This document shows positions 1 to 64,000 of a stretch of DNA of 64,000 bases, piece by piece. The stretch is taken from NCBI GenBank assembly GCA_001791745.1, contig MGFG01000020.1, forward strand, positions 10,712 to 74,711. The letters are read 5' to 3'. Source of the DNA: Candidatus Uhrbacteria bacterium RIFOXYC2_FULL_47_19 (GTDB lineage: Bacteria; Patescibacteriota; Patescibacteriia; SG8-24). How positions within the stretch are numbered: position 1 is the stretch's first letter; each line of letters opens with the position of its first letter. The notes under the pieces were generated by a model. The model did not search any database. It had not been told where the DNA came from and saw only the letters and a list, made by a program, of their open reading frames with translations. The position numbers and the translations under genes were made by a program.

Positions 1-6
1 GGTACT

Positions 7-282
7 ATGGGGTTTACCTATGTCTACGTTTTAGTTAGCGGTCGTGACGGCAAGTTCTACGTCGGTCAGACCAACGATCTCAGAAGGCGATTGCGTCAGC
101 ATCAGTCCGGCATGAACAGGTCTACCGCTGGGCGCCTTCCGGTCATGCTCGTTTTCTATGAGGCTTACCTAAGCAAGGGCGACGCTCTTCGGCGAGAGCG
201 ATATTTCAAGACCACGAAAGGAAAGGTCACGCTTCGTGCCATGCTGGCTGACTATCTGAAGAGTGGGACTGTCCGAAATTGA
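7..282 (+). CDS. GIY-YIG nuclease family protein (YhbQ/UPF0213-like; catalytic domain only, about 90 aa)
   Basis: The N-terminus reads GFTYVYVL...GKFYVGQTNDLRRRLRQH, giving GIY and YIG-type motifs with typical spacing. The conserved Arg and the Glu of the RRERYF segment are present. The start may be clipped by the window edge. Confidence 0.8.
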   Translation: MGFTYVYVLVSGRDGKFYVGQTNDLRRRLRQHQSGMNRSTAGRLPVMLVFYEAYLSKGDALRRERYFKTTKGKVTLRAMLADYLKSGTVRN

Positions 283-297
283 GAGGACTTTAGTTTC

Positions 298-393
298 GCC
301 ACCCCGTACAACGAAGCGGCCCATTCGGGGCCGCGAGGCGATGATCCTAGTCCCGCAGCCACGTCCAAAAACCGCCGTAACAGGGGGTTTTTG
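298..393 (+). ncRNA. Unclassified structured-RNA-like module, copy A (conserved core, GNRA-type hairpin, U-tract)
   Basis: GCCACCCCGTACAACGAAGC is followed by the hairpin GCGGCCC-ATTC-GGGGCCGC and then the core TCCTAGTCCCGCAGCCAC at 345-362. Next comes a hairpin containing CCGTAA and then TTTTTGG. It is homologous to 2090-2185 with stem covariation. Confidence 0.3.
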
Positions 394-418
394 GGTGGGG
401 TTCATCAAACTGGAAATT

Positions 419-461
419 CAAAACCCCGGTCGCACTAAGTGGTGTGCTTCCGGGGTTTGTC
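419..461. repeat. REP-like palindrome AAACCCCGG...CCGGGGTTT
   Basis: This is an inverted repeat with a 21-nt loop. The same AAACCCCGGG arm recurs at 32517 and 32694. Confidence 0.5.
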
Positions 462-522
462 GGGTCAAGTGACCTCGTCGTCCATGCGACCCTTGCATGG
501 CGAGGCTTAGCCTTCCGGTTAC

Positions 523-1656
523 CTACCGGTGGCTGTTGAACTTCCCCATCAGATCCACCAGGGTGGCGGACCCGGAGGGGGCGTCTTCCTTTTCGGGCTT
601 CGGGGCGGGCGGCGAGACGGCCCCGCCGGTTCCCGCCTCCTCGATGTACCAGCAGACCCCGAGAGGGTCGGCCCCGAGGAAGAAGTCGGGGTCGCCGGAG
701 ACCCGGACCACCTCAGCCTTCTTCCTGGCGCGGCCGCAGGACATCTCGTGCTCGTCGAGCCTTGAGACGTCCAGCCTTTCGACCTTCCCCATGAAGGCCC
801 TCACCCTCTCGACGTCGCCGTCGAAGGCGAGGAACAGGCCTTCGGGGAGGCCACTCTCGCGGGCCGCCCTATCTCGGTCGGACTCGAAGGCTGGGACCTC
901 GGTCTCCGTCCCCGGAACCACCGAGACGGTCACGGAGACGTAGCCGCCGCCGTGCCCGCTGGCGTGAGAGACGGCTAGCACGGTGCCGAGCATACCGACG
1001 ACTGTGACGTTGTCCTTCTCCCAGTCCCTTGACGGGTCCAGGAGGCGCAGCTCGCCGCCGTGGCCCTGGATGCCCTTCGGGCTGGTCCAGAACCCCTCCT
1101 TGCACTGTCGGCGGGTGGGGGAGCCGAACGACACCACCACGGTCTCGTTGTCTCGGTCCGCCTCAGCCTCGTCGGCCGCCTCGTCGAGCTCGTCGAGCTT
1201 CCTGTCGACCTCGTCGAGCGCGGCCGCGGCCTTGGGCCGCCAGGAGCGCAGGAAGGTCATCGCCGACGGGACGCTGATCTCGAGGGCGTTGGCCACGTCG
1301 GCCCAGGTGTCGACCGGGCGGCCGAACCGGACCGCGTCGCACAGTCCCTCGACGAACCGGCCGGTCTCCCAGCCGTCGCGTCCGCTGACGGCACGGACGC
1401 CGCGGGCGGTCTCGATACGGTAGGTGGTGCTGGACCACTTACCGTTCTTCTGGTAGTCGTGGCCGCGGACGACCGCGACTCTCTCGATGTCCTGCCCCTT
1501 GAAGGGGAGGACTCGCTCGTCCTCGGTGATGAGGAGGAGCCAGGGGCGTAGGCTTCGGTGTCCGAGTCCGTCGTTCCAGCTAATAATGGTCGTCATTTCT
1601 TCTCTCCCGCCGCCGTTGGCGGCTTTTCCTGTCCTGCCCATGCGGACGGTCACCAT
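523..1656 (-). CDS. Hypothetical protein encoded in a 65-70% GC island; the C-terminal half is weakly VOC/glyoxalase-like (DPLGVCWYIEE)
   Basis: This is the longest ORF in the GC-rich segment and has a protein-like composition. The ORFs on the other strand are typical high-GC antisense artefacts. The likelier start is Met21 (MTTIIS, position 1596), preceded by GGGAGAGAAGAA. Confidence 0.5.
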   Translation of the reverse strand: MVTVRMGRTGKAANGGGREEMTTIISWNDGLGHRSLRPWLLLITEDERVLPFKGQDIERVAVVRGHDYQKNGKWSSTTYRIETARGVRAVSGRDGWETGRFVEGLCDAVRFGRPVDTWADVANALEISVPSAMTFLRSWRPKAAAALDEVDRKLDELDEAADEAEADRDNETVVVSFGSPTRRQCKEGFWTSPKGIQGHGGELRLLDPSRDWEKDNVTVVGMLGTVLAVSHASGHGGGYVSVTVSVVPGTETEVPAFESDRDRAARESGLPEGLFLAFDGDVERVRAFMGKVERLDVSRLDEHEMSCGRARKKAEVVRVSGDPDFFLGADPLGVCWYIEEAGTGGAVSPPAPKPEKEDAPSGSATLVDLMGKFNSHR

Positions 1657-1757
1657 GACCTTCAGACTGTGGCTTCGTGCCGGTGTCTTGTTCGCGTGGG
1701 CTTGGCTGCGTTTGGCCTGTTCCTTTGTAAAGGTTCAAACCAAAGAACTTAGCCTCA

Positions 1758-1785
1758 GAATAGCATATTTTCACTTAAATGTCAA
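1758..1785 (-). promoter_or_regulatory. Sigma70-like promoter (TTGACA, 17-nt spacer, TATTCT) directed at the 523..1656 ORF
   Basis: On the minus strand the sequence reads cTTGACAtttaagtgaaaatatgcTATTCTgagg. It lies in an AT-rich stretch about 100 nt upstream of the ORF start. Confidence 0.35.
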
Positions 1786-1947
1786 GTATCGATTGTCAGT
1801 AATTGGTTTAATGTCTAGAAATCAATGTTTTTTGTGGATAAAGTGCATCTTTCTCGTTTTTTATGTCTGTTTTCGACACTTTCGACAGTATTTCCAGGAA
1901 CTAATCTACGGTGCAGAGGGTTCTAACTTCGTTCAACAGCCCCAGCC

Positions 1948-1986
1948 AACAAATGTGGACCATCCATCGGGTGGTCCACATTTGTT
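1948..1986. repeat. Perfect 15-bp inverted repeat (AACAAATGTGGACCA, 9-nt loop, TGGTCCACATTTGTT)
   Basis: Read directly from the sequence. On the plus strand it is followed by TGTCTCTG. It sits just upstream of RNA-like module copy B. Confidence 0.6.
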
Positions 1987-2089
1987 TGTCTCTGAGGTAC
2001 GGGGACTCGAACGGGTGGGAGCGAGCCAGGCCCGGCGTTCACTAGGTCACAGCGAGCGACGGCGGACCCGAGCCGGCGGAGGGTTCGAT

Positions 2090-2185
2090 GCCACCCTGTA
2101 CAAGGAAGCCCGCCGTTCGGGCGGGTGACGCGGAAGTCCTAGTCCCGCAGCCACCAGGGCATGACCGTAAGGTCGTGTTTTGGTA
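2090..2185 (+). ncRNA. Unclassified structured-RNA-like module, copy B
   Basis: GCCACCCTGTACAAGGAAGC is followed by the hairpin GCCCGCC-GTTC-GGGCGGG and the identical core TCCTAGTCCCGCAGCCAC at 2137-2154. Next come the hairpin CATGACC-GTAA-GGTCGTG and TTTTGG. The upstream 100 nt are GC-rich and self-complementary. Confidence 0.3.
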
Positions 2186-2632
2186 TATTTGAAAAGACAG
2201 ACAATGCTGCTAATAGCGACTTAACTGCCAATAATCATGAACGCCTATATAGATCAATTACGTCGTGAGCCAACGTCCGAAGATGAGGTGAGAGCCGGGT
2301 CAGGCGGAGATAATGGTTAGGGATAACGAACTGGTTTTTGAAATTGGCGGTGCAGTGAAGGGATCCCGCAAGATCAGCCCCGAAGAAAAGCGGGCCATCA
2401 TAGATTTGGGATTTACGGAAGATTAGGTACGGCAGTTCCGAACGCGTCCAGGACGGGCAGCCAACAAGAGCAGGTTTCTCCGAGGTCTGTTTTTGCAATT
2501 TCAAAATTCTCGCCTCGTCTCTTTTCGGTGCTCGTGACGTCACACCCCGTCTTCTCCTGGCAGGTATTTATTGCTAAGTTGATACGGACTTAAGACCGTA
2601 AAAGGTTTGGAACCCCACCCAACCCAACACCT

Positions 2633-4240
2633 ATGGACAGAAGCCGAGCCGAGTTTGCTGATTTTGGTCACGAAAGAAGGGAGACAGAGAAGAAGGCGAT
2701 CGAGATGCTGGAGTTTTCTCGCTTCCGTCTGAGTTTTATGGCCCTGGAGGACTTTGACCCCGAGCCGGGCGACAGTGAAGTAGAAATTCCCCCCGAAATG
2801 AAAAGGGTGATCGATCGTCAGGACGACAGTGCCCATACCTACGAAAAAACCGTACAGAAGTCCGGTTGGCAAAAAGACATCATGTCTTTCGCTGAGGACT
2901 TCATCGGAGGTGAAGGACAGAGGATTGGGGAAGTTTTGGGGATCGAGGACATCAGGGACCTTTCGCCCAGACAGGCCGTAGGGCTCACGATCAGGACCGT
3001 GCTTTCCCTGACTCGGTATTCCCGCAAGGACGGAAAACCTTACGGGGATAGGGCTGACAACAAGACGGTTCTGGAACTGCTGAGGGAAGGTCAGGAAAAC
3101 TCGGGACGGTCGGACTGGGAGGGAAACGGCGTCTGTCGAAATTTTGCCAGCATTACCAAGGCGCTGTTTGAGTCGCTGAAGGGTGGCCAGCGCGACCCCC
3201 GAAAGTTGCGTAATCTGCATTGCGCCTACCAGGTCGACTGTAAAATTCGGCGGGGGAACAAAAGACCGTTCGACAACCATGCCTGGAACTCGTTCTTCTC
3301 CTTCTCAGATGGAAAACTAGACCTGACCGAAGTTGACGTGACTTGGGGCAAATATGATCCGGAGACGGGCAAGGTAAGTGCCTTGGACCAGACGGAGGCT
3401 CGTATAGACGAGCTGCTACGGAAGGTTTTCGTTCAGGTCGAGCCTAAGGACGTCGTTGTCGGACTGGATTACTTTCTTAGGAAAATGAAGTTCGCGGATT
3501 CGGACAAGAGAGATTTTTTTCTTTGGGAAGTCGGAGAGCTTCTTCGGGGCTCGAAGGGGCTGAAGGTCGAGGAAATTCCGTCCGCTACCCTGGCGGCTGT
3601 GATAGAGGAGTTGGACGGTTCGCGTTACGGTCAGTTGATTTTGGATGGGCTGGTTCGCAGAGACATGAGTCCGGAGGAGCTGCCGCCGGCCATGCTCGAG
3701 AGGATCAGGGAGGCGGTTCGCTTTCAGCCCGACACCGGAGCGTTTCTGAAAAAAAGCCGAACAGCCAAGGAGTGGAGACAGGAAAGTCCGTGGAAAACGA
3801 TTGTGACTCAGGACAGACGGTTCGTGGGGTTGGTGCTGGAGGAGTTGGCGAAAAAGGATAATTTCGTCAGGTACCTGGACGAGAACATGAAGCTGAGGTC
3901 GATTGTTCGTCTCCATCGGCCGGATCTTCTGCCTCGGTTTGATCCGGTTCGGGATCGCGGTGACTTTAACGAGCTGAAACACCTGTTGGACAAGGCAGTT
4001 TACGTCAAGAGACCGCTGAAACGGTGGCTGAGGGAACGTGGCCGGGAGGGGTCGTCGTGGGACAGGATCGTTCGGCAGGATGACTATGGTGAGATCGTGG
4101 ATTTTCTGCGGCATTTTTTGAGGGACGTCAATCCGGCGGGATACGATCGTGATCTGTCTCGGGTTTCCGGCTGGAAGATCATTTCGGAGTTTAACGACCT
4201 TTACGAGCGGCTTAGGGATGAGGTTGATTCCGGACGGTGA
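2633..4240 (+). CDS. Hypothetical protein with a central transglutaminase-like (TGc) Cys-His-Asp signature
   Basis: GNGVCRNFASITKALF resembles the G-x-C-x-x-FA Cys motif. About 50 aa later come NHAWNSFF (His motif) and SDGKLDLTEVD (Asp). There is no signal peptide or TM segment. Confidence 0.55.
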   Translation: MDRSRAEFADFGHERRETEKKAIEMLEFSRFRLSFMALEDFDPEPGDSEVEIPPEMKRVIDRQDDSAHTYEKTVQKSGWQKDIMSFAEDFIGGEGQRIGEVLGIEDIRDLSPRQAVGLTIRTVLSLTRYSRKDGKPYGDRADNKTVLELLREGQENSGRSDWEGNGVCRNFASITKALFESLKGGQRDPRKLRNLHCAYQVDCKIRRGNKRPFDNHAWNSFFSFSDGKLDLTEVDVTWGKYDPETGKVSALDQTEARIDELLRKVFVQVEPKDVVVGLDYFLRKMKFADSDKRDFFLWEVGELLRGSKGLKVEEIPSATLAAVIEELDGSRYGQLILDGLVRRDMSPEELPPAMLERIREAVRFQPDTGAFLKKSRTAKEWRQESPWKTIVTQDRRFVGLVLEELAKKDNFVRYLDENMKLRSIVRLHRPDLLPRFDPVRDRGDFNELKHLLDKAVYVKRPLKRWLRERGREGSSWDRIVRQDDYGEIVDFLRHFLRDVNPAGYDRDLSRVSGWKIISEFNDLYERLRDEVDSGR

Positions 4241-4493
4241 GTTCTGTTGAATTGTTTGGGTTTAGAGTTTCGGGTTTCGGTACGTGCAGAGGGTGGTCGG
4301 TCTTAAAGGTCTATCTGCAGACAGTTTGACGGTAGGCAGGCATCAAATTGGAACGATTGGCCGGCGGTCCGGCTGACGGCTATACTAAATAAATGAGCGG
4401 ATTGCCTTTGCGGTCCGTATCTTAAAAAGGCGGATTCGTCGTCAGACGATAGGGCCTTCTTATAGGACTTTCTGCCAAAAGCAGCGCGGTTCG

Positions 4494-6182
4494 TTGTCTT
4501 TAATCTCCATGTGTATGAAAAGAATCACGATTCTGTCACTTCTGCTCCTGCTGACGCCCTTACTCTCGCCCGGTCTCGCCGCCGCATCTGTCGCCGAAAG
4601 GATCAAGGGAAAGATCGTCTTGCAGGTGGAAAGCCATGGCGAGGCTTATTATGTCTCTCCGGACAATCTTCGGAGATACTATTTGGGCCGACCTCAGGAT
4701 GCTTTTGACATAATGCGGACCATGGGATTGGGAATAACCGACGTCAATCTGGCCAGAATTCCCAAGAGCACAGACGGCTGGACGGGCGACGCGTCCCTCG
4801 TCGGTCACGTCAGGGGTAGGATACTGCTTCAGGTTGAGCAGCACGGCGAGGCTTGGTACGTCTATCCGGACAACGGCAAGAGATACTTTTTGGGACGTCC
4901 TAGCGACGCCTTTAACATCATGAGCAGTTTGGGGCTCGGTATTTCGACTAGAGATCTTTCGACTATCGTCGTGGGTACGATAGCCACAGGTCAGACAGGA
5001 GCGACAGGTGGAGACGGTCAACCAGTACCGGCTGACGAAGAAGATGCGTCAGGCGATGCCGATAGCGGCGATACAATTGTCAACACAAACACTGAAGATC
5101 CCAATTCTGTTGTCGTCAGTAGCGTTTCCGCCCTGGTGAGCGCCATAGAAAACGCCAACGATGGCAGCAAGAAGACGATTCTGGTCGAAGACGGAACCTA
5201 CACGCTAGGCAACATGCTCTGGGTTTCGGCGGACGGGGTTACGGTAAGAAGCCGTTCGGGAAACCGCGAGGCGGTTATCCTGCAGGGCGACGGGATGACC
5301 GGCAGCGTTTCGCATATCTTTAACGTCGCCGGAGACGATTTTACCGTCCGTGATCTGACCCTAAGGAGGGTTGCCAATCATGCAATCCAACTGCAGGTAG
5401 ATGTCGACGGTCTTACTGTCGATAATGCTCATTTCTTGGACACGGGCGAGCAGATGCTGAAGGTCGCCTATGACGCTGGGAACATGTCGGCAAGTTCCGA
5501 TGGTGGTCTTGTTGAAAATAGTTTGTTTGAATACAGCGCCGGCCACGGTCCGCAGTACTACATCGGCGGTGTTGATGCGCACAATGCCAAGAATTGGATT
5601 GTCCGTGACAACGTATTCAAAAACATCAAGAGTCCTAGCGACGACATCGCCGAGTTCGCCATTCACTTTTGGTCTGAGTCGGCGAATACCATAGTCGAGA
5701 GAAATACAATCATGAACTGCGACCGGGGGATCGGCTTCGGTCTCGGCGACCGAGGTCACGTCGGCGGGATCATTCGTAACAATATGATCTACCATGACAG
5801 CTCGGAGGATTTCTCCGACGTGGCGATCGGACTCGAGGATGCCAGAAATTCGCAGGTCTACAACAATACGATCTTTATGGTCAACAGCTATCCGAACGCC
5901 ATTGAGTATCGTTTCGGAAGCACGACAGGGGTACAGATTTACAACAACTTAACTAATCGGGCTATCATCGCCCGCGATGGGGCTTCAGGAACGGTCGCAA
6001 ATAACATTACTAGTGCTCAGGTTGATTGGTTTGTTTCTCCATCGTCGGGAAATCTTCACTTGAGCAGCTCTGTTTACTCAGTCGTCGATCAAGGGCGAAA
6101 CGTTTCCGGATTAACTAATGATTTCGACGGCGAGTCGCGACCGAAGGGCGGCGGAATAGACATCGGCGCAGACGAGCTTTAA
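4494..6182 (+). CDS. Secreted right-handed parallel beta-helix (pectin-lyase-fold) protein with two N-terminal 40-aa repeats
   Basis: The signal peptide is MKRITILSLLLLLTPLLSPGLAAA, so the probable start is the ATG at 4515. There are two copies of the HGEAYYVSPDNLRRYYLGRPQDAFDIMRTMGLGI-type repeat. Beta-helix rungs are visible as NNMIYHD, NNTIF and RNTIMNCDRGIGFG. Confidence 0.75.
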   Translation: MSLISMCMKRITILSLLLLLTPLLSPGLAAASVAERIKGKIVLQVESHGEAYYVSPDNLRRYYLGRPQDAFDIMRTMGLGITDVNLARIPKSTDGWTGDASLVGHVRGRILLQVEQHGEAWYVYPDNGKRYFLGRPSDAFNIMSSLGLGISTRDLSTIVVGTIATGQTGATGGDGQPVPADEEDASGDADSGDTIVNTNTEDPNSVVVSSVSALVSAIENANDGSKKTILVEDGTYTLGNMLWVSADGVTVRSRSGNREAVILQGDGMTGSVSHIFNVAGDDFTVRDLTLRRVANHAIQLQVDVDGLTVDNAHFLDTGEQMLKVAYDAGNMSASSDGGLVENSLFEYSAGHGPQYYIGGVDAHNAKNWIVRDNVFKNIKSPSDDIAEFAIHFWSESANTIVERNTIMNCDRGIGFGLGDRGHVGGIIRNNMIYHDSSEDFSDVAIGLEDARNSQVYNNTIFMVNSYPNAIEYRFGSTTGVQIYNNLTNRAIIARDGASGTVANNITSAQVDWFVSPSSGNLHLSSSVYSVVDQGRNVSGLTNDFDGESRPKGGGIDIGADEL

Positions 6183-6212
6183 GATGGGTCGTTGTTTACC
6201 TAACGCGTTCAT

Positions 6213-7391
6213 ATGCACAAAATAATAATGTTCATTGTCGTTTTGGCGATGACCCTGGCTCTGCCGGTCGCCTCCCGTGCGGCAGAGATGCGTAGTGGTG
6301 AAGCTGTCTCGATTAGTGTCAGCCAGATCATCGAAGAGAATCTCTATGCCGCTGGCGGGACGCTTTCGATGGACGGCGAAGTTCGTGGCGACGCCCATCT
6401 GCTCGGCGGAAATCTAACCGTAACCGGACCGGTGTCAGAGGACCTCACTGTGGCCGGCGGATCGCTGATTTTGCTCGGCCCGGTCGGTGACGACGTTCGC
6501 GTCGCCGGAGGCAGCATTACGCTCGGCAGCTCGGTTGGTGGAGAACTGGTTGTCGCCGGTGGTCAGATAACCACTACCCCCGGCCTGTCAGTAGTTGGTG
6601 ATACTGTTATCGCCGGTGGCAGTGTGGTCATCAAAGGCGTCTTCGCTGGAGATGTGACAGTCTATGCCGGCGATGTTCAGGTGGATGGCACCATCGGGGG
6701 CGGTCTCTTCACCACGGCGGAATCGGTCACCCTCGCGTCGGGCGCGGTCGTCAAGGGTGACTTCGCTCACGAAGGTCCGAAGGAGGCGAGTGTCGAGACC
6801 GGTGCCGTCGTTGATGGTGAGCAGACCTATACGCAACGGGATTTCGCGGCTGGCGTACCAGACAAGACTGATGAGTTGATACTCTGGGAATCTTTCGGCA
6901 AGATTTTCGGCGCAATGTTTATCTTCTTCGTGCTGGTGAAGTACCTGGCGTGCCTACTGGTTTCCCTGCTGGCGACTTGGCGGTTGCCGCATCTGTCTCA
7001 GGCCGTAGTCGGTCGTACTCTCAAACATTTTGGCATTGACTTATTGACCGGTTTGTTGATCTCAGTGGTCGCACCGATTGTCCTAGTGCTGCTGTACGTG
7101 ACGGTTGTCGGCTGGTTGGTGGCTTGCATCGTCATGGCAGTTTTAGCTTTAGCCGTCCTGGTTGGCGGCGTCTACTCCACCGTATCTTTTGGAGCTCTGG
7201 TTCGCAGAGTCTTCTCTAAAGGTAAAAAGGATTTTTCGGCCGACTGGAAGAGTTCTCTGCTCGGAACAACTCTACTCACTCTAGTCATACTGATCCCAAT
7301 AGTCGGTTGGCTGGTCGGACTGCTGTTCTTCCTAGCTAGCTTCGGCACCGTAGTTAGGCTGGGCTACGAAGCCCTGTTTCGCCGGCGCTAG
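6213..7391 (+). CDS. Signal-peptide protein with a bactofilin/CcmA-like beta-helical repeat domain and a C-terminal multi-pass TM region
   Basis: The N-terminus is hydrophobic. Repeats of the G-x-V/L-x-V-x-G type run through about 180 aa (LTVAGGSLILLGPVGDDVRVAGGSITLG...). The C-terminal 170 aa contain four to five hydrophobic helices. Confidence 0.65.
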   Translation: MHKIIMFIVVLAMTLALPVASRAAEMRSGEAVSISVSQIIEENLYAAGGTLSMDGEVRGDAHLLGGNLTVTGPVSEDLTVAGGSLILLGPVGDDVRVAGGSITLGSSVGGELVVAGGQITTTPGLSVVGDTVIAGGSVVIKGVFAGDVTVYAGDVQVDGTIGGGLFTTAESVTLASGAVVKGDFAHEGPKEASVETGAVVDGEQTYTQRDFAAGVPDKTDELILWESFGKIFGAMFIFFVLVKYLACLLVSLLATWRLPHLSQAVVGRTLKHFGIDLLTGLLISVVAPIVLVLLYVTVVGWLVACIVMAVLALAVLVGGVYSTVSFGALVRRVFSKGKKDFSADWKSSLLGTTLLTLVILIPIVGWLVGLLFFLASFGTVVRLGYEALFRRR

Positions 7392-8061
7392 CGTACCTGA
7401 ACGCTGAGCCAAGGCCGTCCACCGAACTCCAGTGGGCGGTTTTTGCTTTCGATTTTCATGCTGACGACGGCACGAGCGAATAACGCCGCGTTCTGTGGAA
7501 TATGATCATTCAAGTGGTAGTCACATAATCCTCGAAATGTTTATAGCGCAGCCCGAGGACGATGCGGCACCCAGAACCGAGTTCAATGACGACCGAGTCG
7601 TCTGGGTCGATTATGCAGAGGGGTTGCAGACAGACTCGGCCATGAAAATGTCAGACAGTACTACTCAGGTGTCCAAGCGATGATCAAGACAGTCATCGAT
7701 GTCTTTAAGTTGTGGAACCATAGGTAAGATATCATTGTCAGCCGTCACCGTTTATTTTTTGTCGTCTCCTTCGTTAAATAAAAATGCGAGACCCCCAAGC
7801 GGTGATCCCGTTGAGATCTGCACGGGCGTGTGGTTAGGACTGATGCACGTGGTCGATTAACCCGTCATCATCGCTGTCCGCACGCTCAGGTCCGCGGTCA
7901 TGTCGTCGACATTCGCTTCGGTGTGTCGGCGACAACCATCCACAAAAGAACCACGTGTTGTGGAAATTTTGAAATCACTTTCGAAGTATCTCATTATGAG
8001 CTTGTCTGCAAAGTTATAACTAGGCATAGCTTATGGAACCGGAGCCTGTCATAATCCAGGC

Positions 8062-8748
8062 ATGTGTTTTTCTGCAACAGCCAGCTTCGCCGCTGCCGCT
8101 GGTTTGAGTGCCATGGGCGTGGTGACTCTGCGCGAGGCCAAATCGATAGACCGGATTCCGCTCGCGGCCATGCCGCTGCTTTTTGGTGTTCAGCAAGCGG
8201 TCGAAGGTGTGGTCTGGGTCTCACTCAGCGTCCCTTGGCTGCACTCGTCGGCCGCCTTCGTTTATGTGATGTTTTCGCACGTGTTATGGCCGTTCTACGT
8301 TCCATTGGCGGTTGGTGCGCTCGAACCGCCCGGACGAAGAAGGGCTGTACTCAGGATATTTCTGCTCGTCGGCATTGCACTTAGTCTATGGCTTCTGACC
8401 TATGTGCTGCGCGGACCGGTTACTGCGTTCTGTGCTACAGGTAGCATTATCTACCACATGGTCCTGCCGCCTGTACCCTACGGCCTGGCGGTTTACGTAC
8501 TCGTAACTTGCTGTTCCTGTTTGATTTCTGGTCACAAATTTATACGAGTCCTCGGTCTGGCACTCGTGGGTGCGTTGGCCATTTCGCTCTGGTCTTACTT
8601 GACGGCGTTCTATTCAGTTTGGTGTTTCTTCTCGGCTCTTTTGAGCGCTATCATCTACGTGCATTTGAAACACGGAAAAGAGTTGTCTCGGTTGGTTAAA
8701 AAGTACGAGAGTACAGCTCACAGACGTTTCCGTCATGGTGGACGGTGA
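8062..8748 (+). CDS. Hypothetical polytopic membrane protein
   Basis: Six to seven hydrophobic segments are present. I recognised no family. Confidence 0.5.
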   Translation: MCFSATASFAAAAGLSAMGVVTLREAKSIDRIPLAAMPLLFGVQQAVEGVVWVSLSVPWLHSSAAFVYVMFSHVLWPFYVPLAVGALEPPGRRRAVLRIFLLVGIALSLWLLTYVLRGPVTAFCATGSIIYHMVLPPVPYGLAVYVLVTCCSCLISGHKFIRVLGLALVGALAISLWSYLTAFYSVWCFFSALLSAIIYVHLKHGKELSRLVKKYESTAHRRFRHGGR

Positions 8749-8767
8749 CTGATCGAGAAGATCTAAT

Positions 8768-8965
8768 ATGAAAGACGGAACAAGACGAGCAGATATTTTT
8801 CCGGGACAGGCGGTGGCGATTACCTTGAAGCAGGATCAAGGTACGAATGTTCTGACGCAGGGATTTGTTCGGGATATCCTGACTAGTTCAGCAGTCCATC
8901 CGCGGGGGATTAAGGTTCGGCTAACCACTGGCGAGGTTGGGCGGGTGCAAGTGATCGTCGAATAA
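8768..8965 (+). CDS. YwbE family protein (DUF2196)
   Basis: This 65-aa protein carries ITLKQDQGTNVLTQGFVRDILTSSAVHPRGIKVRLTTGEVGRVQ. That matches the YwbE pattern VLKQDQRTG..T.G.V.DILT.S..HP.GIKVRL..G.VGRVQ. Confidence 0.7.
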   Translation: MKDGTRRADIFPGQAVAITLKQDQGTNVLTQGFVRDILTSSAVHPRGIKVRLTTGEVGRVQVIVE

Positions 8966-9399
8966 ATCTTTTTAGATCAAAGCCTTTGGTTGGACATGAC
9001 TACTTAAAAGTGAAGCGAAGTCGATTTTGATATACTTCGTTCTATGGCTTTAGCCGTGGGTATCTATCTACTCGGCAGGATCAGCGTGCCGGACAGTTTG
9101 ACTGAAAGACTCGAGAATATGGTTGCATTAGAATCCGGAGACGTACGGAGTATGACCGAACAAGCCCTGATTTTATTGGAGATGGCATCGAAAGGGCCAG
9201 AGCTGTTCCTCTTCAATGGAGGAACTTTTAATCCATACACCCTCATGAAATGAGGTCTAGCAGATTCGTCGATGAGAGCGATAAGGGCCGCTTCTTGCGC
9301 CTCTTTTTTGTATCGGAGATTTTTTGGCAAGTGTAATTGCGTCTCCTTAAGGGCCGACCCATTGCCAGAACGCCGCGGATTTGGTACCTTCTTCGCCAT

Positions 9400-10860
9400 A
9401 TGGCGAACGACAGCGTGGTCCTCCGCCTCGACGGTGTGACCTACAAGTACGGAGAGAGCAAGACGATCCTAGATGAGGTCGATTTTTCAGTGCGCAATAG
9501 CTCGAAGTTTGCGCTCATGGGACAGAACGGCGCCGGCAAAACCACGCTTTTCAGCTTGATTCTCGGCGAGCTTAAGCCCAAAGAGGGAAAGATTTTCCTG
9601 ACACCCGAGGACGCGACTGTCGGCATTGCCAAGCAGGTGATCCCCCAGGAGTGTATGGATCTGACCGTTCGTGAATGGTTCGCTGGGACGTTTGTCGAAG
9701 TGCCTTACAATTTGGACAAACAGATCGCCGACGTCTTTGAGGCAGTGAATCTCAAGACTGATCTCGATAAGAAACTGAGTGAGCATTCCGGCGGACAGCA
9801 GGCGCGTCTACTACTTTCGTACGCGCTGATTCAGAGTCCGGACATACTCCTCCTCGATGAGCCGACCAACAACCTGGATCAGGAGGGGATCGAACATCTG
9901 ACCGGCTTCCTAATGATGTACGATAAGACGGCAATCGTCATCTCCCATGACGCTGAGTTCTTGAACGCGTTCACTGACGGCGTGCTTTATCTCGACGTAT
10001 TCAATCACAAGATCGAACAGTATCGCGGTAACTATTTGAATGTAGTCGAGGAGATCGAGGGACGCATCGAACGCGAACGCATGCTTAACGCGCGTGCCGA
10101 GGCCGAAATCAAGCGCAAGATGGCGCAATCCGGTAAGTTCGCACACAAGGGCGGCAAGCTGCGGAGTGTGGCCAAGACCATGCGGGAACGCGCGGACGAG
10201 ATGCGCGAGTCTATGGTCGAGGTTCGGCGTGAGGACAAAACCATCCGCGAATTTGAAATACCATCCCAGGAGTTTGATTTCGAGTTTAATGGGAAGATCT
10301 TGGAATTGAGCAAGATTGGCGCGATCAGAGATGGTCAGTATGTAACCAAAGCAATCGACGTAGTGCTACGCCGCGGCTCGCATGTTCTTTTGGCTGGACC
10401 GAACGGCATTGGCAAGAGTACATTGCTCCGGCGGATTTTTAATCAGACCGCAGAGGGTGCGATTCTCTGCCGCGATGTTCGCATGGGTTATTACTCTCAG
10501 GATTTTTCTACACTCAACTTTGGTCGGACGGCTTACGATATATTACTCGAGGTCATGAAAGAACAGGACGAGCAGGTGTTGCGTTCAACTGCTGCTGGAT
10601 TTCTTCTTGATGGAAAAGCTTTAGCCAGTGAGGTTGGTGGACTATCTGAAGGGCAAAAAGGATTATTGTCGATTGCACGACTAGTATTGATGGAACCAGG
10701 CCTACTGATCCTCGACGAGCCGACCAATCACATTAATTTTCGTCATCTTCCAGTGCTGGCTCAAGCGTTCAATTCCTATCAAGGGGCCATGATTATGGTT
10801 AGTCATATTCCTGATTTTGTGAGTCAAATTCGTATCGACGAGATTATTGATCTGACTTAA
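9400..10860 (+). CDS. ABC-F family ATPase (two tandem ABC domains, no TM domain)
   Basis: Walker A motifs are GQNGAGKTT and GPNGIGKST. Signature motifs are LSGGQQARL and LSEGQKGLL. Walker B motifs are LLLDEPTN and LILDEPTN. The start is at MANDSVV, and the upstream part of the track ORF is a TTG/alternative-start extension. Confidence 0.85.
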   Translation: MANDSVVLRLDGVTYKYGESKTILDEVDFSVRNSSKFALMGQNGAGKTTLFSLILGELKPKEGKIFLTPEDATVGIAKQVIPQECMDLTVREWFAGTFVEVPYNLDKQIADVFEAVNLKTDLDKKLSEHSGGQQARLLLSYALIQSPDILLLDEPTNNLDQEGIEHLTGFLMMYDKTAIVISHDAEFLNAFTDGVLYLDVFNHKIEQYRGNYLNVVEEIEGRIERERMLNARAEAEIKRKMAQSGKFAHKGGKLRSVAKTMRERADEMRESMVEVRREDKTIREFEIPSQEFDFEFNGKILELSKIGAIRDGQYVTKAIDVVLRRGSHVLLAGPNGIGKSTLLRRIFNQTAEGAILCRDVRMGYYSQDFSTLNFGRTAYDILLEVMKEQDEQVLRSTAAGFLLDGKALASEVGGLSEGQKGLLSIARLVLMEPGLLILDEPTNHINFRHLPVLAQAFNSYQGAMIMVSHIPDFVSQIRIDEIIDLT

Positions 10861-11009
10861 GCGTCAGAATCAGTTCTTTAAAAAAGGCTTATTTATGAGG
10901 TAGCGCATTGGGCGTAAGGGCTATTTTTATGCCTATTGCGCTACCTCATGCAGAGGAAGCCGTTTGCCGGAGCGATTCCGGTAAATCCAAATATAGAAGG
11001 AGGATGACG

Positions 11010-11918
11010 ATGTCACAGACATTGATCACCAGCCGAGACCCGAAAGGTCTCCACGCAATCGGTCTCTTCGAGGCCGCCTACAACAAGTCCAAGCTCGACG
11101 AGGAACGCGCACAGCGGCTCAACGAGCGCGGTGGCGAACTGCAGGACGGGATCGCGAAGCTCATCGCTAAGCTGTCCCAGTCCAACCAGTACGTGAGTGA
11201 GGAAGTTCGTTCCAATTATACGTACCCGAAGGAGTACGAAGGGCCGAAGCCGATCAATGACCAGATCAAGGCGATCGCCAAGATTTTCGATCTCGACCCG
11301 AGCCACACCATCGAGTTCGCCAAGACCCTGCCGGAACTCCCGAACGGTGCCGAAGGATGGTTCGCGATTCCCTCGGTGGACGCACTGGCCAAGAAGCACT
11401 TCCCCGAAGTGACCGATCCGATCCAGAAGTACTGCCAGGCGGTCCAGATCGTTCACACCAAGATCGCCGACTCCCGGTCGTTCTACAACTACCGTGAGGG
11501 TCAGATCACGCCGGCGCAACTGCGGGTTCACGCTCGCACGGCGCACGCGCTGGATCTCATCTCCGAAACACAAGAAGCGAGCGACATCCTGATCGTCGCC
11601 GCCCAGCTAGGGCTTCGCCATCGCGGCAAGTCCAGCCGTCGGGCTCGTGAGGTCTTCGTGGAGGGCGAGTTCGGTCTCGGAAGTCTCGCAGTCGGTTCCA
11701 TCGTTCTCACTCATCCCGAACGGCTCGTCTGTTGGGAGGAACTGGACATGGATTGTTCCGGCGACGAGTTTTCTCCGGAGGCCGATGGCGACTTTTCTGA
11801 GTCTCCCGGCTTCGGCTTCATTGGCAACAAGGTCGAGTTCGGCACGCGCCTCGTTGACGGCCCGGACGTGGGCTTCGGTTCGGTGTCCGGCTTCCTCTCG
11901 CAGGAAATCGATCCTTGA
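11010..11918 (+). CDS. Hypothetical protein in a gene of elevated GC (about 60%)
   Basis: The ORF follows the RBS GAAGGAGG at 10996-11003, with the second ATG at good spacing. The product is acidic at the C-terminus and I recognised no family. Confidence 0.5.
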   Translation: MSQTLITSRDPKGLHAIGLFEAAYNKSKLDEERAQRLNERGGELQDGIAKLIAKLSQSNQYVSEEVRSNYTYPKEYEGPKPINDQIKAIAKIFDLDPSHTIEFAKTLPELPNGAEGWFAIPSVDALAKKHFPEVTDPIQKYCQAVQIVHTKIADSRSFYNYREGQITPAQLRVHARTAHALDLISETQEASDILIVAAQLGLRHRGKSSRRAREVFVEGEFGLGSLAVGSIVLTHPERLVCWEELDMDCSGDEFSPEADGDFSESPGFGFIGNKVEFGTRLVDGPDVGFGSVSGFLSQEIDP

Positions 11919-11977
11919 TGTCTTGAATTCTTGGGGCTTTTGATCCCTTGAATTCCGCCGACAGCGGCTCGAAAAAA

Positions 11978-12022
<45 letters not shown>

Positions 12023-12332
12023 ACATATGTTCAAAATTTATTTTTAGGTAATTAAGGTGTTTCGTAACCACGAGGTGTTTAAATATCATTATGGTTACAA
12101 GGCGGAAGAACATTTTTGGTTGCGCGGCCATTTTTTGAGGGGCAAAAAGTGTGTGTTTTATGGTTCAAGAAGTATAGTCAATGAAAGGACCGAAATTTTC
12201 AGAACGGCCGTGTCCTGTGCGGCCTTTTTTATTTTGACGACGTCTTTGGATTTCTCAAAACCCGTCGCATTTGCTAGCATCGTATTAGTAATGTTGGGCT
12301 AAGTATCGTTTGATCGTAACCACAGAAGGAGT

Positions 12333-13016
12333 ATGGAAGGAAATCGGTTCGGAGGAGAGGGGTCTTTTTCACTCGAAAGAAGAGAAAGTGAAGCTTCCGT
12401 TTTTCTTACACCTGAGCAGATCCAGCAATTCGAACAGCTCTCGGCCGAGGTCTACACTAAACCGCCGGAGGAATTTATCGCTGCTGAGTTTAATGAACTG
12501 AATCCGGAACAGCAGGAGGGGATTGAGGGTCTTGAAAAGGAGTATAAAAATGCGCAGTTGGTGGTGCGTGGTAGTGCAGCCAAGAGTCGGTTGCAACTTT
12601 TAGGACAGGCAATACAACGAGCGGCGAAGTTTCTCGATTTGGATACCAAAGAAAAGATTATGTCTGCGGCGCTCGAAGTTATTCCTTACGTCGGTTTGGC
12701 CTACGCTTTCTTCGGCAAGCGAGTTGTAATAGAGAAGGATCCGGAAACAGGTCAACACGGAGTGAGTTTTGAGGATCTTTCAATATTAGATCGGGTAATT
12801 TACTTAGCTGGTGAGGCGCTGGTTAGTGGACATGCGTTAAGAGGTGCGCTCAACTCTATTAAACGTGAAGGCTGGAAGAAGGTTGCGGTTCCGTTCGCTA
12901 AGAAAGTCGCGCAGGACAGCGGTCAACTATTAGTGAGGCGGGTTAAGCAAGGGGTGGAACGTGAGTTAGGGGCTCTTCCGGGCAAGGGAGAGACCATTGG
13001 ACAAGAGGAAGAATAA
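12333..13016 (+). CDS. Hypothetical protein
   Basis: A 227-aa ORF with plausible composition. No family recognised. Confidence 0.45.
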   Translation: MEGNRFGGEGSFSLERRESEASVFLTPEQIQQFEQLSAEVYTKPPEEFIAAEFNELNPEQQEGIEGLEKEYKNAQLVVRGSAAKSRLQLLGQAIQRAAKFLDLDTKEKIMSAALEVIPYVGLAYAFFGKRVVIEKDPETGQHGVSFEDLSILDRVIYLAGEALVSGHALRGALNSIKREGWKKVAVPFAKKVAQDSGQLLVRRVKQGVERELGALPGKGETIGQEEE

Positions 13017-13027
13017 TCTTTGGATCT

Positions 13028-13237
13028 ATGGTAGACATCGAAAAATTGGTAGCGCTTCTCAACAGCGCTGACTTACCGGAGGGCGAACGTGAAGCTTGGA
13101 TTGAATTAGTTCCTTTGCTTCCAGTTGACCAGATCGAGGAATTAATGGTGACACTAGAGACCGAACAGTCCCAGCTGACTGCTCTGCGGCAGGACTATCT
13201 AACCAGAGCTCAGGCTGTCATCGACGAAAGTTCCTGA
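13028..13237 (+). CDS. Hypothetical small acidic protein
   Basis: A 69-aa ORF close behind the previous gene. Confidence 0.3.
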   Translation: MVDIEKLVALLNSADLPEGEREAWIELVPLLPVDQIEELMVTLETEQSQLTALRQDYLTRAQAVIDESS

Positions 13238-13306
13238 CGTTTTGTGATAGCAGGTGTGGATGCTGGCGTTGGTGCATAGGCATCTATATTAAAGTTATTT
13301 CATTTT

Positions 13307-13762
13307 ATGACGAGCCCTGACAGGTGGATAAATTTTCAGCCAGAAGATAGCATTGGTTCGAGTGAACGAAGCAATTTAGAAGGACATAACTTGCGGGGAG
13401 ATCAGTTCGTCTCTAAGGTAGAAAAAGCTAAAAATCTTAATCCTGGTTCGGAAGATGTCGGGGATACTGAACGTGAGATGGACGGTCGGGAGGCAGATGA
13501 ACAAAAGCAGCAAGCCGAAATAGCAGTTTCCGCCATTATTGCGGATCTGGATGAAAGGGAGTTGCGTCTGCGAAGGGGAGAACTTGGGCATCTCCGGGAG
13601 GGGGAGTCGAAGTCCGGCATTTCGTTTATGGTAGAAGTCGAGTTGGACCAGGCTATAAAAAAGGCAGAGGGGGCGGGTGCTAATGTGGGAGAGCTTAGGG
13701 AGCGGCAAACAGAACTACGGAATCGTATCGCTAAATTGGACAGCGAATTTCCGAAAGAATAA
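13307..13762 (+). CDS. Hypothetical coiled-coil protein
   Basis: A 151-aa ORF with charged, heptad-like composition. Confidence 0.4.
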   Translation: MTSPDRWINFQPEDSIGSSERSNLEGHNLRGDQFVSKVEKAKNLNPGSEDVGDTEREMDGREADEQKQQAEIAVSAIIADLDERELRLRRGELGHLREGESKSGISFMVEVELDQAIKKAEGAGANVGELRERQTELRNRIAKLDSEFPKE

Positions 13763-13869
13763 GCAGAGCTTACTATGACCACCCTGTTTACTAGCCTGAC
13801 CGAGGCCGATAAGGGGGGAGCAGTTGAACGGTTGATTGCCGACAGCACTCCACGCGACGATTTTTTTTG

Positions 13870-14486
13870 ATGATTACTTTGTCTGTGATCATGGCGACCT
13901 TTGGGTTGCTGGTCGGCAGCGCTAGCATCATTATTGGTAGCATGCTCATTGCGCCGTTGTTGTCTCCTATACTTGGCTTCTCCATGGGTATTGTTATGGC
14001 TGATCGGGCACTCATTTCACGTTCCTTTTTACTGTTTTGAAGTCGATGGCGTTTGCTCTGCCATGTTCGGTTGTAGTGACCCTATTTTTCTCGCGTATCG
14101 CTGGACTGGACTCGGGTCTTAATCCAGAAATCATTTCTAGATTGAGTCCTGATGTGATTTCCGCCTTTGTTGCCTTGGTGGCTGGGTTAGCCGCTTCTTA
14201 CGCACTTATTAGACCGCAGTTGAGTGCCAGTCTGCCGGGTGTCGTTGTTTCGGTGGCGCTCATCCCGCCGCTCGCGGTCACCGGCATCGGTATCGCGCGG
14301 CTTGAGTGGGTGATCATTGCTGATTCGTTCGTATTGTTTTTATTGAACGTCGGCTTGATCGTGTTCGCTAGTTCGGTCGTCTTCTCCCTTACCCATCTTT
14401 ATACTAAACAGACAGTAGCTGAATTAGCTTTGAAGAAGGAAGATGAGCAACTTCGAAAGGAAGTTGAGCGAGCAAAGAAGAAATAA
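13870..14486 (+). pseudogene. DUF389-family membrane protein split by a frameshift near 14035-14043
   Basis: The N-terminal 57 codons (MITLSVIMATFGLLVGSASIIIGSMLIAPLLSPILGFSMGIVMADRALIS) are in frame 1 and end at the TGA at 14041. The DUF389-like remainder (ORF 14037..14486) is in frame 0. Confidence 0.5.
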
Positions 14487-14561
14487 CGCCGTATCCGCAC
14501 CTGTAGGTAGTGGTGGCGAATCGTGCTAGTTGACATCCGAAGATAAAAAAGTTAAAGTTTT

Positions 14562-15191
14562 TTGTTCTCACGACAAACTATAATAAGGAGGTCTGTCTTG
14601 AGTCAGTCCTTTATAGTTTTGGGAAATTTGATTTTGATGGCCGTTTTCGTCACTTATTTCAATCAAGTACGTCGTGGGCTATCAGTGCCCAATCCGTCAA
14701 CTTGGTTGTTATGGACAGTGGTAGGAGTGATGAACGCAGCTAGCTACTTTCTCGTGGTTCATGGAAACCTGTGGCAATCGGCCTATGTGTTGCTATCGAC
14801 TGTCGGACTGATTGTGATCTGCGTTTATGCCGTTGTCCGTGGTAAGTTTGGTCGAATCGGCTGGACTGAGATCGTTTGTCTGGCGTTAGCTGTAGTTGTA
14901 GGTGTGTTATGGAAAGCCACCAGTGATGCGGTTGTAGCCAATTTGAGCCTTCAGCTGATTTTCATAATCTCGTTCGTGCCAACAGTGAGTGGCCTACTGA
15001 AGCGTACTCTCAAAGAGAAAGCGTTGCCGTGGGCTATGGGAGTTACCTCCTATATATGTACGGTCGTCGGAATACTAACTTCGGTGTCATTTGATCTGAC
15101 TGCCTTGGCCTATCCTGTAATCAATGGGATCGTTGGTAACGGAACAGTCCTGGTCGTAATTCTCTTGACTGGAAGACGCTCGGAAGTCTAG
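14562..15191 (+). CDS. Hypothetical multi-pass membrane protein
   Basis: Five to six hydrophobic helices are present. The likely start is the TTG near 14597, after the RBS TAAGGAGG at 14584-14591. Confidence 0.55.
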   Translation: MFSRQTIIRRSVLSQSFIVLGNLILMAVFVTYFNQVRRGLSVPNPSTWLLWTVVGVMNAASYFLVVHGNLWQSAYVLLSTVGLIVICVYAVVRGKFGRIGWTEIVCLALAVVVGVLWKATSDAVVANLSLQLIFIISFVPTVSGLLKRTLKEKALPWAMGVTSYICTVVGILTSVSFDLTALAYPVINGIVGNGTVLVVILLTGRRSEV

Positions 15192-15419
15192 ACGGTCGAC
15201 AATCAGTAGTATCTAATTCGCATCTTTCATTGGTGCGATTTTTTTAAAACAAACATACAATGATTTATCCACTGTTTTTTAAATTCAAAAAAAACTTTGC
15301 AAGTCGTGCTATACTGATAGCACTTAATTTCTCCTAATTTGCATTAGCCTAAAATTTGATTGATCGCATGACTAAATCGTGCTTTCAGTTTTTCAATTTA
15401 GTTATAATTTTCATAAATT

Positions 15420-18400
15420 ATGAAACTCAGTCCATTTCTAAAAAGAGTATCTCGCCGACCGGCTGAAACTCTACTAACCTTAGTGCTTGTCATTGCGTCG
15501 AGCGGTCTAGGTTCGTTGATCGCTCCGTTGCCGGCTATGGCCGCCTCGACGATTACGGTCAGTACCAGTGGACTGATCAATGGTGGTTTTCCCGGGGCTC
15601 CGATTCCGGCCAGCTCACCGGCCAGCGCCGTACTGAAGTTGTCAGTGACGGCTTCTTCGGCCCTACAGACTCTCAATTCGGTTACAGTGAACTTTAGTGG
15701 TACTGGTTTGGTTCAGGCTGACCTGGCCGATATCGCTACTGATGATAGTTCCGGTGTTGCTTTATATGACGATGAAGGTGGTACAGCCGGAAACTTCGAT
15801 GGCACTGACTCGGTCATTACTCTGGCTGCCTCTCCGGATTGGACCGGTGAGACGACCAACATCACGCTGACACCGGCGACGCCAGTTCCATTAATCAGCG
15901 GTACACCGGTGATTTTTTATGTAGCCATTAGAACTTCAGCTTTGCTAGTCAACGATCATCGTATAGTCGCTTCCGTTCTAGCCAATGGAGTAGTAACTTC
16001 TGATGGTAGTGGTCCAGCTACTACCTTTAATGCTTTTGAATTACGGGCCGACACTGCTCCAGCACAGATTGTGTCGGTTGGTGGTTTTGTCGGTAGCGCA
16101 TCGGTTAATGTCAGATTTAATAAACCAGTACAAAGGGTTGGTGGTGGCAGTTTGATTGCAGCCAGCTTTACTTATGTAGATGGTGGTGGTGCTGCTCAGA
16201 CTATATCTTCTGTAGCTCATACCCCAGGTCAGGATTTTGCTACATTGACCATGAGTGCTGTTTTGGATGCAGGGGATATCGACGGCACTCCGGCGACTAT
16301 AGCCGCTGCTTCTAGTGCCATAGCTGACATGGGTGGCAATGTTATCGGAACCGATGCTGTGGAAATGGCCAGTGCAATCGAAATTTCTACTTCGACCATT
16401 CCGACAGCGATTATTGGAACGACCTACACCACGATTAGTCCACTGGTGGCCTTCTCGGCGATTGGTGGCACCTCTCCTTACATCTTTGAATCAGCCGGAG
16501 AGCCGGATACAGAGGTACTGACCAACGCTGGACTTTCTTTAGTTGATGATGGAGGTACTTACAAGATAACTGGTACGGTATTGAGCGTTCCGGGTAGTTA
16601 TCCTTTATACATTAGGGCTACAGATTCGGCCGGGACACCTCAGGAGGCGGTCCGGCGGTACAATCTGAACGTTGGTACGTCCGCTGGAGCAGTGCCGGGC
16701 GTTACTAGCGTTGTGCCGGGCGGTGCGCCATTAGGTGCGTCGTCTTTGGCAGTTGCAATTACGGGCTCTAATACTCATTTTTCTGGATCAAGCACGATTC
16801 AGTTTATAAGCGGAGGTTCGGCCGACGCCAACGTTACAGCTACAATTTCGTCGTCAACCACTACAACACTTAACCTTTCGGTTAGTGTAGCCGGGGGCGC
16901 CACTGTTGGGCCACACGATGTACGCGTTACGACCGGAGCCGAGATCGTCGAGATGCCGGGTGGCTTCGGTGTGTTTCCGGCCGGTGATAGTGGGTTAAAT
17001 CTCCAAAGTCCAACCGATGCCGCGACCGGCATATCGATACCTCCTACCTTCAACTTTAGCCCCAGCACTAACCCGTCAGCGGCCACTTACCGCGTTACAC
17101 TAAAGTCGACATCTAATTTTTCTGGGGCCGCTTTATGGGATTACGCCTTTCCTAAGCCGGCTGATGCAGAGAATAGCAATGGTAGCCACTGCAACTTGAC
17201 TGGCTGCAATGTGAACTATGGGGCCGGCTCATTCCGGATTATTACTCAGCCGACTCCGCTTGAGCCGAACACCACCTATTATTGGCAAGTGCGGACCTAC
17301 AGCCAGGCACCATCTGCTGTTAGTGACGCTGTGGCCCCGCTTGAAGGGACTCCAGTTAGAGGTTTCACTACGATTTCGTCGGTCATGGATATCATGCCGC
17401 CGAATATCATGCATCGGCCAGTCTTTCAGACTACGGCCAGCACAGACCTGACTTTGTTGGCTCGTGTCGATGATAACTTTGCCTCGCCAACCTCTACCCC
17501 AGCCCTGACAACTACGGTTAATTACTGTGTGGGTGTCGATTGCGATCCAGGGACCGGTACGCAGGCGAGTGGTACCTCGATCGGTAATGGATTTTTTACC
17601 TTCACTATTCCGGGTGCATCGGTTGGCATTGCCGGCACTATAGTTAGGTATTATCTTGGTGCCTCGGACGGCACTAATACGGCGATCTTTAGGGATATGG
17701 ATGAGACTCCGTTCCGGGTAACATCAATCGCCGCCGGTGTTGGTACTATTACTGGTTCAGTCGTCAATGATAGCGATGAATGTCCGGAAGGTATTCAAGG
17801 TGCCACGGTTTTCGCTGAAGGTACTGGTTTCATGACCACCACAGACGGATCGTGTGAATATACTTTGTCCGGACTTCCAACCGGTATCTATGACATCGTG
17901 GCCTTGAAGACTGGTTATGCTGACCGGATCATTAACGGCATACCAGCCGGCTCCACCAGCATAGTTTTCAGCCTGCCAATGGGTTTCGGTGGTGGTTTCG
18001 GCGGCGATGGCACCAGACCTCATGTCATGTTTACTGGTCCCGGTGAGAACTCGACTGGCATTCCAGGCGGCGATTCCTACTTCAAGGTGTTTGTGGCCTT
18101 CGATAAGCCCATGAGTCAATCTTCGATCACGGATACTGGTAATTTGACCATCAACGAGATTAATCCGGCTACAGGGGAGCTGACCAACATAACGTCAAAA
18201 GGAGACTGGGACTATTACGCCTCTTCCGCCGGTGTGGATCGTGTGCCGCCGGCTTCTAATATGGCGGTGTTTTCGTTGTCGCAGGTTGGTTGCGATGGAT
18301 CTCCTTGTACGCTAGGTGACGGCAAGACTATCGCTGTGATTGTGACCGACTCAGCTACCGACACAGCCGGCAATTCAGTCATGGGAAATCAGCCGGATGG

Positions 18401-21400
18401 TTCGTTCTCCTTCACTTTCTCGACTGGTACCACTTTCTCTGGAAGTTTCGGTGAGGGTGAGGTGTTTGGCTCTGGGGAGTTCATTCCGCCACATGTAATC
18501 GGTATGACTCCACCACCTGGTAGTCTTGATGTGCCAGTTGATCGAAGGGTTGTAGTTAGTTTCTCGGATGCCATGGCGGACGATACTATTGGAACCTATC
18601 TTCTTAAGAGTTACATCAAATTGTATTCAGTGTCTGGGGTGACTGAGACGGACGTTTCATCACTCATTAGTGCTACAACTCTCGACTCAGCCAAGAGGAA
18701 TGCAACTCTGACGTTAACCGGCAGTTTAGCTGCCTCGACCCGTTATCGACTCAAAGTGCTAGGTGGTGCTAAAGCAGCGACTGGACTGACAGTCGGACCA
18801 CCAGAGTCGAGTAGTGCAGTCATGTTCACTGGTGAGTTTAGAACTGGAACTGGCACCGATGTTGGTATACCGACAGTTAATGGGACTTTTCCAGACAATA
18901 CTGCGACCAATGTACCAGTTAATCTAAATGCGGTTAGTATCGGCTTTAGTCGAGATATGGACATGTCAACTATCTCGACAAGCACAGTTTATTTGTCGAT
19001 TGGTTCGACGGCAGTTAATGGTTCGGTTGAATATCGTGCCGCAGAGAGAACGGCCTATTTCGTACCACGTTCGGCACTTACTGCCAGTACTACCTACACA
19101 ATCAATGTGACGACCGGAGCTCAGGCTCTGAACGGAACAGCGATCGCTACAGCAGTAGCGCGCACCTTCACTACTGGTTCGGCCGACGTTTTGGCTCCGT
19201 CGATACAGTTCGGCAACGCTGATGATTTCTCGTTGGCAGTGACCTTCTCTGAGCCCATGAATGCCTCTCGGGCGACTGATACTATTAACTTCACAGCTAG
19301 TGTATTGAAGCCGGCTAATTACGTTCTCAAGTACGCCACCATGGGTGAGGATTCTTCTGCTGGTACGGTCCTGACTGTTCCGGCAGCAGCGACCTTTAGT
19401 TACGATCAGGTAACCAACACAGTCAAAATCGCCGGCTATCATGCCGACGCGATCGATCCGGCGACTCTGCGTGGGAAGGAACTTTATGTCGCAATCACTG
19501 GAGTTAAGGACCTGTCCGGAAATTCGATCACGACTGATGATGGCGCGAACACGGCTAGAATGATGATTTTGAATAGCGCCACTACTCAAGGGGCTCTCGG
19601 TCCGATGGGTATGACCGGCGACTCCTTCTCGGATCAAGGCGGGTTCACACCTGACAATTTTGATTCTGGCACTTTCGGTTTTGCACCACAGGCTGAGGTC
19701 CGTCCATTCAATACCATGCCCGGACAGCTCACGATCTATGGCATACGCTTGCCGATCTCCCGGCAGATTCCGGCTTCTGGGGCTGTTGTTGTGACCTTCC
19801 CTATTGGCTTCGACGTTTCGGCCGCCAGACAGGATGTCAACAGTCCGATGCGCCAGGACTTGAATGGTCCAGGAACGGGAAATGTGACCTTTAAGTGCGC
19901 CACAGCCGGTGCGCCGACCGGAGCATCTTGTTCCGGCACGGCCAACGCCGACGATGCTGGGGTGGCCCAGGGTGGACTAGCTGGCGATGGTGTGGTGGTC
20001 GACACGGCCTCACGCAGCGTCAAGATTTACCTTTCTGCAGCGACCAACGTCGAAGGACATGATTTCTTGACCATCGATATCGCCGGAATTAGGAATACGA
20101 CCGTACCCAAGGACATGAACACTTCGGGTTACACGGCTGATATTAAGACCAAGAACGGCACTACACTTCTAGAGACTGCCACTTCGATGCCATTTTTTAT
20201 TCAGTCTGGTGGTACGGGATCGTTCACTTTGGGCGGTACTATAACTGCGACCGGCAACGTCTCTAGTGGCACTATGCAGGTCTACCTAATGTCGCCGCTC
20301 ACCGGACCGCTCGAGACCACTTCGACTAACTTCTCTGGTGGTGAGACTGCAACTTACAGCTTTACCGGACTTCCAGCCGGTGAATTCATGATTTCGACCG
20401 ATCAGCTGGTGCTGATCGATGCGGCTGAATATGTCGGTAAGGCCAATCCGGAACGGATCGGACTCACAGCCAACAAAACTTACAATTTCACCATGGCCAG
20501 TGCTTCGTCCGGTGGGACTGTGGTTACGGTCAACTTGACCGGTCCAGCTAATGAACCGTTGGACGTGTTTGCTGGTTCGCCGACTGGATTTCGCGTCAAA
20601 CAGGTGACATTGAACGGTGGAGGAACTGGTAGTACTACACTCAATCTACCGAACGGCGAGTGGAACATTGGTGTCGGCCCGCAGACACCTAAGGGTTTCT
20701 CCGGTCCGCCGCCGGCACCGTCTTACCTACCGCCACGTAATAAACAGGCCACTATTGCCAATCCAGTCTGTACAGTTGACGGCACAGTGGGTTGTACCAT
20801 CGCTTTTGCCTTAACAACCTCGGATAAGACCATTCGCGGTTTGGTTAAGGATGGTTCCGGCAAGGTCATGGCCAACGCTGAGGTGTTCGCCTACTCGCCT
20901 AACGGTGGTTTCGGTACCAATGCTACAACCGCTACTAACGGTGCGTTTACACTGAACGTAGTCAGTGGCAGCTACGTTGTTGGCGCATTTATTCCGGGCA
21001 TGCCGACCTCTAAGGAAGTGCCAGTAGTGGTAACGGACCATGCTACGACCTATCTGTTAATAGATGGATCGTCGACAGCGATTACACCAGCCGCTGCGGC
21101 TACTTCCTTTATCCTTAAGGTTGCTAAGCCGGACTACACCATCTCCGGACGTGTGACCGACGGCACGAGTATTGTGCAGGGTGCTTCAGTCTACGCTTAT
21201 CGAACCAATGGTCCGGGTCATGCCGATGTGATGACCGATAGTTCCGGTAACTACACTTTGTACGTCGGCGCCGGAACCTGGAACGTTGGCGCGTTCCTAC
21301 CGCAGTACGGTCGACTATCTGAACAGTCGGTGACCGTCTCGACCGCCAATGTCACTAGCATCAACTTTTCTCCATCCCAAACCGGCACCGGAACTTTCTA

Positions 21401-23960
21401 CACTGTTTCCGGTACGGTGACCTCGGGTGGTACACCAGTATCTGGCGCCTTTGTCCGGCTCATGGGTAACAACACCAACAATGAGGTGATGACTGGTGTC
21501 GACGGCACTTACAGCATGAAGGCCCCGTCCTGCGCCACGGCAGGTTGTTACACACTTAAGGCCTTCGCACCGAGCATTGGCGAGTTCCCGCCGCTCGCAG
21601 CCTTCAGTGTGACTAGTGACACAGCTGGCAAGGACTTTACACTTGCCGCACCTCGAACCTTGACCATAACTTTTTCCGCATCGGTCGCTCGCGGTTTCGT
21701 CGATATGTTCGCCACGAATGGTTCAGGTGCGCGCATCGACGTCTCTAATTCGACGGTTGCCACGTTGACCCTACCGGATGGTAATTATCGGGTTCGTGTG
21801 GACGTACCTGGAACGGCGATCGGTCCGTCTAATATATCTGGCGACGGTTACAACAGTACCACTGGTGTGTTCACAGTTTCGGCGGCCAACACTGCTCTGA
21901 CAGTCACATTGCCGACTCGTCGGACCATCACTGGTAAAGTGACTGACAGCACGGACAACATTGCCAATGCTTGGGTCGAGATTGTCAATCCGACTACCGG
22001 TGTCCACTTTGGTACGCAGACCAATTCGACCGCCGGTCCGGATACTAACTTCAGTTTCAGCGTGGCTGATGGTACTTACTTCATCAATGCGATGAAGCCC
22101 GGGTACTTCCGACAGCCGACTACGATCATTGTCGGAGCTGACACCACGACCCAGACTCTGATTATGACTGCAGCCACAACTACCATTGCCGGACAGGTAC
22201 TGATCGGCGCAACTGGTGCACCCAACTCTTTCGTCCGTGGTGAAAAGATGGGTGGTGGCTTCTCCGGTACTCAAGCCGATGCTAACGGTAACTATGTACT
22301 ACCAGTCGATTCTGGAGAGTGGAAGATTTACGCTGTAGCTGAGGGTTATCAGGAGGCCGGTTACGCCAGCAATCCGATCGACGTTAGTAGTGGTTCGGTA
22401 ACGGGTAAAAATATTACCCTCACCACAGCCGTCAACATGGCCTCACCTAGGTCCAGACCGATCACACCATCCTCGGGTGGAACCATCGACGACCAAGACT
22501 CCGGTCTGAGACTCAATGTGCCGGCCAACGCCTTGGGCACATCTAACTCATCCGGAACCTTAACAGCTAGGGAAACCAACAACGTCCGCTCTACTGATAC
22601 TGCCTACCTGGTCATGGTCTACGACTCGCAGACCGAGACTTACGTTCCGGCAGCCAAGGAACTGTCGGCCACAGATAGCGATGGCAATCCGATTACCAAT
22701 CTTGAGGGTTCGGTCAGTTTGGAGATGGACTACACCATCGCTGAGCTGGCAGCCACTCGGTCAGCGCTCGACTCGTCGATTGATACTCGGACCGAGGCAG
22801 ATATGCTGACCATGGCTTACTGGGATGCGACCAATCAGAGCTGGACACCGCTCCCTAGCACGGTGACTTACCGTGATTCCGATGGGGACATTGTCAACGA
22901 GCCGGAGGAGGACCTATCGAATGTCTCGATCGTTACGGTGTCGGCGACCACAAACCACTTCTCGCTCTATGCCCCGATCGTTTCGACTGATCCGTCAGCA
23001 CCGAGCACTCCGTCTGGTTTGGCAGCGAGCGCAACCAGCACCTCTCAGATAAATCTGAGCTGGACACAGACTTCCGGTGCTACTGGTTACGACATTTATC
23101 GGAGCACCACCGTGGGTGGCACTTATTCTCGTCTGGGTAGCGAGCCGACCGTCAGTTCCGGTTCGACGGTCACCTACAGTGACACTGGTCTCTCGGCCTC
23201 GACGACCTACTATTATAAGATTTCGGCGATCAACGCGAACGGTGAGTCGGCGTCGACATCTGCAGTCAGTGCCACAACCAGTAGCGCAGGTGGAGGCGGC
23301 GCAGGTGGAGGTGGCGGTTCAAGCGGTTCGGTTATTCCGCCAACTACCACACCGGTCACGGATGCGTCCGACCCCGACAGTTTCGTTGATAACTCATCTT
23401 CATTCCCGACCGGAACACATGAGCGTGTTGCTTACAATGAGGCCGAAATGGCGGCTCCGTCTTCAGACACTACTGGAGTCGGTGTCTACAGCTCTGAAGT
23501 AGCAATCTTCAATACACCAACCATCGATGTCGATAAGGGTATTTTGCCTCCACCAGCCGACGTCTGGTTACCTTGTGTCGGCGGCGGTCTGATCAAGACC
23601 CAGGATGGTTCGGCTGTCTACTACTGTGGCAAGAATGGACGACGCTACGTCTTCCCTCATCAGAACATTTACTCGACCTGGTACGGCAATTTCGACAGTG
23701 TCGAGTCAGTTCTAAATGAAGACCTAGCTGCAGTGCCATTGGCTGGCACCGTCACCTATCGTCCGGGCGTCAAGATGGTTAAGATTCAGTCCGATCCCAA
23801 GGTTTACGCTGTGTCTAGAAACGGTCTACTTCGCTGGGTGACCAGTGAAGAGATCGCTACTGAGCTTTATGGTCAGAATTGGAATCGACAGATTGATGAT
23901 GTAAATCCGGCCTTCTTCTTCTCCTACACGATCGGTGATCCGATCGAGGCAGCGGAGTAA
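15420..23960 (+). CDS. Giant secreted/surface protein (2,846 aa) with Ig-like, carboxypeptidase-regulatory-like and FN3 domains
   Basis: The N-terminal signal peptide has a hydrophobic core followed by AMAAS. Multiple SbsA/Big-type Ig-like repeats are present, such as PxVxxxxPxxGSxDVPVDRRVVVSFSDAMADDTI. CarboxypepD_reg-like units are present, such as TISGRVTDGTSIVQGASVYAY...SGNYTL. An FN3 domain is visible at LSWTQTSGATGYDIYRS...YYYKISAINANGES, followed by a Gly-rich linker. The C-terminal repeat module is shared with the 4494..6182 gene product. Confidence 0.85.
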   Translation: MKLSPFLKRVSRRPAETLLTLVLVIASSGLGSLIAPLPAMAASTITVSTSGLINGGFPGAPIPASSPASAVLKLSVTASSALQTLNSVTVNFSGTGLVQADLADIATDDSSGVALYDDEGGTAGNFDGTDSVITLAASPDWTGETTNITLTPATPVPLISGTPVIFYVAIRTSALLVNDHRIVASVLANGVVTSDGSGPATTFNAFELRADTAPAQIVSVGGFVGSASVNVRFNKPVQRVGGGSLIAASFTYVDGGGAAQTISSVAHTPGQDFATLTMSAVLDAGDIDGTPATIAAASSAIADMGGNVIGTDAVEMASAIEISTSTIPTAIIGTTYTTISPLVAFSAIGGTSPYIFESAGEPDTEVLTNAGLSLVDDGGTYKITGTVLSVPGSYPLYIRATDSAGTPQEAVRRYNLNVGTSAGAVPGVTSVVPGGAPLGASSLAVAITGSNTHFSGSSTIQFISGGSADANVTATISSSTTTTLNLSVSVAGGATVGPHDVRVTTGAEIVEMPGGFGVFPAGDSGLNLQSPTDAATGISIPPTFNFSPSTNPSAATYRVTLKSTSNFSGAALWDYAFPKPADAENSNGSHCNLTGCNVNYGAGSFRIITQPTPLEPNTTYYWQVRTYSQAPSAVSDAVAPLEGTPVRGFTTISSVMDIMPPNIMHRPVFQTTASTDLTLLARVDDNFASPTSTPALTTTVNYCVGVDCDPGTGTQASGTSIGNGFFTFTIPGASVGIAGTIVRYYLGASDGTNTAIFRDMDETPFRVTSIAAGVGTITGSVVNDSDECPEGIQGATVFAEGTGFMTTTDGSCEYTLSGLPTGIYDIVALKTGYADRIINGIPAGSTSIVFSLPMGFGGGFGGDGTRPHVMFTGPGENSTGIPGGDSYFKVFVAFDKPMSQSSITDTGNLTINEINPATGELTNITSKGDWDYYASSAGVDRVPPASNMAVFSLSQVGCDGSPCTLGDGKTIAVIVTDSATDTAGNSVMGNQPDGSFSFTFSTGTTFSGSFGEGEVFGSGEFIPPHVIGMTPPPGSLDVPVDRRVVVSFSDAMADDTIGTYLLKSYIKLYSVSGVTETDVSSLISATTLDSAKRNATLTLTGSLAASTRYRLKVLGGAKAATGLTVGPPESSSAVMFTGEFRTGTGTDVGIPTVNGTFPDNTATNVPVNLNAVSIGFSRDMDMSTISTSTVYLSIGSTAVNGSVEYRAAERTAYFVPRSALTASTTYTINVTTGAQALNGTAIATAVARTFTTGSADVLAPSIQFGNADDFSLAVTFSEPMNASRATDTINFTASVLKPANYVLKYATMGEDSSAGTVLTVPAAATFSYDQVTNTVKIAGYHADAIDPATLRGKELYVAITGVKDLSGNSITTDDGANTARMMILNSATTQGALGPMGMTGDSFSDQGGFTPDNFDSGTFGFAPQAEVRPFNTMPGQLTIYGIRLPISRQIPASGAVVVTFPIGFDVSAARQDVNSPMRQDLNGPGTGNVTFKCATAGAPTGASCSGTANADDAGVAQGGLAGDGVVVDTASRSVKIYLSAATNVEGHDFLTIDIAGIRNTTVPKDMNTSGYTADIKTKNGTTLLETATSMPFFIQSGGTGSFTLGGTITATGNVSSGTMQVYLMSPLTGPLETTSTNFSGGETATYSFTGLPAGEFMISTDQLVLIDAAEYVGKANPERIGLTANKTYNFTMASASSGGTVVTVNLTGPANEPLDVFAGSPTGFRVKQVTLNGGGTGSTTLNLPNGEWNIGVGPQTPKGFSGPPPAPSYLPPRNKQATIANPVCTVDGTVGCTIAFALTTSDKTIRGLVKDGSGKVMANAEVFAYSPNGGFGTNATTATNGAFTLNVVSGSYVVGAFIPGMPTSKEVPVVVTDHATTYLLIDGSSTAITPAAAATSFILKVAKPDYTISGRVTDGTSIVQGASVYAYRTNGPGHADVMTDSSGNYTLYVGAGTWNVGAFLPQYGRLSEQSVTVSTANVTSINFSPSQTGTGTFYTVSGTVTSGGTPVSGAFVRLMGNNTNNEVMTGVDGTYSMKAPSCATAGCYTLKAFAPSIGEFPPLAAFSVTSDTAGKDFTLAAPRTLTITFSASVARGFVDMFATNGSGARIDVSNSTVATLTLPDGNYRVRVDVPGTAIGPSNISGDGYNSTTGVFTVSAANTALTVTLPTRRTITGKVTDSTDNIANAWVEIVNPTTGVHFGTQTNSTAGPDTNFSFSVADGTYFINAMKPGYFRQPTTIIVGADTTTQTLIMTAATTTIAGQVLIGATGAPNSFVRGEKMGGGFSGTQADANGNYVLPVDSGEWKIYAVAEGYQEAGYASNPIDVSSGSVTGKNITLTTAVNMASPRSRPITPSSGGTIDDQDSGLRLNVPANALGTSNSSGTLTARETNNVRSTDTAYLVMVYDSQTETYVPAAKELSATDSDGNPITNLEGSVSLEMDYTIAELAATRSALDSSIDTRTEADMLTMAYWDATNQSWTPLPSTVTYRDSDGDIVNEPEEDLSNVSIVTVSATTNHFSLYAPIVSTDPSAPSTPSGLAASATSTSQINLSWTQTSGATGYDIYRSTTVGGTYSRLGSEPTVSSGSTVTYSDTGLSASTTYYYKISAINANGESASTSAVSATTSSAGGGGAGGGGGSSGSVIPPTTTPVTDASDPDSFVDNSSSFPTGTHERVAYNEAEMAAPSSDTTGVGVYSSEVAIFNTPTIDVDKGILPPPADVWLPCVGGGLIKTQDGSAVYYCGKNGRRYVFPHQNIYSTWYGNFDSVESVLNEDLAAVPLAGTVTYRPGVKMVKIQSDPKVYAVSRNGLLRWVTSEEIATELYGQNWNRQIDDVNPAFFFSYTIGDPIEAAE

Positions 23961-24126
23961 GTTGGTGTGAATTAGATAGAACGGCCCCAGAGTATGGGGC
24001 CGTTCTTGTTAGATAAGACAATCTACTTCTTCTCGTTCCTACAACTAAATTTGGTTGTAGTTGCCAAACCTTTGTCGATTTAGGATCATGTCTAAGTGAC
24101 ATAGTTTAAACCTTTGCCCAATTAAT

Positions 24127-25260
24127 ATGGATTTTGGAACAGTTGTTATTTGGATCGTTGTTTTGGTCGTTGTAGTTGGTTTCGGTGGTCGTTATATTTG
24201 GCGCATGAAAGTGCGTCGTTTAGTCGGTTTTTCTCAAGAGGAGTTCGTCCGTGATTTGACCGAGGAGGCCAGGAATGGACATCTTGATCCGGTCATTGGG
24301 CGCAATGAAGAGGTGGAAAGAATTATTAATATTTCTGCTCGTCGCACTAAAAATAATCCATTGCTGATTGGTCCACCTGGCGTGGGTAAAACTGCGATCG
24401 TTGAGGGTTTAGCTAGGCGAATTATTGACGGTGACGTTCCGGCGCAGCTTTTAGGAAAGCGGGTAATGGCTCTCAATTTAGGTGAACTTATTTCTGGCAC
24501 TAGTTTACGCGGTGAGTTGGAGGGTAGATTTCAAAAATTTATCGCCGATTTAGAAAGTCGACCGAAGATGACTATTGTGTTTATTGATGAGATTCACATG
24601 ATTTCGCAGGCTCGTGGCACTGAAGGTGGTTTGGATTTAGCGGACATGATCAAACCTGCATTGGCTCGTGGAGATGTCTCGGTGATTGGAGCTACGACTT
24701 GGGATGAGTATCAGCGTACACTTAAATCTGATCCGGCCTTGGATCGAAGATTCCAGCCGGTTTTAATTAGTGAACCTTCAGTCGAAGAAACACTTAGTAT
24801 TCTGCGTGGAGTTAAGGGTGTTTATGAGGAACATCATGGTGTGTTGATTAGTGATGAGGCTCTACAGCGTGCCGTTGAAATGACAACCAAAATGGTTACC
24901 GATAGGTATTTACCAGACAAGGCTTTGGATGTTATTGATGAGGCTGCAGCCAAGGTTTCGATTGATACTTCACCCGGACAATTGGCCTCCCTTGGTGTGG
25001 TTGATGTAGCCGCGAAAAGAAAAGTAGTTGAGCGTATGAGTAAAGAGGCTAAGTTATTAGCGGTAGAGATAGAACATTTAGAAAAACTACGTGGGTCATT
25101 TCCTGATGATTCATCTATTCGACTGGCTAGAGAGGAGCTCGGCCGACATTTGAAACAGATTGAAAATGAACGCAAAACTGTTCGGTCCGATAGTGAACGG
25201 TCGACAGTTACAGCTGCTGATATCGACGCTACGATCGAGTCATGGGGAGTGCAAAGTTGA
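24127..25260 (+). CDS. Membrane-anchored AAA+ ATPase homologous to ClpB/ClpA nucleotide-binding domain 1 only
   Basis: An N-terminal TM helix (VVIWIVVLVVVVGFGG) is present. The sequence is then colinear with ClpB NBD1: GRNEEVERIINISARRTKNNPLLIGPPGVGKTAIVEGLA (Walker A), IVFIDEIH (Walker B) and ALDRRFQPV. The start of the M-domain coiled coil follows, but there is no NBD2. Confidence 0.8.
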   Translation: MDFGTVVIWIVVLVVVVGFGGRYIWRMKVRRLVGFSQEEFVRDLTEEARNGHLDPVIGRNEEVERIINISARRTKNNPLLIGPPGVGKTAIVEGLARRIIDGDVPAQLLGKRVMALNLGELISGTSLRGELEGRFQKFIADLESRPKMTIVFIDEIHMISQARGTEGGLDLADMIKPALARGDVSVIGATTWDEYQRTLKSDPALDRRFQPVLISEPSVEETLSILRGVKGVYEEHHGVLISDEALQRAVEMTTKMVTDRYLPDKALDVIDEAAAKVSIDTSPGQLASLGVVDVAAKRKVVERMSKEAKLLAVEIEHLEKLRGSFPDDSSIRLAREELGRHLKQIENERKTVRSDSERSTVTAADIDATIESWGVQS

Positions 25261-27329
25261 AGGAATTAAATAGGATATCAATTGGGACCGTGGGACTGAC
25301 GGTAGTTACTGCGGTCCTTCTTTTTGTTCCATTACCATTGTTTTGTCGAATAGTAGTTGTGGTGATGTTTTTAGGTTGGTTGGGTTTTCGTTTGGGTCGA
25401 TTTTTAGTGGGTAGTCGTGAGGGTGTTATAACTAGGCTTGTCTTTGGTTTAATGATTGTCTTGTCGTGGTTAGTGGTTAGTCAGTCAATAGTTTATTACC
25501 TCGATCGAATATCAAGATTCAGTCTATTAGTAGGTCTGTTACCCTTGGTCTTTTTTGCTATCCACCGTTTTAATCTCACTGAGACCACTAATCAGACTAT
25601 CATCAAGCCAAAATCATCGATTTGGAGTCGTTGGTTGTCTATAGGTATTCTGGTTGGCGATGTGGTTTTATTTTTTTCTTTCTTATCTGTACGTACCGAC
25701 GAAGCACTGCGAAGTCCATGGGAGGTAGTCTCTTGCTCAGCTTTATTAGCCTTTGTGTCTGTGACTTGGATGTTATTGTTGTTGTGTCGCGAGCCGGACG
25801 CCCCGTTTAAGCGTTCTTTGACTGCGTTACATTTGTTCGTTGCTTATTGTTTATCGGAGACAGTCATGTCACTTGGTTTCGGTTACGATCCCTTTATTCA
25901 TCGTACGGCCGAGGCACACATTGCAGAATTCGGAAATCTTTTACCGAAAAGTCCGTACTATATCGGGCATTACGTATTAATAGTTGCGCTACATTGGTTG
26001 TCCGGTCTTTCAGTAGATGTAATTGATCGATGGTTAGTGCCATTCCTGGCTCCACTAACTTTTCCTTGGGTAGCTAGTTTTGGTTTGAAAAAAGTTTGGG
26101 GCATGAAAGGAAGTGTCGAGCTTTGGATGCCTCTGATACTATTTTTGCCCATGCTGCCGCTGACCTTCACTGTGCCACATGCTCTGACGGTCGTGTTTCT
26201 GCTTTGGTTGGTCTTTTTAGCACCGACAGTCATAAGTTCTAGTCCACTACGTTCATTGGTTATCGGTCTATCTGTGTCGGCTATGATGATTCATCCGCTA
26301 TTGGGTGCAGTGGCAGTCGGATTAATAGCATCATTGTTTTTGTGTCATCGATTCCGGTTCGGTGGGTTGCTATCTGTGATTATCAATGCGATTTTGTTGC
26401 CAATCTTATTTTTCATTCATAACTGGTTAAAAGGCGACTTGCCATTTAATTTTGTCGGACTGTTATCGGATTGGGAACGTTTTATCGCTCTTTTTCGGAA
26501 TCCTTTTTTCTCTGACCTAGAGACGTCTTTTTCGCTTTTGGATTTACTGTATATGTACAGAATGATTATGCCAGCTATTTTTGTGGCTATAGTCGTGATT
26601 GGTGTTATTTTTTTGGTACATCGAAAGATGAAATCATCGGTGATTCAAGCCTATATTTTGACAGCCGTCGGTCTTCTGTTAGCCATCTTTGTTCTGAGTA
26701 CCAGTGTGACGCTATCTGGTATTGTGCCTGGAGAGCAATTGGAATTCTCTTTGAGATTGAAACATGCATTTGGGGTGCTGTTACTTCCATTGTTTTTCTT
26801 TGGTCTAAAATCTCTACTAGATCGTTATCTTAGAGATTCGTTAACTGCTACGGTAGCTGGTTTACTGTTGGTCGTAGCGATAGTAGCTTCGATCAGTTGG
26901 TATCTGACGTATCCACAAGCGAACCATATAGCCAACCGTTCTGGTTGGTGTCTGGGTCGCGCTGATGTCGAAACTATCGAGATAATTGCCAAAGAGGATA
27001 ACGGTCGTCCGTATTTGGTTCTATCCAATCAGATGCTGTCTGTGGCCGCCCTGCGAACCAATGGCTTTGATAATTTTTTCTATGCCTTACCGGTTACTGG
27101 TCGTACTTATGAGTATTACTTGGCTATTTCTCATTCACGACGCAATAGGGGAGTGTTCGAAGAAGCTTTCACTGAGTTTGGGGTAGCACGAGTCTTTTAT
27201 GTGGTGCATGACTATGAATCTGATTTTCATTCTATTGTGGACCAATTGGAGTCTATTTCTGATCAAAGTTGGGTTGTAGCCGATGGCCGAGCCTTTGTTT
27301 TTCTTTTTGAAGATATGGCTTATAATTAG
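25242..27329 (+). CDS. Large polytopic membrane protein (695 aa, at least 12 TM helices)
   Basis: The protein is hydrophobic for about 560 aa and has a soluble C-terminal domain of about 130 aa. It overlaps the upstream AAA+ gene by 19 nt. Confidence 0.65.
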   Translation: MGSAKLKELNRISIGTVGLTVVTAVLLFVPLPLFCRIVVVVMFLGWLGFRLGRFLVGSREGVITRLVFGLMIVLSWLVVSQSIVYYLDRISRFSLLVGLLPLVFFAIHRFNLTETTNQTIIKPKSSIWSRWLSIGILVGDVVLFFSFLSVRTDEALRSPWEVVSCSALLAFVSVTWMLLLLCREPDAPFKRSLTALHLFVAYCLSETVMSLGFGYDPFIHRTAEAHIAEFGNLLPKSPYYIGHYVLIVALHWLSGLSVDVIDRWLVPFLAPLTFPWVASFGLKKVWGMKGSVELWMPLILFLPMLPLTFTVPHALTVVFLLWLVFLAPTVISSSPLRSLVIGLSVSAMMIHPLLGAVAVGLIASLFLCHRFRFGGLLSVIINAILLPILFFIHNWLKGDLPFNFVGLLSDWERFIALFRNPFFSDLETSFSLLDLLYMYRMIMPAIFVAIVVIGVIFLVHRKMKSSVIQAYILTAVGLLLAIFVLSTSVTLSGIVPGEQLEFSLRLKHAFGVLLLPLFFFGLKSLLDRYLRDSLTATVAGLLLVVAIVASISWYLTYPQANHIANRSGWCLGRADVETIEIIAKEDNGRPYLVLSNQMLSVAALRTNGFDNFFYALPVTGRTYEYYLAISHSRRNRGVFEEAFTEFGVARVFYVVHDYESDFHSIVDQLESISDQSWVVADGRAFVFLFEDMAYN

Positions 27330-27367
27330 GCCTAGATTAATTATTTATATATTAAAGGGAATTCCTT

Positions 27368-27595
27368 ATGACAAGGACAACCACTAGCACTAAGACTAAG
27401 GTCGTGGTAGGTGTTGTAGCTGCGGGCTTACTAGCAGGTTTCGGCCTTTGGGGTATCTATAATTTCCAAATGAAGAGGAAACAGGTGGACCTTAAGCCTA
27501 AAGTCGTGGCTCCACCAGGATACGGGGCAGATGTAATTGATTCTGGTTACGGTACTCCGGGTTATACCCCTGGCTATACTCCAGGTTACAAATAG
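27368..27595 (+). CDS. Small single-TM protein with C-terminal GYGTPGYTPGYTPGYK repeats
   Basis: One TM helix (VVVGVVAAGLLAGFGLWGIY) is followed by a PGY(T) repeat tail. An RBS-like AAAGGGAA lies upstream and a terminator follows. Confidence 0.45.
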   Translation: MTRTTTSTKTKVVVGVVAAGLLAGFGLWGIYNFQMKRKQVDLKPKVVAPPGYGADVIDSGYGTPGYTPGYTPGYK

Positions 27596-27615
27596 ACCCT
27601 CTTGAGAAAGAGAAA

Positions 27616-27641
27616 GGTCGGATAGAGATCCGGCCTTTTTA
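27616..27641 (+). terminator. Rho-independent terminator
   Basis: The hairpin GGTCGGAT-agag-ATCCGGCC is followed by TTTTT. Confidence 0.6.
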
Positions 27642-27675
27642 GTTTCTCTTGATAAGGCTATTATGTTTCCGCAAT

Positions 27676-28242
27676 ATGCCAATCCAAAAAGTCTCCAAGA
27701 ATCGACTACTGCTACATGCCTGCTGTGCGCCGTGTAGTATTGCGGTTATTAATGAATTAAGAGTTGAGTATGAGCTTTACGTGCTTTTCTTTAACCCCAA
27801 TATTCATCCTGAGGCCGAATATCTAAAACGTAAAAGTGAAGTGGTTCGGGTTTGTCGAGAGTGGAAAGTATCCATGATTGATTTAGATTATGAATCAACA
27901 CTCTGGGAGGAATTAGTTGCACCAGTGTCTCAAAAAAAGGAAGGTGGCCCTCGCTGTTCAACTTGTTTCCGTTTACGTTTAGCTCGAACTGCAGATTATG
28001 CCAAGGAACATGGATTCGTTTATTTTGCCACAAGCTTAACTATGGGTCGACGCAAGGATTCAACTGTGATTAATGCTATCGGGCGGACTATTGCAGTACA
28101 GTTTGGATTAAAGTTTTTGGACACTAATTGGAAGAAAGGTGGACGATGGGAGACAGGTCGTCGATTGACTGAGGAATGGGGGATTTATCGGCAGTCCTAT
28201 TGTGGTTGTAGATTTTCGTTGGAAGAGATGGCTAAGCGTTAA
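27676..28242 (+). CDS. queH: Epoxyqueuosine reductase QueH (DUF208)
   Basis: The sequence reads LLLHACCAPCS...FFNPNIHPEAEY...CSTCF...YCGC, which is the QueH Cys-motif pattern. The start is at MPIQK. Confidence 0.8.
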   Translation: MPIQKVSKNRLLLHACCAPCSIAVINELRVEYELYVLFFNPNIHPEAEYLKRKSEVVRVCREWKVSMIDLDYESTLWEELVAPVSQKKEGGPRCSTCFRLRLARTADYAKEHGFVYFATSLTMGRRKDSTVINAIGRTIAVQFGLKFLDTNWKKGGRWETGRRLTEEWGIYRQSYCGCRFSLEEMAKR

Positions 28243-28310
28243 ATAAGTGATATTAACTTATTAGGTTTTTCCTGCTGTGCTACGGGAGTGAATAATGAGT
28301 AGTTTTAAAT

Positions 28311-28343
28311 AAAAAAGACGACTCAATGAAGGTCGTCTTTTTT
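28311..28343. terminator. Bidirectional terminator between queH and typA
   Basis: AAAAAAGACGAC-tcaatgaag-GTCGTCTTTTTT. An A-tract and a T-tract flank a 9-bp stem. Confidence 0.7.
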
Positions 28344-28358
28344 GCACTTGGCGTTATT

Positions 28359-30161
28359 CTATTCGGATTTACTTGCATTACGTTTACGTTCGTGTTCTTT
28401 TAGAAATTTTTTACGAATGCGGATAGATTGCGGTGTTACTTCTACGTATTCATCGTCGGCAATAAACTCAAGTGCACGTTCTAAATTCATTTCCACAGGT
28501 GGAGCCAAAATAATAGCGTCATCAGCGTTACTGGTGCGCATATTAGTCAATTTCTTTCCACGAACAGGGTTAATGACCATAGTATCGCGCATGCTCGATC
28601 CAACCACCATACCTTCGTAGACTTCGATTCCTGGTCCGATGAATAACATACCGCGCTCTTGAATCAAATTCAGGGCATAGGCTGTCGACTTGCCGTTTTC
28701 CATTGAAATGAGGGAAAAAGATGACCGTCGAACAATATCACCTTTGTGTGGACCATAATGCGAGAAAATATGCGACAGAGTGCCTTCGCCTCGAGTATTA
28801 GTTAGGAATTCCATGCGGTAACCAAGTAGTCCGCGAGTAGGTATTACGTATTCCAGTCTGGTACTACCATGTTCACTTTTCATGGTCTTCATTTCGCCCT
28901 TTCTTCGCCCTAGTTTTTCTATAATTGTCCCAGCTTGTGCGTCGGGGACATCAATCGTCACTGTTTCATAAGGCTCGAGCGTCTTTCCTTCTTCCTCACG
29001 CATGATTACCTGAGGTTGACTGACCTGGAGCTCGTAGCCCTCACGTCGCATGGTTTCAATTAAAACTGATAGGTGCATTTCACCGCGTCCGCTTACACGG
29101 AAAGCATCGCCACCTTCAGGAAATTCTATTTGTAGTCCGACATTGGTTTCTAATTCGCGCTGTAGACGATCGCGAATCTGCCGTGAGGTTACGTATTTTC
29201 CTTCTCGTCCCGCCAGTGGCGAATTATTAACTAAGAAGTTCATGGTCAAAGTCGGCGGATCAACACTAATACTTGGTAGTGCCTCAGCCATCGGATCTTC
29301 TGCCACCGTCTCGCCTACATTAAGATCAGAAATGCCGGCAATTAGGATGATATCCCCCGATTGAGCTTCTTCGACTTCAACACTACGTAGGCCTTCCGAG
29401 GTTAATATCTTGGTCAGCTTGGCTGTATCACGAGATCCGTCGGCTCGAATAATGGTGACGGGCATACCAACATGCGCTCGTCCTTCATAGATGCGCCCCA
29501 ATCCCATTCGTCCGACATAGTCATCGTAGGATAGGTTGGCTGGCTGTAAACGGAAGGGCTTAGATGGATCACTAAATGCTGGTGGTACTTTCTTGATGAT
29601 TGTATCGAAAAGCGGTTGAAGATCCTGACTTGGGTCATCAAGTGTCTTTTTGGCTATTCCTTCGCGTGCGACGGCGTAAATGCATTCAAAGTCGGTTTGT
29701 TCATCATTAGCTCCCAGTTCAACAAACAAGTCGAACACCATATCAAGGACCTCGGTCGGTCTGGCGGCAGCCTTGTCAATTTTATTGATGACCACAATTG
29801 GTTTGAGTCCGAGCTCTAGTGATTTTCTGAGTACAAATCTGGTTTGAGGCATCGGACCTTCTTGGGCATCCACTAGTAACAACACCGAGTCGACCATTCT
29901 GAGTACTCGTTCAACCTCGGAACCGAAGTCGGCATGGCCGGGAGTATCGACAATGTTCACCTTGACATCACCTAGACGAATGCTGGTGTTCTTGGCATAG
30001 ATCGTAATACCACGCTCTTTTTCGAGAGCGTTACTATCCATGACTCTTTCGCCAACGACTTCTCGGTCCGTGAAGGTACCGGTTTGCTTGAGCATGGCAT
30101 CTACAAGGGTCGTTTTGCCATGGTCGACGTGCGCGATGATAGCGATGTTGCGGAATTCCAC
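28359..30161 (-). CDS. typA: Translational GTPase TypA/BipA
   Basis: [25 protein letters not shown] and NKIDK are present. The sequence aligns with TypA over its full length. It has a GTG start. Confidence 0.95.
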
Positions 30162-30337
30162 TTCGATTAACGTTTAACCTTACATAACGACAGAATGCTA
30201 CTCCCGAAACGGTTGATTGTCAACTTGGTCAGGTTCTGTCGTTATTTTTGCTCTCTTTGGGGAGTACTTATTTCATAACCAAAAGCCACGACATGGTTGT
30301 CGTGGCTGGCGACTGTTTTTGTCTCGAACAGTATATT

Positions 30338-31060
30338 TTAGAAATATGGTCGTTCTTGAGAGTCTTTGACTAAGTCAAAGGCCTCCTCAGCAGTGTCGAC
30401 AATTTTTACAATATCTAAGTCTTTTTCTTTTATATATTCGTTAGATAGTAAGTCTTGTCGAATCCAGCTGAACAAGCCTTCCCAATACTTGCGATCGATT
30501 AGGACGATCGGTATTGGCGCCATCTTACCAGTTTGGATTAGAGTGATCAGTTCAAACATTTCGTCGAGTGTGCCGAAGCCACCAGGAAAGAAAAGATAGG
30601 CCTGGGACGAGGCCGACATCATTACTTTGCGAGTGAAGAAATAATAGAAACCCTTGCCATGTTTAACGTACTTATTAGTGCGTTGTTCCATCGGTAGTTG
30701 GATGTTTAGTCCAACTGACTCGGCACCAGCTTCGAATGCACCGCGGTTAGCCGCTTCCATAATACCTGGACCTCCGCCGGTGATAATGGTGAAGCCAGCC
30801 TCACCCAGTAGTCGTGCCAGCTTACGTGCTGATTCGTAGTCTGGATGCCCTTCAGTTACACGAGCTGAACCAAAAAAGGTAACTTCTCGTTTGAGATCAG
30901 CTAAGAATTCGAAACCCTCAGTGAACTCGGCCATGATGCGAAAAATTTTCCAACTAGCACCCTCACGAAAATCTGGTACTTGAGGTAGAGGTACCTCGTC
31001 TGTTCCTGGGATTTTTCTTTCTTTGTGTTCAGTGCCTTTGGGTTGTGTTTCGTCGATCAT
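30338..31060 (-). CDS. LOG family protein (TIGR00730; cytokinin riboside 5'-monophosphate phosphoribohydrolase-like)
   Basis: VTFFGSAR...TGGGPGIMEAANRGA...PGGFGTLDE fits the PGGxGTxxE LOG signature. Confidence 0.85.
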   Translation of the reverse strand: MIDETQPKGTEHKERKIPGTDEVPLPQVPDFREGASWKIFRIMAEFTEGFEFLADLKREVTFFGSARVTEGHPDYESARKLARLLGEAGFTIITGGGPGIMEAANRGAFEAGAESVGLNIQLPMEQRTNKYVKHGKGFYYFFTRKVMMSASSQAYLFFPGGFGTLDEMFELITLIQTGKMAPIPIVLIDRKYWEGLFSWIRQDLLSNEYIKEKDLDIVKIVDTAEEAFDLVKDSQERPYF

Positions 31061-31144
31061 GCTTTTGGTGATTATTTTTTGGTTCTAGTTTCTAGTCGGA
31101 ATTATACCCGGCTTTTTGTTCTAACCTAACTTATTTTACTATGG

Positions 31145-32017
31145 TTATTCGAACCGTTCCTGCCAGCGTTCTTCGACATCGACATCCAAATCAATGAAGA
31201 CTTGGCGACCGGTAATAGTTTCCATTTCATGACGAACTGATTGTCCAATAGCCTTGATAGTACGTCCACCTTGACCGATCAACATGCCGCGGTAGCGGTC
31301 GGCGTTGGTTAGGATACGAGCTCGGACATATAGTATGCCGTTCTCTCGTTCAGAAACTTCATCAACCTCTGCTGTAGTCGAATAAGGAACTTCTTCATGC
31401 ATCCGCATAAAGACTTTCTCTCGGATCAGTTCAGCGATGCGAAAATTGCGATCAAGATTGGTTAGTATGTCCGTCGGATAAGATGGTTCTCCCTCGGGTA
31501 GTAGATCAAGCAGTCGATCGGTAAGTGCTTTTAGATTGTGTCCTTTTGTAGCGGAGAGTTCGATGACTGAGTCAAATTCATTACTCCAGATACGATACTC
31601 GTCGGCATACGGACCCCTTAGATCCGACTTGTTGATGACCATGATCTTTGGGCAGTCGGCGGCCGTGACTAGGCCATGCACGATCTTTTCTTCGTCGCCA
31701 ATATGCCGAGTGGGGTCGACTACATAAATTACTACATCGATGCCACGCAGTGACTGTCTGACTTTTTCATTCAGGCGGGCGGTTAAGTTGTCCGGTACGT
31801 GGGTGAAGATACCTGGAGTGTCGACGATTACCGCTTGTCCGCGTGGGTCATTAAGGATGCCCTGGATAGCATGGCGGGTGGTTTGCGGCTTGGGTGTAGT
31901 GATGGCTACCTTGGTGCCGATGAGTGCGTTCAAAAGCGTGGATTTGCCCACGTTGGAACGGCCGACCAGTACAGCGAAGCCCGATTTTTGCCCTGGTTTT
32001 GGGGTTTCTTTGTTCAT
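31145..32017 (-). CDS. era: GTPase Era
   Basis: GFAVLVGRSNVGKSTLLN, DTPG and NKSD are present. The C-terminus is KH-domain-like. Confidence 0.9.
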   Translation of the reverse strand: MNKETPKPGQKSGFAVLVGRSNVGKSTLLNALIGTKVAITTPKPQTTRHAIQGILNDPRGQAVIVDTPGIFTHVPDNLTARLNEKVRQSLRGIDVVIYVVDPTRHIGDEEKIVHGLVTAADCPKIMVINKSDLRGPYADEYRIWSNEFDSVIELSATKGHNLKALTDRLLDLLPEGEPSYPTDILTNLDRNFRIAELIREKVFMRMHEEVPYSTTAEVDEVSERENGILYVRARILTNADRYRGMLIGQGGRTIKAIGQSVRHEMETITGRQVFIDLDVDVEERWQERFE

Positions 32018-32485
32018 ATGTCTGTAGTGTGCTCGTAGCGTACAGCAGACGTCCGGCTTTTTCCAGCCCCTGGGATCGGAAACATTGACGAACTCGCTGG
32101 TAAGCGGGTAGGCTCAGAGTCGGTACTTTATTCGGCTTGACGATTATAGTCGAAGAAAGAGAGATCGCCTTGGTTACGAGACGACGTGAACGGGATCTCT
32201 TAAGGCGGGAGATAAGTGAACAGTTGGATGAATATTGGGAGGAACAGTGGCAAGTTGAGTGTTCAAGAAGTGAAGGCTTGGACTGCCTGGGTTCAACCTC
32301 GATAAGGGTAACGTCAAATAGTGCTCAAAGATCGCAGGTTGTTCATTGTTCAGGCTGGCAGATTCCTTGGGACTTGGTCACTATTCAGTGTCTGCCTATC
32401 CCATCGCGCTGTTGGGCGCAGGTTCTCGGCGGACAGGTGCCACTCATTTTATTCTTTGCGAATCAAAACTAAGGTTCATCGTTCC

Positions 32486-32507
32486 GAGCCCTCTAGGGCT
32501 CTTTTTT
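32486..32507 (+). terminator. Terminator-like hairpin with a T-tract
   Basis: GAGCCCT-cta-AGGGCTC is followed by TTTTTT. It could terminate a plus-strand small RNA from the 32.0-32.5 kb spacer. Confidence 0.5.
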
Positions 32508-32516
32508 ATCGCCCCG

Positions 32517-32542
32517 CAAAACCCCGGGCGTAAGCCCGGGAG
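32517..32542. repeat. REP-like element AAACCCCGGGC-GTAA-GCCCGGGAG (copy 1)
   Basis: A 6-7 bp GC stem with a GNRA (GTAA) loop. It is identical to the copy at 32694. Confidence 0.6.
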
Positions 32543-32693
32543 TTCCGTGCCCGCCTTTGGCCTCCTGCCCTCCGTGAAGTAAGGTGACGGGGTATGGAGT
32601 ATCGACCGTCGGCTGTGATGAGACGACGATCCGCCGGTACATCGAAGCGCAAGGGCAGGAGGACAAAGGACAAACGAAGTTTGTGTGGTAAAG

Positions 32694-32718
32694 AAACCCC
32701 GGGCGTAAGCCCGGGGAG
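32694..32718. repeat. REP-like element AAACCCCGGGC-GTAA-GCCCGGGGAG (copy 2)
   Basis: Same 24-nt palindrome as copy 1. The two copies flank an 11-bp long-range complement: CCTCCTGCCCT at 32561-32571 pairs with AGGGCAGGAGG at 32652-32662. Confidence 0.6.
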
Positions 32719-32808
32719 TGTCATTGCCTTGTTAGAAACCTGAACGGATTATTCGGCACTTGACGTTATTTGGTGGCCTGGTTTAAGCTTCAGTTTGAAG
32801 GAGGAGAC

Positions 32809-33219
32809 ATGGAAAACAGGAATGAGCCAACCTTGGGGCAGCAGTGGTTCGCTGCTATTAAAGAACGAGGAGATCGGACCAAAAAATCAGACGGCGTTGA
32901 TTCTTCTAGAGTAGTTGTTACTCAACACATCAGCGTCTTAAGGGATAATATTAGAGAGGCTATGGATTCTAGAAATCCTCAGACTGTCAGAGTACCTGGG
33001 TTTGAGGATGTCTATAGTTACGACGAAATGTCTCGGATACAGTCTGTCCACTCTGAAAAAATTCCACTAAACCCAGATGATTTTGAAGGAGTTCAACGCG
33101 AGATGATCCTCTGGTGCCAGAAGGAGGGACTGGTTTGTTACTATCTTTACATCAGCTCAGATGCCATGGGCGTCGTTCCTCCTTGTGTGGGGGTCCGCTG
33201 TTTTCCAGCTGAATCTTAG
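32809..33219 (+). CDS. Hypothetical protein
   Basis: The ATG lies after the RBS GAAGGAGGAGAC. The product is MENRNEPTLGQQWF... (about 136 aa). No family recognised. Confidence 0.45.
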   Translation: MENRNEPTLGQQWFAAIKERGDRTKKSDGVDSSRVVVTQHISVLRDNIREAMDSRNPQTVRVPGFEDVYSYDEMSRIQSVHSEKIPLNPDDFEGVQREMILWCQKEGLVCYYLYISSDAMGVVPPCVGVRCFPAES

Positions 33220-33312
33220 TCACAAGTTGTGTAGTTCATCGAAAATGACTTTGGAGCTTTCCCCTCGATCTCGAGGGGTTTTTAATAATTTGTTTATTGT
33301 TTAGTGTTTTAT

Positions 33313-34629
33313 TTATTTCAGTTCCAATTTGGCGACCAGCTCGACGTGCGGTGAGTTGGGGAACAGATCTAGAGCACGTAGATCGGCTAGATGGTATTGA
33401 GTTTCGAGTAGTGACCATTCGCGAACAAAACTATCGTAGTTACAGGAGACATAAATAATAGTAGATGGTCGTTGTTTCAGTAAGTTTTCGATCACCTTAG
33501 GATGTAGGCCTGAACGTGGCGGATCAACGATTACTAAGTCTGGTCGTTCGTTGTTCCAAACCAATGACTCAGCTTTAGCATCGGTGAAGGTTAGGTTGCT
33601 TAGTCCGTTGAGTTCGGCATTGCGGCGGGCAGTGGTGATAGCTTCGGCATCTAGCTCGACACCATGCACCTGTTGTACCAGATCGGCTACACCTACTGCG
33701 AAGAATCCTACGCCACAGTATAAGTCTAAAAGTGTTTTAGCACCGGAGTTTACAACATGTTCGCGGACTGTTTCGAGTAGTTTTTCGGCCATGATCGTGT
33801 CGGTCTGAAAGAAGGAGTTGGGTGGAATCAGGTAGTCGTGTCCACCGACGCGTTCGAGGAGTAATTCCTCACCCGAGAGTAATTCCAGCCGCTCGGCGAG
33901 CGATAGATCGGTTATGGTCGGATTGATGCCGTGATAGATGGAGGTGGCCAGTGGACTGAGTCGGGCGATCAAGTCGTCACGTCCAGGTAGGGGAGCGTCG
34001 GCTGTTACAACAGTAATCATACGTCGATTGGTGTTCTTGCCCTCGCGCACCACCAAGTAGCGAACATATCCAGTGTGTCGAAAGACACACCAAGGTGTGA
34101 CGCTGTTAGTTTGTATCCAGTCTCTGAACTCGCGTAGTATGTCAGCCGCGACAGGCGAGAGTAATGGACAGACATTCAAGTCGACATAAGAATTCCAACG
34201 ACCCGGTTCCTTTAGTCCCACCTGTCCCTCCGGACCGACACAAAAGTCCATACGATTGCGGTAGCCTAGAGTCTGCGGCGACGGTAGAACAGTTTCGATA
34301 CGTTTTGGGAGTCCGCCCCGCTCCAAAGCCTCATTCACTAGTTGGCGTTTCAGCTCAAGTTGGAATTTATAGTTGATGTGCTGCCAGGCGCAACCACCGC
34401 AAATGCCGGCATGCGGACAGGTCGGAGTGATTCGTTTTGGTGAGGCCTTGAGGATTTTTTCTAAATGAAACTTTTTGACACCCTTACATCGACCGACAAA
34501 CGAAGCTTCGACCAGTTCGCCGGGTACAGTAAAAGGTACGCCGGCCGGCCGGTCATTCATCAGTCCGTAGCCACGCCCCTTGCGGTCACAGGAGGTTATT
34601 TCTATTTCATGCAGTTCGCCGTATTTCAT
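33313..34629 (-). CDS. 23S rRNA (uracil-C5)-methyltransferase RlmD/RumA family (TRAM, Fe-S cluster, SAM methyltransferase)
   Basis: The N-terminus is TRAM-like. A Cys cluster CPHAGICGGCAWQH is present. SAM motifs are LLDLYCGVGFF and DPPRSG. Confidence 0.85.
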   Translation of the reverse strand: MKYGELHEIEITSCDRKGRGYGLMNDRPAGVPFTVPGELVEASFVGRCKGVKKFHLEKILKASPKRITPTCPHAGICGGCAWQHINYKFQLELKRQLVNEALERGGLPKRIETVLPSPQTLGYRNRMDFCVGPEGQVGLKEPGRWNSYVDLNVCPLLSPVAADILREFRDWIQTNSVTPWCVFRHTGYVRYLVVREGKNTNRRMITVVTADAPLPGRDDLIARLSPLATSIYHGINPTITDLSLAERLELLSGEELLLERVGGHDYLIPPNSFFQTDTIMAEKLLETVREHVVNSGAKTLLDLYCGVGFFAVGVADLVQQVHGVELDAEAITTARRNAELNGLSNLTFTDAKAESLVWNNERPDLVIVDPPRSGLHPKVIENLLKQRPSTIIYVSCNYDSFVREWSLLETQYHLADLRALDLFPNSPHVELVAKLELK

Positions 34630-34689
34630 GGAGGTAGGGTACTTTTTTTGTTAGATTGGGGTCAAATTTTGATTTTTAGTGTTTATGTT

Positions 34690-35012
34690 TCTGCCTCTGG
34701 GTCCCGGGTCTCGGCCCGGGATGACAGTGTTTTTTGTCATCTCAATTCTTCTTATGAATCTGTCATCCCTACTTTTTATTTTGTCATCTTAAAACCACAA
34801 GCCTTTTTATTTTGTCATCTCGAAACCTCAAGCCTTTTTTAATATGTCATCCCGGAAGGCCGAGCGAAGCGAAGTCTATCCGGGATCCAGAGTCTAATCA
34901 TAATCCGATCTTTCTGCCTCTGGGTCCCGGATACTACTCGCTACGTTCGCTCACAGTTCCGGGACGACGGTGCTTTAATATGTCATCCCGGGCCGAGACC
35001 CGGGATCCACGA
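34690..35012. repeat. Cluster of palindromic CTCTGGGTCCCGG...CCGGGATGACA elements (REP/MITE-like) and degenerate TGTCATC mini-repeats
   Basis: A full palindrome lies at 34693-34727 and inverted copies at 34845-34895 and 34981-35012. A variant lies at 34913-34975. TTTGTCATC(T/C)...AAGCCTTTTT units occur about four times in 34725-34850. Confidence 0.6.
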
Positions 35013-35019
35013 TTCGATC

Positions 35020-35300
35020 TCCACGGCGCATACCTCCCGCGGCAACCTCGGAGGCGTCCGGGCTGGGTCCCGTGCCGTGAGGCGAGGGCCGGACGCCGAG
35101 AGTTAGGACGGACCGCCGCCGGAGCGGGCCGACCCGTGCCGCGACGGTATGCGCCGGAGGCCCGTCCGGCCCGAGGACATAAAGTCCCCGCATAGTGGGA
35201 GGTAGGGCGGCCGCTCTCTTCCCTCCGTTTCTCTAGCGGGACAGAGAAACCGGGCCGGGGGCCCTGGGGAAGTGGAACTTCCCCAATTGAAGAGAATTAA
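35020..35300. other. GC-rich (about 70%) highly self-complementary segment; candidate structured RNA or foreign DNA
   Basis: There are nested inverted repeats: CGGCGCATACC (35024-35036) with GGTATGCGCCG (35146-35157), GGCGTCCGGGC with GGGCCGGACGCC, and GGGGAAGT-gga-ACTTCCCC. I could not fit the RNase P, SRP or tmRNA consensus by eye. Confidence 0.3.
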
Positions 35301-35390
35301 TTAGGGTTCCCTAGAGGGATGAAATCTCCTTAGGAAAGGGGAATATTCTGGGTCCCAGGTCAAGCCCGGGACGACAAAGGATAAAGATTT

Positions 35391-36530
35391 ATGCTATTTT
35401 CTGTACATCAACTTATGACTTTTATCTTGACTCTAATTGGCGCGGCCGTGTTGTCGGTAGTCGTTACCAGCCTGGTACGGATCATGGCTCGGCGTTTCGG
35501 TGTACTCGACAGACCGGCCGGTCGAAAACAGCATCGCACCCCGACACCGCTTTTAGGTGGTTTTGCCATTTACTTGTCTTTAGTTGGAGCGGTTGTGGTT
35601 ATGTCGTCACTTGGTCTTTTTAATGGTTCACATATCAAAGCTAAATATTTGGTGGGTATTATTGCTGCTGCATCATTTTTAGCTTTCGGTGGAGCTTTGG
35701 ATGATCGGTTTAATCTTAAACCATTACGTCAGTTGATTTGGCCTCTATTAGCTGTGGTCGCGATCATTGCGAGTGGTGTTGGTGTGGCCTATGTCACTAA
35801 TCCATTTGGTGGATTGATCGAACTCAATCGAATTACTACTACGGTTTTGTGGTTCGATGGTATTCCCTATCGTTTGACCTTACTTGCTGATTTGTTTGCC
35901 ATGGTTTGGCTTTTAACTTTAACGTACACTACAAAATTCCTAGATGGACTCGATGGTCTAGTATCTGGTGTGACCGTAATTGGTTGCTTGGTAGTCGCTG
36001 CAGTTAGTTTGACACGCGATGTAGCTCAGGCCGATACCGCTCTGTTGGCCCTGGCGATCGGCGGGGTGTTTGCTGGATTTTTAGTTTTTAACTTTCATCC
36101 AGCACGTATGTTTCTAGGTGAAGGTGGTTCAACTTTGGCCGGCTTTTTACTTGGTACATTGGCTATCATCTCAGGCGGAAAGATTGCTACGACTTTGTTA
36201 GTGCTCGGCCTGCCACTTTTTGATGCGGTAGTCGTAGTGGTGCGACGGGTACTGCGGGGCAAGTCACCATTTGGTGGTGACCGTTCTCATTTACATTTCC
36301 TATTGGTTGATGGTGGTGTACCACATGGTCAAGCCGTATTATTATATTGGGTTTTGGCAGCAGCGTTTGGAATTTCGACACTGTTGTTGCGTGGACCACA
36401 GAAGATCGCTGCTCTCGGATTGATTGGTAGTTTGGCCCTGGCTGGTGTGGCGTTATTAATGTCGATTCGACAACGCAATAAGATTATAAAAAGTAGTCTG
36501 ACGACAAATGACAACAGAACATCCGAATGA
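35391..36530 (+). CDS. Glycosyltransferase family 4 polyprenyl-phosphate sugar-1-phosphate transferase (WecA/MraY-like)
   Basis: VLDRPAGRKQHRTPTPLLGG matches D-x-P-x-x-RK-x-H-x-x-P-x-P-x-x-GG. About ten TM helices are present. Confidence 0.8.
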   Translation: MLFSVHQLMTFILTLIGAAVLSVVVTSLVRIMARRFGVLDRPAGRKQHRTPTPLLGGFAIYLSLVGAVVVMSSLGLFNGSHIKAKYLVGIIAAASFLAFGGALDDRFNLKPLRQLIWPLLAVVAIIASGVGVAYVTNPFGGLIELNRITTTVLWFDGIPYRLTLLADLFAMVWLLTLTYTTKFLDGLDGLVSGVTVIGCLVVAAVSLTRDVAQADTALLALAIGGVFAGFLVFNFHPARMFLGEGGSTLAGFLLGTLAIISGGKIATTLLVLGLPLFDAVVVVVRRVLRGKSPFGGDRSHLHFLLVDGGVPHGQAVLLYWVLAAAFGISTLLLRGPQKIAALGLIGSLALAGVALLMSIRQRNKIIKSSLTTNDNRTSE

Positions 36531-37041
36531 TAATCATCGACCCGTTCTCTTGTCGATTGGTTTAGTTGATTGGCGTAGTACGCTAGCTATGGCTGCGTTG
36601 ATTATTTTGGTTGTAGTAACACTACTGCTTCGTTGGCAACAGCACGGATTTGGTCGAGCTAAAGTAACACTGAACGGTACTGTAATATTGTCGGTCGAGG
36701 TGGCAGCTAGCGATTCAACTCGTCGACGGGGTTTGTCTGGTCGGACTAGTCTTCCAGAAGACATGGGAGTATTATTTTTGTTTTCCGAACCAAAGAAACA
36801 TATTTTTTGGATGAAGGATATGAAATTTCCGATTGAGGCGATTTGGATTCGAGATGGTCAAATCGTCGATTTGAGCTACGGGTTGTTACCTCCGTCTGAG
36901 GGTGAGTCACCTCAAGTTTTTACGTCAACCGAGTCTGCTGGAGCAGTGCTAGAGGTTTCAGCAGGTTTTATTGAAAAGCATGATATTAGGCTGGGTCAGC
37001 CGGTCACAGCCGACGTTGACAGGTTAGGCGGTTTGCGCTAA
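36508..37041 (+). CDS. DUF192 domain protein
   Basis: An N-terminal TM or signal segment is followed by RRRGLSGRTSLPEDMGVLFLF...HIFWMKDMKFPIEAIWIRDGQIVD, which matches the DUF192 core. Confidence 0.7.
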   Translation: MTTEHPNDNHRPVLLSIGLVDWRSTLAMAALIILVVVTLLLRWQQHGFGRAKVTLNGTVILSVEVAASDSTRRRGLSGRTSLPEDMGVLFLFSEPKKHIFWMKDMKFPIEAIWIRDGQIVDLSYGLLPPSEGESPQVFTSTESAGAVLEVSAGFIEKHDIRLGQPVTADVDRLGGLR

Positions 37042-37085
37042 AGTATTCCTGCTTAGCCCCAAAAAGCATTCCAAGCAAATATAAT

Positions 37086-37406
37086 ATGGCCCAAATTGCA
37101 GTCATTGAGACCGGTAGTAAGCAGTATATTGTTAAGCCGGGAGACGTTATCAGAATAGAGAAGTTGGAGGCCAAGGAAGGTGAGAAGTTGAACTTCGAAC
37201 CACTCTTGGTCGCAGACGAGGACGATAAAGAAGCCAAGGTCGGTACACCGACTGTGGCTGGTGCCTCGGTCAGCGCGGTGGTCCTCGGTGAGGGTCGCGG
37301 CCGACGAATTGAGGTGGTCAAGTATAAGCCGAAGGTCCGTTACCATAAAGCAGCTGGTCATCGGCAACACTTCACTGAGATTCGTATTGAGGAAGTCAAA
37401 GGTTAA
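37086..37406 (+). CDS. rplU: 50S ribosomal protein L21
   Basis: MAQIAVIETGSKQYIVKPGDVIRIEKL......VKYKPKVRYHKAAGHRQHFTEIRI. The bL21 family consensus is matched throughout. Confidence 0.9.
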   Translation: MAQIAVIETGSKQYIVKPGDVIRIEKLEAKEGEKLNFEPLLVADEDDKEAKVGTPTVAGASVSAVVLGEGRGRRIEVVKYKPKVRYHKAAGHRQHFTEIRIEEVKG

Positions 37407-37408
37407 AT

Positions 37409-37438
37409 CAAAAAGTCCGGCCTAGGCCGGACTTTTTG
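37409..37438. terminator. Bidirectional terminator (rplU / recR)
   Basis: AAAAAGTCCGGCC-ta-GGCCGGACTTTTT. Confidence 0.75.
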
Positions 37439-37479
37439 ATTTGAGATGGACATCCACAACGAGCGGTATTCTTTTTGTA

Positions 37480-38139
37480 CTAGGTCGATAGCTTTTCCGT
37501 GATAATTGGTGTCTGAATTGGTGTGACAGGAACTCCACTTCGGATCTCGTTGCGACCCTTTAGTGCGTCAGTCAGAGTGATTTCGTCGGCGTAACCAACT
37601 TCGCTACCGATCGGCAAGCCGCGGGCTAGCCTGGTAACTCGGACATTGAACTGACTAACTGTTCTGGTTAGGTACATCATGGTCGACTCACCTTCAATAG
37701 TATGGTCAAAGGCTAGAATAATTTCTCGGACGGTTGAACCTTGGAGTCGAGCAATCAATTGCCGTACATTTAGTTCACGGGGTGTTAGTCCTTCAGCTGG
37801 TGATAGCCGACCACCGAGCACATGGTATAACCCACTGAATTCCCTAGTACGTTCTACGGCTAATAAATCTTGTTCAGTGGCGACTACACAGATTACACCG
37901 CGGTCGCGTCGAGCGTCGGAGCAAATGTTGCAAGGATCACTCTCGGTGTAGTTGCCACAGGTAGAACAAGCAGTCAAAGATCCGCCGGCTTCCATAATAG
38001 CTTCAGCCAATCGTTCGCGGTCGTCAGGTCGTCTTTTGAGCAAAGCAAAAGCATAACGCTCGGCTGTTTTTGGTCCAACGCCAGGCAACTGACCTAATTC
38101 ATCAATCAGACGTCCGATCGGTTCTGGAAAATTATTCAT
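37480..38139 (-). CDS. recR: Recombination protein RecR
   Basis: The HhH motif LPGVGPKTAERYAF is present. A C4 zinc finger reads CSTCGNYTESDPCNICSD, and a Toprim domain follows. Confidence 0.9.
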   Translation of the reverse strand: MNNFPEPIGRLIDELGQLPGVGPKTAERYAFALLKRRPDDRERLAEAIMEAGGSLTACSTCGNYTESDPCNICSDARRDRGVICVVATEQDLLAVERTREFSGLYHVLGGRLSPAEGLTPRELNVRQLIARLQGSTVREIILAFDHTIEGESTMMYLTRTVSQFNVRVTRLARGLPIGSEVGYADEITLTDALKGRNEIRSGVPVTPIQTPIITEKLST

Positions 38140-38147
38140 CTTTTATT

Positions 38148-38441
38148 CTATTGCAGTCCAGGGATATTTAAATCGCCACTCTGTTTCATGACTTCGATCA
38201 TTTTGCGCTGAACTTTCTTGACTGAGTCGTTAAATGCTTCACGAAGTGCGTCTTCTAATTTGTTACGATCAGACATCATGTCTGGATCAATATTGATTTT
38301 TTTGACTGATTGATTGCCATCAATTTCAATACGGACCTTACCCCAAGCTGCTGAACCTTCGACTGTAACTTCTCCCAGTTTAGATTGTAGTTGCTTTGCT
38401 TTGTCACGGAGATCTTTGACCTGTTTGAGCTTATTGAACAT
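38148..38441 (-). CDS. ybaB: Nucleoid-associated protein YbaB/EbfC
   Basis: The 97-aa sequence MFNKLKQVKDLRDKAKQLQ...VEGSAAWGKVRIEIDGNQ is colinear with the YbaB family. Confidence 0.85.
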   Translation of the reverse strand: MFNKLKQVKDLRDKAKQLQSKLGEVTVEGSAAWGKVRIEIDGNQSVKKINIDPDMMSDRNKLEDALREAFNDSVKKVQRKMIEVMKQSGDLNIPGLQ

Positions 38442-38548
38442 ACGATTGTCTAATTCTTAGATGTTTTGTGCCTTCATGGTTCCGTACTTGAGCTCGACAG
38501 TCAATACTTCTAGTTGAATGTTAGCAGTATTTATTTAAGTAGTTTCCA

Positions 38549-40126
38549 TTAATTAGAAGTCTGGGACATTTTTTGTTCTGCGACTTCTTCATTATTGGTA
38601 GTCCGTCTACTGTTACCAGGTGGTATTTGTCCCGGGCTTGGTGATGGCATGACTACGGGTATTGGTGTAGTGGCCATGACGACTTGAGGAGGGGGCGGAG
38701 ATTGGACAGTGATTTGTGCTGGTGGATTGTGTATTGGCAGAGCATAGTCATTGCCAGAGAATTTTTTGTCCAGATCACGGAAGCTGACTCGAGCTTCATC
38801 AAAAAACATTTTGATTACTCCAGTTGGACCATTACGATGTTTGGCTATGTGTATTTCGGCTAGGTATCGTTCGTCTAGTGGTATCTCTTCAGTTCGATAA
38901 TTTTTATCAGCGGCTTTGCGATAAATGAAGATAACCACGTCAGCATCCTGTTCAATCGATCCGGAGTCGCGTAGGTGCGACAGTTTAGGGATGGCAGGTT
39001 TAGATTGCTCAGTTATGCGTGATAGCTGAGAGAGGGCGACAACTGGGATGTTTAATTCACGAGCAATTCCTTTGAGTGCCCTAGTTATTTCAGCAACTTC
39101 TTGGGTGCGATTGCCGTCCGAATTTCGACCACGTGATTCCATTAACTGTAGGTAGTCGATCACCAACAAACCTAGCCCGTGTTCGATTTGGAGTCGACGA
39201 GCCTTGGTCCGTATTTCCATGACATTAATACTGGCTGTATCATCGATGAAAATCGGTGCTTCGGATAGATTACCGAGAGCATTACCAATACGTGAGAAGT
39301 CACCTTGGTCGTCAGAGTCGTTAAGTTGCCCACGACGCATACGCCAAAGATCTACACCAGCCTCAGCACAGATCATACGGTCGACTAGTTGTTCCTTGGA
39401 CATTTCAAGCGAGAAGATACCGACTGGTACCTTAGCACGGACCGCTGCTTGGCGCGCAATGTCTAAAGCGAAACTGGTTTTACCTACTGATGGTCGAGCA
39501 GCAAGGACAATTAGGTCCGAACGTTGCAGTCCACCTAGTAGTCCGTCGAGGTCGCGGTAGCCAGTGGTAATACCACGCAGTTTACCTCGTTCGCGGTGCA
39601 ACTCGTCAATACGCTCAAACGCTTCGGACAGTGCATCCTTCAATGGAGTGAAGTTGGTTTTGAGATACTTTTGTGAGACACCAAACAAAGTCTGTTCCGC
39701 CGAGTCGAGTAGTTTGTCTACATCTTCGACATCTTCAAAAGCCGAGGTTGTAATTTCACTGGCCGCAGTTAGCAAACGACGTAGAGTGGCTTTTTTTTGA
39801 ATGATGGCGGCGTAGTGATTAATGTGTGCAGCCGATGGTACTAAAGTTGTTAGTTCTGTTAGATAGGTTCGTCCTCCAATCGACTCCAGTCGAGTCATTT
39901 CTTCAAGACGATTGGTTAACGACAATAGATCAATCGGTTCTCGTTTTGCGTGTAGATCGAGAATAGCACGGAAGATGTCAACATGACTCTGCTTATAGAA
40001 ATCTTCTGGCCGGACTGAGTCGGCAATTCTAAGAATAGAATCGCGGTCAATAAGTAACGCACCCAAAAATGATTGTTCGGCCTCCAGATTTTGTGGTGGG
40101 ATTCTTTCAGCTTGAGACATAAGCAA
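38549..40126 (-). CDS. dnaB: Replicative DNA helicase DnaB (with a 70-aa Pro-rich C-terminal tail)
   Basis: PPQNLEAEQSFLGALL is the N-terminal signature. Walker A is ARPSVGKTSFAL. Walker B and the RecA-like motifs are present. The C-terminal extension reads PPAQITVQSPPPPQVV... Confidence 0.9.
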   Translation of the reverse strand: MLMSQAERIPPQNLEAEQSFLGALLIDRDSILRIADSVRPEDFYKQSHVDIFRAILDLHAKREPIDLLSLTNRLEEMTRLESIGGRTYLTELTTLVPSAAHINHYAAIIQKKATLRRLLTAASEITTSAFEDVEDVDKLLDSAEQTLFGVSQKYLKTNFTPLKDALSEAFERIDELHRERGKLRGITTGYRDLDGLLGGLQRSDLIVLAARPSVGKTSFALDIARQAAVRAKVPVGIFSLEMSKEQLVDRMICAEAGVDLWRMRRGQLNDSDDQGDFSRIGNALGNLSEAPIFIDDTASINVMEIRTKARRLQIEHGLGLLVIDYLQLMESRGRNSDGNRTQEVAEITRALKGIARELNIPVVALSQLSRITEQSKPAIPKLSHLRDSGSIEQDADVVIFIYRKAADKNYRTEEIPLDERYLAEIHIAKHRNGPTGVIKMFFDEARVSFRDLDKKFSGNDYALPIHNPPAQITVQSPPPPQVVMATTPIPVVMPSPSPGQIPPGNSRRTTNNEEVAEQKMSQTSN

Positions 40127-40400
40127 CAGAGAGTAGTGGGGTGATTTTCGCGACGTTTAGCCTATCCATAGTAGGCCGGACAGAAACTGGTAGCAAATCC
40201 ATCTTGGGGAGTTTCTGTGGGTCTTTTTTCCACTTTTGGTGAATAAGAGCCCAACTTAAGCCGGGACAAGAGGGTTCGATTGGTGGGATTGTTATCGATT
40301 GAAATTGAAACTTTTGAAGTTTATCCCATGGTTTGGGTTTCAGTGCGAGCGCAAAGCAGATATAATTTCAGACATGAAACACAAAGGAGGTAATCATCAG

Positions 40401-41531
40401 GTGTTAATGGCAGCCGTCACTTTAGTCGGAACGACTATTGGTGTCGGTATTTTTGGTATACCTTACGCTATCAGCCAAGTTGGGATTGGTTTGGCTTTAG
40501 TCTACTTTTTAGTTTTGGGTGGAATTCAGTTATTGCAATCGCTCTTTTATGCCGAAGCGGTCATGGCTTCTTCAGAGGAATTACGGTTGGTTGGTTTGGC
40601 TGGAAAGTTTTTTGGTCGGCATGTTCGCAGTGTTGCAGCAGTGGTATCGATTTTGGGTTTTTGGGGCGGACTAATTGCTTATATATTGGTTGGTGGAGTT
40701 TTTTTACATCTACTATTATCGCCTTGGTTAGGTGGAGCACTACTCCATTATCAGATTTTTTGGGGATTGGTTGGTGCAGTAGTCGTTTATTTTGGACTGG
40801 GTTTCATTGAGAAAGTTGATTTTTGGTTTACTGTTGCGTTGGTGATGGCGCTACTAGTCATAGTTAGCGTGGCTGGAGCACGAATCGAACCAGCTAATCT
40901 CGTAGCTTTAGTTCCGAGTGGTGATTTATTCCTACCATACGGTGTGATTCTGTTTTCTCTCTCTGGTATGTCAGCGATTCCAGAGATGAAGGATTTTATG
41001 GAAGGACGCAAACGGGGGTTTCGAAAGGCGATTGTTGTTGGTATGCTGGTGGCTATTTTTCTAACTTTATTGTTTGGTCTTGTGGTTTACGGTGTTACTG
41101 GACCAGGAACGACAAAGGATGCACTCGATGGATTAAATTTGGTTTTGGGTGGTGGTGTGGCTAGATTTGGAGCAATGTTTGGCTTTTTAGCTGTGGCAAC
41201 ATCATATTTTATGATCGGTCTGACCCTACGCTCGACCTTCGAATATGATTATCGACTACGGCGGACGTTGGCTTGGTTTTTGGCAGTAATGGTTCCTCTG
41301 GCGATAGTGATTTTAGGAGTTGATGATTTTATTTCAATTATTAGCTTTACTGGAGCGGTGTTTGGTGGTGTAACTGCAGTGATTATCGCTATGTTGTATG
41401 TGACTGTAACTAAACGTGGTTTATTGAAAAGCAGACGATTGGGTGTTAGTCGGATTTGGGCCTACATTAGTATTGTTGTGTTGTTATTAGGAGCTGGCTA
41501 TGAGACCTTAACCACATTATTGCGGTGGTAA
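40401..41531 (+). CDS. Amino-acid permease-like transporter (11-12 TM; Trp/Tyr-permease/HAAAP-like)
   Basis: The polytopic membrane protein begins VTLVGTTIGVGIFGIPYAISQ, typical of amino-acid transporter N-termini. The RBS AAAGGAGG at 40384-40391 places the start at GTG 40401 or ATG 40407. Confidence 0.6.
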   Translation: MLMAAVTLVGTTIGVGIFGIPYAISQVGIGLALVYFLVLGGIQLLQSLFYAEAVMASSEELRLVGLAGKFFGRHVRSVAAVVSILGFWGGLIAYILVGGVFLHLLLSPWLGGALLHYQIFWGLVGAVVVYFGLGFIEKVDFWFTVALVMALLVIVSVAGARIEPANLVALVPSGDLFLPYGVILFSLSGMSAIPEMKDFMEGRKRGFRKAIVVGMLVAIFLTLLFGLVVYGVTGPGTTKDALDGLNLVLGGGVARFGAMFGFLAVATSYFMIGLTLRSTFEYDYRLRRTLAWFLAVMVPLAIVILGVDDFISIISFTGAVFGGVTAVIIAMLYVTVTKRGLLKSRRLGVSRIWAYISIVVLLLGAGYETLTTLLRW

Positions 41532-41552
41532 TATCGAGTTTTTAGAAAAAGA

Positions 41553-41577
41553 AAAAACTCCCTTGTGGGAGTTTTTT
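41553..41577. terminator. Bidirectional terminator
   Basis: AAAAAACTCCC-ttgt-GGGAGTTTTTT. Confidence 0.7.
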
Positions 41578-41828
41578 GAAAATCTTCAAATTGGAAAACT
41601 TTCTACTAGGCTGCTGTTTCTTCAGTTGGGGTTTCTGGCTGGCTCTCTTCCGTTGCGGGAGCCTGACCCTCGGTAGCGGTTTCCTCGATCTTTTCTTCTC
41701 CGTCTTGTGGCTGAACGGCTTCTGTTGCTTCTTCTGACATAACTTTTTCGTTAGTCTGAGTTAATCGGTATCGGTTTATTCTTAATGGAGATTTTTGTTA
41801 AGCCGATGATGTTATTCTTTTTCTTCTT

Positions 41829-41857
41829 AAGAAAGAAAAACGGGGGAGTAACCCCCG
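41829..41857 (-). terminator. Rho-independent terminator for the 41877..42266 gene
   Basis: The minus strand reads CGGGGGTTACTCCCCCG followed by TTTTTCTTTCTT. Confidence 0.55.
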
Positions 41858-41876
41858 AAAGTTCTTTGAGAATGAC

Positions 41877-42266
41877 TTATGCAGCCTGTTGTCTCGGTTT
41901 CTTTTTCGGCTTAGCGTCGATCTGCGGATGTCTCATTTCTCCGCATTTGGTGCAAAGTTTCATGAGTGATCCACAAAAGTCGCTTATAGTGTGAGAAGTT
42001 TGTTCTTCACACCAGCGACAATAGATGATCTGGTTCGGTCTTTCGGGAGGCTCTATTTCCCGAAGCCGACTCCTTTCTTCTTTGGGGCGCTTTGGATTGT
42101 AGTGCTTTCCAATGAGTAACTTCTCTTCGGCACGGCGTTGTCTCCTCAACCTCCTTTTTTGGAGACGTGATTGTCGCCGATGCTTTCTCCTCTCGAGAAG
42201 TTCTTCTTCGGAAGGCTTTTTACCAGAGCTTTTCCCCTTGAGACGCCCAGATTTTTGTTTTGCCAT
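41877..42266 (-). CDS. Highly basic protein with a C-terminal C4 zinc ribbon
   Basis: The N-terminal 80 aa are Lys/Arg-rich (KHRRQSRLQKRRLRRQRR). The C-terminus reads CRWC...CTKC. Confidence 0.5.
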   Translation of the reverse strand: MAKQKSGRLKGKSSGKKPSEEELLERRKHRRQSRLQKRRLRRQRRAEEKLLIGKHYNPKRPKEERSRLREIEPPERPNQIIYCRWCEEQTSHTISDFCGSLMKLCTKCGEMRHPQIDAKPKKKPRQQAA

Positions 42267-42335
42267 CCTGCCTCCTTGGTCTAAAGAACTACCTCTAATA
42301 TGAATGCGGTGATTTGGTGGTCACCACCGATGTTT

Positions 42336-43193
42336 TTAGGTATTTGTGTTTTTGTTGGTTGGTAGGTCTTTTGCTAGACGCACAACGTTTCGAAGTAACA
42401 TGGCGACAGTAACTGGTCCGACACCACCAGGTACTGGGGTGATCCAATTGGCCACTTTACTTGCTGACTCGAAATCGACATCGCCGAGTATTCGACCATT
42501 AAGGCGTGTCGTACCAACATCGATAATCGTCACACCAGGCTTTAGCATTTGTCCGTTTATTAATCCCGGTCGGCCAACAGCTGTGATAAGTAGATCTGCT
42601 CGTTCGATCGTTGGTATCAAGTTGGTGGAGTCACTACCTACGGTTTTTATCTTCGCGCCCTGACGCTCTAGAAACAGTTCAAGCGGACGTGAGAAGACTC
42701 CGCTATTGGAGACAATAACGACTCTTTTTTCTTTCAATTCTAGTCCGGTTTCATCGAAGAGTCGTTTAAGCCCCTCGATTAGTCCAGGTAGTCGGCAGTT
42801 GGGATCTTGGAATATACGTTTGATTAGTTCAGGGTGAAATCCATCAACATCTTTGTTCGGATCGATCGTTCGAACGATTAGTTCAGTCTCTAATCCCTTG
42901 GGTAGTGGTAGTTGAACTACAATGCCGTGGATATCCTCGCGTTCGTTCAGTTCGATCACAGTCCGTACGACTTGATCTTCGCTAGCATCTTTAGGAAAGA
43001 GGAATGATTCGAAATGTACGCCGATTTTTTCGGCAGTCTCCTTTTTTTTGCGGACATAAATTTTGGAGGCTGGATCGTCTCCAACCAGAATGACCCCTAA
43101 TCCAGGGGTCGATTCAAGTGTTTTTATTTCCGAGCGTGTTTCGGCCAGTATTTTTTCAGCTACGGCTCGACCATCAATAATTTTAGCGGTCAT
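42336..43193 (-). CDS. folD: Bifunctional methylenetetrahydrofolate dehydrogenase/cyclohydrolase FolD
   Basis: [12 protein letters not shown]...[16 protein letters not shown]...VVQLPLP...TVAMLLRN. The full length is colinear with FolD. Confidence 0.9.
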
Positions 43194-44472
43194 GATTATA
43201 GTCGAGGTTTGCGTAAAGCGGAAAAGCCTCAGTTAATTGACGAACCTCGGAGCGAATACGATTAAGTTCACTTTCGTTATTTGCCTTTAATGTTTGAGCA
43301 ATAAGTGAGGCAACTCGCCGCATTTCTGGCTCACATAATCCGCGAGTAGTCAGAACAGGTGTTCCTAGCCGTAATCCTGATGGATCAGTCGGTTTACGCT
43401 CATCGAAAGGGATTAAGTTTTTGTTGGAATGAATGCCGACATTATCTAGTTTGGTTGACGCTTCTTGTCCAAAAATACCGACTGGTGTTAGGTCGACGAG
43501 TACTAGATGATTATCCGTTCCGCCCGAGACCACTCGTAATCCTTCCTCGATTAATGCAGAGGAGAGTTCTTTAGCGTTCGCAATTACTTGGTGTTGGTAT
43601 TTAATGAAGTCGGAATGCAACGCTTCGCCGAAGGCTACAGCTTTAGCCGCAATAACGTGCATTAATGGGCCGCCTTGTATGCCAGGGAAGACCGCCGAAT
43701 CGATTCGTTGAGCCAGATTCTTTTTGTTGTTAGGACGCAACCGGTCTTCTGTTCGGCAAAGAATTAGTCCACCACGTGGACCGCGTAGAGTTTTGTGAGT
43801 GGTCGAGGTTACAACATCAGCTACAGCGATTGGGTCTGGATGCAACTTAGCTGCGATCAGTCCGGCAATATGCGCCATGTCGACCATTAAGTAGGCTCCG
43901 ACCTCATCAGCTATTTTTTTAAATTCAGCAAAGTCGATTGAACGTGGGTAGGCGGTAAAGCCGGCTAGGATAATTTTAGGACGTTCCTGTAGTGCCAGCT
44001 CTCGGATTTGATCTAGATCCAAAGTTTCGGTTTCTCGACTGACACCGTAGGGAATGAAAGAGTAGAGCTTACCAGAGAAATTAACTCGGCTACCGTGGGT
44101 CAGGTGTCCACCATGTGCTAGGTCCAGGGCCATGATTTTGTCACCGGGTTCAGCTAATGCAAAGTAGGCCGCCATGTTGGCTTGTGAACCGCAGTGTGGT
44201 TGGACGTTGGCATGTTCAGCACCAAAAAGATGCTTAGCACGTTCGATGGCTAGTGTTTCGGCAACATCAACATGCTCGTTACCGCCGTAGTAACGTTTGG
44301 CTGGGTAGCCCTCAGCGTACTTGTTGGTCAGTACTGTACCCAAGGTTTCGAGTACTGACTCAGAGACCGCGTTTTCGGAGGCGATCATCTCAAGTCCATT
44401 ACGCTGCCGATTCAACTCGGCGGATACTGCAGCGGCTACTTCTGGATCTTGTTGTCGTAGATGTTCAAGCAT
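43183..44472 (-). CDS. glyA: Serine hydroxymethyltransferase
   Basis: [16 protein letters not shown], the PLP site [12 protein letters not shown] and [10 protein letters not shown] are present. The likely start is the ATG at MLEHL. The longer track ORF uses a TTG. Confidence 0.9.
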
Positions 44473-44585
44473 AGGTCGGTAAAACTCTAGCACGCGTTTG
44501 ATGACATTTGAAGAAGATAAGTAGCTTTTTATGTTTGCCTTAATTAAGAAGGACAAATTGAAGGTCTTTTGAACTTTATGAGCAG

Positions 44586-46277
44586 TTAGTTGAGATCAAG
44601 TTTTTTAATCATGTAAGTACCATGACGTCGGTAACCAAGTTTACGATAGTAGGCTCGTACACCAATACCAGAAATGACCGCCATTTTTTTGAAGCCAGCT
44701 TCACGAGCTAGTTTTTCGGCTTGGTTCATTAACTGACGTCCATGACCGCGATGTTGGGCGGATCCCGAACTGTGATTATCAATCGGCACTAGGTGACCGT
44801 AGGTATGAAGTTCACGTAGTAGGGCAGCATCACGAATTTCAGTTGGTAAATTTTGTGGGTCAGTGATTCCTCTAGGGAGACGCAAACGACAGAAGGCAAA
44901 AACTGCTCGGCGTTTGGGGTCTTCGAATGATAAAAAATGTTCAGTTCCACCCGATGCTTCATAGATTTCATCAAAGAGCTTTGGTTTGATTGATAGGATA
45001 TCGGGATTAGTTTGAGCGACCCGTCCAACCTCACGACAGCGCAGGCAACGACAGGATAATCCACGTGCCTTCATCTCTTTTTCGATGTTTTGTCGCAGAC
45101 TGGTAATAGAATTACCAGCCATGATTGATGACGATGGAATGTCACGAATAACACGTGAGACACGACAGTATAGTGGTAGTTCTTTTTTGATTGCAATGAG
45201 TGTCTCGAGTAGCCCGGCATCTGAGTAAGGTCGATAGCGTCCGGATTTCCACCAGTTGTATAGTTCGGCGGTTTCGAGCACAGCGCAGGGGTAAATTTTA
45301 ATCATGTCCGGTCGGTAGTCCGAGTTATCGAAAATTTCTTGTAACATTTTGGTGTCTGATTTTGGTGTAGCTCCGGGTAGTTGAGGCATTAGATGATAGT
45401 CGACTTTGAAGCCGGCATTTTTTAGTAGCGCAGTAGCTTGAATCACGGCCGATGAGTCATGATCACGGTGACAGTTAGTCAAAATTTTATCATTGATAGT
45501 TTGTACACCTAATTCGATGCGTGTACAGCCCAACTCTCGCAGTCGGGCAATTTCTAGTGAATTAATGAAGTCGGGTCGAGTTTCGAGGGTTAAGCCGACA
45601 ATACGTTGAGTAGCCGACTCGTTACGAAGTTGTGATGTAGATAAATTGAATGATGCTTTATGACGATGCGCTGTGAAGTCATTGCAGGCATCAAAACAAC
45701 GACGAATGAATTCGCATCGATAGTCCCAACGATAGGCCGACCAGGTGCCACCTTTGACGATCAGTTCGATTTTGTCAGTCGGATGACCGTTATTTGTTAG
45801 AGCTTGTAATCGACCGATTACTTGGTGATAAGGATCGAACTTGTAGGTAAGTGCTCGCATGGCGGCCGGCTCGTTTGATAGATAGCTCTTCGGCATTCGA
45901 GCTTCAGAAGGACAATAGACGCAGCGACCAGGGCAAGGATAGGGCTTGGTTAGTACGGTTATTATCGCTACGCCAGAGAGTGATCTAATACGAGCTTTGA
46001 TTAGTAGACGCTCAAATAACGGATCGGCTAGATCAGGGTGAGTGGTGATCAATTCACGATAGACGGAAAGTAGTTTGCGAATTGGTGGCTGGCTGAGGTG
46101 GTGTTGGGAAAAGGTCTGGCGTACTACAGCAAAAAGATCATCACGTGTCTGAACGTGGGATTTAAGGGCGGTGCGAATAGCAGTGCGGGTCAACGTGGTA
46201 GTGTTGGGCGCATCTTTTGGGAGGTCATTCATAATGTCCGTCTTAAGACGGAAGATTAGCATCAGGGTTCTCGTCAA
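44586..46277 (-). CDS. Elp3-like radical-SAM/GNAT tRNA modification enzyme
   Basis: The radical SAM cluster motif is CPGRCVYCP. The C-terminal GNAT motif is [40 protein letters not shown]. The domain order is as in Elp3. Confidence 0.85.
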
Positions 46278-46378
46278 GCAATTGGACTGGTAGAAATAGG
46301 AGGCTTGACGCTAGCCTTAAGTTCTGCTTAAATTAATAGGTTGTCTGTACGTTTGTTGGCAGACACAGGAGGAGAGGG

Positions 46379-47335
46379 ATGGAGTACAACGAAGAGAGAC
46401 GACTTATAGTTGCTTTTCGTAATGGACTCGGGAGCGTCCTGTCGCACTGGAGGGAGTGTGGAGAGAATTCGGTCGGCGCCTACGGAAAATGTGTGGCCTA
46501 CTTGCACTCCTTCAGTCAGATGGCTGCCAAAGTGCGTTATAATGGCGGACGGTCGTTCATGGCCGGTTTGATCATTGAGCAGCTACTTATCGATTCTGTG
46601 CCACGACAGGTGCAAAGTCTGGTTCTGACAGCATTGGCACGGTGGGAACATGATGCCAACCCAGAAATTTCAGGGCTCCTGAAAGGTAAGACTGTTTCCT
46701 GGTTCGGGCGGGTGCTTGAGCTAGTGGCTGAGAGTCGAGCGGTAGCCTGTGTTTGTTGGTTCGAGGATATGGGCCGAGGAATTCTCATAGAGAATGACCA
46801 GGTCCGTTGTTGGATTCTGCCACCGCAACCGATTCGTATGTTACGCGGACTACTATTCGGTACTAAGCCGGGCAGTGATGGTATGGTCCGATTCTGGCAG
46901 CTGGCCGCCAGGTCGACAAGTTTTCCAGAGAAAATTTTCACCGATCCGGGTGACCATGACCGGCATATTTGCTACTTGACCGAGCAACATGTTAGACAGC
47001 TGGCAGCGTTCTTTTCTATCGCTCCAGAAGAGGCTGTCTGTCGATTCGGTAAGGTGTTGCAGACAATTGTTGAAAATATGACCTGCATCACCTACGTGCA
47101 GATCAGGAGTCAGGGTCGATTTTTTCAACGATCATTCTGCGACCATGAGGAGAATATTTCTTCGGACATGTTTCCAGAATTGACAAGGTCAGATCTGGCA
47201 AGAATGACCGAGGAAGATATCATCGTCTGGTCTATCGAAGTGCCGGATGAAAAACGACCACTTATTTTAAGGGCCATTCTGGCGTCAGTTGAGAGTGGTC
47301 GCCGTGAAGTAATTCGGAGAATCTTTTTTCACTAG
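46379..47335 (+). CDS. Hypothetical protein
   Basis: A 318-aa Cys-rich soluble protein. No family recognised. Confidence 0.5.
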   Translation: MEYNEERRLIVAFRNGLGSVLSHWRECGENSVGAYGKCVAYLHSFSQMAAKVRYNGGRSFMAGLIIEQLLIDSVPRQVQSLVLTALARWEHDANPEISGLLKGKTVSWFGRVLELVAESRAVACVCWFEDMGRGILIENDQVRCWILPPQPIRMLRGLLFGTKPGSDGMVRFWQLAARSTSFPEKIFTDPGDHDRHICYLTEQHVRQLAAFFSIAPEEAVCRFGKVLQTIVENMTCITYVQIRSQGRFFQRSFCDHEENISSDMFPELTRSDLARMTEEDIIVWSIEVPDEKRPLILRAILASVESGRREVIRRIFFH

Positions 47336-47477
47336 TTGACTAAGGGTCGACAAAAAGGCAAAACATTTCTTTCAATCGAGGTGCTATCTGCAGCACCTCG
47401 TCTTTTTTTGTTCGTATTTTTGTATGTTAGACAAGTTACGGTTTCATTTTGTTGGATTCGTGGCATAATTTGTCTAT

Positions 47478-48884
47478 ATGGATTGGCTTAAAGAAGTCAA
47501 AAGAGCTCACATCATCGGTATTGGTGGAATTGGCGTGTCAGCAGTGGCCCGTCTACTTTTGTCTTCAGGGGTTGAAGTTAGTGGTTCTGACTTTGCTGAG
47601 AGTGGTGTAGTTGAAGTGTTACGTCGTGTCGGAGCAAAAGTAACAATTGGTCATGACGCAGCTAATTTGCCAGCTGATGTTGACTTGGTGGTACGTACGA
47701 GTGCTGTGCCGGATGATAATCCAGAGTTGGTCGAAGCTCGTCGACGTAATATACGTAACCTGACTTATTTTGAGTTTCTTGGTCAGTATGCGGACGGTAA
47801 ACGAACTGTGGCTGTGGCTGGTACTAATGGTAAGAGTACAACTACAGCCATGTTGGGATTGATTTTGATTGAGGCAGGTTTCGATCCAACTGTGATTGTC
47901 GGCACTAAAGTTCCTTCGTTTGATGGTGGGAATTTGCGATTGGGTGGTAGTAATCTTTTGGTGGTAGAGGCCTGCGAGCATCAGGCACATTTGTTGGTTT
48001 TTCGACCAGCAGCAGCGGTTGTTACCAACGTTGAAGAGGATCATCTTGACTATTACACCGACCGTCAGCACATCATGGATACCTTTGAGCAGTTTTTGAG
48101 TCAGATTCGGCCAGAAGGTTTTGTTGTGTTGAACGCTAATGATTCAGATGGTGCTGGGGCACTACAGTGTAGTGGTCGAAGTTTACGTTTTGGTTCTGGT
48201 GAAGAAGCTGACTATCGACTTGGAGAGATTATGGTCGGGGATGGGGTTCAAAGTTTTCATCTATATAAAAGTGAACAGGATTTGGGTGAGATTGAGTTGC
48301 ATGTGCCCGGTCGATTTAATATCGAAAACGCTGCTGCTGCGGCAATTATGGCTTTGGAGCATGGTGCATCGTTCGAAATTGTTCGGAAGGCATTGTCTGA
48401 GTACAGCGGTATTTGGCGTCGATTTGAGGTAGTGGGGGAGCCATACGGTGGACCAGTGATCTCTGACTATGGTCATCATCCAGTTGCGGTTGAAGGAACC
48501 ATTGCAGCAGCACGTGAGTTTTATCCAGATCGTAAAATCGTATTAGTCTTTCAGCCTCATCATCGCAATCGAACTCGTAATCTTTTTGACCGCTTTGTGA
48601 AATCATTTGATGGTGCAGATTCAGTCGTATTGCTTGAGATTTATGATGTAATTGGACGAGAGGGAGACGAAGATGCAGACATTAGTTCGCGTAATTTAAT
48701 GGAGGCAGTGATTGAACATGATCATTCGCGTGGTATTGAACGACAGATTAGATATGCAGCCTCTCTTGAGGAGGGTTTTGCAGCTATTCATTCCGTGTTA
48801 GCACCAGGTGCAGTTACATTGGTCTTGGGGGCTGGTGATGTTGATCGATTAGCACGGCGACTGTCCGGAAAAGAAACTGACTGA
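47478..48884 (+). CDS. murC: UDP-N-acetylmuramate--L-alanine ligase
   Basis: HIIGIGGIGVSAVARLL and GTNGKSTTTAM (P-loop) are present. The Mur ligase middle and C-terminal domains follow. Confidence 0.9.
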   Translation: MDWLKEVKRAHIIGIGGIGVSAVARLLLSSGVEVSGSDFAESGVVEVLRRVGAKVTIGHDAANLPADVDLVVRTSAVPDDNPELVEARRRNIRNLTYFEFLGQYADGKRTVAVAGTNGKSTTTAMLGLILIEAGFDPTVIVGTKVPSFDGGNLRLGGSNLLVVEACEHQAHLLVFRPAAAVVTNVEEDHLDYYTDRQHIMDTFEQFLSQIRPEGFVVLNANDSDGAGALQCSGRSLRFGSGEEADYRLGEIMVGDGVQSFHLYKSEQDLGEIELHVPGRFNIENAAAAAIMALEHGASFEIVRKALSEYSGIWRRFEVVGEPYGGPVISDYGHHPVAVEGTIAAAREFYPDRKIVLVFQPHHRNRTRNLFDRFVKSFDGADSVVLLEIYDVIGREGDEDADISSRNLMEAVIEHDHSRGIERQIRYAASLEEGFAAIHSVLAPGAVTLVLGAGDVDRLARRLSGKETD

Positions 48885-48887
48885 TTT

Positions 48888-49877
48888 ATGTCAAACCAGA
48901 TTGAAGAATTGCACCGTCTTGTGTCGCCTGATATCACCATTGATGAGCCGTTAGCTTTGCACACTACATATCGGATTGGTGGTCCGGCTGATTTCTTTTT
49001 TGCTGCTCCGTCCGTTGCCCTGGTGACAGCGGCAGTTCAAGTCGCCCAAGAACTAAATTTGCCGTATTACATCTTAGGTGGAGGTTCAAACGTTTTAGTT
49101 TCAGATGATGGTTTTCGAGGGCTGGTAATAAAAATGATTAATCGTGGTATCGAGATTGATGGAAACAAAGTTAGGGTTGAGGCTGGTACGCCGACTTCTT
49201 TAGTAGCACTTCAATCAACCGAGGCTGGCATGACTGGATTTGAGTGGGCTATTGGTTTGCCTGGAACAATCGGTGGTGCCATTCGTGGTAATGCTGGTTG
49301 CTATGGTGGTTCAACCGGCGAGTCGATTGAGAGTGTCAGTTGTTTGCGTAATGGGCAATTGATTGAAATGCTTCAAGCAGAGTGTGAGTTCGGCTATCGT
49401 CAGAGTGTATTCAAGTCTGAACCAGGTTATGTAATTTTGTCTGCAGTTCTATTATTACGTACTGCAGATAATGCAACTAATGGTCAGGTTAGATTGAAAG
49501 AGATTTTGAATGATAAAAGATCGACTCAACCAACGGGACAGTCGACCGCTGGCTGCGTGTTTAAAAACTGGCACCCCGAATCACCTGAGGATTTGGACGA
49601 TTTACGTCGTTGGTTAGATCTTGATTCAGACGAGAAGGTTCCAGTAACAACTGATGGAACTGTTCCAGCCGGTTGGATTTTAGATCGAGCCCAATTGAAG
49701 GGGACTAAGGTCGGTCATGTTGGTATTTCCGATCGACATGCTAATTTTTTGGTCAATGATGGACAGGCAACTGCTGGAGAAGTGATTGAATTAATTGCTG
49801 TAGTTAAGTCGCGATTACGTAGTCAGACTCAAGGACGAGTTAATCTTCTGGAAGAAATCGAGTATGTCGGATTTTGA
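48888..49877 (+). CDS. murB: UDP-N-acetylenolpyruvoylglucosamine reductase
   Basis: The FAD-binding domain reads TTYRIGGPADFF...ILGGGSNVLVSD. The catalytic motifs are GCVFKN and GHVGISDRHANF. Confidence 0.9.
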   Translation: MSNQIEELHRLVSPDITIDEPLALHTTYRIGGPADFFFAAPSVALVTAAVQVAQELNLPYYILGGGSNVLVSDDGFRGLVIKMINRGIEIDGNKVRVEAGTPTSLVALQSTEAGMTGFEWAIGLPGTIGGAIRGNAGCYGGSTGESIESVSCLRNGQLIEMLQAECEFGYRQSVFKSEPGYVILSAVLLLRTADNATNGQVRLKEILNDKRSTQPTGQSTAGCVFKNWHPESPEDLDDLRRWLDLDSDEKVPVTTDGTVPAGWILDRAQLKGTKVGHVGISDRHANFLVNDGQATAGEVIELIAVVKSRLRSQTQGRVNLLEEIEYVGF

Positions 49878-50877
49878 GGTACTGCCAGTTCAAATCGAGG
49901 AGAATGATGTTGATTTGTCTAACTCTGGAATTAAAAAAGAAATTACCAATCCTACTTTACAATCAAAAAAACGACGGATAGTGATTCGTTGGATTTGGCT
50001 AGTAATTGTCGTAGTAGTTGTTGGTCTGGTCTGGTGGTGGTTCGGAGGTAATGTTTGTAGTCTACCGATTGAATATCGCATTGGGCATTACGACGAACGA
50101 TTTGATATCTCTAAAGAGGAGTTTTTGATGGTATTATCTGAGGCTGAACTAAAATGGGAAAGTGCGACCGGTCAGGACTTACTGCGCTATAATGCAAATA
50201 GTACTGAGGCTGTGGCGGTAAATTTGGTTTTTGATGATCGGCAGGTGGCGACACAGGAGTTGGAACGATTGAAGTTCGAACGTGATGGTTTAGAATCGGA
50301 AATTGGTTCAATAGCCGATGAGTATCAAAAACTTAGGTCCGTCTACGATGCTCGTGAGGCATCGATCGCTGAATTAAAAACATATTACGAAGAGCAACTT
50401 CAATTATTTGAATTGACTGTCCGAGCTTGGAATACCCGTGGTGGTGCATCTCGGGATGTCTACGATGAGTTGTTACGCGAACAGAGTCGTCTAGATAATT
50501 ATGTTAGCGATTTGAATGCACTTATTGATGAGCAAAATCGTCAGGCTGAGCAGCTTAATCAGTTAGCCGGACAGGAGCAGGAAAAGGTTGTGGGTTTCAA
50601 TGCTGGAGTTAGTCGTTTTAACGAAACGTTTACCTTGGGAGAAGATGATGAACAGGGAATTTATAGTTCTGGAACCATTAATGTTTATCAGTTTGATAAT
50701 CGTGAGGATTTAGTTATGTTATTAATGCATGAGTTTGGGCATGCATTGGGGTTAGGTCACGATAGTGATCCTCAATCGATAATGTTTCCTCGTAAAAACG
50801 AGCAGCAAGATGATGGCGACGCTTACATTTCATCAGGTACCCTACAGGGGTTATTCCGTCGCTGTAACTTACACTAA
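49864..50877 (+). CDS. Membrane-anchored matrixin-like (metzincin) zinc metalloprotease with a coiled-coil region
   Basis: A TM helix reads IWLVIVVVVVGLVWWWF. The catalytic motif HEFGHALGLGHDSDPQSIMFP matches HExxHxxGxxH plus a Met-turn. The gene overlaps the murB stop by 14 nt. Confidence 0.7.
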   Translation: MSDFEVLPVQIEENDVDLSNSGIKKEITNPTLQSKKRRIVIRWIWLVIVVVVVGLVWWWFGGNVCSLPIEYRIGHYDERFDISKEEFLMVLSEAELKWESATGQDLLRYNANSTEAVAVNLVFDDRQVATQELERLKFERDGLESEIGSIADEYQKLRSVYDAREASIAELKTYYEEQLQLFELTVRAWNTRGGASRDVYDELLREQSRLDNYVSDLNALIDEQNRQAEQLNQLAGQEQEKVVGFNAGVSRFNETFTLGEDDEQGIYSSGTINVYQFDNREDLVMLLMHEFGHALGLGHDSDPQSIMFPRKNEQQDDGDAYISSGTLQGLFRRCNLH

Positions 50878-50918
50878 CTCGAGTCAATTTTGTTAATTGA
50901 ACCTAATGGACTAACGAT

Positions 50919-51302
50919 ATGCATGTCGATATTAAGACCAAAGGTATCGAGTTAACCGAGGCGATTCGGTCAGCAGTTGAACAACGACTAGCTAAACTGG
51001 AGTCTGAGCTTGAGCGATTCGGGACAGCTGTATCACTTGAAGCCGTAGTCGGCAAAACAACCGAACATCATAACAAAGGACCGTTCTTTAGGGCCGAGCT
51101 ACGAGTTGGACTACCGGGTAAGTTTGTTTATGCCGAAGCTGAGGATGAGGATCTCTATGTGGCGATACGTGAGGCCAAAGATCGGGCTAGGCGTCAGATT
51201 CTCGATTATAAGAGTAAATTCGATGATCAGACTAGAGTGACTAATAATCAGAGCTCGCTTGAACTTTTGCATGATCAGGAAACCCACTCGGAAGAGTTTT
51301 AA
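50919..51302 (+). CDS. hpf: Ribosome hibernation promoting factor (HPF/RaiA)
   Basis: MHVDIKTKGIELTEAIRSAVEQRLAKL...YAEAEDEDLYVAIREAKDRARRQI. This is colinear with the HPF family. Confidence 0.85.
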   Translation: MHVDIKTKGIELTEAIRSAVEQRLAKLESELERFGTAVSLEAVVGKTTEHHNKGPFFRAELRVGLPGKFVYAEAEDEDLYVAIREAKDRARRQILDYKSKFDDQTRVTNNQSSLELLHDQETHSEEF

Positions 51303-51470
51303 CTTCTATATATAATAAGAAGGTCCGAATACGGACGCGCTCAGTCGGGCGCGTTCGTCATTTATCAGGATTTGAGACTCCAAAACAACTATTTTAAGCT
51401 TGAAGCATGGACGGTTTGGCTTTTATGGGTATATATTGAGGCCGTCAGTCACGGATTTATTAGAACCTAC

Positions 51471-54281
51471 ATGTCATTCTTACATCGAATTTTTGGCGAT
51501 CCCAATGAGAAAGTATTGGCGGAGATGAATCCCCGAATAGAGGACATCAACGCATTGGAAGAGGAAATTAGTCAACTAGGACCGGAGGCAATTCGGGATC
51601 GGTCAGTCGATCTTAAACGACGGGTGGCAATTGGAGTGTCTTTGGATGAGATTCTACCTGAGGCCTTTGCACTCTGTCGTGAGGCAGCCAAGCGCACGCT
51701 CGGTCAACGTCATTACGACGTCCAATTAATGGGCGGTATTGTGTTACACAATGGGCAGATCGCTGAGATGCGGACTGGTGAGGGTAAGACTCTAACAGCA
51801 ACTTTAGCTGTTTATTTGAACGCATTATCTGGCAAAGGCGTGCACGTGGTGACAGTTAATGATTATCTGTCGCGTCGTGATGCAGCTTGGATGGGTCAGG
51901 TCTACCATGCACTCGGTTTGAGTGTGTCCTGTGTTAATCATCAGACGGCTTATGTTTACGATCCAGACTGGAAAGTACCGGAACAGACGACTGAATTAAC
52001 CATGGAAGATTTAGCGGAGGCTTCGGAAAAGGAAGAAGGGGGAGCTGTGGATCAGAAGCGCGATGCAACCGGTTCATTCCAAGTCGAAATGGATTACCTT
52101 CGTCCGGTCGGACGAAAAGACGCCTATTTGGCGGATATCACTTACGGTACCAATAACGAGTACGGTTTTGATTATTTGCGTGACAACATGGCCGTTCGTC
52201 CGGAACAGAAGGTTCAACGTCCGCTGCATTATGCCATTGTTGATGAGGTTGACTCGATCCTGATTGATGAGGCTAGGACGCCACTCATTATTTCTGCACC
52301 AGCCGAAGAGGCGGCAGATACCTACTACAAATTTGCAACTTTGGTTAAGCCTCTACAAGAGGACGTAGACTTCAATCGTGACGAGAAAATGAAGGCTGCA
52401 AGTTTCACCGAAGAGGGACAGAATCGAGTTTCGCGCGAATTGGGCTTTGACCCTTGGGCCGACAATGATACACGGACTATTTTTCATCTTGAAGCCGCGT
52501 TGCGTGCCGGCAAAATGTATGAGATTGACCGTGATTACGTAGTTAAGGATGGCGAGGTGATTATTGTTGATGAGTTTACTGGTCGGTTAATGAATGGTCG
52601 ACGCTACAGTGAGGGCCTACATCAAGCTATCGAAGCTAAGGAAGGAGTGGCTATCCAACGAGAGAGTCGAACACTTGCTACTGTCACTTTCCAGAATTAT
52701 TTTCGCATGTACGAGAAGTTGGCCGGTATGACCGGTACGGCCGCGACTGAGGCTGAAGAGTTTTCTAAGATTTACAGTCTAGAGGTCACAGTAATTCCAA
52801 CTAATCGACCAACTTGCCGTGAGGATTTACCAGATCGAATTTTTAAAAACGAAAAAGGTAAGTTCGCCGCGGTGGTGGAGGAAATTCGAGCTAGGCACGA
52901 AAAAGGACAACCGGTATTGGTTGGTACAGCTTCAATTGAGAAAAATGAGATACTAGGGAAATTGCTCGAGCGTGAAGGTATACCGCATGAGTTGTTGAAT
53001 GCTAAGAATCACGAGCGTGAGGCCAAGATAATCGCTCAAGCTGGTCGGGTTGGGGCGGTAACGATCGCTACTAATATGGCCGGGCGTGGTGTGGATATTA
53101 TTTTAGGTGGTAATCCGCCAGATTCAGCAGCGATTGAAAAGGTACGTGAATTAGGTGGATTGTTTGTTATTGGTACCGAACGACATGAGTCACGACGTAT
53201 TGATAATCAGTTGCGCGGCCGTGCCGGACGACAAGGTGATCCGGGCAGTACTAGGTTCTTTATTTCGCTCGAGGATGATTTGATGCGGATTTTTGCTTCG
53301 GACAGCATGCGCGCTATGATAGACCGTCTTGGTTTGCCGGATGACTTACCAATCGAGAATCGAATCGTTAATCGCTCCATTGAGAGTGCTCAGAAGAAAG
53401 TTGAAGGACACCACTTCGATGTTCGTAAGCATCTCTTGGAGTACGACGATGTACTAAATCGGCATCGCGAGGTTTTTTATCGCAAACGTGATGAGATGTT
53501 GGCTTTGTCGCCAGATGATTCAATTGGTATGCGTCAGCATACGCTTGAAATGGTGGAGTCGGAGATTGAGCGGGTAGTTTTATTCCATACTTCAGCCGAG
53601 GACGAGAAGGCCTGGGATTTGAAGGAAATCTACGAGGTTGTCGACACTATTTTTCCAATGTCGACTGAGGAACGTGAAAAATTAACAGAAATTAGTCGTG
53701 AAGCTGGTTCTAAGAAAGAGGATGCCGAAGCTCGAACCAAGATCATTGAATTTTTGATGTCGGTGGCCGGTATAGAATACGATAAATTGGAGTCTAGAGT
53801 TGGTGCAGCTCTCGCTACAATAGGTGGTGGTAATAGCCATTTTCCTGACATTGTTCGTGGCATGATCTTACGTGCTATGGATATGTTATGGGTTGAGCAT
53901 TTGGACGCTATTGATCATATGCGAACCGGTGTTGGGTTGCAGGGCTATGGTCAGCGTGATCCATTGGTTGAGTACAAGAGGGAGTCTTTTCGTATGTTCA
54001 ATGAGTTCATGGCTATGATCGAAAAGCAGGTCGTTTACTCGTTGTTCAAAATGAGCGTGGTGGCCCAGCGGCCACAGACTGTCCAGCCGGCCAAGTCGCT
54101 TTTGGATCAGAAAGGATTAAAAATGTCAGGTGCTCAAAAATCGGCCGATGGTGGGGTGGTTGAGTCCGGTGCTGGAGCGGCTAGCGACAAGATTGGTCGC
54201 AATGACCCTTGTCCTTGTGGGGCAAGCAAGGAGGATGGTACTCCGGTCAAGTATAAGAAGTGTCATGGCCGGGAGGTTTAA
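51471..54281 (+). CDS. secA: Preprotein translocase ATPase SecA
   Basis: MRTGEGKTLTATL is the Walker A motif. The DEAD-like, PPXD and HSD domains are present. The C-terminal Zn motif is CPCGASKEDGTPVKYKKCHG. The ATG at MSFLHRIFG is the start; the upstream part of the track ORF begins with a TTG. Confidence 0.9.
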   Translation: MSFLHRIFGDPNEKVLAEMNPRIEDINALEEEISQLGPEAIRDRSVDLKRRVAIGVSLDEILPEAFALCREAAKRTLGQRHYDVQLMGGIVLHNGQIAEMRTGEGKTLTATLAVYLNALSGKGVHVVTVNDYLSRRDAAWMGQVYHALGLSVSCVNHQTAYVYDPDWKVPEQTTELTMEDLAEASEKEEGGAVDQKRDATGSFQVEMDYLRPVGRKDAYLADITYGTNNEYGFDYLRDNMAVRPEQKVQRPLHYAIVDEVDSILIDEARTPLIISAPAEEAADTYYKFATLVKPLQEDVDFNRDEKMKAASFTEEGQNRVSRELGFDPWADNDTRTIFHLEAALRAGKMYEIDRDYVVKDGEVIIVDEFTGRLMNGRRYSEGLHQAIEAKEGVAIQRESRTLATVTFQNYFRMYEKLAGMTGTAATEAEEFSKIYSLEVTVIPTNRPTCREDLPDRIFKNEKGKFAAVVEEIRARHEKGQPVLVGTASIEKNEILGKLLEREGIPHELLNAKNHEREAKIIAQAGRVGAVTIATNMAGRGVDIILGGNPPDSAAIEKVRELGGLFVIGTERHESRRIDNQLRGRAGRQGDPGSTRFFISLEDDLMRIFASDSMRAMIDRLGLPDDLPIENRIVNRSIESAQKKVEGHHFDVRKHLLEYDDVLNRHREVFYRKRDEMLALSPDDSIGMRQHTLEMVESEIERVVLFHTSAEDEKAWDLKEIYEVVDTIFPMSTEEREKLTEISREAGSKKEDAEARTKIIEFLMSVAGIEYDKLESRVGAALATIGGGNSHFPDIVRGMILRAMDMLWVEHLDAIDHMRTGVGLQGYGQRDPLVEYKRESFRMFNEFMAMIEKQVVYSLFKMSVVAQRPQTVQPAKSLLDQKGLKMSGAQKSADGGVVESGAGAASDKIGRNDPCPCGASKEDGTPVKYKKCHGREV

Positions 54282-54355
54282 GAGTAGTATTGGTTGGTTT
54301 TAGCCAGATTAATTAAAAAGAGCGATCAGACCATTAATCTACAGTGATTCAATAG

Positions 54356-54386
54356 TAAAAACCGTGCCCCCAAGGTTCGGTTTTTT
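54356..54386 (+). terminator. Terminator-like hairpin after secA
   Basis: AAAACCG-tgcccccaaggtt-CGGTTTTTT. Confidence 0.4.
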
Positions 54387-54503
54387 GGTTTGATTTGACA
54401 GTGTTTTGTTGGTATTTTAAAAGGGATGTTGTTATAGAAATAATCGACGGATTATGAATAATGAGCAGGTAATAATTGACAAAATAGACGGCTTGGCCTC
54501 CTT

Positions 54504-54767
54504 TTGAGAGGACAGATCGAAGGGTTAGCGGCCGATGTCAGGGAGTTGAATGGGCGAGAGGATTTACTTTTTCAGAAAGTAATGGAGATTGAAGATAAGA
54601 TTTACGTTCTGTCATCCAATGCACGAGTCTCCGATTTGGAGAGTTGTATGATGACCGAGTTTGATAGACGGTCCTTGGTATTGAAAAAATTGGATGAAGA
54701 ACGTTTAGCGTCGTTTGTGCGCATGGATCAGATTGAAGATTGCTTCAATTCAGCTAGCGTCGTTTGA
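54504..54767 (+). CDS. Hypothetical small protein (TTG start; weak call)
   Basis: An 87-aa ORF with no ATG start. Coiled-coil-like. Confidence 0.3.
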   Translation: MRGQIEGLAADVRELNGREDLLFQKVMEIEDKIYVLSSNARVSDLESCMMTEFDRRSLVLKKLDEERLASFVRMDQIEDCFNSASVV

Positions 54768-54807
54768 CCAGTAGATCGAATTCTATCGGTCTATAATCAA
54801 TATTTCA

Positions 54808-56256
54808 TTGTCGGGAAACAATAAATTGTATTCTATGGAGAGTTTTTTTTCGCAAGAGCATTTTCGGTCACTGCCAAAAGAATCCTTGCAGGAAGTTTAT
54901 GAAAATAAACGTGTAGAACTACCATTTATCCCAAAAGATTTGGCATTTTTTGTTGATACCACTCACGGTAATTTACAACTACGTGTACTGCCGTATCATC
55001 ATCGTAGTGCGGATTTGGGTATTTCTTTACCCATAGTTGAAAGAGGAAAGAGAGAAAATAGAGTTTACTGCCAAGTTGATGTTAAGGGTGGTGGTTTTTT
55101 GTTTCCTAAAAGTTTTGAATCTAAGAAGGACGGCATAGTAATGGGTCAACTAGATGATGCCGAGGAAGTTTATTTTATGCCGGACTCTAAAGAAACGCCT
55201 TGGAGTTATGATTTTCTAGGGTTGATGGATGAGAGGTTGGCTATGAGAGTTACCGAGGTGATCGAGATGTTGGCTGAGACGGGCATGAGGACGGAGGCTC
55301 TGGCCGGTGTTTATAGGACTGATCGGGTAGTGATTAACGGACAAGATGTTTCTATAGATGACCTCAAAGAGAAAGTCGTCGATCAGTTACAACAAGCCAT
55401 CAGTGCTGCCAACAGTGATCATGAGAAGTCTGAATTGGAAGGTAAGATAGAAGATCTGAAGGAAAATTTTGATCCGGTAATAGTTATTCGTCTGATGCGT
55501 TCGGTGTTGCGCATTAGGGATATGAAGGAAGTTATGGGTGATATTGGTCAGGAAGGGGTAGTTCAGATGATTTCTGAGGCCTGTAAGAATTTAAACATTG
55601 AAGCTAAGGCTCTTGGCCACTCGGACCGATTTGATGCCTCGACTCCGGAAGGGCGTGAGAAGTGGGTAAAATTTGTCTGTTTTTGGTACGGGAAAAACGC
55701 CGGTATTATGCATCGCGAGGGGGTAGTCCATCAGTTTCTACACATGGGTAACCTGACTTTGGCAGGGGAGGTGGTCGATATGGATTCCGTCGGACAGTTG
55801 CTGACACACAAGAAGTTTAGGGGTCGACCAGAGAACAAGGAGAAATGGATCAAGCGTGGTGATCGTAATGGTGACGGGACACCGTTCAGCGAACGGTCAT
55901 TCTTTAGGTCTACCGATGACGGTTGTGTTTTTATTAGTCCCGAAGTGGGCCTGCATCAGCAACCAGATGAACGTTTTGGTTTACCCAAGGCTTTATTAAA
56001 GGACTTACGTGATTCATGCTTTTCTATACATTTGATGTGTAAAAATATTTTGACTAAATTGCCAGGTATGAATGTTTCTGAGTTAAGACAGAAGTTGGCT
56101 GATGATTTTGTTCGTGGGTACAAGGATGGATTAGACGGCTCAGAGCCATTTGATAAGATTGGTATTACTGGGGACAGGTTGATATCTGTTTGCACTGAAA
56201 TATCCGAGAGCGTTATTGCCAGAGGTGAGTATTATGCGCCAATTCCTATCGATTAA
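54808..56256 (+). CDS. Hypothetical protein (482 aa)
   Basis: A soluble protein. The segment GIMHREGVVHQFLHMGNLTLAGEVVDMD loosely resembles the catalytic H-x-D...N...D loop of phosphotransferases. This resemblance is weak. Confidence 0.55.
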   Translation: MSGNNKLYSMESFFSQEHFRSLPKESLQEVYENKRVELPFIPKDLAFFVDTTHGNLQLRVLPYHHRSADLGISLPIVERGKRENRVYCQVDVKGGGFLFPKSFESKKDGIVMGQLDDAEEVYFMPDSKETPWSYDFLGLMDERLAMRVTEVIEMLAETGMRTEALAGVYRTDRVVINGQDVSIDDLKEKVVDQLQQAISAANSDHEKSELEGKIEDLKENFDPVIVIRLMRSVLRIRDMKEVMGDIGQEGVVQMISEACKNLNIEAKALGHSDRFDASTPEGREKWVKFVCFWYGKNAGIMHREGVVHQFLHMGNLTLAGEVVDMDSVGQLLTHKKFRGRPENKEKWIKRGDRNGDGTPFSERSFFRSTDDGCVFISPEVGLHQQPDERFGLPKALLKDLRDSCFSIHLMCKNILTKLPGMNVSELRQKLADDFVRGYKDGLDGSEPFDKIGITGDRLISVCTEISESVIARGEYYAPIPID

Positions 56257-56301
56257 GTGTCGAGTTTTTAATAAAAATTCATAATTTATCAATCCTGAAT
56301 A

Positions 56302-59300
56302 TTGGCCTTGCGGTTTATGAACAGAAAACCTTTTGAGAGTGGTGGACGTGGTGAGCAAGAAAGAGAGCATATTGATTTTTCTTTGCAAGCGGAAGAAAAG
56401 AATCTTACTCCTTTGCAGTTGATGGTTTTGGAGGAAGTAAAGTTTGTTCTTGGTAATTGGGGTGAAGCGGAAAGAATTGATAATGAAGCCATCAATGGAG
56501 ACGAGGTGTTTCGTGTTTTTGATATTGAGAAATTAACTAGTGCGATTGATGAGGCTAAACACAGGTTTGACGTTAACAATATTCCAGAAGCTTTCGTCAA
56601 TAGGTGTATTAAAGAGATAGTTGAGAATCTCATTGATTGGCATGAGTATAGGGCATCATTTCTTTTGTCTAAAGAATTTTCTCTGACTTCTCAGGACTTT
56701 GGTTCAGATATTTTTTTTGAAAGTTTAGTCGATCAGGCTCATGAATTTATTTTGTCTTCTCTAGAAGAAGGTAGGTTGAATGAAGCCTTGAATGTAATAG
56801 AAGGTCTTGATTCATCAGATGACATCATCAAGACGCGTGAATTTGAGCTTTCCTTATGGAAAGGAATAGAAATTGAATTGTGTGTAGGGGATATTGATTC
56901 TGTACTACAGGTCGTTGATAAGTTAGGGATCAGAGAGGCTTTATCAGCCTCGGAGGATGCAAAAAGATGGGCAATGTGGGGGGTAGAGTATTTGCATGAA
57001 AATTTTGGATTATCGGAGGAAAAAATCTTGAAGATAGCAAATACTTTCAATATAAGAAATGAGATAGCAGTAAGAATTATATCTTTGGAATTGTTTCAGG
57101 ATGATTTTTTGCGCGATGTTGAGTCTTTTTTAATCTCGGTTGATTTTTTAGGGGTAGATTCTGAAGTTATTAAGTCATCCAAAGAGGTACGACAAGAGGC
57201 TTTAGCAAAAGCCTTACTGATTTTTACGAAAAATGATGAAGATAATAATGCAACCAAAAGAAAAGCTTTGGCTACGATTGACTATCTGGGAATAGATGAA
57301 CAGGAAAAGAAGAATTTCTTATCTAAACTGGTCGAATCTGGTGATCTCGATATAGCAAGGCAAGCCTACAATGATTTTGGTCTCAAATGGGATGACCTAA
57401 CTAAGAGCAAAGAGCTTCAAGAATTAGGCTGGTCAGGTGTGCTTTCTAATTTGAGTTTCACTAGATTCTCTGACTCACTAATGATGGCCGACGAGTTTTC
57501 TCTTCGTGAGCGTCTCCTCAGCTCACCGGAAGCTAGACAGAGCGCACTAATGGGTATGGTAAATGCTTTTTTAAATCGGGGTGAGTCAGTCGGCATAGAA
57601 TTCATTCATAAGTTCGCAGATCTTATCGGTGTAGAATGGAAGACCTTTGCTTCATCTGAAGATGTACAGAACGCAGCTTGGGATGGAATGATGTGTTGTT
57701 TGAGACAACATTATCAGGATTCAATATTAACCATCGCCGACGAGTTTTCTCTTGGTGAGCGTCTCCTCAGCTCACCAGAAGCTAGACAGAGCGTGTTAGT
57801 TGGTATGGAAAATCATTTTTATTGGCAAGGATCTGTATCAAACGGCATAGAATTCATTCATAAGTTCGCAGATCTTATCGGTGTAGAATGGAAGACCTTT
57901 GCTTCATCTGAAGATGTACAGAACGCAGCTTGGGATGGGATGATGCAAAACTTAAAACATTTGGCTAATGATTTAAAGTCAATATTAACCATCGCTGACG
58001 AGTTTTCTCTTCGTGAGCGTCTCCTCAGCTCACCGGAAGCTAGACAGAACGCATTGAATAAAGCTTTTTTGTGTCTTCGTAGTTTTTCTTACAAAAAGTG
58101 TCTTGATATAGTGAATTTTTTTGAATTAGGTCAGGAGGTAGTTTCTACAAAAGGGGGTGAGGATTTAGTATTAGAGGTTTTTTTCTACATCTTGAGAGCT
58201 GATGATGTTTCTAAAGCCTCCAGTTTTATTAGCAGTTTTAAACCCCTCGCTAGTCGAAGTAAGAGGTTTTTACGAATTTTTGGCAATTTAGGACTTCAAA
58301 TCCATTGGAATATTTTGCAGGATATTTATGACGGTGTAATTTCGTCCGACGTTGCTGAGTTGGGTGTAAGTAGAGTTGGAGAATCCGGCGTTCTTGAATT
58401 AGAAGATTCTTTTCGTAGAGAAAAACATAATTTTTTAAAAAAAGATATTTCATCTGATGAAAGACTTAAGGTTTTGATCAAAAATCCAATTTTTAGAATT
58501 TTTTTACAGTCGTTAACTAGATTTAACGATTCTGAATACGGCAGACATGATGACGTGATTTGGGATAGTATGGTGGACGATTTTAATAGGAGGCTTCACG
58601 CCGGACAATTGAAACCCCTTCCTGTAGAGTATGTCCCTAGCGGGAAATTAGAGATTAAAAAGATAGGTCGATCACAAGAGTCCAACAAAGAGAAAAAGTT
58701 TGTGCATGATAAAAATTTTCTTAAACGTTACGGCCAGCTGGTCCATGAAATACAAGAAGCACAGGCAAAGATGAAAGAAAAATTCTTTGGTGGACTCACT
58801 GTTGATTTTCTTAGGGGGTTAACTGAGATTATCGAAAATAAGCTTGTTGACTTAGAGAAGGTAGAGGATGGTTTAGTTGCCCAAGGCGATTTGGAACGGC
58901 CAGTATTGGTTGATGTCGGTAGTAAGATCATCTTCCTTAGAGATATCTCTGAGGCCTTACATGAGATATTGCGTACACCGGAAATGGATTTAAAAGGTGA
59001 CTTTATCGGTCGTATAGCAAATGATTTGCGAAAATCCATATGTCAAGAGTCCTCTAAATTAGAGGGTGAAAAAGAAGCTTGGAAGATAAAATTAGATTCG
59101 GACGATCGAATGGTAAACGAAAAGGCCAGTTTTGTTCTTAAGAATATTGAAAAAAAAATAGGAGATTTGAATCGACTTACATCCCTGCTCAACAATGATC
59201 GGCCTAATTTTGATGAATTAATTTCTCGTTTTGTTGGTTTTGACACATCTATAAAGAGTTTACGTCAAGGTTTAATATTTCTGTCATTTTTAATGAACCC

Positions 59301-60078
59301 ACGTTTATTAGAAAATGATTATTCCAATTTGGCGGAAGGTATAGATAGGCAGGACGTATCAGAGGATGAAATATCTAAAGTCATAAATTTTATCGATCAG
59401 GTAACCAATCGTGAAACCTTCGGTGTATTTTTGGACGATAAAGAAAAATGCAAGATTCTTGATTCACTACTCTCAGTTTCTAGTTTAAAACAGGAAATCA
59501 ATCGGTTGCAGGAGGCCAAGTCTCCAACAGGTAAGACTACATCTGTAGCTTTTATCCCATCTCGCGACCTTAAGACGGAAATTTCAGGGCATATGGCCGA
59601 TGCTTGTTGGGCTAATAAAGAAAAATCTATTCTTCAGTCTCATCCTAATTTTATTTCAGTGACTTTTGTTGGTAATCCAGAAAGTGAGGTTAATGAACGT
59701 GTGGTTGGAGCCTGCATACTCATTGAAACCAAGACTAGAGATAATGCCCCTATTATAGTTATTAGAGGATTTAATCCTATTGAAAATTTTACAAATTCAG
59801 TTGATCAGGAGTCTTTTTTCAGTCAATTTGTCAATTGGGTTAGGCCGATAGCTAAGTTGCGTGGATGTAAATTAGCGATGGTTATAGACGGAGAACGTGG
59901 CCTCGCGGCCAGTAATCGACAGGTTACTTATGATTATCTTGCTAGTCTCAGATCATCTTTGGAGAAAGTAACCTTGGCATCGAGCGTAGACACTAGTTTT
60001 AATGGATATTATATTGTCGACGATACCTACTTGATTCCTGATGATCTGTTTCAAGCAAAAAACCATCAAAAAAGTTAA
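56302..60078 (+). CDS. Large hypothetical protein (1,258 aa) containing about 2.3 near-identical 85-aa tandem repeats
   Basis: A long alpha-helical-looking ORF. The LTIADEFSLRERLLSSPEARQSAL...GIEFIHKFADLIGVEWKTFASSEDVQNAAWDGMM repeats are very similar at the DNA level. Confidence 0.65.
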   Translation: MALRFMNRKPFESGGRGEQEREHIDFSLQAEEKNLTPLQLMVLEEVKFVLGNWGEAERIDNEAINGDEVFRVFDIEKLTSAIDEAKHRFDVNNIPEAFVNRCIKEIVENLIDWHEYRASFLLSKEFSLTSQDFGSDIFFESLVDQAHEFILSSLEEGRLNEALNVIEGLDSSDDIIKTREFELSLWKGIEIELCVGDIDSVLQVVDKLGIREALSASEDAKRWAMWGVEYLHENFGLSEEKILKIANTFNIRNEIAVRIISLELFQDDFLRDVESFLISVDFLGVDSEVIKSSKEVRQEALAKALLIFTKNDEDNNATKRKALATIDYLGIDEQEKKNFLSKLVESGDLDIARQAYNDFGLKWDDLTKSKELQELGWSGVLSNLSFTRFSDSLMMADEFSLRERLLSSPEARQSALMGMVNAFLNRGESVGIEFIHKFADLIGVEWKTFASSEDVQNAAWDGMMCCLRQHYQDSILTIADEFSLGERLLSSPEARQSVLVGMENHFYWQGSVSNGIEFIHKFADLIGVEWKTFASSEDVQNAAWDGMMQNLKHLANDLKSILTIADEFSLRERLLSSPEARQNALNKAFLCLRSFSYKKCLDIVNFFELGQEVVSTKGGEDLVLEVFFYILRADDVSKASSFISSFKPLASRSKRFLRIFGNLGLQIHWNILQDIYDGVISSDVAELGVSRVGESGVLELEDSFRREKHNFLKKDISSDERLKVLIKNPIFRIFLQSLTRFNDSEYGRHDDVIWDSMVDDFNRRLHAGQLKPLPVEYVPSGKLEIKKIGRSQESNKEKKFVHDKNFLKRYGQLVHEIQEAQAKMKEKFFGGLTVDFLRGLTEIIENKLVDLEKVEDGLVAQGDLERPVLVDVGSKIIFLRDISEALHEILRTPEMDLKGDFIGRIANDLRKSICQESSKLEGEKEAWKIKLDSDDRMVNEKASFVLKNIEKKIGDLNRLTSLLNNDRPNFDELISRFVGFDTSIKSLRQGLIFLSFLMNPRLLENDYSNLAEGIDRQDVSEDEISKVINFIDQVTNRETFGVFLDDKEKCKILDSLLSVSSLKQEINRLQEAKSPTGKTTSVAFIPSRDLKTEISGHMADACWANKEKSILQSHPNFISVTFVGNPESEVNERVVGACILIETKTRDNAPIIVIRGFNPIENFTNSVDQESFFSQFVNWVRPIAKLRGCKLAMVIDGERGLAASNRQVTYDYLASLRSSLEKVTLASSVDTSFNGYYIVDDTYLIPDDLFQAKNHQKS
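57481..58080 (+). repeat. Tandem direct repeat (period about 255 bp, about 2.3 copies) inside the 1,258-aa gene
   Basis: Stretches longer than 90 nt are identical between copies (gcatagaattcattcataagttcgcagatcttatcggtgtagaatggaagacctttgcttcatctgaagatgtacagaacgcagcttgggatgg). Confidence 0.8.
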
Positions 60079-60090
60079 AAAAGTCGTGAC

Positions 60091-60501
60091 ATGAAAATTA
60101 GTCAATATTTAGATGAATATTCGTCTGGTGAGCGGGTTAAATTGCATTACGTATTTGATGAAGTACGTGAATTACTAATTGAGGTGATTAGATTTAATCC
60201 TGATGGCGTAAATGAGGAATTCGAAGATGTATTATTTTTTGTCCAATTATGGTTGTTTTGGCGGTTTGGGATTGATGGTGAGACTTGGCGATTAACCAAG
60301 CATTCCGTTGAAAAATTTATGACCCGTCGTCCTATTTGGCGTCGTTTGTATCGAGAGGTGGGTCTACCAGAAACCATTTCTAATTTTTGTGGTAATTGCA
60401 ACAAAGTTGAGAAGGTGATCAAGCAGTTAAGCCTCTTTGGCATCGATCGCAAAATGGCTATAGCTGCCCATCGAAAAATCATCTTAGGAGATAGATCATG
60501 A
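60091..60501 (+). CDS. MazG-like all-alpha nucleoside triphosphate pyrophosphohydrolase (putative)
   Basis: LHYVFDEVRELLIEV...EEFEDVLFFVQLWLFWRFGID resembles the MazG/HisE EExxE...E-ADVL...GID pattern. The stop overlaps the next start (ATGA). Confidence 0.5.
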   Translation: MKISQYLDEYSSGERVKLHYVFDEVRELLIEVIRFNPDGVNEEFEDVLFFVQLWLFWRFGIDGETWRLTKHSVEKFMTRRPIWRRLYREVGLPETISNFCGNCNKVEKVIKQLSLFGIDRKMAIAAHRKIILGDRS

Positions 60502-61043
60502 AGATTGATACAAAGACAGAAGTAGTTTCGTCCGAAGGAGGTTGTACTTCAAAAGAGGCCTCTATGGTAGTTCATTGGATAGAGGAGGCAGCTGCGGTCG
60601 CTCGGCAGGCTACCTGCCGGCGGGTTTTGTGCGGGGCGATTATTGTGAGCGGTGAGGAAGTGATCGGTCAGGGATTCAACTTGCCACCCGGCAACGACGA
60701 GCAGGAACGACGTTGTCACCGGCATAAGTCATCCTACGATCTAAAGATCACAGACAAGACTTGCTGCGTACACGCCGAGTAACGGGCGGTAATGGACGCA
60801 CTGGCTCGACATCCAGATCGACTGGCTGGTTCAACTATGTATTTTGTTGGTTTGCTGCCTGATGGTAGTCCACGCTCGCAGGGTGGTGAGATCCGTCTCT
60901 ACTGTACGATCTGCACCAAGATGATGCGTGATGTAGGTATCGCCAAGTACGTACTGCAAACTCCGGACGGATCGTCAGTCTCCTATTCGGCGGATGAGTA
61001 TCTGCGTCTATCTTATGAATACAGTCATCAATTTACTAACTAA
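60498..61043 (+). pseudogene. dCMP/cytidine deaminase-fold gene (ComEB-like) interrupted by an in-frame TAA
   Basis: CRRVLCGAIIVSGEEVIGQGFN...C-x-x-x-x-C...CCVHAE is followed by TAA at 60780-60782. The same frame continues RAVMDALARHPDRLAGSTMYFVGLLPDG...LYCTICTKMM (a C-x-x-C Zn ligand). The stop falls at the residue after the HAE motif. Confidence 0.6.
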
Positions 61044-61054
61044 TCTCATTTGGT

Positions 61055-61471
61055 ATGCGAATTGGGGTGGTTGGCAGCATGCATTTTACAGAGACGATGT
61101 TGGAGATGCGGGATAGACTGATCGATCTCGGTCATGATGCTTATTTGACCGGGTTGGCCGCACCGTTTATTGGTAAGTCAGACAAGGAAAAAGAAAAGAT
61201 TAAGATTGAACAAAAGACACATCAAGACGCGATTCGTGATTTTTGGAGATTGATGCAAGGAGGAGATGCAATTTTAGTCGTTAATCCCGATCGTCATGGT
61301 ATTGTTAACTATATAGGAGGAAATACTTTTTTGGAGATGGGGTTTGCTCACGTTTTAGATCAGAAGATATTTTTACTTAATCCAATTCCCGACATACCGT
61401 TTTATCGTACTGAAATTGAGGCTTTTCAACCGATTATTCTAAATGGCGACCTGGATCGTCTAATCGTATAA
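61055..61471 (+). CDS. Nucleoside 2-deoxyribosyltransferase / DNPH1(Rcl)-like protein (putative)
   Basis: IGVVGSMHF...GGDAILVVNPDRHGIVNYIGGNTFLEMGFAHVLDQKIFLLNP matches the ADAVVA...G-x-x-TAFE-x-GYA...KPV pattern of the NDT/DNPH1 fold. Confidence 0.5.
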   Translation: MRIGVVGSMHFTETMLEMRDRLIDLGHDAYLTGLAAPFIGKSDKEKEKIKIEQKTHQDAIRDFWRLMQGGDAILVVNPDRHGIVNYIGGNTFLEMGFAHVLDQKIFLLNPIPDIPFYRTEIEAFQPIILNGDLDRLIV

Positions 61472-61561
61472 AAAATTTATTGCAATTAATTTATCGTTGG
61501 GGATGACATCGATCTTCGGAGCTGATAGCATACAAGACATCTTCAACTAAACCCGACCATC

Positions 61562-62005
61562 ATGTGGGACATCAATGAGATACATCGTCGTCTTAAAGAA
61601 AAGAAAAAAGAACGTCGTGATTTAAATCGTGTCGTCAAGGATGAGTTGTCCCAGAACGCCGAGTATCAGCAAGTTATTGAAGAATTGAAAACGCTCAAAG
61701 AGCGTAAGAAATCGATTGAGGGGACGATTAAGATGTCCTGCTCATCTGAGGTCGACCGCATGGACGTACTGAAAGACGAAATTGCTGCCGATACCGAATT
61801 ACTTTCCGATTTAGCACTCAATATGTACGTTGAAGGCAAGACTGTTGAAATTGTCGAGGATGAAACGCGTTATGTACCGCAGTTTACTGTTCGGTTCAAA
61901 AAAGACGACACACCGGTTTCCGCAGCCATGGCCGAAGCAGCTGCAGCAGCACGAGCCGAGTCGCACCAGGAACGTACTTTCGCTCCATTCGTCCAGCCGG
62001 TTTGA
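61562..62005 (+). CDS. Hypothetical coiled-coil protein
   Basis: A 147-aa charged helical ORF with an Ala-rich C-terminus. Confidence 0.45.
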   Translation: MWDINEIHRRLKEKKKERRDLNRVVKDELSQNAEYQQVIEELKTLKERKKSIEGTIKMSCSSEVDRMDVLKDEIAADTELLSDLALNMYVEGKTVEIVEDETRYVPQFTVRFKKDDTPVSAAMAEAAAAARAESHQERTFAPFVQPV

Positions 62006-62030
62006 ATAAAATAATCAATATATAAAGACC

Positions 62031-62064
62031 AAGGTGGATTTACGGATTCACCTTTCTGTTTTTT
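62031..62064 (+). terminator. Rho-independent terminator
   Basis: AAGGTG-gatttacggatt-CACCTT is followed by TCTGTTTTTT. Confidence 0.55.
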
Positions 62065-62216
62065 ATCGATTTGTATTTAAGTGAGCGGTATTAACCACAT
62101 TGGCTGTTCTAGTTGCCAAAATAAGCATATTTAATTAGGATGATGGGCAGTTGTGAATAATCTGATGCGGACAGATCAATCTGTTACGCTCGTTTTTTCC
62201 GAGTCTTTACTCGAGT

Positions 62217-64000
62217 ATGAGCATGAAACCTTTTCTTAATGGCTTACGCCGTACATCTCATGGGTTCTGGAATGCCCTACTATCGCTCTTGCTTCCAACT
62301 ACACCTCGTGGTCGGATTAGACGAGCGGTGTTTTTCATTGTTTTATTACTAGTCTTCTCCAGTGCGTTGAGCTATCCAAAGTGGTGGAATTCGTCGGTTG
62401 ACCGAATCAATGGTTGGTCCGAGAGCACTCTTGGATTGGATCTACACCTTCCTCAGTTTTGGGAATTGCCATTTGTTCTTGGTTTGGATCTGCAAGGTGG
62501 AACACATTTGGTCTACGTTGCCGACATGGCTAACATTCCTGATTCAGAGCAGGATACGTCGATCGCTGGTGTACGAGATGTCATTGAGCGACGGGTCAAT
62601 TCTTTTGGTGTTTCGGAACCGTTAGTCCAGACTAATAAATCCGGTAATGAGTGGCGGTTGATTGTTGATTTGGCCGGTGTATCGGACATTTCTGAGGCTA
62701 TTAAACTGATTGGAGAAACTCCAATTCTTGAGTTTAAAGAACAGAACAATGAGCCACCGCGAGCGTTGACTGCTGAAGAACAAGCTGATTTGGAAGCAAG
62801 TAACACGGCTGCAAAATCTAAGGCCGATGATCTGTTAGCACGGGCGTTAGCCGGAGGAGATTTTGCTACCTTGGCTACTGAGAATTCAGACGATTTATCT
62901 ACTAGGGGTGTTGGCGGCAATCTTGACTTTCAATCTAAGTCGGGTCCGTACTCTGAGTTAATCGATCAATTATTGAGTGGTGACATGTCTGAGGGGCAGG
63001 TGGTTCCTCGGTTACTAGAAGATTATCGTGGTTACCATATTGTTCGTTACGAGGAACAGCGAGAGTCTGGCCAGGAGATGAAAGCTTCACATGTTTTGAT
63101 TTGCTATGCCGGGGCTGCACAATGTGAATCCGAACGTAGTAAGGATGAGGCTTTGAGTTTAGCTCGGGAGTTGGCTGGACAGGCCACACCAGAAAACTTT
63201 GCTCAATTGGCTCAGGACAATTCTTCCGATGTTGGCACTGCTGAGAATGGTGGTGATCTAGGTTGGTTCCAGCCAGGAATCATGGTTAAGCCTTTCGAAG
63301 ACGCGACACAGGCTCTGGAGGTTGGGAGTATTACAACTGAACCAGTTGAAACTGACTTTGGTTTTCATGTTATCTATAAGACTGATGCTCGACCGATTAG
63401 TGAATATCGTCTGAGTCACATTCAGATCAACAAGAAGACTGCAGCAGATTATGTACCGCCGGCTGATCAGTGGAAGAACACTCAGCTTTCTGGTAAACAG
63501 CTCAAACGTTCAGTAGTGCAGTTTCATCCGCAGACTAATGAACCACAGGTTGCTCTGGAATTTGATTCCGAAGGCAAGGATTTGTTTGCGGATATTACCG
63601 GACGAAATGTTGGTCAGCCAGTAGCCATCTTCCTTGATGGAGAGGCTATTAGTATCCCGACCGTCAATGAGGTCATTTCTGGTGGTGAAGCGGTTATTAG
63701 TGGTAATTTCTCTATTCAAGAAGCCAAGTTGCTGGCTCAACGATTAAATGCTGGTGCGTTACCAGTACCAATTCATCTTGAAACACAGCAGTCGGTTGGT
63801 GCCACTCTAGGTAATGATTCACTTTATTCGTCACTTCGGGCTGGATTGATTGGCTTTTTAGTAGTAGTGCTGTTCATGTTACTGTACTACCGTTTGCCTG
63901 GACTAATTGCGGTTGTGGCTTTGTGCATTTACACAGCTGTCAACTTAGCTATCTATAAGTTGATTCCAGTTACTTTAACCTTATCGGGTATCGCTGGGTT
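62217..64000 (+). CDS. secD: Protein translocase subunit SecD with inserted tandem parvulin-like (PpiC) domains; 3'-partial at the window end
   Basis: No stop occurs in frame 0 from ATG 62217 to the window end; I translated this by eye. An N-terminal TM helix is followed by LGLDLQGGTHLVYVAD (SecD P1 head). A degenerate parvulin-like domain and a canonical one follow (ASHVLICYAG...GGDLGWFQPGIMVKPFEDA...FGFHVIYK). Then comes the SecD core: QPVAIFLDGEAISIPTVNEVISGGEAVISGNFSIQEAKLLAQRLNAGALP. This gene is not in the supplied ORF track. Confidence 0.8.
   Translation, partial: MSMKPFLNGLRRTSHGFWNALLSLLLPTTPRGRIRRAVFFIVLLLVFSSALSYPKWWNSSVDRINGWSESTLGLDLHLPQFWELPFVLGLDLQGGTHLVYVADMANIPDSEQDTSIAGVRDVIERRVNSFGVSEPLVQTNKSGNEWRLIVDLAGVSDISEAIKLIGETPILEFKEQNNEPPRALTAEEQADLEASNTAAKSKADDLLARALAGGDFATLATENSDDLSTRGVGGNLDFQSKSGPYSELIDQLLSGDMSEGQVVPRLLEDYRGYHIVRYEEQRESGQEMKASHVLICYAGAAQCESERSKDEALSLARELAGQATPENFAQLAQDNSSDVGTAENGGDLGWFQPGIMVKPFEDATQALEVGSITTEPVETDFGFHVIYKTDARPISEYRLSHIQINKKTAADYVPPADQWKNTQLSGKQLKRSVVQFHPQTNEPQVALEFDSEGKDLFADITGRNVGQPVAIFLDGEAISIPTVNEVISGGEAVISGNFSIQEAKLLAQRLNAGALPVPIHLETQQSVGATLGNDSLYSSLRAGLIGFLVVVLFMLLYYRLPGLIAVVALCIYTAVNLAIYKLIPVTLTLSGIAG

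What the first reader, a model, noticed from the sequence alone, without database searches (positions are those of the whole stretch)
54504..62005. A 7.5-kb block of unknown genes between secA and secD ending in a nucleotide-processing operon
The block comprises seven consecutive plus-strand genes with no recognisable housekeeping role: an 87-aa ORF, a 482-aa protein, a 1,258-aa repeat protein, then a tightly coupled MazG-like / dCMP-deaminase / NDT(DNPH1)-like trio and a coiled-coil protein. Such insertions inside a conserved sec neighbourhood are typical of accessory islands. Nucleotide-converting and nucleotide-cleaving enzymes beside large unknown proteins are a recurring theme both in phage-defence systems (nucleotide depletion) and in nucleotide salvage of auxotrophic symbionts. 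The block could also be something else entirely.
Basis: inference. Interest (0 to 1): 0.6.

Follow-up and report, generated by a model that had tools for sequence, protein, structure and literature searches.

The report
Mosaic gene block between secA and secD
The 7.5-kb block is a patchwork of resident small genes (two of them broken) and an inserted gene pair: an enzyme resembling the AMP-transferase SelO, and a giant protein ending in an acetyltransferase-like domain. The pair recurs in this group of tiny uncultured bacteria and has not been studied.

Summary
The block is a mosaic, not one island or operon.

- **Resident genes.** A sister lineage (SecA 92% identical) has, at the same site, homologues of the 87-aa ORF, the MazG-like gene, the "NDT-like" gene and the coiled-coil gene, all just before secD.
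- **Inserted genes.** Only the 482-aa + 1,258-aa pair and the deaminase are extra here.
- **Broken genes.** The deaminase carries an in-frame TAA right after its HAE motif, seen in independent assemblies. The 87-aa ORF is a remnant left by a 175-nt frameshifting deletion.
- **The pair.** The 482-aa protein models confidently (pLDDT 95) as a kinase-like fold closest to SelO/YdiU and keeps SelO-type motifs. The giant ends in a GNAT-fold domain (core pLDDT >90). In all nine lineages with enough flanking DNA, a 482-like gene abuts such a giant on the same strand. The giants also occur without it.
- **No defence or phage signal.** PADLOC, the phage records, IMG/VR and BFVD gave nothing.
- **Unconfirmed labels.** The MazG and NDT assignments could not be confirmed.

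The pair most likely acts as a two-enzyme modification module. Its closest functional analogue is the microcin-maturation pair MchC/MchD, but only at the level of fold.

The parts
54357..54385 (+). Terminator-like hairpin followed by a T-run, downstream of secA. The next ~70 nt, up to the ATG at 54455, are nearly identical to the sister genome.
   Evidence: Fold energy -11.9 kcal/mol, z = -3.1. The sequence is conserved against L098 although GC3 differs greatly between the two genomes.
54455..54767 (+). Remnant of a coiled-coil gene. The original start and 17 codons lie at 54455-54508. The rest (the '87-aa ORF', 54504-54767) is in another frame after a 175-nt deletion.
   Evidence: DNA alignment with the sister's intact 162-aa gene. 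The C-terminal 87 aa are 60% identical. No family hit.
54808..56256 (+). SelO/YdiU-like protein of kinase-like (pseudokinase) fold. The ORF is 482 aa; the database entry P0001 is 473 aa, so the real start is probably the ATG at 54835.
   Evidence: AF2 pLDDT 95.2. Best PDB fold hits are YdiU and SelO, E = 1e-6 to 2e-4, probability 1.0, TM about 0.4, three orders of magnitude ahead of ordinary kinases. K93, R228, S232, R235, N315 and D324 are invariant in 46 homologues and line up with the SelO motifs. No Pfam, NCBIfam or PADLOC hit.
56302..60078 (+). Giant 1,258-aa protein: a fast-diverging N-terminal region that includes the tandem repeat, plus a conserved C-terminal domain. No transmembrane-like hydrophobic segment.
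   Evidence: Always next to a 482-like gene in relatives.
57487..58053 (+). Internal tandem repeat: 252-nt (84-aa) unit, 2.2 copies, 84% matching.
   Evidence: Tandem Repeats Finder, the repeat finder families D1 and D2, protein repeats starting at aa 396, 479 and 565.
59530..60039 (+). GNAT-fold C-terminal domain of the giant (about aa 1077-1246). Conserved G, N-P, N-R and N-G-Y motifs and a nearly invariant D-A-C-W.
   Evidence: AF2 model with core pLDDT above 90 and topology beta1-alpha-alpha-beta2-beta3-beta4-alpha-beta5-alpha-beta6-beta7. Every one of the top 50 PDB hits contains a GNAT domain (KacT, AtaT, SSAT, alphaTAT1, Naa50); E = 5e-3, probability 0.98-0.99. 860 cluster representatives carry this domain. 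No Pfam hit.
60091..60501 (+). 136-aa protein, possibly a MazG-type all-alpha NTP pyrophosphohydrolase. It is a resident gene of this site.
   Evidence: Sub-threshold Pfam MazG hit to the same profile region in this protein and in the sister orthologue. The sister orthologue is 59% identical and in the same position.
60498..61043 (+). CMP/dCMP-type deaminase gene, interrupted by an in-frame TAA at 60780-60782. It is absent between the MazG-like and NDT-like genes of the sister.
   Evidence: Translation reads VHAE*RAV...YCTIC. PF00383 at 41.1 bits against a cut-off of 25, with the stop read as Q. PHROG dCMP deaminase at 1.2e-13. The split ORFs occur in independent assemblies. GC3 is 0.50 against 0.34 and 0.37 for its two neighbours.
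61055..61471 (+). It is a resident gene of this site; in the sister it overlaps the MazG-like gene by 4 nt.
   Evidence: The sister orthologue is 50% identical. The C-terminal half is strongly conserved, including GGNTFLEMGFAHVLDQK. No profile or PDB-sequence hit.
61562..62005 (+). 147-aa coiled-coil protein, conserved directly upstream of secD.
   Evidence: 94.5% identical in the sister lineage and 44% identical downstream of secA in a more distant relative, L005.
62031..62054 (+). Terminator-like hairpin plus T-run that closes the block before secD.
   Evidence: -12 kcal/mol, z = -3.1.

Best explanation
The block is a mosaic that built up in a variable interval between secA and secD of a Candidatus Uhrbacteria genome.

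**Resident layer.** A coiled-coil gene (now a frameshifted remnant), a MazG-like gene, a small gene coupled to it, and a highly conserved 147-aa coiled-coil gene.

**Two additions.**
(a) A dCMP-deaminase-type gene was inserted between the two small genes and now carries a nonsense codon. It is most likely decaying.
(b) A 5.3-kb two-gene module, which is the interesting part. It consists of a SelO/YdiU-like protein of kinase-like fold and a giant protein whose only conserved part is a C-terminal GNAT-fold domain.

**Proposed mechanism of the module (inferred).** The SelO-like protein binds ATP in the flipped, SelO-type orientation. It transfers AMP, or adenylates a carboxylate, using Lys93, Arg228/Arg235, Asn315 and Asp324. 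The GNAT-like domain carries out an acyl-transfer step on the same substrate. The long, fast-evolving N-terminal region of the giant supplies target recognition or a scaffold. The closest functional precedent is the MceJ/MchC (SelO-like) plus MceI/MchD (HlyC-type acyltransferase) complex that tailors microcins. A simpler version is that the SelO-like protein regulates the giant acyltransferase by AMPylating it.

**Shown:** folds, motif conservation, strict gene adjacency, the mosaic history. **Inferred:** catalytic activities, the physical complex, the substrate.
For: **Mosaic history.**
- Sister loci L098-L101 keep murB-hpf-secA ... o87 homologue - MazG-like - NDT-like - cc147 - secD. They lack the 482/1,258 pair and this deaminase.
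- No 482 homologue above 48% identity exists among 5.8 billion clusters.
- The remnant carries a 175-nt frameshifting deletion.
- The TAA appears in independent assemblies.
- The deaminase is an outlier in GC3.

**482-aa protein.** pLDDT 95.2. SelO and YdiU are the best fold hits. The motif registers RLMRSVLRIRD ~ RVAPSHLRFGH and HQFLHMGN...D ~ HGVMNTDN...D are recovered by hhalign, and the key residues are invariant. These registers match published SelO features: HRD Asp absent, Asn171 and DFG Asp kept, Arg residues and Lys binding the gamma-phosphate.

**Giant.** GNAT fold. The domain family is large and almost always C-terminal.

**Linkage.** In 9 of 9 lineages with enough flanking DNA, the 482-like gene abuts a same-strand giant carrying the GNAT domain, in either order, with gaps from an overlap to about 90 nt. 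This includes a divergent pair, L107/L108, only 24% identical.

**Precedent.** MchC/MceJ acts in a complex with the HlyC-like acyltransferase MchD/MceI (PMC3281104).
Against: - Fold similarity to SelO is moderate (TM about 0.4) and sequence-profile tests fail: no Pfam hit, no PDB sequence hit with the family profile, hhalign probability 3.8%.
- The Asp next to the conserved Asn in SelO (NTDN) is an invariant Gly here.
- There is no sequence similarity to MchC or MchD, and no precursor-peptide or exporter genes in the block.
- The GNAT domain lacks the canonical Q/RxxGxG/A motif and has no Pfam acetyltransferase hit, so it may bind a different donor or be non-catalytic.
- Several giants of the same family have no SelO-like neighbour (L096/97, L103, L105). 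The giant therefore does not need the partner.
- No interaction or activity data exist.
Confidence: 0.6

Rival explanations
1. The whole block is an anti-phage defence island. Nucleotide-converting enzymes deplete or alter nucleotides, and the large proteins sense infection.
For: The interval is variable and the sister lineage carries a transposase there. Deaminases and MazG-type or NUDIX enzymes do occur in known defence systems (general knowledge). The best fold matches of the GNAT domain include the tRNA-acetylating toxins AtaT and KacT. One relative has a RelB-like gene right after its giant.
Against: No PADLOC model matches any of the seven proteins with E below 0.003, and the weak hits are coiled-coil noise. 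The small nucleotide genes are resident and conserved, not part of the insertion. The deaminase is interrupted. No phage or viral relatives were found. The pair and the giants sit among housekeeping genes such as EF-G, L10/L12 and tRNA synthetases.
Confidence: 0.1
2. The small genes (MazG-like, deaminase, 138-aa protein) form a working nucleotide-salvage or house-cleaning operon of an auxotrophic symbiont. The large proteins are unrelated neighbours.
For: The MazG-like and 138-aa genes are translationally coupled and conserved in the sister. The sister interval also holds a CDA-like deaminase, a pyrophosphatase and a NUDIX gene, so nucleotide-related genes do gather here. The deaminase has HAE and CxxC motifs and a significant PF00383 match.
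Against: The deaminase has a real in-frame stop and is missing from the sister's pair, so it cannot be an essential step. The MazG hit is below threshold and the NDT assignment has no support. This reading does not explain the 482/giant linkage.
Confidence: 0.35
3. The 482-aa protein is an inactive pseudokinase that serves only as a structural partner or chaperone of the giant, with no nucleotide-transfer chemistry.
For: The HRD Asp is absent and the SelO NTDN Asp is Gly. Many pseudokinases act as scaffolds (reviews listed).
Against: The residues that bind nucleotide and metal in SelO (Lys, two Arg, Asn, DFG-like Asp) are invariant across 46 homologues that share only about 40-48% identity with the window protein. 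That pattern is what is expected of a working active site.
Confidence: 0.2
4. The TAA in the deaminase is read through or recoded, or the two halves reassemble, so the gene is functional.
For: The stop sits at a position that holds a tolerant residue (Q, M or E) in homologues. It persists in strain variants. An ATG follows three codons later.
Against: All other long ORFs in the window read normally in code 11. The variants are nearly identical, so the persistence has little evolutionary depth. The sister lineage lacks the gene.
Confidence: 0.1

Closest known systems
SelO / YdiU protein adenylyltransferase (AMPylase/UMPylase pseudokinase; PDB 6eac, 6k20, 6lna)
   Same: Kinase-like fold, and the best structural neighbour. 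Similar size (482 aa against 478 aa). HRD Asp absent. Conserved Lys in a KGxG motif, an R-x3-S-x2-R phosphate-binding strand, the Asn171-equivalent and a DFG-type Asp in the same register.
   Different: No detectable sequence-profile relationship. TM-score only about 0.4. The Asp of the SelO NTDN motif is Gly. Invariant N-terminal YHHRSAD motif; whether SelO has a counterpart was not checked. The C-terminus ends ...YAPIPID, with no Cys/Sec. Among the named database hits it is found only in Uhrbacteria/Patescibacteria, and it is always linked to a giant GNAT protein.
MchC/MceJ + MchD/MceI microcin-maturation pair (SelO-like protein plus HlyC-type acyltransferase)
   Same: A SelO-like protein encoded directly next to, and in the known case acting in complex with, an acyltransferase. 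HlyC-type acyltransferases are reported to belong to the GNAT superfamily; that is my recollection and was not checked here. E. coli CFT073 shows the same adjacency.
   Different: No sequence similarity to either partner. Here the acyltransferase-like domain is the tail of a 1,000-2,000-aa protein rather than a 150-aa enzyme. There is no microcin precursor, immunity gene or HlyB/HlyD exporter nearby.
GNAT acetyltransferases, including the type II toxins AtaT/KacT/GmvT
   Same: Same fold and strand order. A conserved C-terminal Tyr (Y220 of the modelled segment) sits near the C-terminus, as the catalytic Tyr does in AtaT.
   Different: No Pfam acetyltransferase match. An atypical R-G-x-N-P where the CoA-pyrophosphate loop would be. 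A nearly invariant Cys in a D-A-C-W motif. No antitoxin gene in the window. The domain is fused to a giant repeat protein.
dCMP deaminase (ComEB / phage Cd type, PF00383)
   Same: HAE and CxxC zinc-site motifs, a significant Pfam and PHROG match, and alignment to the dCMP deaminases 2hvv and 4p9c.
   Different: Interrupted by TAA directly after HAE. Far below the NCBIfam ComEB cut-off, 20 bits against 219.

Membership tests
SelO/YdiU family (Pfam UPF0061/SelO) | Significant match to the family sequence profile | tested here: not met
   No Pfam or NCBIfam hit at E <= 0.1. The family profile A1 finds no SelO chain in the PDB. hhalign of A1 against E. coli SelO gives probability 3.8%.
SelO/YdiU family (Pfam UPF0061/SelO) | Kinase-like fold with SelO as the closest structure | tested here: met
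   Model pLDDT 95.2. YdiU and SelO fill ranks 1-9, E = 1e-6 to 2e-4, probability 1.0, TM 0.37-0.41. The next hits are generic kinases at E > 2e-3.
SelO/YdiU family (Pfam UPF0061/SelO) | Active-site set: HRD Asp absent; beta3 Lys, gamma-phosphate Arg pair, Asn171-equivalent and D[YF]G Asp conserved | tested here: inconclusive
   K93, R228, R235, N315 and D324 are invariant and F/Y replaces the HRD Asp. The register is supported only by a weak hhalign alignment and by motif spacing. The third residue of the 'DFG' is not Gly (D-M/L-D-S).
SelO/YdiU family (Pfam UPF0061/SelO) | Transfers AMP/UMP from a flipped NTP to protein hydroxyls | not testable with these tools
   Needs biochemistry ([alpha-32P] against [gamma-32P] NTP).
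MchC/MchD (MceJ/MceI) microcin-tailoring pair | Sequence homology to MchC and MchD | tested here: not met
   hhalign of A1 against CFT073 MchC gives probability 0.3%. A2 against MchD gives 0.2%.
MchC/MchD (MceJ/MceI) microcin-tailoring pair | SelO-like gene adjacent to an acyltransferase gene | tested here: met
   Met at fold level only. 9 of 9 lineages with flanking DNA. Folds.
MchC/MchD (MceJ/MceI) microcin-tailoring pair | Linked precursor peptide, immunity and ABC/HlyD export genes | tested here: not met
   None among the block's ORFs or their Pfam hits. Neighbours in relatives are housekeeping genes.
GNAT acyltransferase superfamily | GNAT fold topology | tested here: met
   Secondary-structure order. 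All top-50 PDB hits contain a GNAT domain.
GNAT acyltransferase superfamily | Profile match to an acetyltransferase family, and the Q/RxxGxG/A CoA-binding motif | tested here: not met
   No Pfam acetyltransferase hit in 8 members. A conserved R-G-x-N-P stands at the beta4-alpha3 junction instead.
GNAT/RHH type II toxin-antitoxin (AtaT-AtaR, KacT-KacA) | Small stand-alone GNAT toxin with an adjacent RHH antitoxin | tested here: not met
   The domain is the last ~200 aa of a 1,258-aa protein, and the window has no RHH neighbour. A weak RelB-like neighbour occurs in L096/L097 only.
CMP/dCMP deaminase (PF00383) | Profile match above threshold, with HAE and CxxC zinc motifs | tested here: met
   41.1 bits against a cut-off of 25, with the stop read as Gln. 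Motifs visible.
CMP/dCMP deaminase (PF00383) | Uninterrupted reading frame | tested here: not met
   TAA at 60780-60782. The same split is present in independent assemblies.
MazG-type NTP pyrophosphohydrolase (PF03819) | Profile match above the gathering threshold | tested here: inconclusive
   14.1 and 14.2 bits against a cut-off of 22, for the window protein and its sister orthologue, on the same profile region. No PDB sequence hit. The E-x2-E ... E-x2-D pattern is seen by eye only.
Nucleoside 2-deoxyribosyltransferase / DNPH1 (PF05014 and relatives) | Profile or structure-sequence match | tested here: not met
   No hit in Pfam or NCBIfam and no match to PDB sequences, for either the window protein or the two-sequence profile. 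The only PHROGs hit is to a family of unknown function, E = 0.0037.
Known anti-phage defence systems (PADLOC-DB) | Match of any component to a defence-system model | tested here: not met
   Only coiled-coil noise, best E = 0.0033.
Genomic island | Absent from the same site in the closest relative | tested here: met
   Met for 54808-60078 and 60498-61043. Not met for the 87-aa remnant, the MazG-like gene, the 138-aa gene and the 147-aa gene.
Genomic island | Mobility genes, tRNA target or flanking repeats; deviant composition | tested here: not met
   No tRNA. No flanking direct or inverted repeats. No integrase or transposase in the block. GC3 of the pair (0.33-0.41) lies within the range of murB, murC and secA (0.33-0.45). 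Only the deaminase deviates, at 0.50.

The most novel reading that the evidence does not exclude
The SelO-like protein and the GNAT tail of the giant form an uncharacterised two-enzyme, ATP-dependent modification system found so far in Patescibacteria. One partner adenylates (or AMPylates) and the other transfers, as in MceIJ, but the system is built onto a rapidly evolving giant scaffold that chooses the target. That target could be a host or cell-envelope component of these episymbionts.
Probability: 0.25. Interest if true: 0.7.

Novelty: new variant of a known kind. Interest (0 to 1): 0.45.

Why it matters
Patescibacteria (CPR) genomes are small, yet they spend 4-6 kb on giant proteins of unknown function. 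This work assigns a fold to the only conserved part of one large giant-protein family: 860 cluster representatives, none matching a Pfam model in the members scanned. It also identifies an obligately linked SelO-like partner in Uhrbacteria.

SelO-type enzymes are a recent addition to protein AMPylation and UMPylation chemistry. A divergent, lineage-restricted branch coupled to an acyltransferase-like domain would widen the known range of that chemistry. It would also give a concrete, testable handle on what CPR giants do.

For genome annotation, the block is a cautionary case. An apparent 'operon of unknowns' breaks down into resident genes, two decaying genes and one inserted module once a close relative is compared.

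Tried and rejected
- **Defence system.** PADLOC scan of all seven proteins: nothing.
- **Phage origin.** tblastn against 50,697 phage records with the MazG-like and 138-aa proteins, IMG/VR scans with those two and with the 482-aa family profile, and BFVD fold search with the 482-aa model: nothing.
- **Family libraries.** Pfam, NCBIfam and PHROGs for the 482-aa, 1,258-aa, 136-aa and 138-aa proteins gave no significant hit. Two-sequence profiles against the PDB also found nothing.
- **Alternative genetic code as the cause of the TAA.** Rejected, because all long ORFs in the window are intact in code 11.
- **Sequencing error as the cause of the TAA.** Rejected, because the same split ORFs occur in several assemblies and variants.
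- **Low GC of the giant gene (0.37-0.38) as a sign of foreign origin.** Rejected, because its GC3 (0.33) equals that of murB and murC.
- **Homology of the pair to MchC/MchD.** Rejected.
- **Word-index searches with the giant's C-terminal domain.** Almost empty. The exhaustive HMMER search was needed.

Full report
**Source and observation.** The 482-aa ORF is 100% identical to a hypothetical protein of Candidatus Uhrbacteria bacterium RIFOXYC2_FULL_47_19, a member of the Patescibacteria/CPR. They lie between secA (ends 54281) and secD (starts 62217). The 1,258-aa gene contains a 252-nt tandem repeat of 2.2 copies at 57487-58053. The three small genes are tightly packed: an ATGA overlap, then an 11-nt spacer.

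Two details change the picture. First, the deaminase is split by an in-frame TAA (60780-60782) directly after its catalytic HAE motif. The same 94-aa and 83-aa halves are recorded from several independent assemblies and near-identical strain variants, so the stop is real. Second, the 87-aa ORF is a remnant, as described below. Terminator-like hairpins bracket the block at 54357-54385 and 62031-62054.

**Database screens.** Pfam, NCBIfam, PHROGs and PADLOC give one significant assignment only, the CMP/dCMP deaminase. It scores 41.1 bits on PF00383 and 1.2e-13 on the PHROG dCMP deaminase family, with the stop read through. 'MazG' is a sub-threshold hit of 14 bits against a cut-off of 22. The sister orthologue reproduces it on the same profile region. 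The 'NDT/DNPH1-like' label has no profile support and no match to PDB sequences. No defence model matches. Neither the phage records, IMG/VR nor BFVD contain relatives.

**Is it an insertion?** I fetched secA neighbourhoods from species-representative genomes.
- In several Patescibacteria secA and secD are adjacent (L009, L018, L023). In others they are 0.6-4.4 kb apart. Here the gap is 7.9 kb.
- None of the block's genes occurs in those gaps, except a 44%-identical homologue of the 147-aa coiled-coil protein in the closest of these representative genomes, L005.

A much closer sister lineage came to light through the 147-aa protein. It is represented by three MAGs and a JGI contig, with SecA 92%, Hpf 89% and the 147-aa protein 94.5% identical. 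Its order is murB - M10 peptidase - hpf - secA - [81-aa ORF, DDE transposase, CDA-like deaminase, pyrophosphatase, NUDIX] - 162-aa coiled-coil gene - MazG-like (59% identical) - '138-aa' homologue (50% identical, 4-nt overlap) - 147-aa gene - secD - secF.

The 482/1,258 pair and the deaminase are the only additions in the window genome.
- **The 87-aa remnant.** DNA alignment shows that the window keeps the sister's promoter-proximal region and the first 16-17 codons of the 162-aa gene (54455-54508). It then has a 175-nt deletion inside the repeat region, which shifts the frame. The '87-aa ORF' is what remains downstream.
- **The deaminase.** Its GC3 is 0.50 against 0.34 and 0.37 for the two genes it separates, which fits a separate origin.
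- **The giant gene.** Its low GC is not foreign-looking, because its GC3 (0.33) equals that of murB and murC.
- **Borders.** No tRNA, mobility gene or flanking repeat marks the edges of the insertion.

**The 482-aa protein.** 48 homologues were found. All those that carry a source name are from Uhrbacteria or the Patescibacteria group, none is more than 48% identical, and none has a Pfam domain. With their alignment, AlphaFold2 gives a very confident model: pLDDT 95.2, pTM 0.93. Foldseek against the PDB places E. coli YdiU and P. syringae SelO in ranks 1-9 (E = 1e-6 to 2e-4, probability 1.0, TM about 0.4). Ordinary protein kinases follow from E = 2e-3.

The family's invariant residues fit the SelO active site as described in the literature:
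- a Lys in D-x-K-G-x-G-F, compare SelO L-K-G-A-G;
- R228-x3-S232-x2-R235, compare SelO R-V-A-P-S-x-L-R, the Arg pair that holds the gamma-phosphate of the flipped ATP;
- H-x-[FY]-L-H-M-G-N, compare H-G-V-M-N-T-D-N, with the HRD Asp missing in both and the Asn171-equivalent kept;
- an invariant D324 in the DFG position.

hhalign against E. coli SelO recovers exactly these two registers. Its probability is only 3.8%, so the relationship is at the level of fold and motif, not statistically supported homology. Profile searches against the PDB and Pfam find nothing.

**The giant.** Giants next to 482-like genes in other genomes share only their last ~200 residues with the window protein, at 20-24% identity. 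An exhaustive HMMER search with that domain finds 860 cluster representatives (279 below 1e-30). The domain lies almost always at the C-terminus of 700-1,700-aa proteins, and a few proteins reach 6-7 thousand residues. Seven full-length members carry no Pfam domain apart from sigma-70 region 4/LuxR-type domains in one of them.

The AF2 model of the domain (core pLDDT above 90) has GNAT topology. Every top PDB match contains a GNAT domain (KacT, AtaT, SSAT, alphaTAT1, Naa50), with E about 5e-3 and probability 0.98-0.99. The canonical CoA-binding motif is replaced by R-G-x-N-P. A D-A-C-W cysteine and a C-terminal N-G-Y tyrosine are conserved. No transmembrane-like hydrophobic segment was found.

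**Linkage.** In every lineage where a 482-like gene has enough flanking DNA, it abuts a giant carrying the GNAT domain on the same strand. There are nine such lineages: the window, L001, L003/4/93, L087, L088, L089, L091/92, L104 and L107/108. The order is usually giant first, and 482-like first in three (the window, L001, L104). Spacing runs from an overlap to about 90 nt. The genomic position differs between lineages: between EF-G and L10/L12 in L001, near tRNA-modification genes and a tRNA synthetase in L104. The module therefore moves as a unit.

The dependence runs one way. Giants of the same family occur without a 482-like neighbour (L096/97, L103, L105). Neither family appears in the 80 secA loci.

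**Mechanism.** A SelO-like protein working with an acyltransferase has a precedent. MchC/MceJ, remote SelO homologues, act in a complex with the HlyC-type acyltransferases MchD/MceI to attach a siderophore to a microcin (PMC3281104). The two genes are adjacent in E. coli CFT073. The Uhrbacteria pair has no sequence similarity to either partner and no precursor or exporter genes, so it is an analogue, not a member.

My best reading is a two-enzyme modification module. The SelO-like partner performs nucleotide-dependent activation or AMPylation. The GNAT domain performs acyl transfer. The variable N-terminal region of the giant acts as the targeting scaffold. Regulation of the giant by AMPylation is the simpler variant. 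Folds, motifs and linkage are shown. Activities, complex formation and substrate are inferred.

**The small genes.** The MazG-like and 138-aa genes are a conserved coupled pair. Their C-terminal tails differ: a 1-nt indel changes the frame of the MazG-like tail between the two lineages. A nucleotide house-cleaning or salvage role is plausible, given the neighbouring pyrophosphatase, NUDIX and CDA-like genes in the sister, but it is unproven. The deaminase is an add-on that is probably decaying.

**Verdict.** The single-island, defence-flavoured interpretation is only partly right. The worthwhile finding is a lineage-restricted SelO-like/GNAT-giant gene pair: a new variant of known enzyme kinds, of moderate interest.

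Noticed in passing
window 51471-54281 vs L098 2518-5307: SecA is 92% identical at protein level between the window genome and its sister lineage, yet GC3 of the gene is 0.447 against 0.832 (overall GC of the 20.4-kb sister locus L098 is 58%; the window genome is about 47%). That is an unusually large compositional shift between close relatives.
   Followed up: partly
window 60780-60782: In-frame TAA directly after the catalytic HAE of the deaminase. An ATG follows three codons later, so the zinc-site ligands end up on two separate ORFs. The stop persists in strain variants from independent assemblies.
   Followed up: partly
window 54386-54454: About 70 nt between the post-secA hairpin and the ATG at 54455 are nearly identical to the sister genome despite the GC shift elsewhere. 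This suggests a conserved promoter or leader for the small-gene cluster.
   Followed up: no
window 49864-50877: A 337-aa protein with a C-terminal zinc-metalloprotease motif (HEFGHALGLGHD; Peptidase_M10 in the sister) is one ORF here but two ORFs (137 + 181 aa) in the sister lineage.
   Followed up: no
window 61562-62005: The 147-aa coiled-coil protein is more conserved than SecA (94.5% against 92%) and always sits just upstream of secD. That is unexpectedly strong constraint for a protein with no assigned family.
   Followed up: partly
window 60440-60501 vs L098 9400-9473: The C-terminal tails of the MazG-like proteins are homologous at the DNA level but read in different frames because of a 1-nt indel. 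Both end in TCATGA, which overlaps the start of the next gene.
   Followed up: no
window 15420-23960 and 1-12000: A second giant ORF (2,846 aa) at 52-54% GC, and a 51-61% GC stretch at the start of the window. Composition is very uneven across the 64 kb, from 37% to 61%.
   Followed up: no
L096 4953-5228; L097 4624-4905: A weak RelB-like (antitoxin-type) gene lies directly downstream of a giant with the same GNAT-like tail. The best fold matches of that tail are the GNAT toxins AtaT and KacT.
   Followed up: no
L103 3092-6499 and 7782-11957: Two paralogous giants with the GNAT-like C-terminal domain flank an S41 peptidase gene. No SelO-like gene is present.
   Followed up: no
L098 5753-7099: In the sister lineage a DDE transposase (full length in some MAGs, truncated in one) and a CDA-like deaminase on the opposite strand occupy the secA-proximal part of the interval. 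This shows ongoing turnover at the site.
   Followed up: partly

Follow-up and report, generated by a model that had tools for sequence, protein, structure and literature searches.

In human cells, a nucleotide-cleaning route has been described in which an all-alpha MazG-type dCTP pyrophosphatase, DCTPP1, produces dCMP analogues and feeds the dCMP deaminase DCTD, and an N-glycosidase of the NDT fold, DNPH1, destroys modified dUMP (PMC11183266, PMC10603095). DNPH1 uses a Y24/D80/E104 triad on hmdUMP (PMC10603095). Three adjacent plus-strand genes of Candidatus Uhrbacteria bacterium RIFOXYC2_FULL_47_19, here named g1, g2 and g3 and followed by g4 (Table 1), resemble this route in that the same three enzyme classes are predicted in an equal logical order. 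Unlike the human enzymes, those of the trio, which is known from sequence alone, are encoded by adjacent bacterial genes and the deaminase appears to be dead; moreover, neither g1 nor g3 is orthologous to its human counterpart (DCTPP1 and DNPH1, respectively), and g3 possesses neither the counterpart of Tyr24 nor a DNPH1 profile match.

Candidatus Uhrbacteria is an ultra-small groundwater bacterium. The window that we analysed is a stretch of 64,000 nucleotides from contig MGFG01000020.1 of assembly GCA_001791745.1. The initial annotation had described three genes with overlapping or near-abutting boundaries, and all three reading frames were indeed found on the plus strand, with the ATGA overlap at 60498 as described. 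The boundary between g2 and g3 is near-abutting as well, but the spacer measures 11 nt (61044-61054) and not 12 nt, and g2 is not one open frame since a TAA lies within it; this in-frame stop had been overlooked in the first reading. Homologue counts and the gene order kept in a relative indicate that g1, g2 and g3 are genuine genes. The start of g2 is ambiguous: the alignment with its homologues begins only near residue 23, so that an alternative ATG at 60564 fits their N-termini better than the ATG that overlaps g1. The block upstream of g1 has a GC content of 0.37-0.38, and its two large ORFs gave no match in Pfam, PADLOC or PHROG. Downstream, g4 gave no significant family match in Pfam or NCBIfam, and it is retained 3' of g3 in a close relative, GCA_043825985.1. 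A search of the window with Rfam returned no RNA family, and a scan for promoters and terminators performed no better than chance and did not delimit an operon.

Table 1. Positions of the features of the locus, numbered from the first nucleotide of the window.
Feature	Position	Strand	Length	Description	GenBank
Upstream low-GC block	54808..60078	+		two large ORFs (482 and 1258 aa); ends 12 nt before g1	
g1	60091..60501	+	136 aa	predicted divergent member of the MazG superfamily (all-alpha NTP pyrophosphohydrolase)	A2480_03260
ATGA overlap	60498..60501	+		g1 stop and first possible g2 start, read from the sequence	
g2 reading frame	60498-61043	+		interrupted by an in-frame TAA; closest to dCMP deaminases	
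g2 N-terminal fragment	60498..60782	+	94 aa	ends ...CCVHAE, then TAA	A2480_03265
Premature TAA	60780..60782	+		codon 95 of g2; replaces a conserved Gln codon (CAG in relatives)	
g2 C-terminal remainder	60783..61043	+	83 aa	same frame; annotated ORF at 60792-61043	A2480_03270
g3	61055..61471	+	138 aa	unannotated conserved Patescibacteria/DPANN family, predicted NDT-like fold	A2480_03275
g4	61562..62005	+	147 aa	coiled-coil-like	A2480_03280

Profile searches upheld the three fold assignments of the initial annotation, that of g1 by profile chaining only; single-sequence phmmer searches of the PDB with g1, g2 and g3 returned noise or weak matches. Against Pfam PF03819 (MazG), g1 scores 14.1 bits (E 0.057), below the cut-off of 22 bits, and the profile of its close family gave no match in the PDB by itself. 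In an exhaustive search of 1.8 billion proteins, from which 116 representatives were obtained, this profile matched P0285 (E 3e-10) and P0295 (E 3e-8), which themselves pass the PF03819 cut-off with 24.9 and 26.9 bits; Pfam MazG is matched by 24 of 82 relatives of g1. The extended profile in turn matched the MazG-type structures 1vmg (2e-6) and 2yxh (9e-6), and also 2p06 and 3cra. As in the MazG and PRA-PH proteins (1vmg, 2yxh and E. coli MazG 3cra), the ExxE...ExxD metal-binding signature is kept: in both the close-family and the extended alignments, E24/E27 and E43/D46 vary little or not at all. Unlike those proteins, g1 falls below the Pfam cut-off, has an extra conserved C-terminal half in which R79, W83, N102 and K108 are nearly invariant, and belongs to a very rare clade with only 6 close homologues among 5.8 billion proteins (best E 1e-54). 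The AF2 model of g1 is all-alpha but poor (pLDDT 67.8) and found no Foldseek match at E <3. Another protein, P0249, combines a g1-family domain with a NUDIX domain in one chain. Through the transitive link by profile chaining, we take g1 as a putative divergent NTP pyrophosphohydrolase of the MazG superfamily.

The dCMP-deaminase label of g2 proved sound at the level of the family. Translated as if joined, g2 scores 39.8 bits against Pfam PF00383 (cut-off 25) in an alignment that spans the stop. The zinc-deaminase motifs are distributed over both parts, with CVHAE in the N-terminal fragment and the CxxC ligands (YCTIC) in the C-terminal remainder, and the C, H, A, E, C and C residues are invariant across the family alignment; 192 homologues were found. 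The family profile ranked dCMP deaminases first, namely those of cyanophage S-TIM5 (4p9c, 3e-12), S. mutans (2hvv, 1.5e-9), human DCTD (2w4l, 2e-6) and T4 (1vq2, 1e-5), with TadA at 3e-4 or weaker, and the dCMP deaminase family of PHROG, a collection informative for g2 only, was matched at 1e-13. With these enzymes and ComEB, g2 shares the CxxC zinc ligands and an insertion between GxN and HAE, and the sequence HAEQ is common to its family and 4p9c. It differs from them in that its family reads GFN(S/L)PPG in place of GYNG, in its score of 20.6 bits against the NCBIfam ComEB equivalog, far under the cut-off of 219, and in the truncation of the copy in the window. By these comparisons, the nearest relatives of the g2 family are dCMP deaminases, ahead of the tRNA, cytidine and riboflavin deaminases, and the family is a CPR/DPANN subfamily of its own, about 160 aa long.

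We regard g3 as the most notable item of the locus, more so than the trio. It has 4,452 homologues at about 70% identity in Patescibacteria and DPANN archaea, including an orthologue in Daviesbacteria (CP066688), and 58 columns are invariant among 21 sequences of the family. Searches with g3 found no match in Pfam or NCBIfam (PF05014 is absent at E <= 1), its family profile found none among PDB sequences, and our literature searches found no description of the family. The AF2 model (pLDDT 89.6) points to a flavodoxin-type fold of the NDT/DNPH1 kind. The top seven Foldseek matches included NDT (7o62), BcmB (4jen), YtoQ (8of6), PDT and T. brucei NDT, with 1s2d and DNPH1 also among the top matches; the Foldseek probability was 0.98-1.0, with moderate TM-scores of 0.47-0.58. 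In addition, hhalign matched g3 to a neighbouring paralogue that passes PF05014, with 95% probability (E 3e-8). UniRef labels the protein 'Maf-like protein'; this label was discarded, as a Pfam Maf match was absent and so were Maf structures among the Foldseek matches.

The description of g3 as DNPH1-like holds for the fold and not for the family. In PF05014-positive proteins, the Glu of YEIG, IEIG or IEAG, at the position of the nucleophile (E104 in DNPH1), is matched in the alignment by the invariant E94 of g3. In sequence alignment only, the acidic residue 62 (mostly E, D in the window) lies within one position of DNPH1 D80 and the invariant D58 within four positions of it, both in the equivalent helix. 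The position of DNPH1 Y24 is occupied in g3 by an invariant Gly4, so that the catalytic Tyr is missing. Membership in the DNPH1 family was rejected because hhalign found no similarity between g3 and a DNPH1-like CPR protein (of L038, itself matching PF05014 at E 6e-15), the probability being 0.3%. In common with the superfamily of NDT, DNPH1 and BcmB-MilB (PF05014 and relatives), g3 has the flavodoxin-like fold, the T-x-x-E-x-G motif with Glu94 and an N-terminal G-S loop. It departs from this superfamily in the missing direct PF05014 match and catalytic Tyr, in an additional invariant Lys-rich helical insert (K41, K46, K50 and K54) and in its unusually high conservation. For a pool-cleaning enzyme, such conservation across phyla and into the archaea is out of the ordinary, and it hints at another, more constrained role.

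How often the three genes occur together was read from the neighbourhoods of g3 in 80 species. The order g1-g2-g3-g4 recurs in one other genome only, GCA_043825985.1 (L004), where g2 is intact and occupies positions 4500-4982 of L004; synonymous sites are saturated between this genome and the window, and the order and tight spacing are still kept. There, CYTH, a second CDA, DUF1653, NUDIX, an ASCH-like gene and NTPase_I-T lie upstream of g1, the locus is flanked by secA and secDF, and the large ORFs of the window are absent. In the 79 other species g3 has neither g1 nor g2 nearby. It is frequently placed between secA and secDF, and a MTH1-like NUDIX gene (E about 1e-47 to human MTH1) lies within 900 nt on the same strand in 11 of the 80 loci, with other NUDIX genes near g3 in 11 further loci; this recurrent pairing argues that g3 belongs to nucleotide sanitation. 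Further neighbours of g3 are PF05014 NDT genes, HD, HIT and DUF1653, and three proteins of about 186 aa (one cluster) that look ITPase/Ham1-like from reading their sequences. Homologues of g2 also occur just 3' of secA or near secD, and others sit in archaeal surroundings or have an RNR gene nearby; secY and adk flank one g1 homologue. Neither g1 nor g3 was found beside these other g2 homologues, nor g2 or g3 beside another g1 homologue. The trio as a recurrent module is not supported by these neighbourhoods, and with its occurrence in two species only and the solitary homologues of g1 and g2, its functional coupling is weakly supported.

Set beside the observed gene structure, stop codon, family and fold assignments and neighbourhood statistics, the reading to which we slightly incline is that of a lineage-specific cluster for house-cleaning of the nucleotide pool and salvage, placed in a secA-secDF slot that Patescibacteria often use in this way, from which the deaminase step has been lost. 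As we infer the substrates, the direction of flux and the coupling of the three genes, g1 would split (d)NTPs into (d)NMP and PPi, its probable targets being those that are non-canonical or in surplus, for example dCTP analogues; the intact form of g2, a zinc enzyme, would convert the dCMP-type products to dUMP-type products; and g3, with Glu94 as the nucleophile, would remove the base from a (deoxy)nucleotide or nucleoside or transfer it, by which unwanted monophosphates would be destroyed and their sugar phosphate recycled.

It is possible, if rather unlikely, that these are independent housekeeping genes lying side by side in a variable slot, with g1 as a general NTP cleaner, g2 as a supplier of dUMP for thymidylate and g3 serving a core function of CPR and DPANN organisms. 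The adjacency is missing in 79 of the 80 species, the solitary homologues of g1 and g2 occupy the separate settings described above, g3 exceeds by far g1 (6 close homologues) and g2 (192) in spread and conservation, and g2 was lost without decay of g1 or g3, which all speak for this reading. Against this stand the tight spacing and order that one relative retains even though synonymous divergence is saturated, the repeated occurrence of NUDIX genes near g3, and the prediction that all three belong to nucleotide-acting classes, in a slot where the relative holds further nucleotide hydrolases.

The cluster in the window is not, however, the working three-step operon that had been proposed, for in this Candidatus Uhrbacteria population a CAG to TAA nonsense change has, very probably, recently turned g2 into a pseudogene. 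The TAA directly follows the catalytic HAE, at a position where 106 of 115 homologues (92%) have Gln, and relatives read HAEQRAVMDAL. The identical TAA is present in two ENA scaffolds (L001 and L002), and public records list the two fragments separately, under the tags of Table 1 and again as HCC22097 and HCC22098. Truncated forms of the protein occur in three distinct variants, and in one of them the conserved VIGQG motif has been lost as well, a deletion of 15 nt. Over its full length the joined translation can be aligned with intact homologues of 160 aa, and it contains no frameshift. No stop codon is used more often in the window than TAA, which ends 16 of 29 ORFs, and the TAA in g2 is therefore a true stop; an alternative genetic code was ruled out for the same reason. 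It is the strongly conserved Gln, the recurrence of the stop in several independent assemblies, the loss of VIGQG in one variant and the use of TAA as the main stop that lead us to the pseudogene.

A split deaminase that still functions, by read-through of the TAA, by reinitiation at the ATG at 60792 with assembly of the fragments, or because assembly or consensus calling produced a false stop from a mixed population in which an intact allele is also present, seems very improbable to us. The dN/dS of g2 relative to L004 is about 0.09-0.1 and equal before and after the stop, as a functional gene would show, but such low values come mostly from divergence older than the mutation. A conserved Met codon lies 10 nt past the stop, where a second fragment could start, although the break falls inside the catalytic helix immediately past HAE, the codon is the main stop of the window, and the three truncated variants with the additional loss of VIGQG are as expected under decay. 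The near-identical contig L003 reads CAG there, and breaks fall inside g2 in the ENA scaffolds, which suggests strain heterogeneity; the intact segment of L003 is, however, 26% divergent and is therefore the allele of another lineage rather than a corrected version of the window copy. Returning to the pseudogene, the nonsense change has recently removed the deaminase step in this population, so that g1 and g3 alone could still act, and the route, if it exists, is therefore dispensable there.

The nucleotide-depletion function also proposed for these genes, here considered as that of an anti-phage module tied to the neighbouring large ORFs, is hardly credible: the trio does lie next to the low-GC block and its two large orphan ORFs, and the deaminase domain of the g2 family weakly matches the NCBIfam 'anti-phage dCTP deaminase' model, but that match is at the domain level (best E 2e-9, where the cut-off of the model is 400 bits), PADLOC gave no match for six proteins including g1, g2, g3 and the two large neighbours, the setting is the housekeeping secA-secDF interval, the relative has the trio without the large ORFs, g3 is core-like in hundreds of species, and the deaminase is inactivated.

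The trio itself matters less, being lineage-specific and with its deaminase apparently dead, and it amounts to a natural experiment on the dispensability of that deaminase. More weight would fall on g3. To our knowledge, Patescibacteria and DPANN archaea do not synthesize their own nucleotides and depend on scavenged ones, and how they avoid the incorporation of modified or damaged bases is, as far as we know, poorly understood. We put forward tentatively, and with low confidence, that g3 founds a previously undescribed Patescibacteria/DPANN family of (deoxy)nucleoside-monophosphate N-glycosidases that completes the sanitation of the pool, the trio being a bacterial counterpart of DCTPP1-DCTD-DNPH1. 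The identity of about 70% across the divide between bacteria and archaea, the Glu of NDT/DNPH1 type, the MTH1-like NUDIX neighbours and the lack of a Pfam or NCBIfam model make g3 a concrete and easily expressed candidate for a missing step of salvage and sanitation. If this were true, g3 would irreversibly destroy the monophosphates released by MazG, MTH1-type NUDIX and ITPase enzymes and return (deoxy)ribose 5-phosphate to metabolism, and it would be a core adaptation among ultra-small symbionts whose DNA must be made from nucleotides that they scavenge and that are often modified or damaged.

The trio locus belongs to a chromosomal fragment from a bacterium of the Patescibacteria (CPR), which also carries genes for SecA, MurC, MurB, DnaB, RecR, BipA, Era, GlyA and FolD, among others. 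The MazG-like (g1), dCMP-deaminase-like (g2) and NDT/DNPH1-fold-like (g3) genes sit between secA and secD, the latter continuing past the window end (see table). The proteins of the locus are identical to those registered as A2480_03260 to A2480_03280 in Candidatus Uhrbacteria bacterium RIFOXYC2_FULL_47_19, and the same genes are found on two near-identical ENA scaffolds, L001 and L002, from the same aquifer study (99.6-99.7% identity). The initial annotation had described three coupled genes; the ORFs and the ATGA overlap of the first two are real, but the middle gene is broken by a TAA, and the spacer between g2 and g3 is 11 nt and not 12. Because homologues of g2 align from residue ~23 onward only, its start is ambiguous, such that the ATG at 60564 could be used instead of that at 60498. 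Some gene callers place the g3 start at Met9 (130 aa); the conserved N-terminus MRIGVVGS shows 61055 to be the true start. A gene for a coiled-coil-like protein, g4, follows g3 in both trio-bearing genomes and is >90% conserved among Uhrbacteria. Elsewhere in the window we observed QueH and a long ORF whose product is probably a giant surface protein.

Features of the trio locus and of other parts of the window
Feature	Coordinates	Strand	Remarks
2846-aa ORF	15420-23960		six CarboxypepD_reg domains, Big_5 and fn3 domains
QueH	27649-28242		
LOG-family gene (PF03641 / SLOG)	30338-31060	-	candidate nucleotide 5'-monophosphate nucleosidase
secA	51372-54281		
Low-GC block	54808-60078		37-38% GC vs 44-54% nearby; two large ORFs, 482 and 1258 aa
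Tandem repeat in 1258-aa ORF	57487-58053		unit 252 nt, 2.2 copies, 84% match
g1	60091-60501		ORF, 136 aa
g2 reading frame	60498-61043		interrupted by in-frame stop
ATGA overlap, g1-g2	60498-60501		
In-frame TAA of g2	60780-60782		
g3	61055-61471		ORF, 138 aa
g4	61562-62005		147 aa, coiled-coil-like, no family matches
Possible terminator	62031-62054		
secD start	near 62223		

Profile and fold searches bore out the folds first proposed for the three genes: MazG-type, dCMP deaminase and NDT-like, respectively. The g1 product scores below threshold against Pfam MazG (14.1 bits, E 0.057), has only six close homologues among 5.8 billion proteins, and its AF2 model was too weak for use. An exhaustive search of 1.8 billion representatives with the family profile retrieved 116 proteins; 24 of 82 relatives match Pfam MazG and five match PRA-PH, and two of those found, P0285 (3e-10) and P0295 (3e-8), pass the MazG gathering score. 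The extended profile matches solved MazG-type proteins (1vmg, 2e-6; 2yxh, 9e-6; 2p06; E. coli MazG). Because of these matches and of an invariant ExxE...ExxD signature (E24/E27 and E43/D46), g1 is, as judged from its sequence, a divergent MazG-superfamily protein, for which we infer a pyrophosphohydrolase activity. A natural fusion of the g1-family domain to a C-terminal NUDIX domain (P0249, 283 aa) links this rare clade to nucleotide house-cleaning. The joined translation of g2 passes Pfam PF00383, and a profile of 45 intact homologues finds dCMP deaminases first (4p9c, 3e-12; 2hvv; human DCTD; T4); PHROGs assigns it to dCMP deaminase at 1e-13. Its score is far under the ComEB equivalog cut-off, and the family is a distinct subfamily of ~160 aa in CPR bacteria and DPANN archaea.

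The stop in g2 immediately follows the catalytic His-Ala-Glu of the zinc deaminase (...TDKTCCVHAE*RAVMDAL...), at a codon that is CAG in relatives, with Gln in 106 of 115 homologues. The same TAA is present in L001 and L002, both of which have 10-N gaps inside g2, and two accession sets in the public records split the gene into separate 94-aa and 83-aa genes. Three distinct truncated N-fragments occur in the protein collection, one variant with V43G and another lacking VIGQG, which belongs to the conserved IGxGFN motif. The lesion is recent, since dN/dS against the intact orthologue is ~0.1 both before and after the stop. Recoding of the TAA was ruled out; TAA ends 16 of the 29 large ORFs in the window. 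Taken together, these observations make g2 a young pseudogene in this Uhrbacteria population. A Logan contig (L003, SRR4389122) matches the window at 100% identity over 60891-64000, whereas its end stretch (1-141, against 60752-60890) has 36 differences in 139 positions, chiefly at third codon positions, and carries the intact CAG. Together with the 10-N gaps of L001 and L002, this suggests that recombination broke or strains were mixed within the deaminase gene, or that the contig end is chimeric.

We then surveyed 80 species loci with g3 as anchor. Only the closest relative, GCA_043825985.1, has g1, g2 and g4 beside g3, and there g2 is intact. Other homologues of g1 and g2 occur singly: between secY and adk, behind secA, close to an RNR gene or in archaeal contexts. 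Near g3 we found SecA in 10 loci, SecDF in 13, and a NUDIX gene within three genes in 19. In 11 of the 80, an MTH1/NUDT1-like NUDIX (~1e-47 to human MTH1) is the immediate neighbour of g3, within 900 nt and on the same strand, as in contig L060 (6411-6872); in five of these loci the ORF calls of the pair touch or share ~3 nt. Further neighbours by Pfam are PF05014 NDT genes, HD, HIT and DUF1653, and, from our reading of cluster sequences, probably ITPase/Ham1-like and CYTH-like proteins. The survey and the lone homologues thus indicate that the exact trio is lineage-specific and that g3 is repeatedly accompanied by nucleotide house-cleaning genes. A working, recurrent operon was not supported, with g2 broken and the trio in one other genome only. 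The secA-g1 interval of that relative carries a nucleotide-hydrolase gene set (CYTH, a second CDA, DUF1653, NUDIX, an ASCH-like gene and NTPase_I-T), whereas the window has the low-GC block, probably an inserted island, whose two large ORFs gave no Pfam, PADLOC or informative PHROG match. The larger ORF varies in length among assemblies (1253, 1256 and 1258 aa) and contains a tandem repeat.

The third gene has no match in Pfam or NCBIfam, and its 4,452 homologues, of which almost every one is 137 aa long, are ~70% identical and without exception labelled 'hypothetical'; a UniRef label 'Maf-like protein' (UniRef100_A0A1F7WF60) is unsupported by Pfam or fold comparison. It is present in 477 species-level genomes, and in an alignment of 21 sequences drawn from different candidate phyla, 58 of its 138 columns do not vary. 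Genuine DPANN contigs carry it beside the PolD small and large subunits and MCM (L040, 4676-5098) and beside ribosomal protein S17e (L064, 5902-6414). These copies are 65-68% identical to the one from Uhrbacteria, a level equal to that seen between CPR phyla, which implies that the gene was transferred between domains and is very strongly constrained. AF2 gave a confident model (pLDDT 89.6), and its best Foldseek matches are NDT 7o62, the CMP N-glycosidase BcmB, YtoQ, a purine deoxyribosyltransferase, T. brucei NDT and DNPH1. By hhalign, the family has similarity to a neighbouring CPR paralogue that passes PF05014 (95% probability, E 3e-8); the g3 profile showed none to a true DNPH1-type protein. 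When the sequences were aligned jointly, the invariant Glu94 of the GGNTxxExG motif fell on the nucleophile Glu of NDT/DNPH1-type proteins. With the DNPH1 triad taken from PMC10603095, acidic residue 62 lies within one alignment position of the general acid, and the catalytic Tyr position is invariant Gly4. A Lys-rich helical insert (K41, K46, K50, K54) is invariant and might be a phosphate-binding lid.

We lean slightly towards a salvage and sanitation cluster acting in three steps: g1 would convert unwanted (d)NTPs to (d)NMPs, g2, before its loss, would have deaminated dCMP-type products, and g3 would cleave or transfer the base through an intermediate bound covalently to Glu94. Of known systems, the human DCTPP1, DCTD and DNPH1 route comes closest (PMC11183266, PMC10603095). 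That these are independent genes in mere adjacency, for which the lone g1 and g2 homologues speak and against which the recurrent company of g3 does, seems rather unlikely. A split deaminase that is still functional, its stop directly behind the catalytic motif, is improbable, and a defence module, with no PADLOC hits, highly improbable. Within the favoured salvage and sanitation cluster, g3 is not the sole NDT/SLOG-type enzyme of this genome; given the LOG-family gene, it is unlikely to be a general NMP nucleosidase and more likely a specialised enzyme. The g3 family deserves follow-up more than the cluster, whose own interest is modest.
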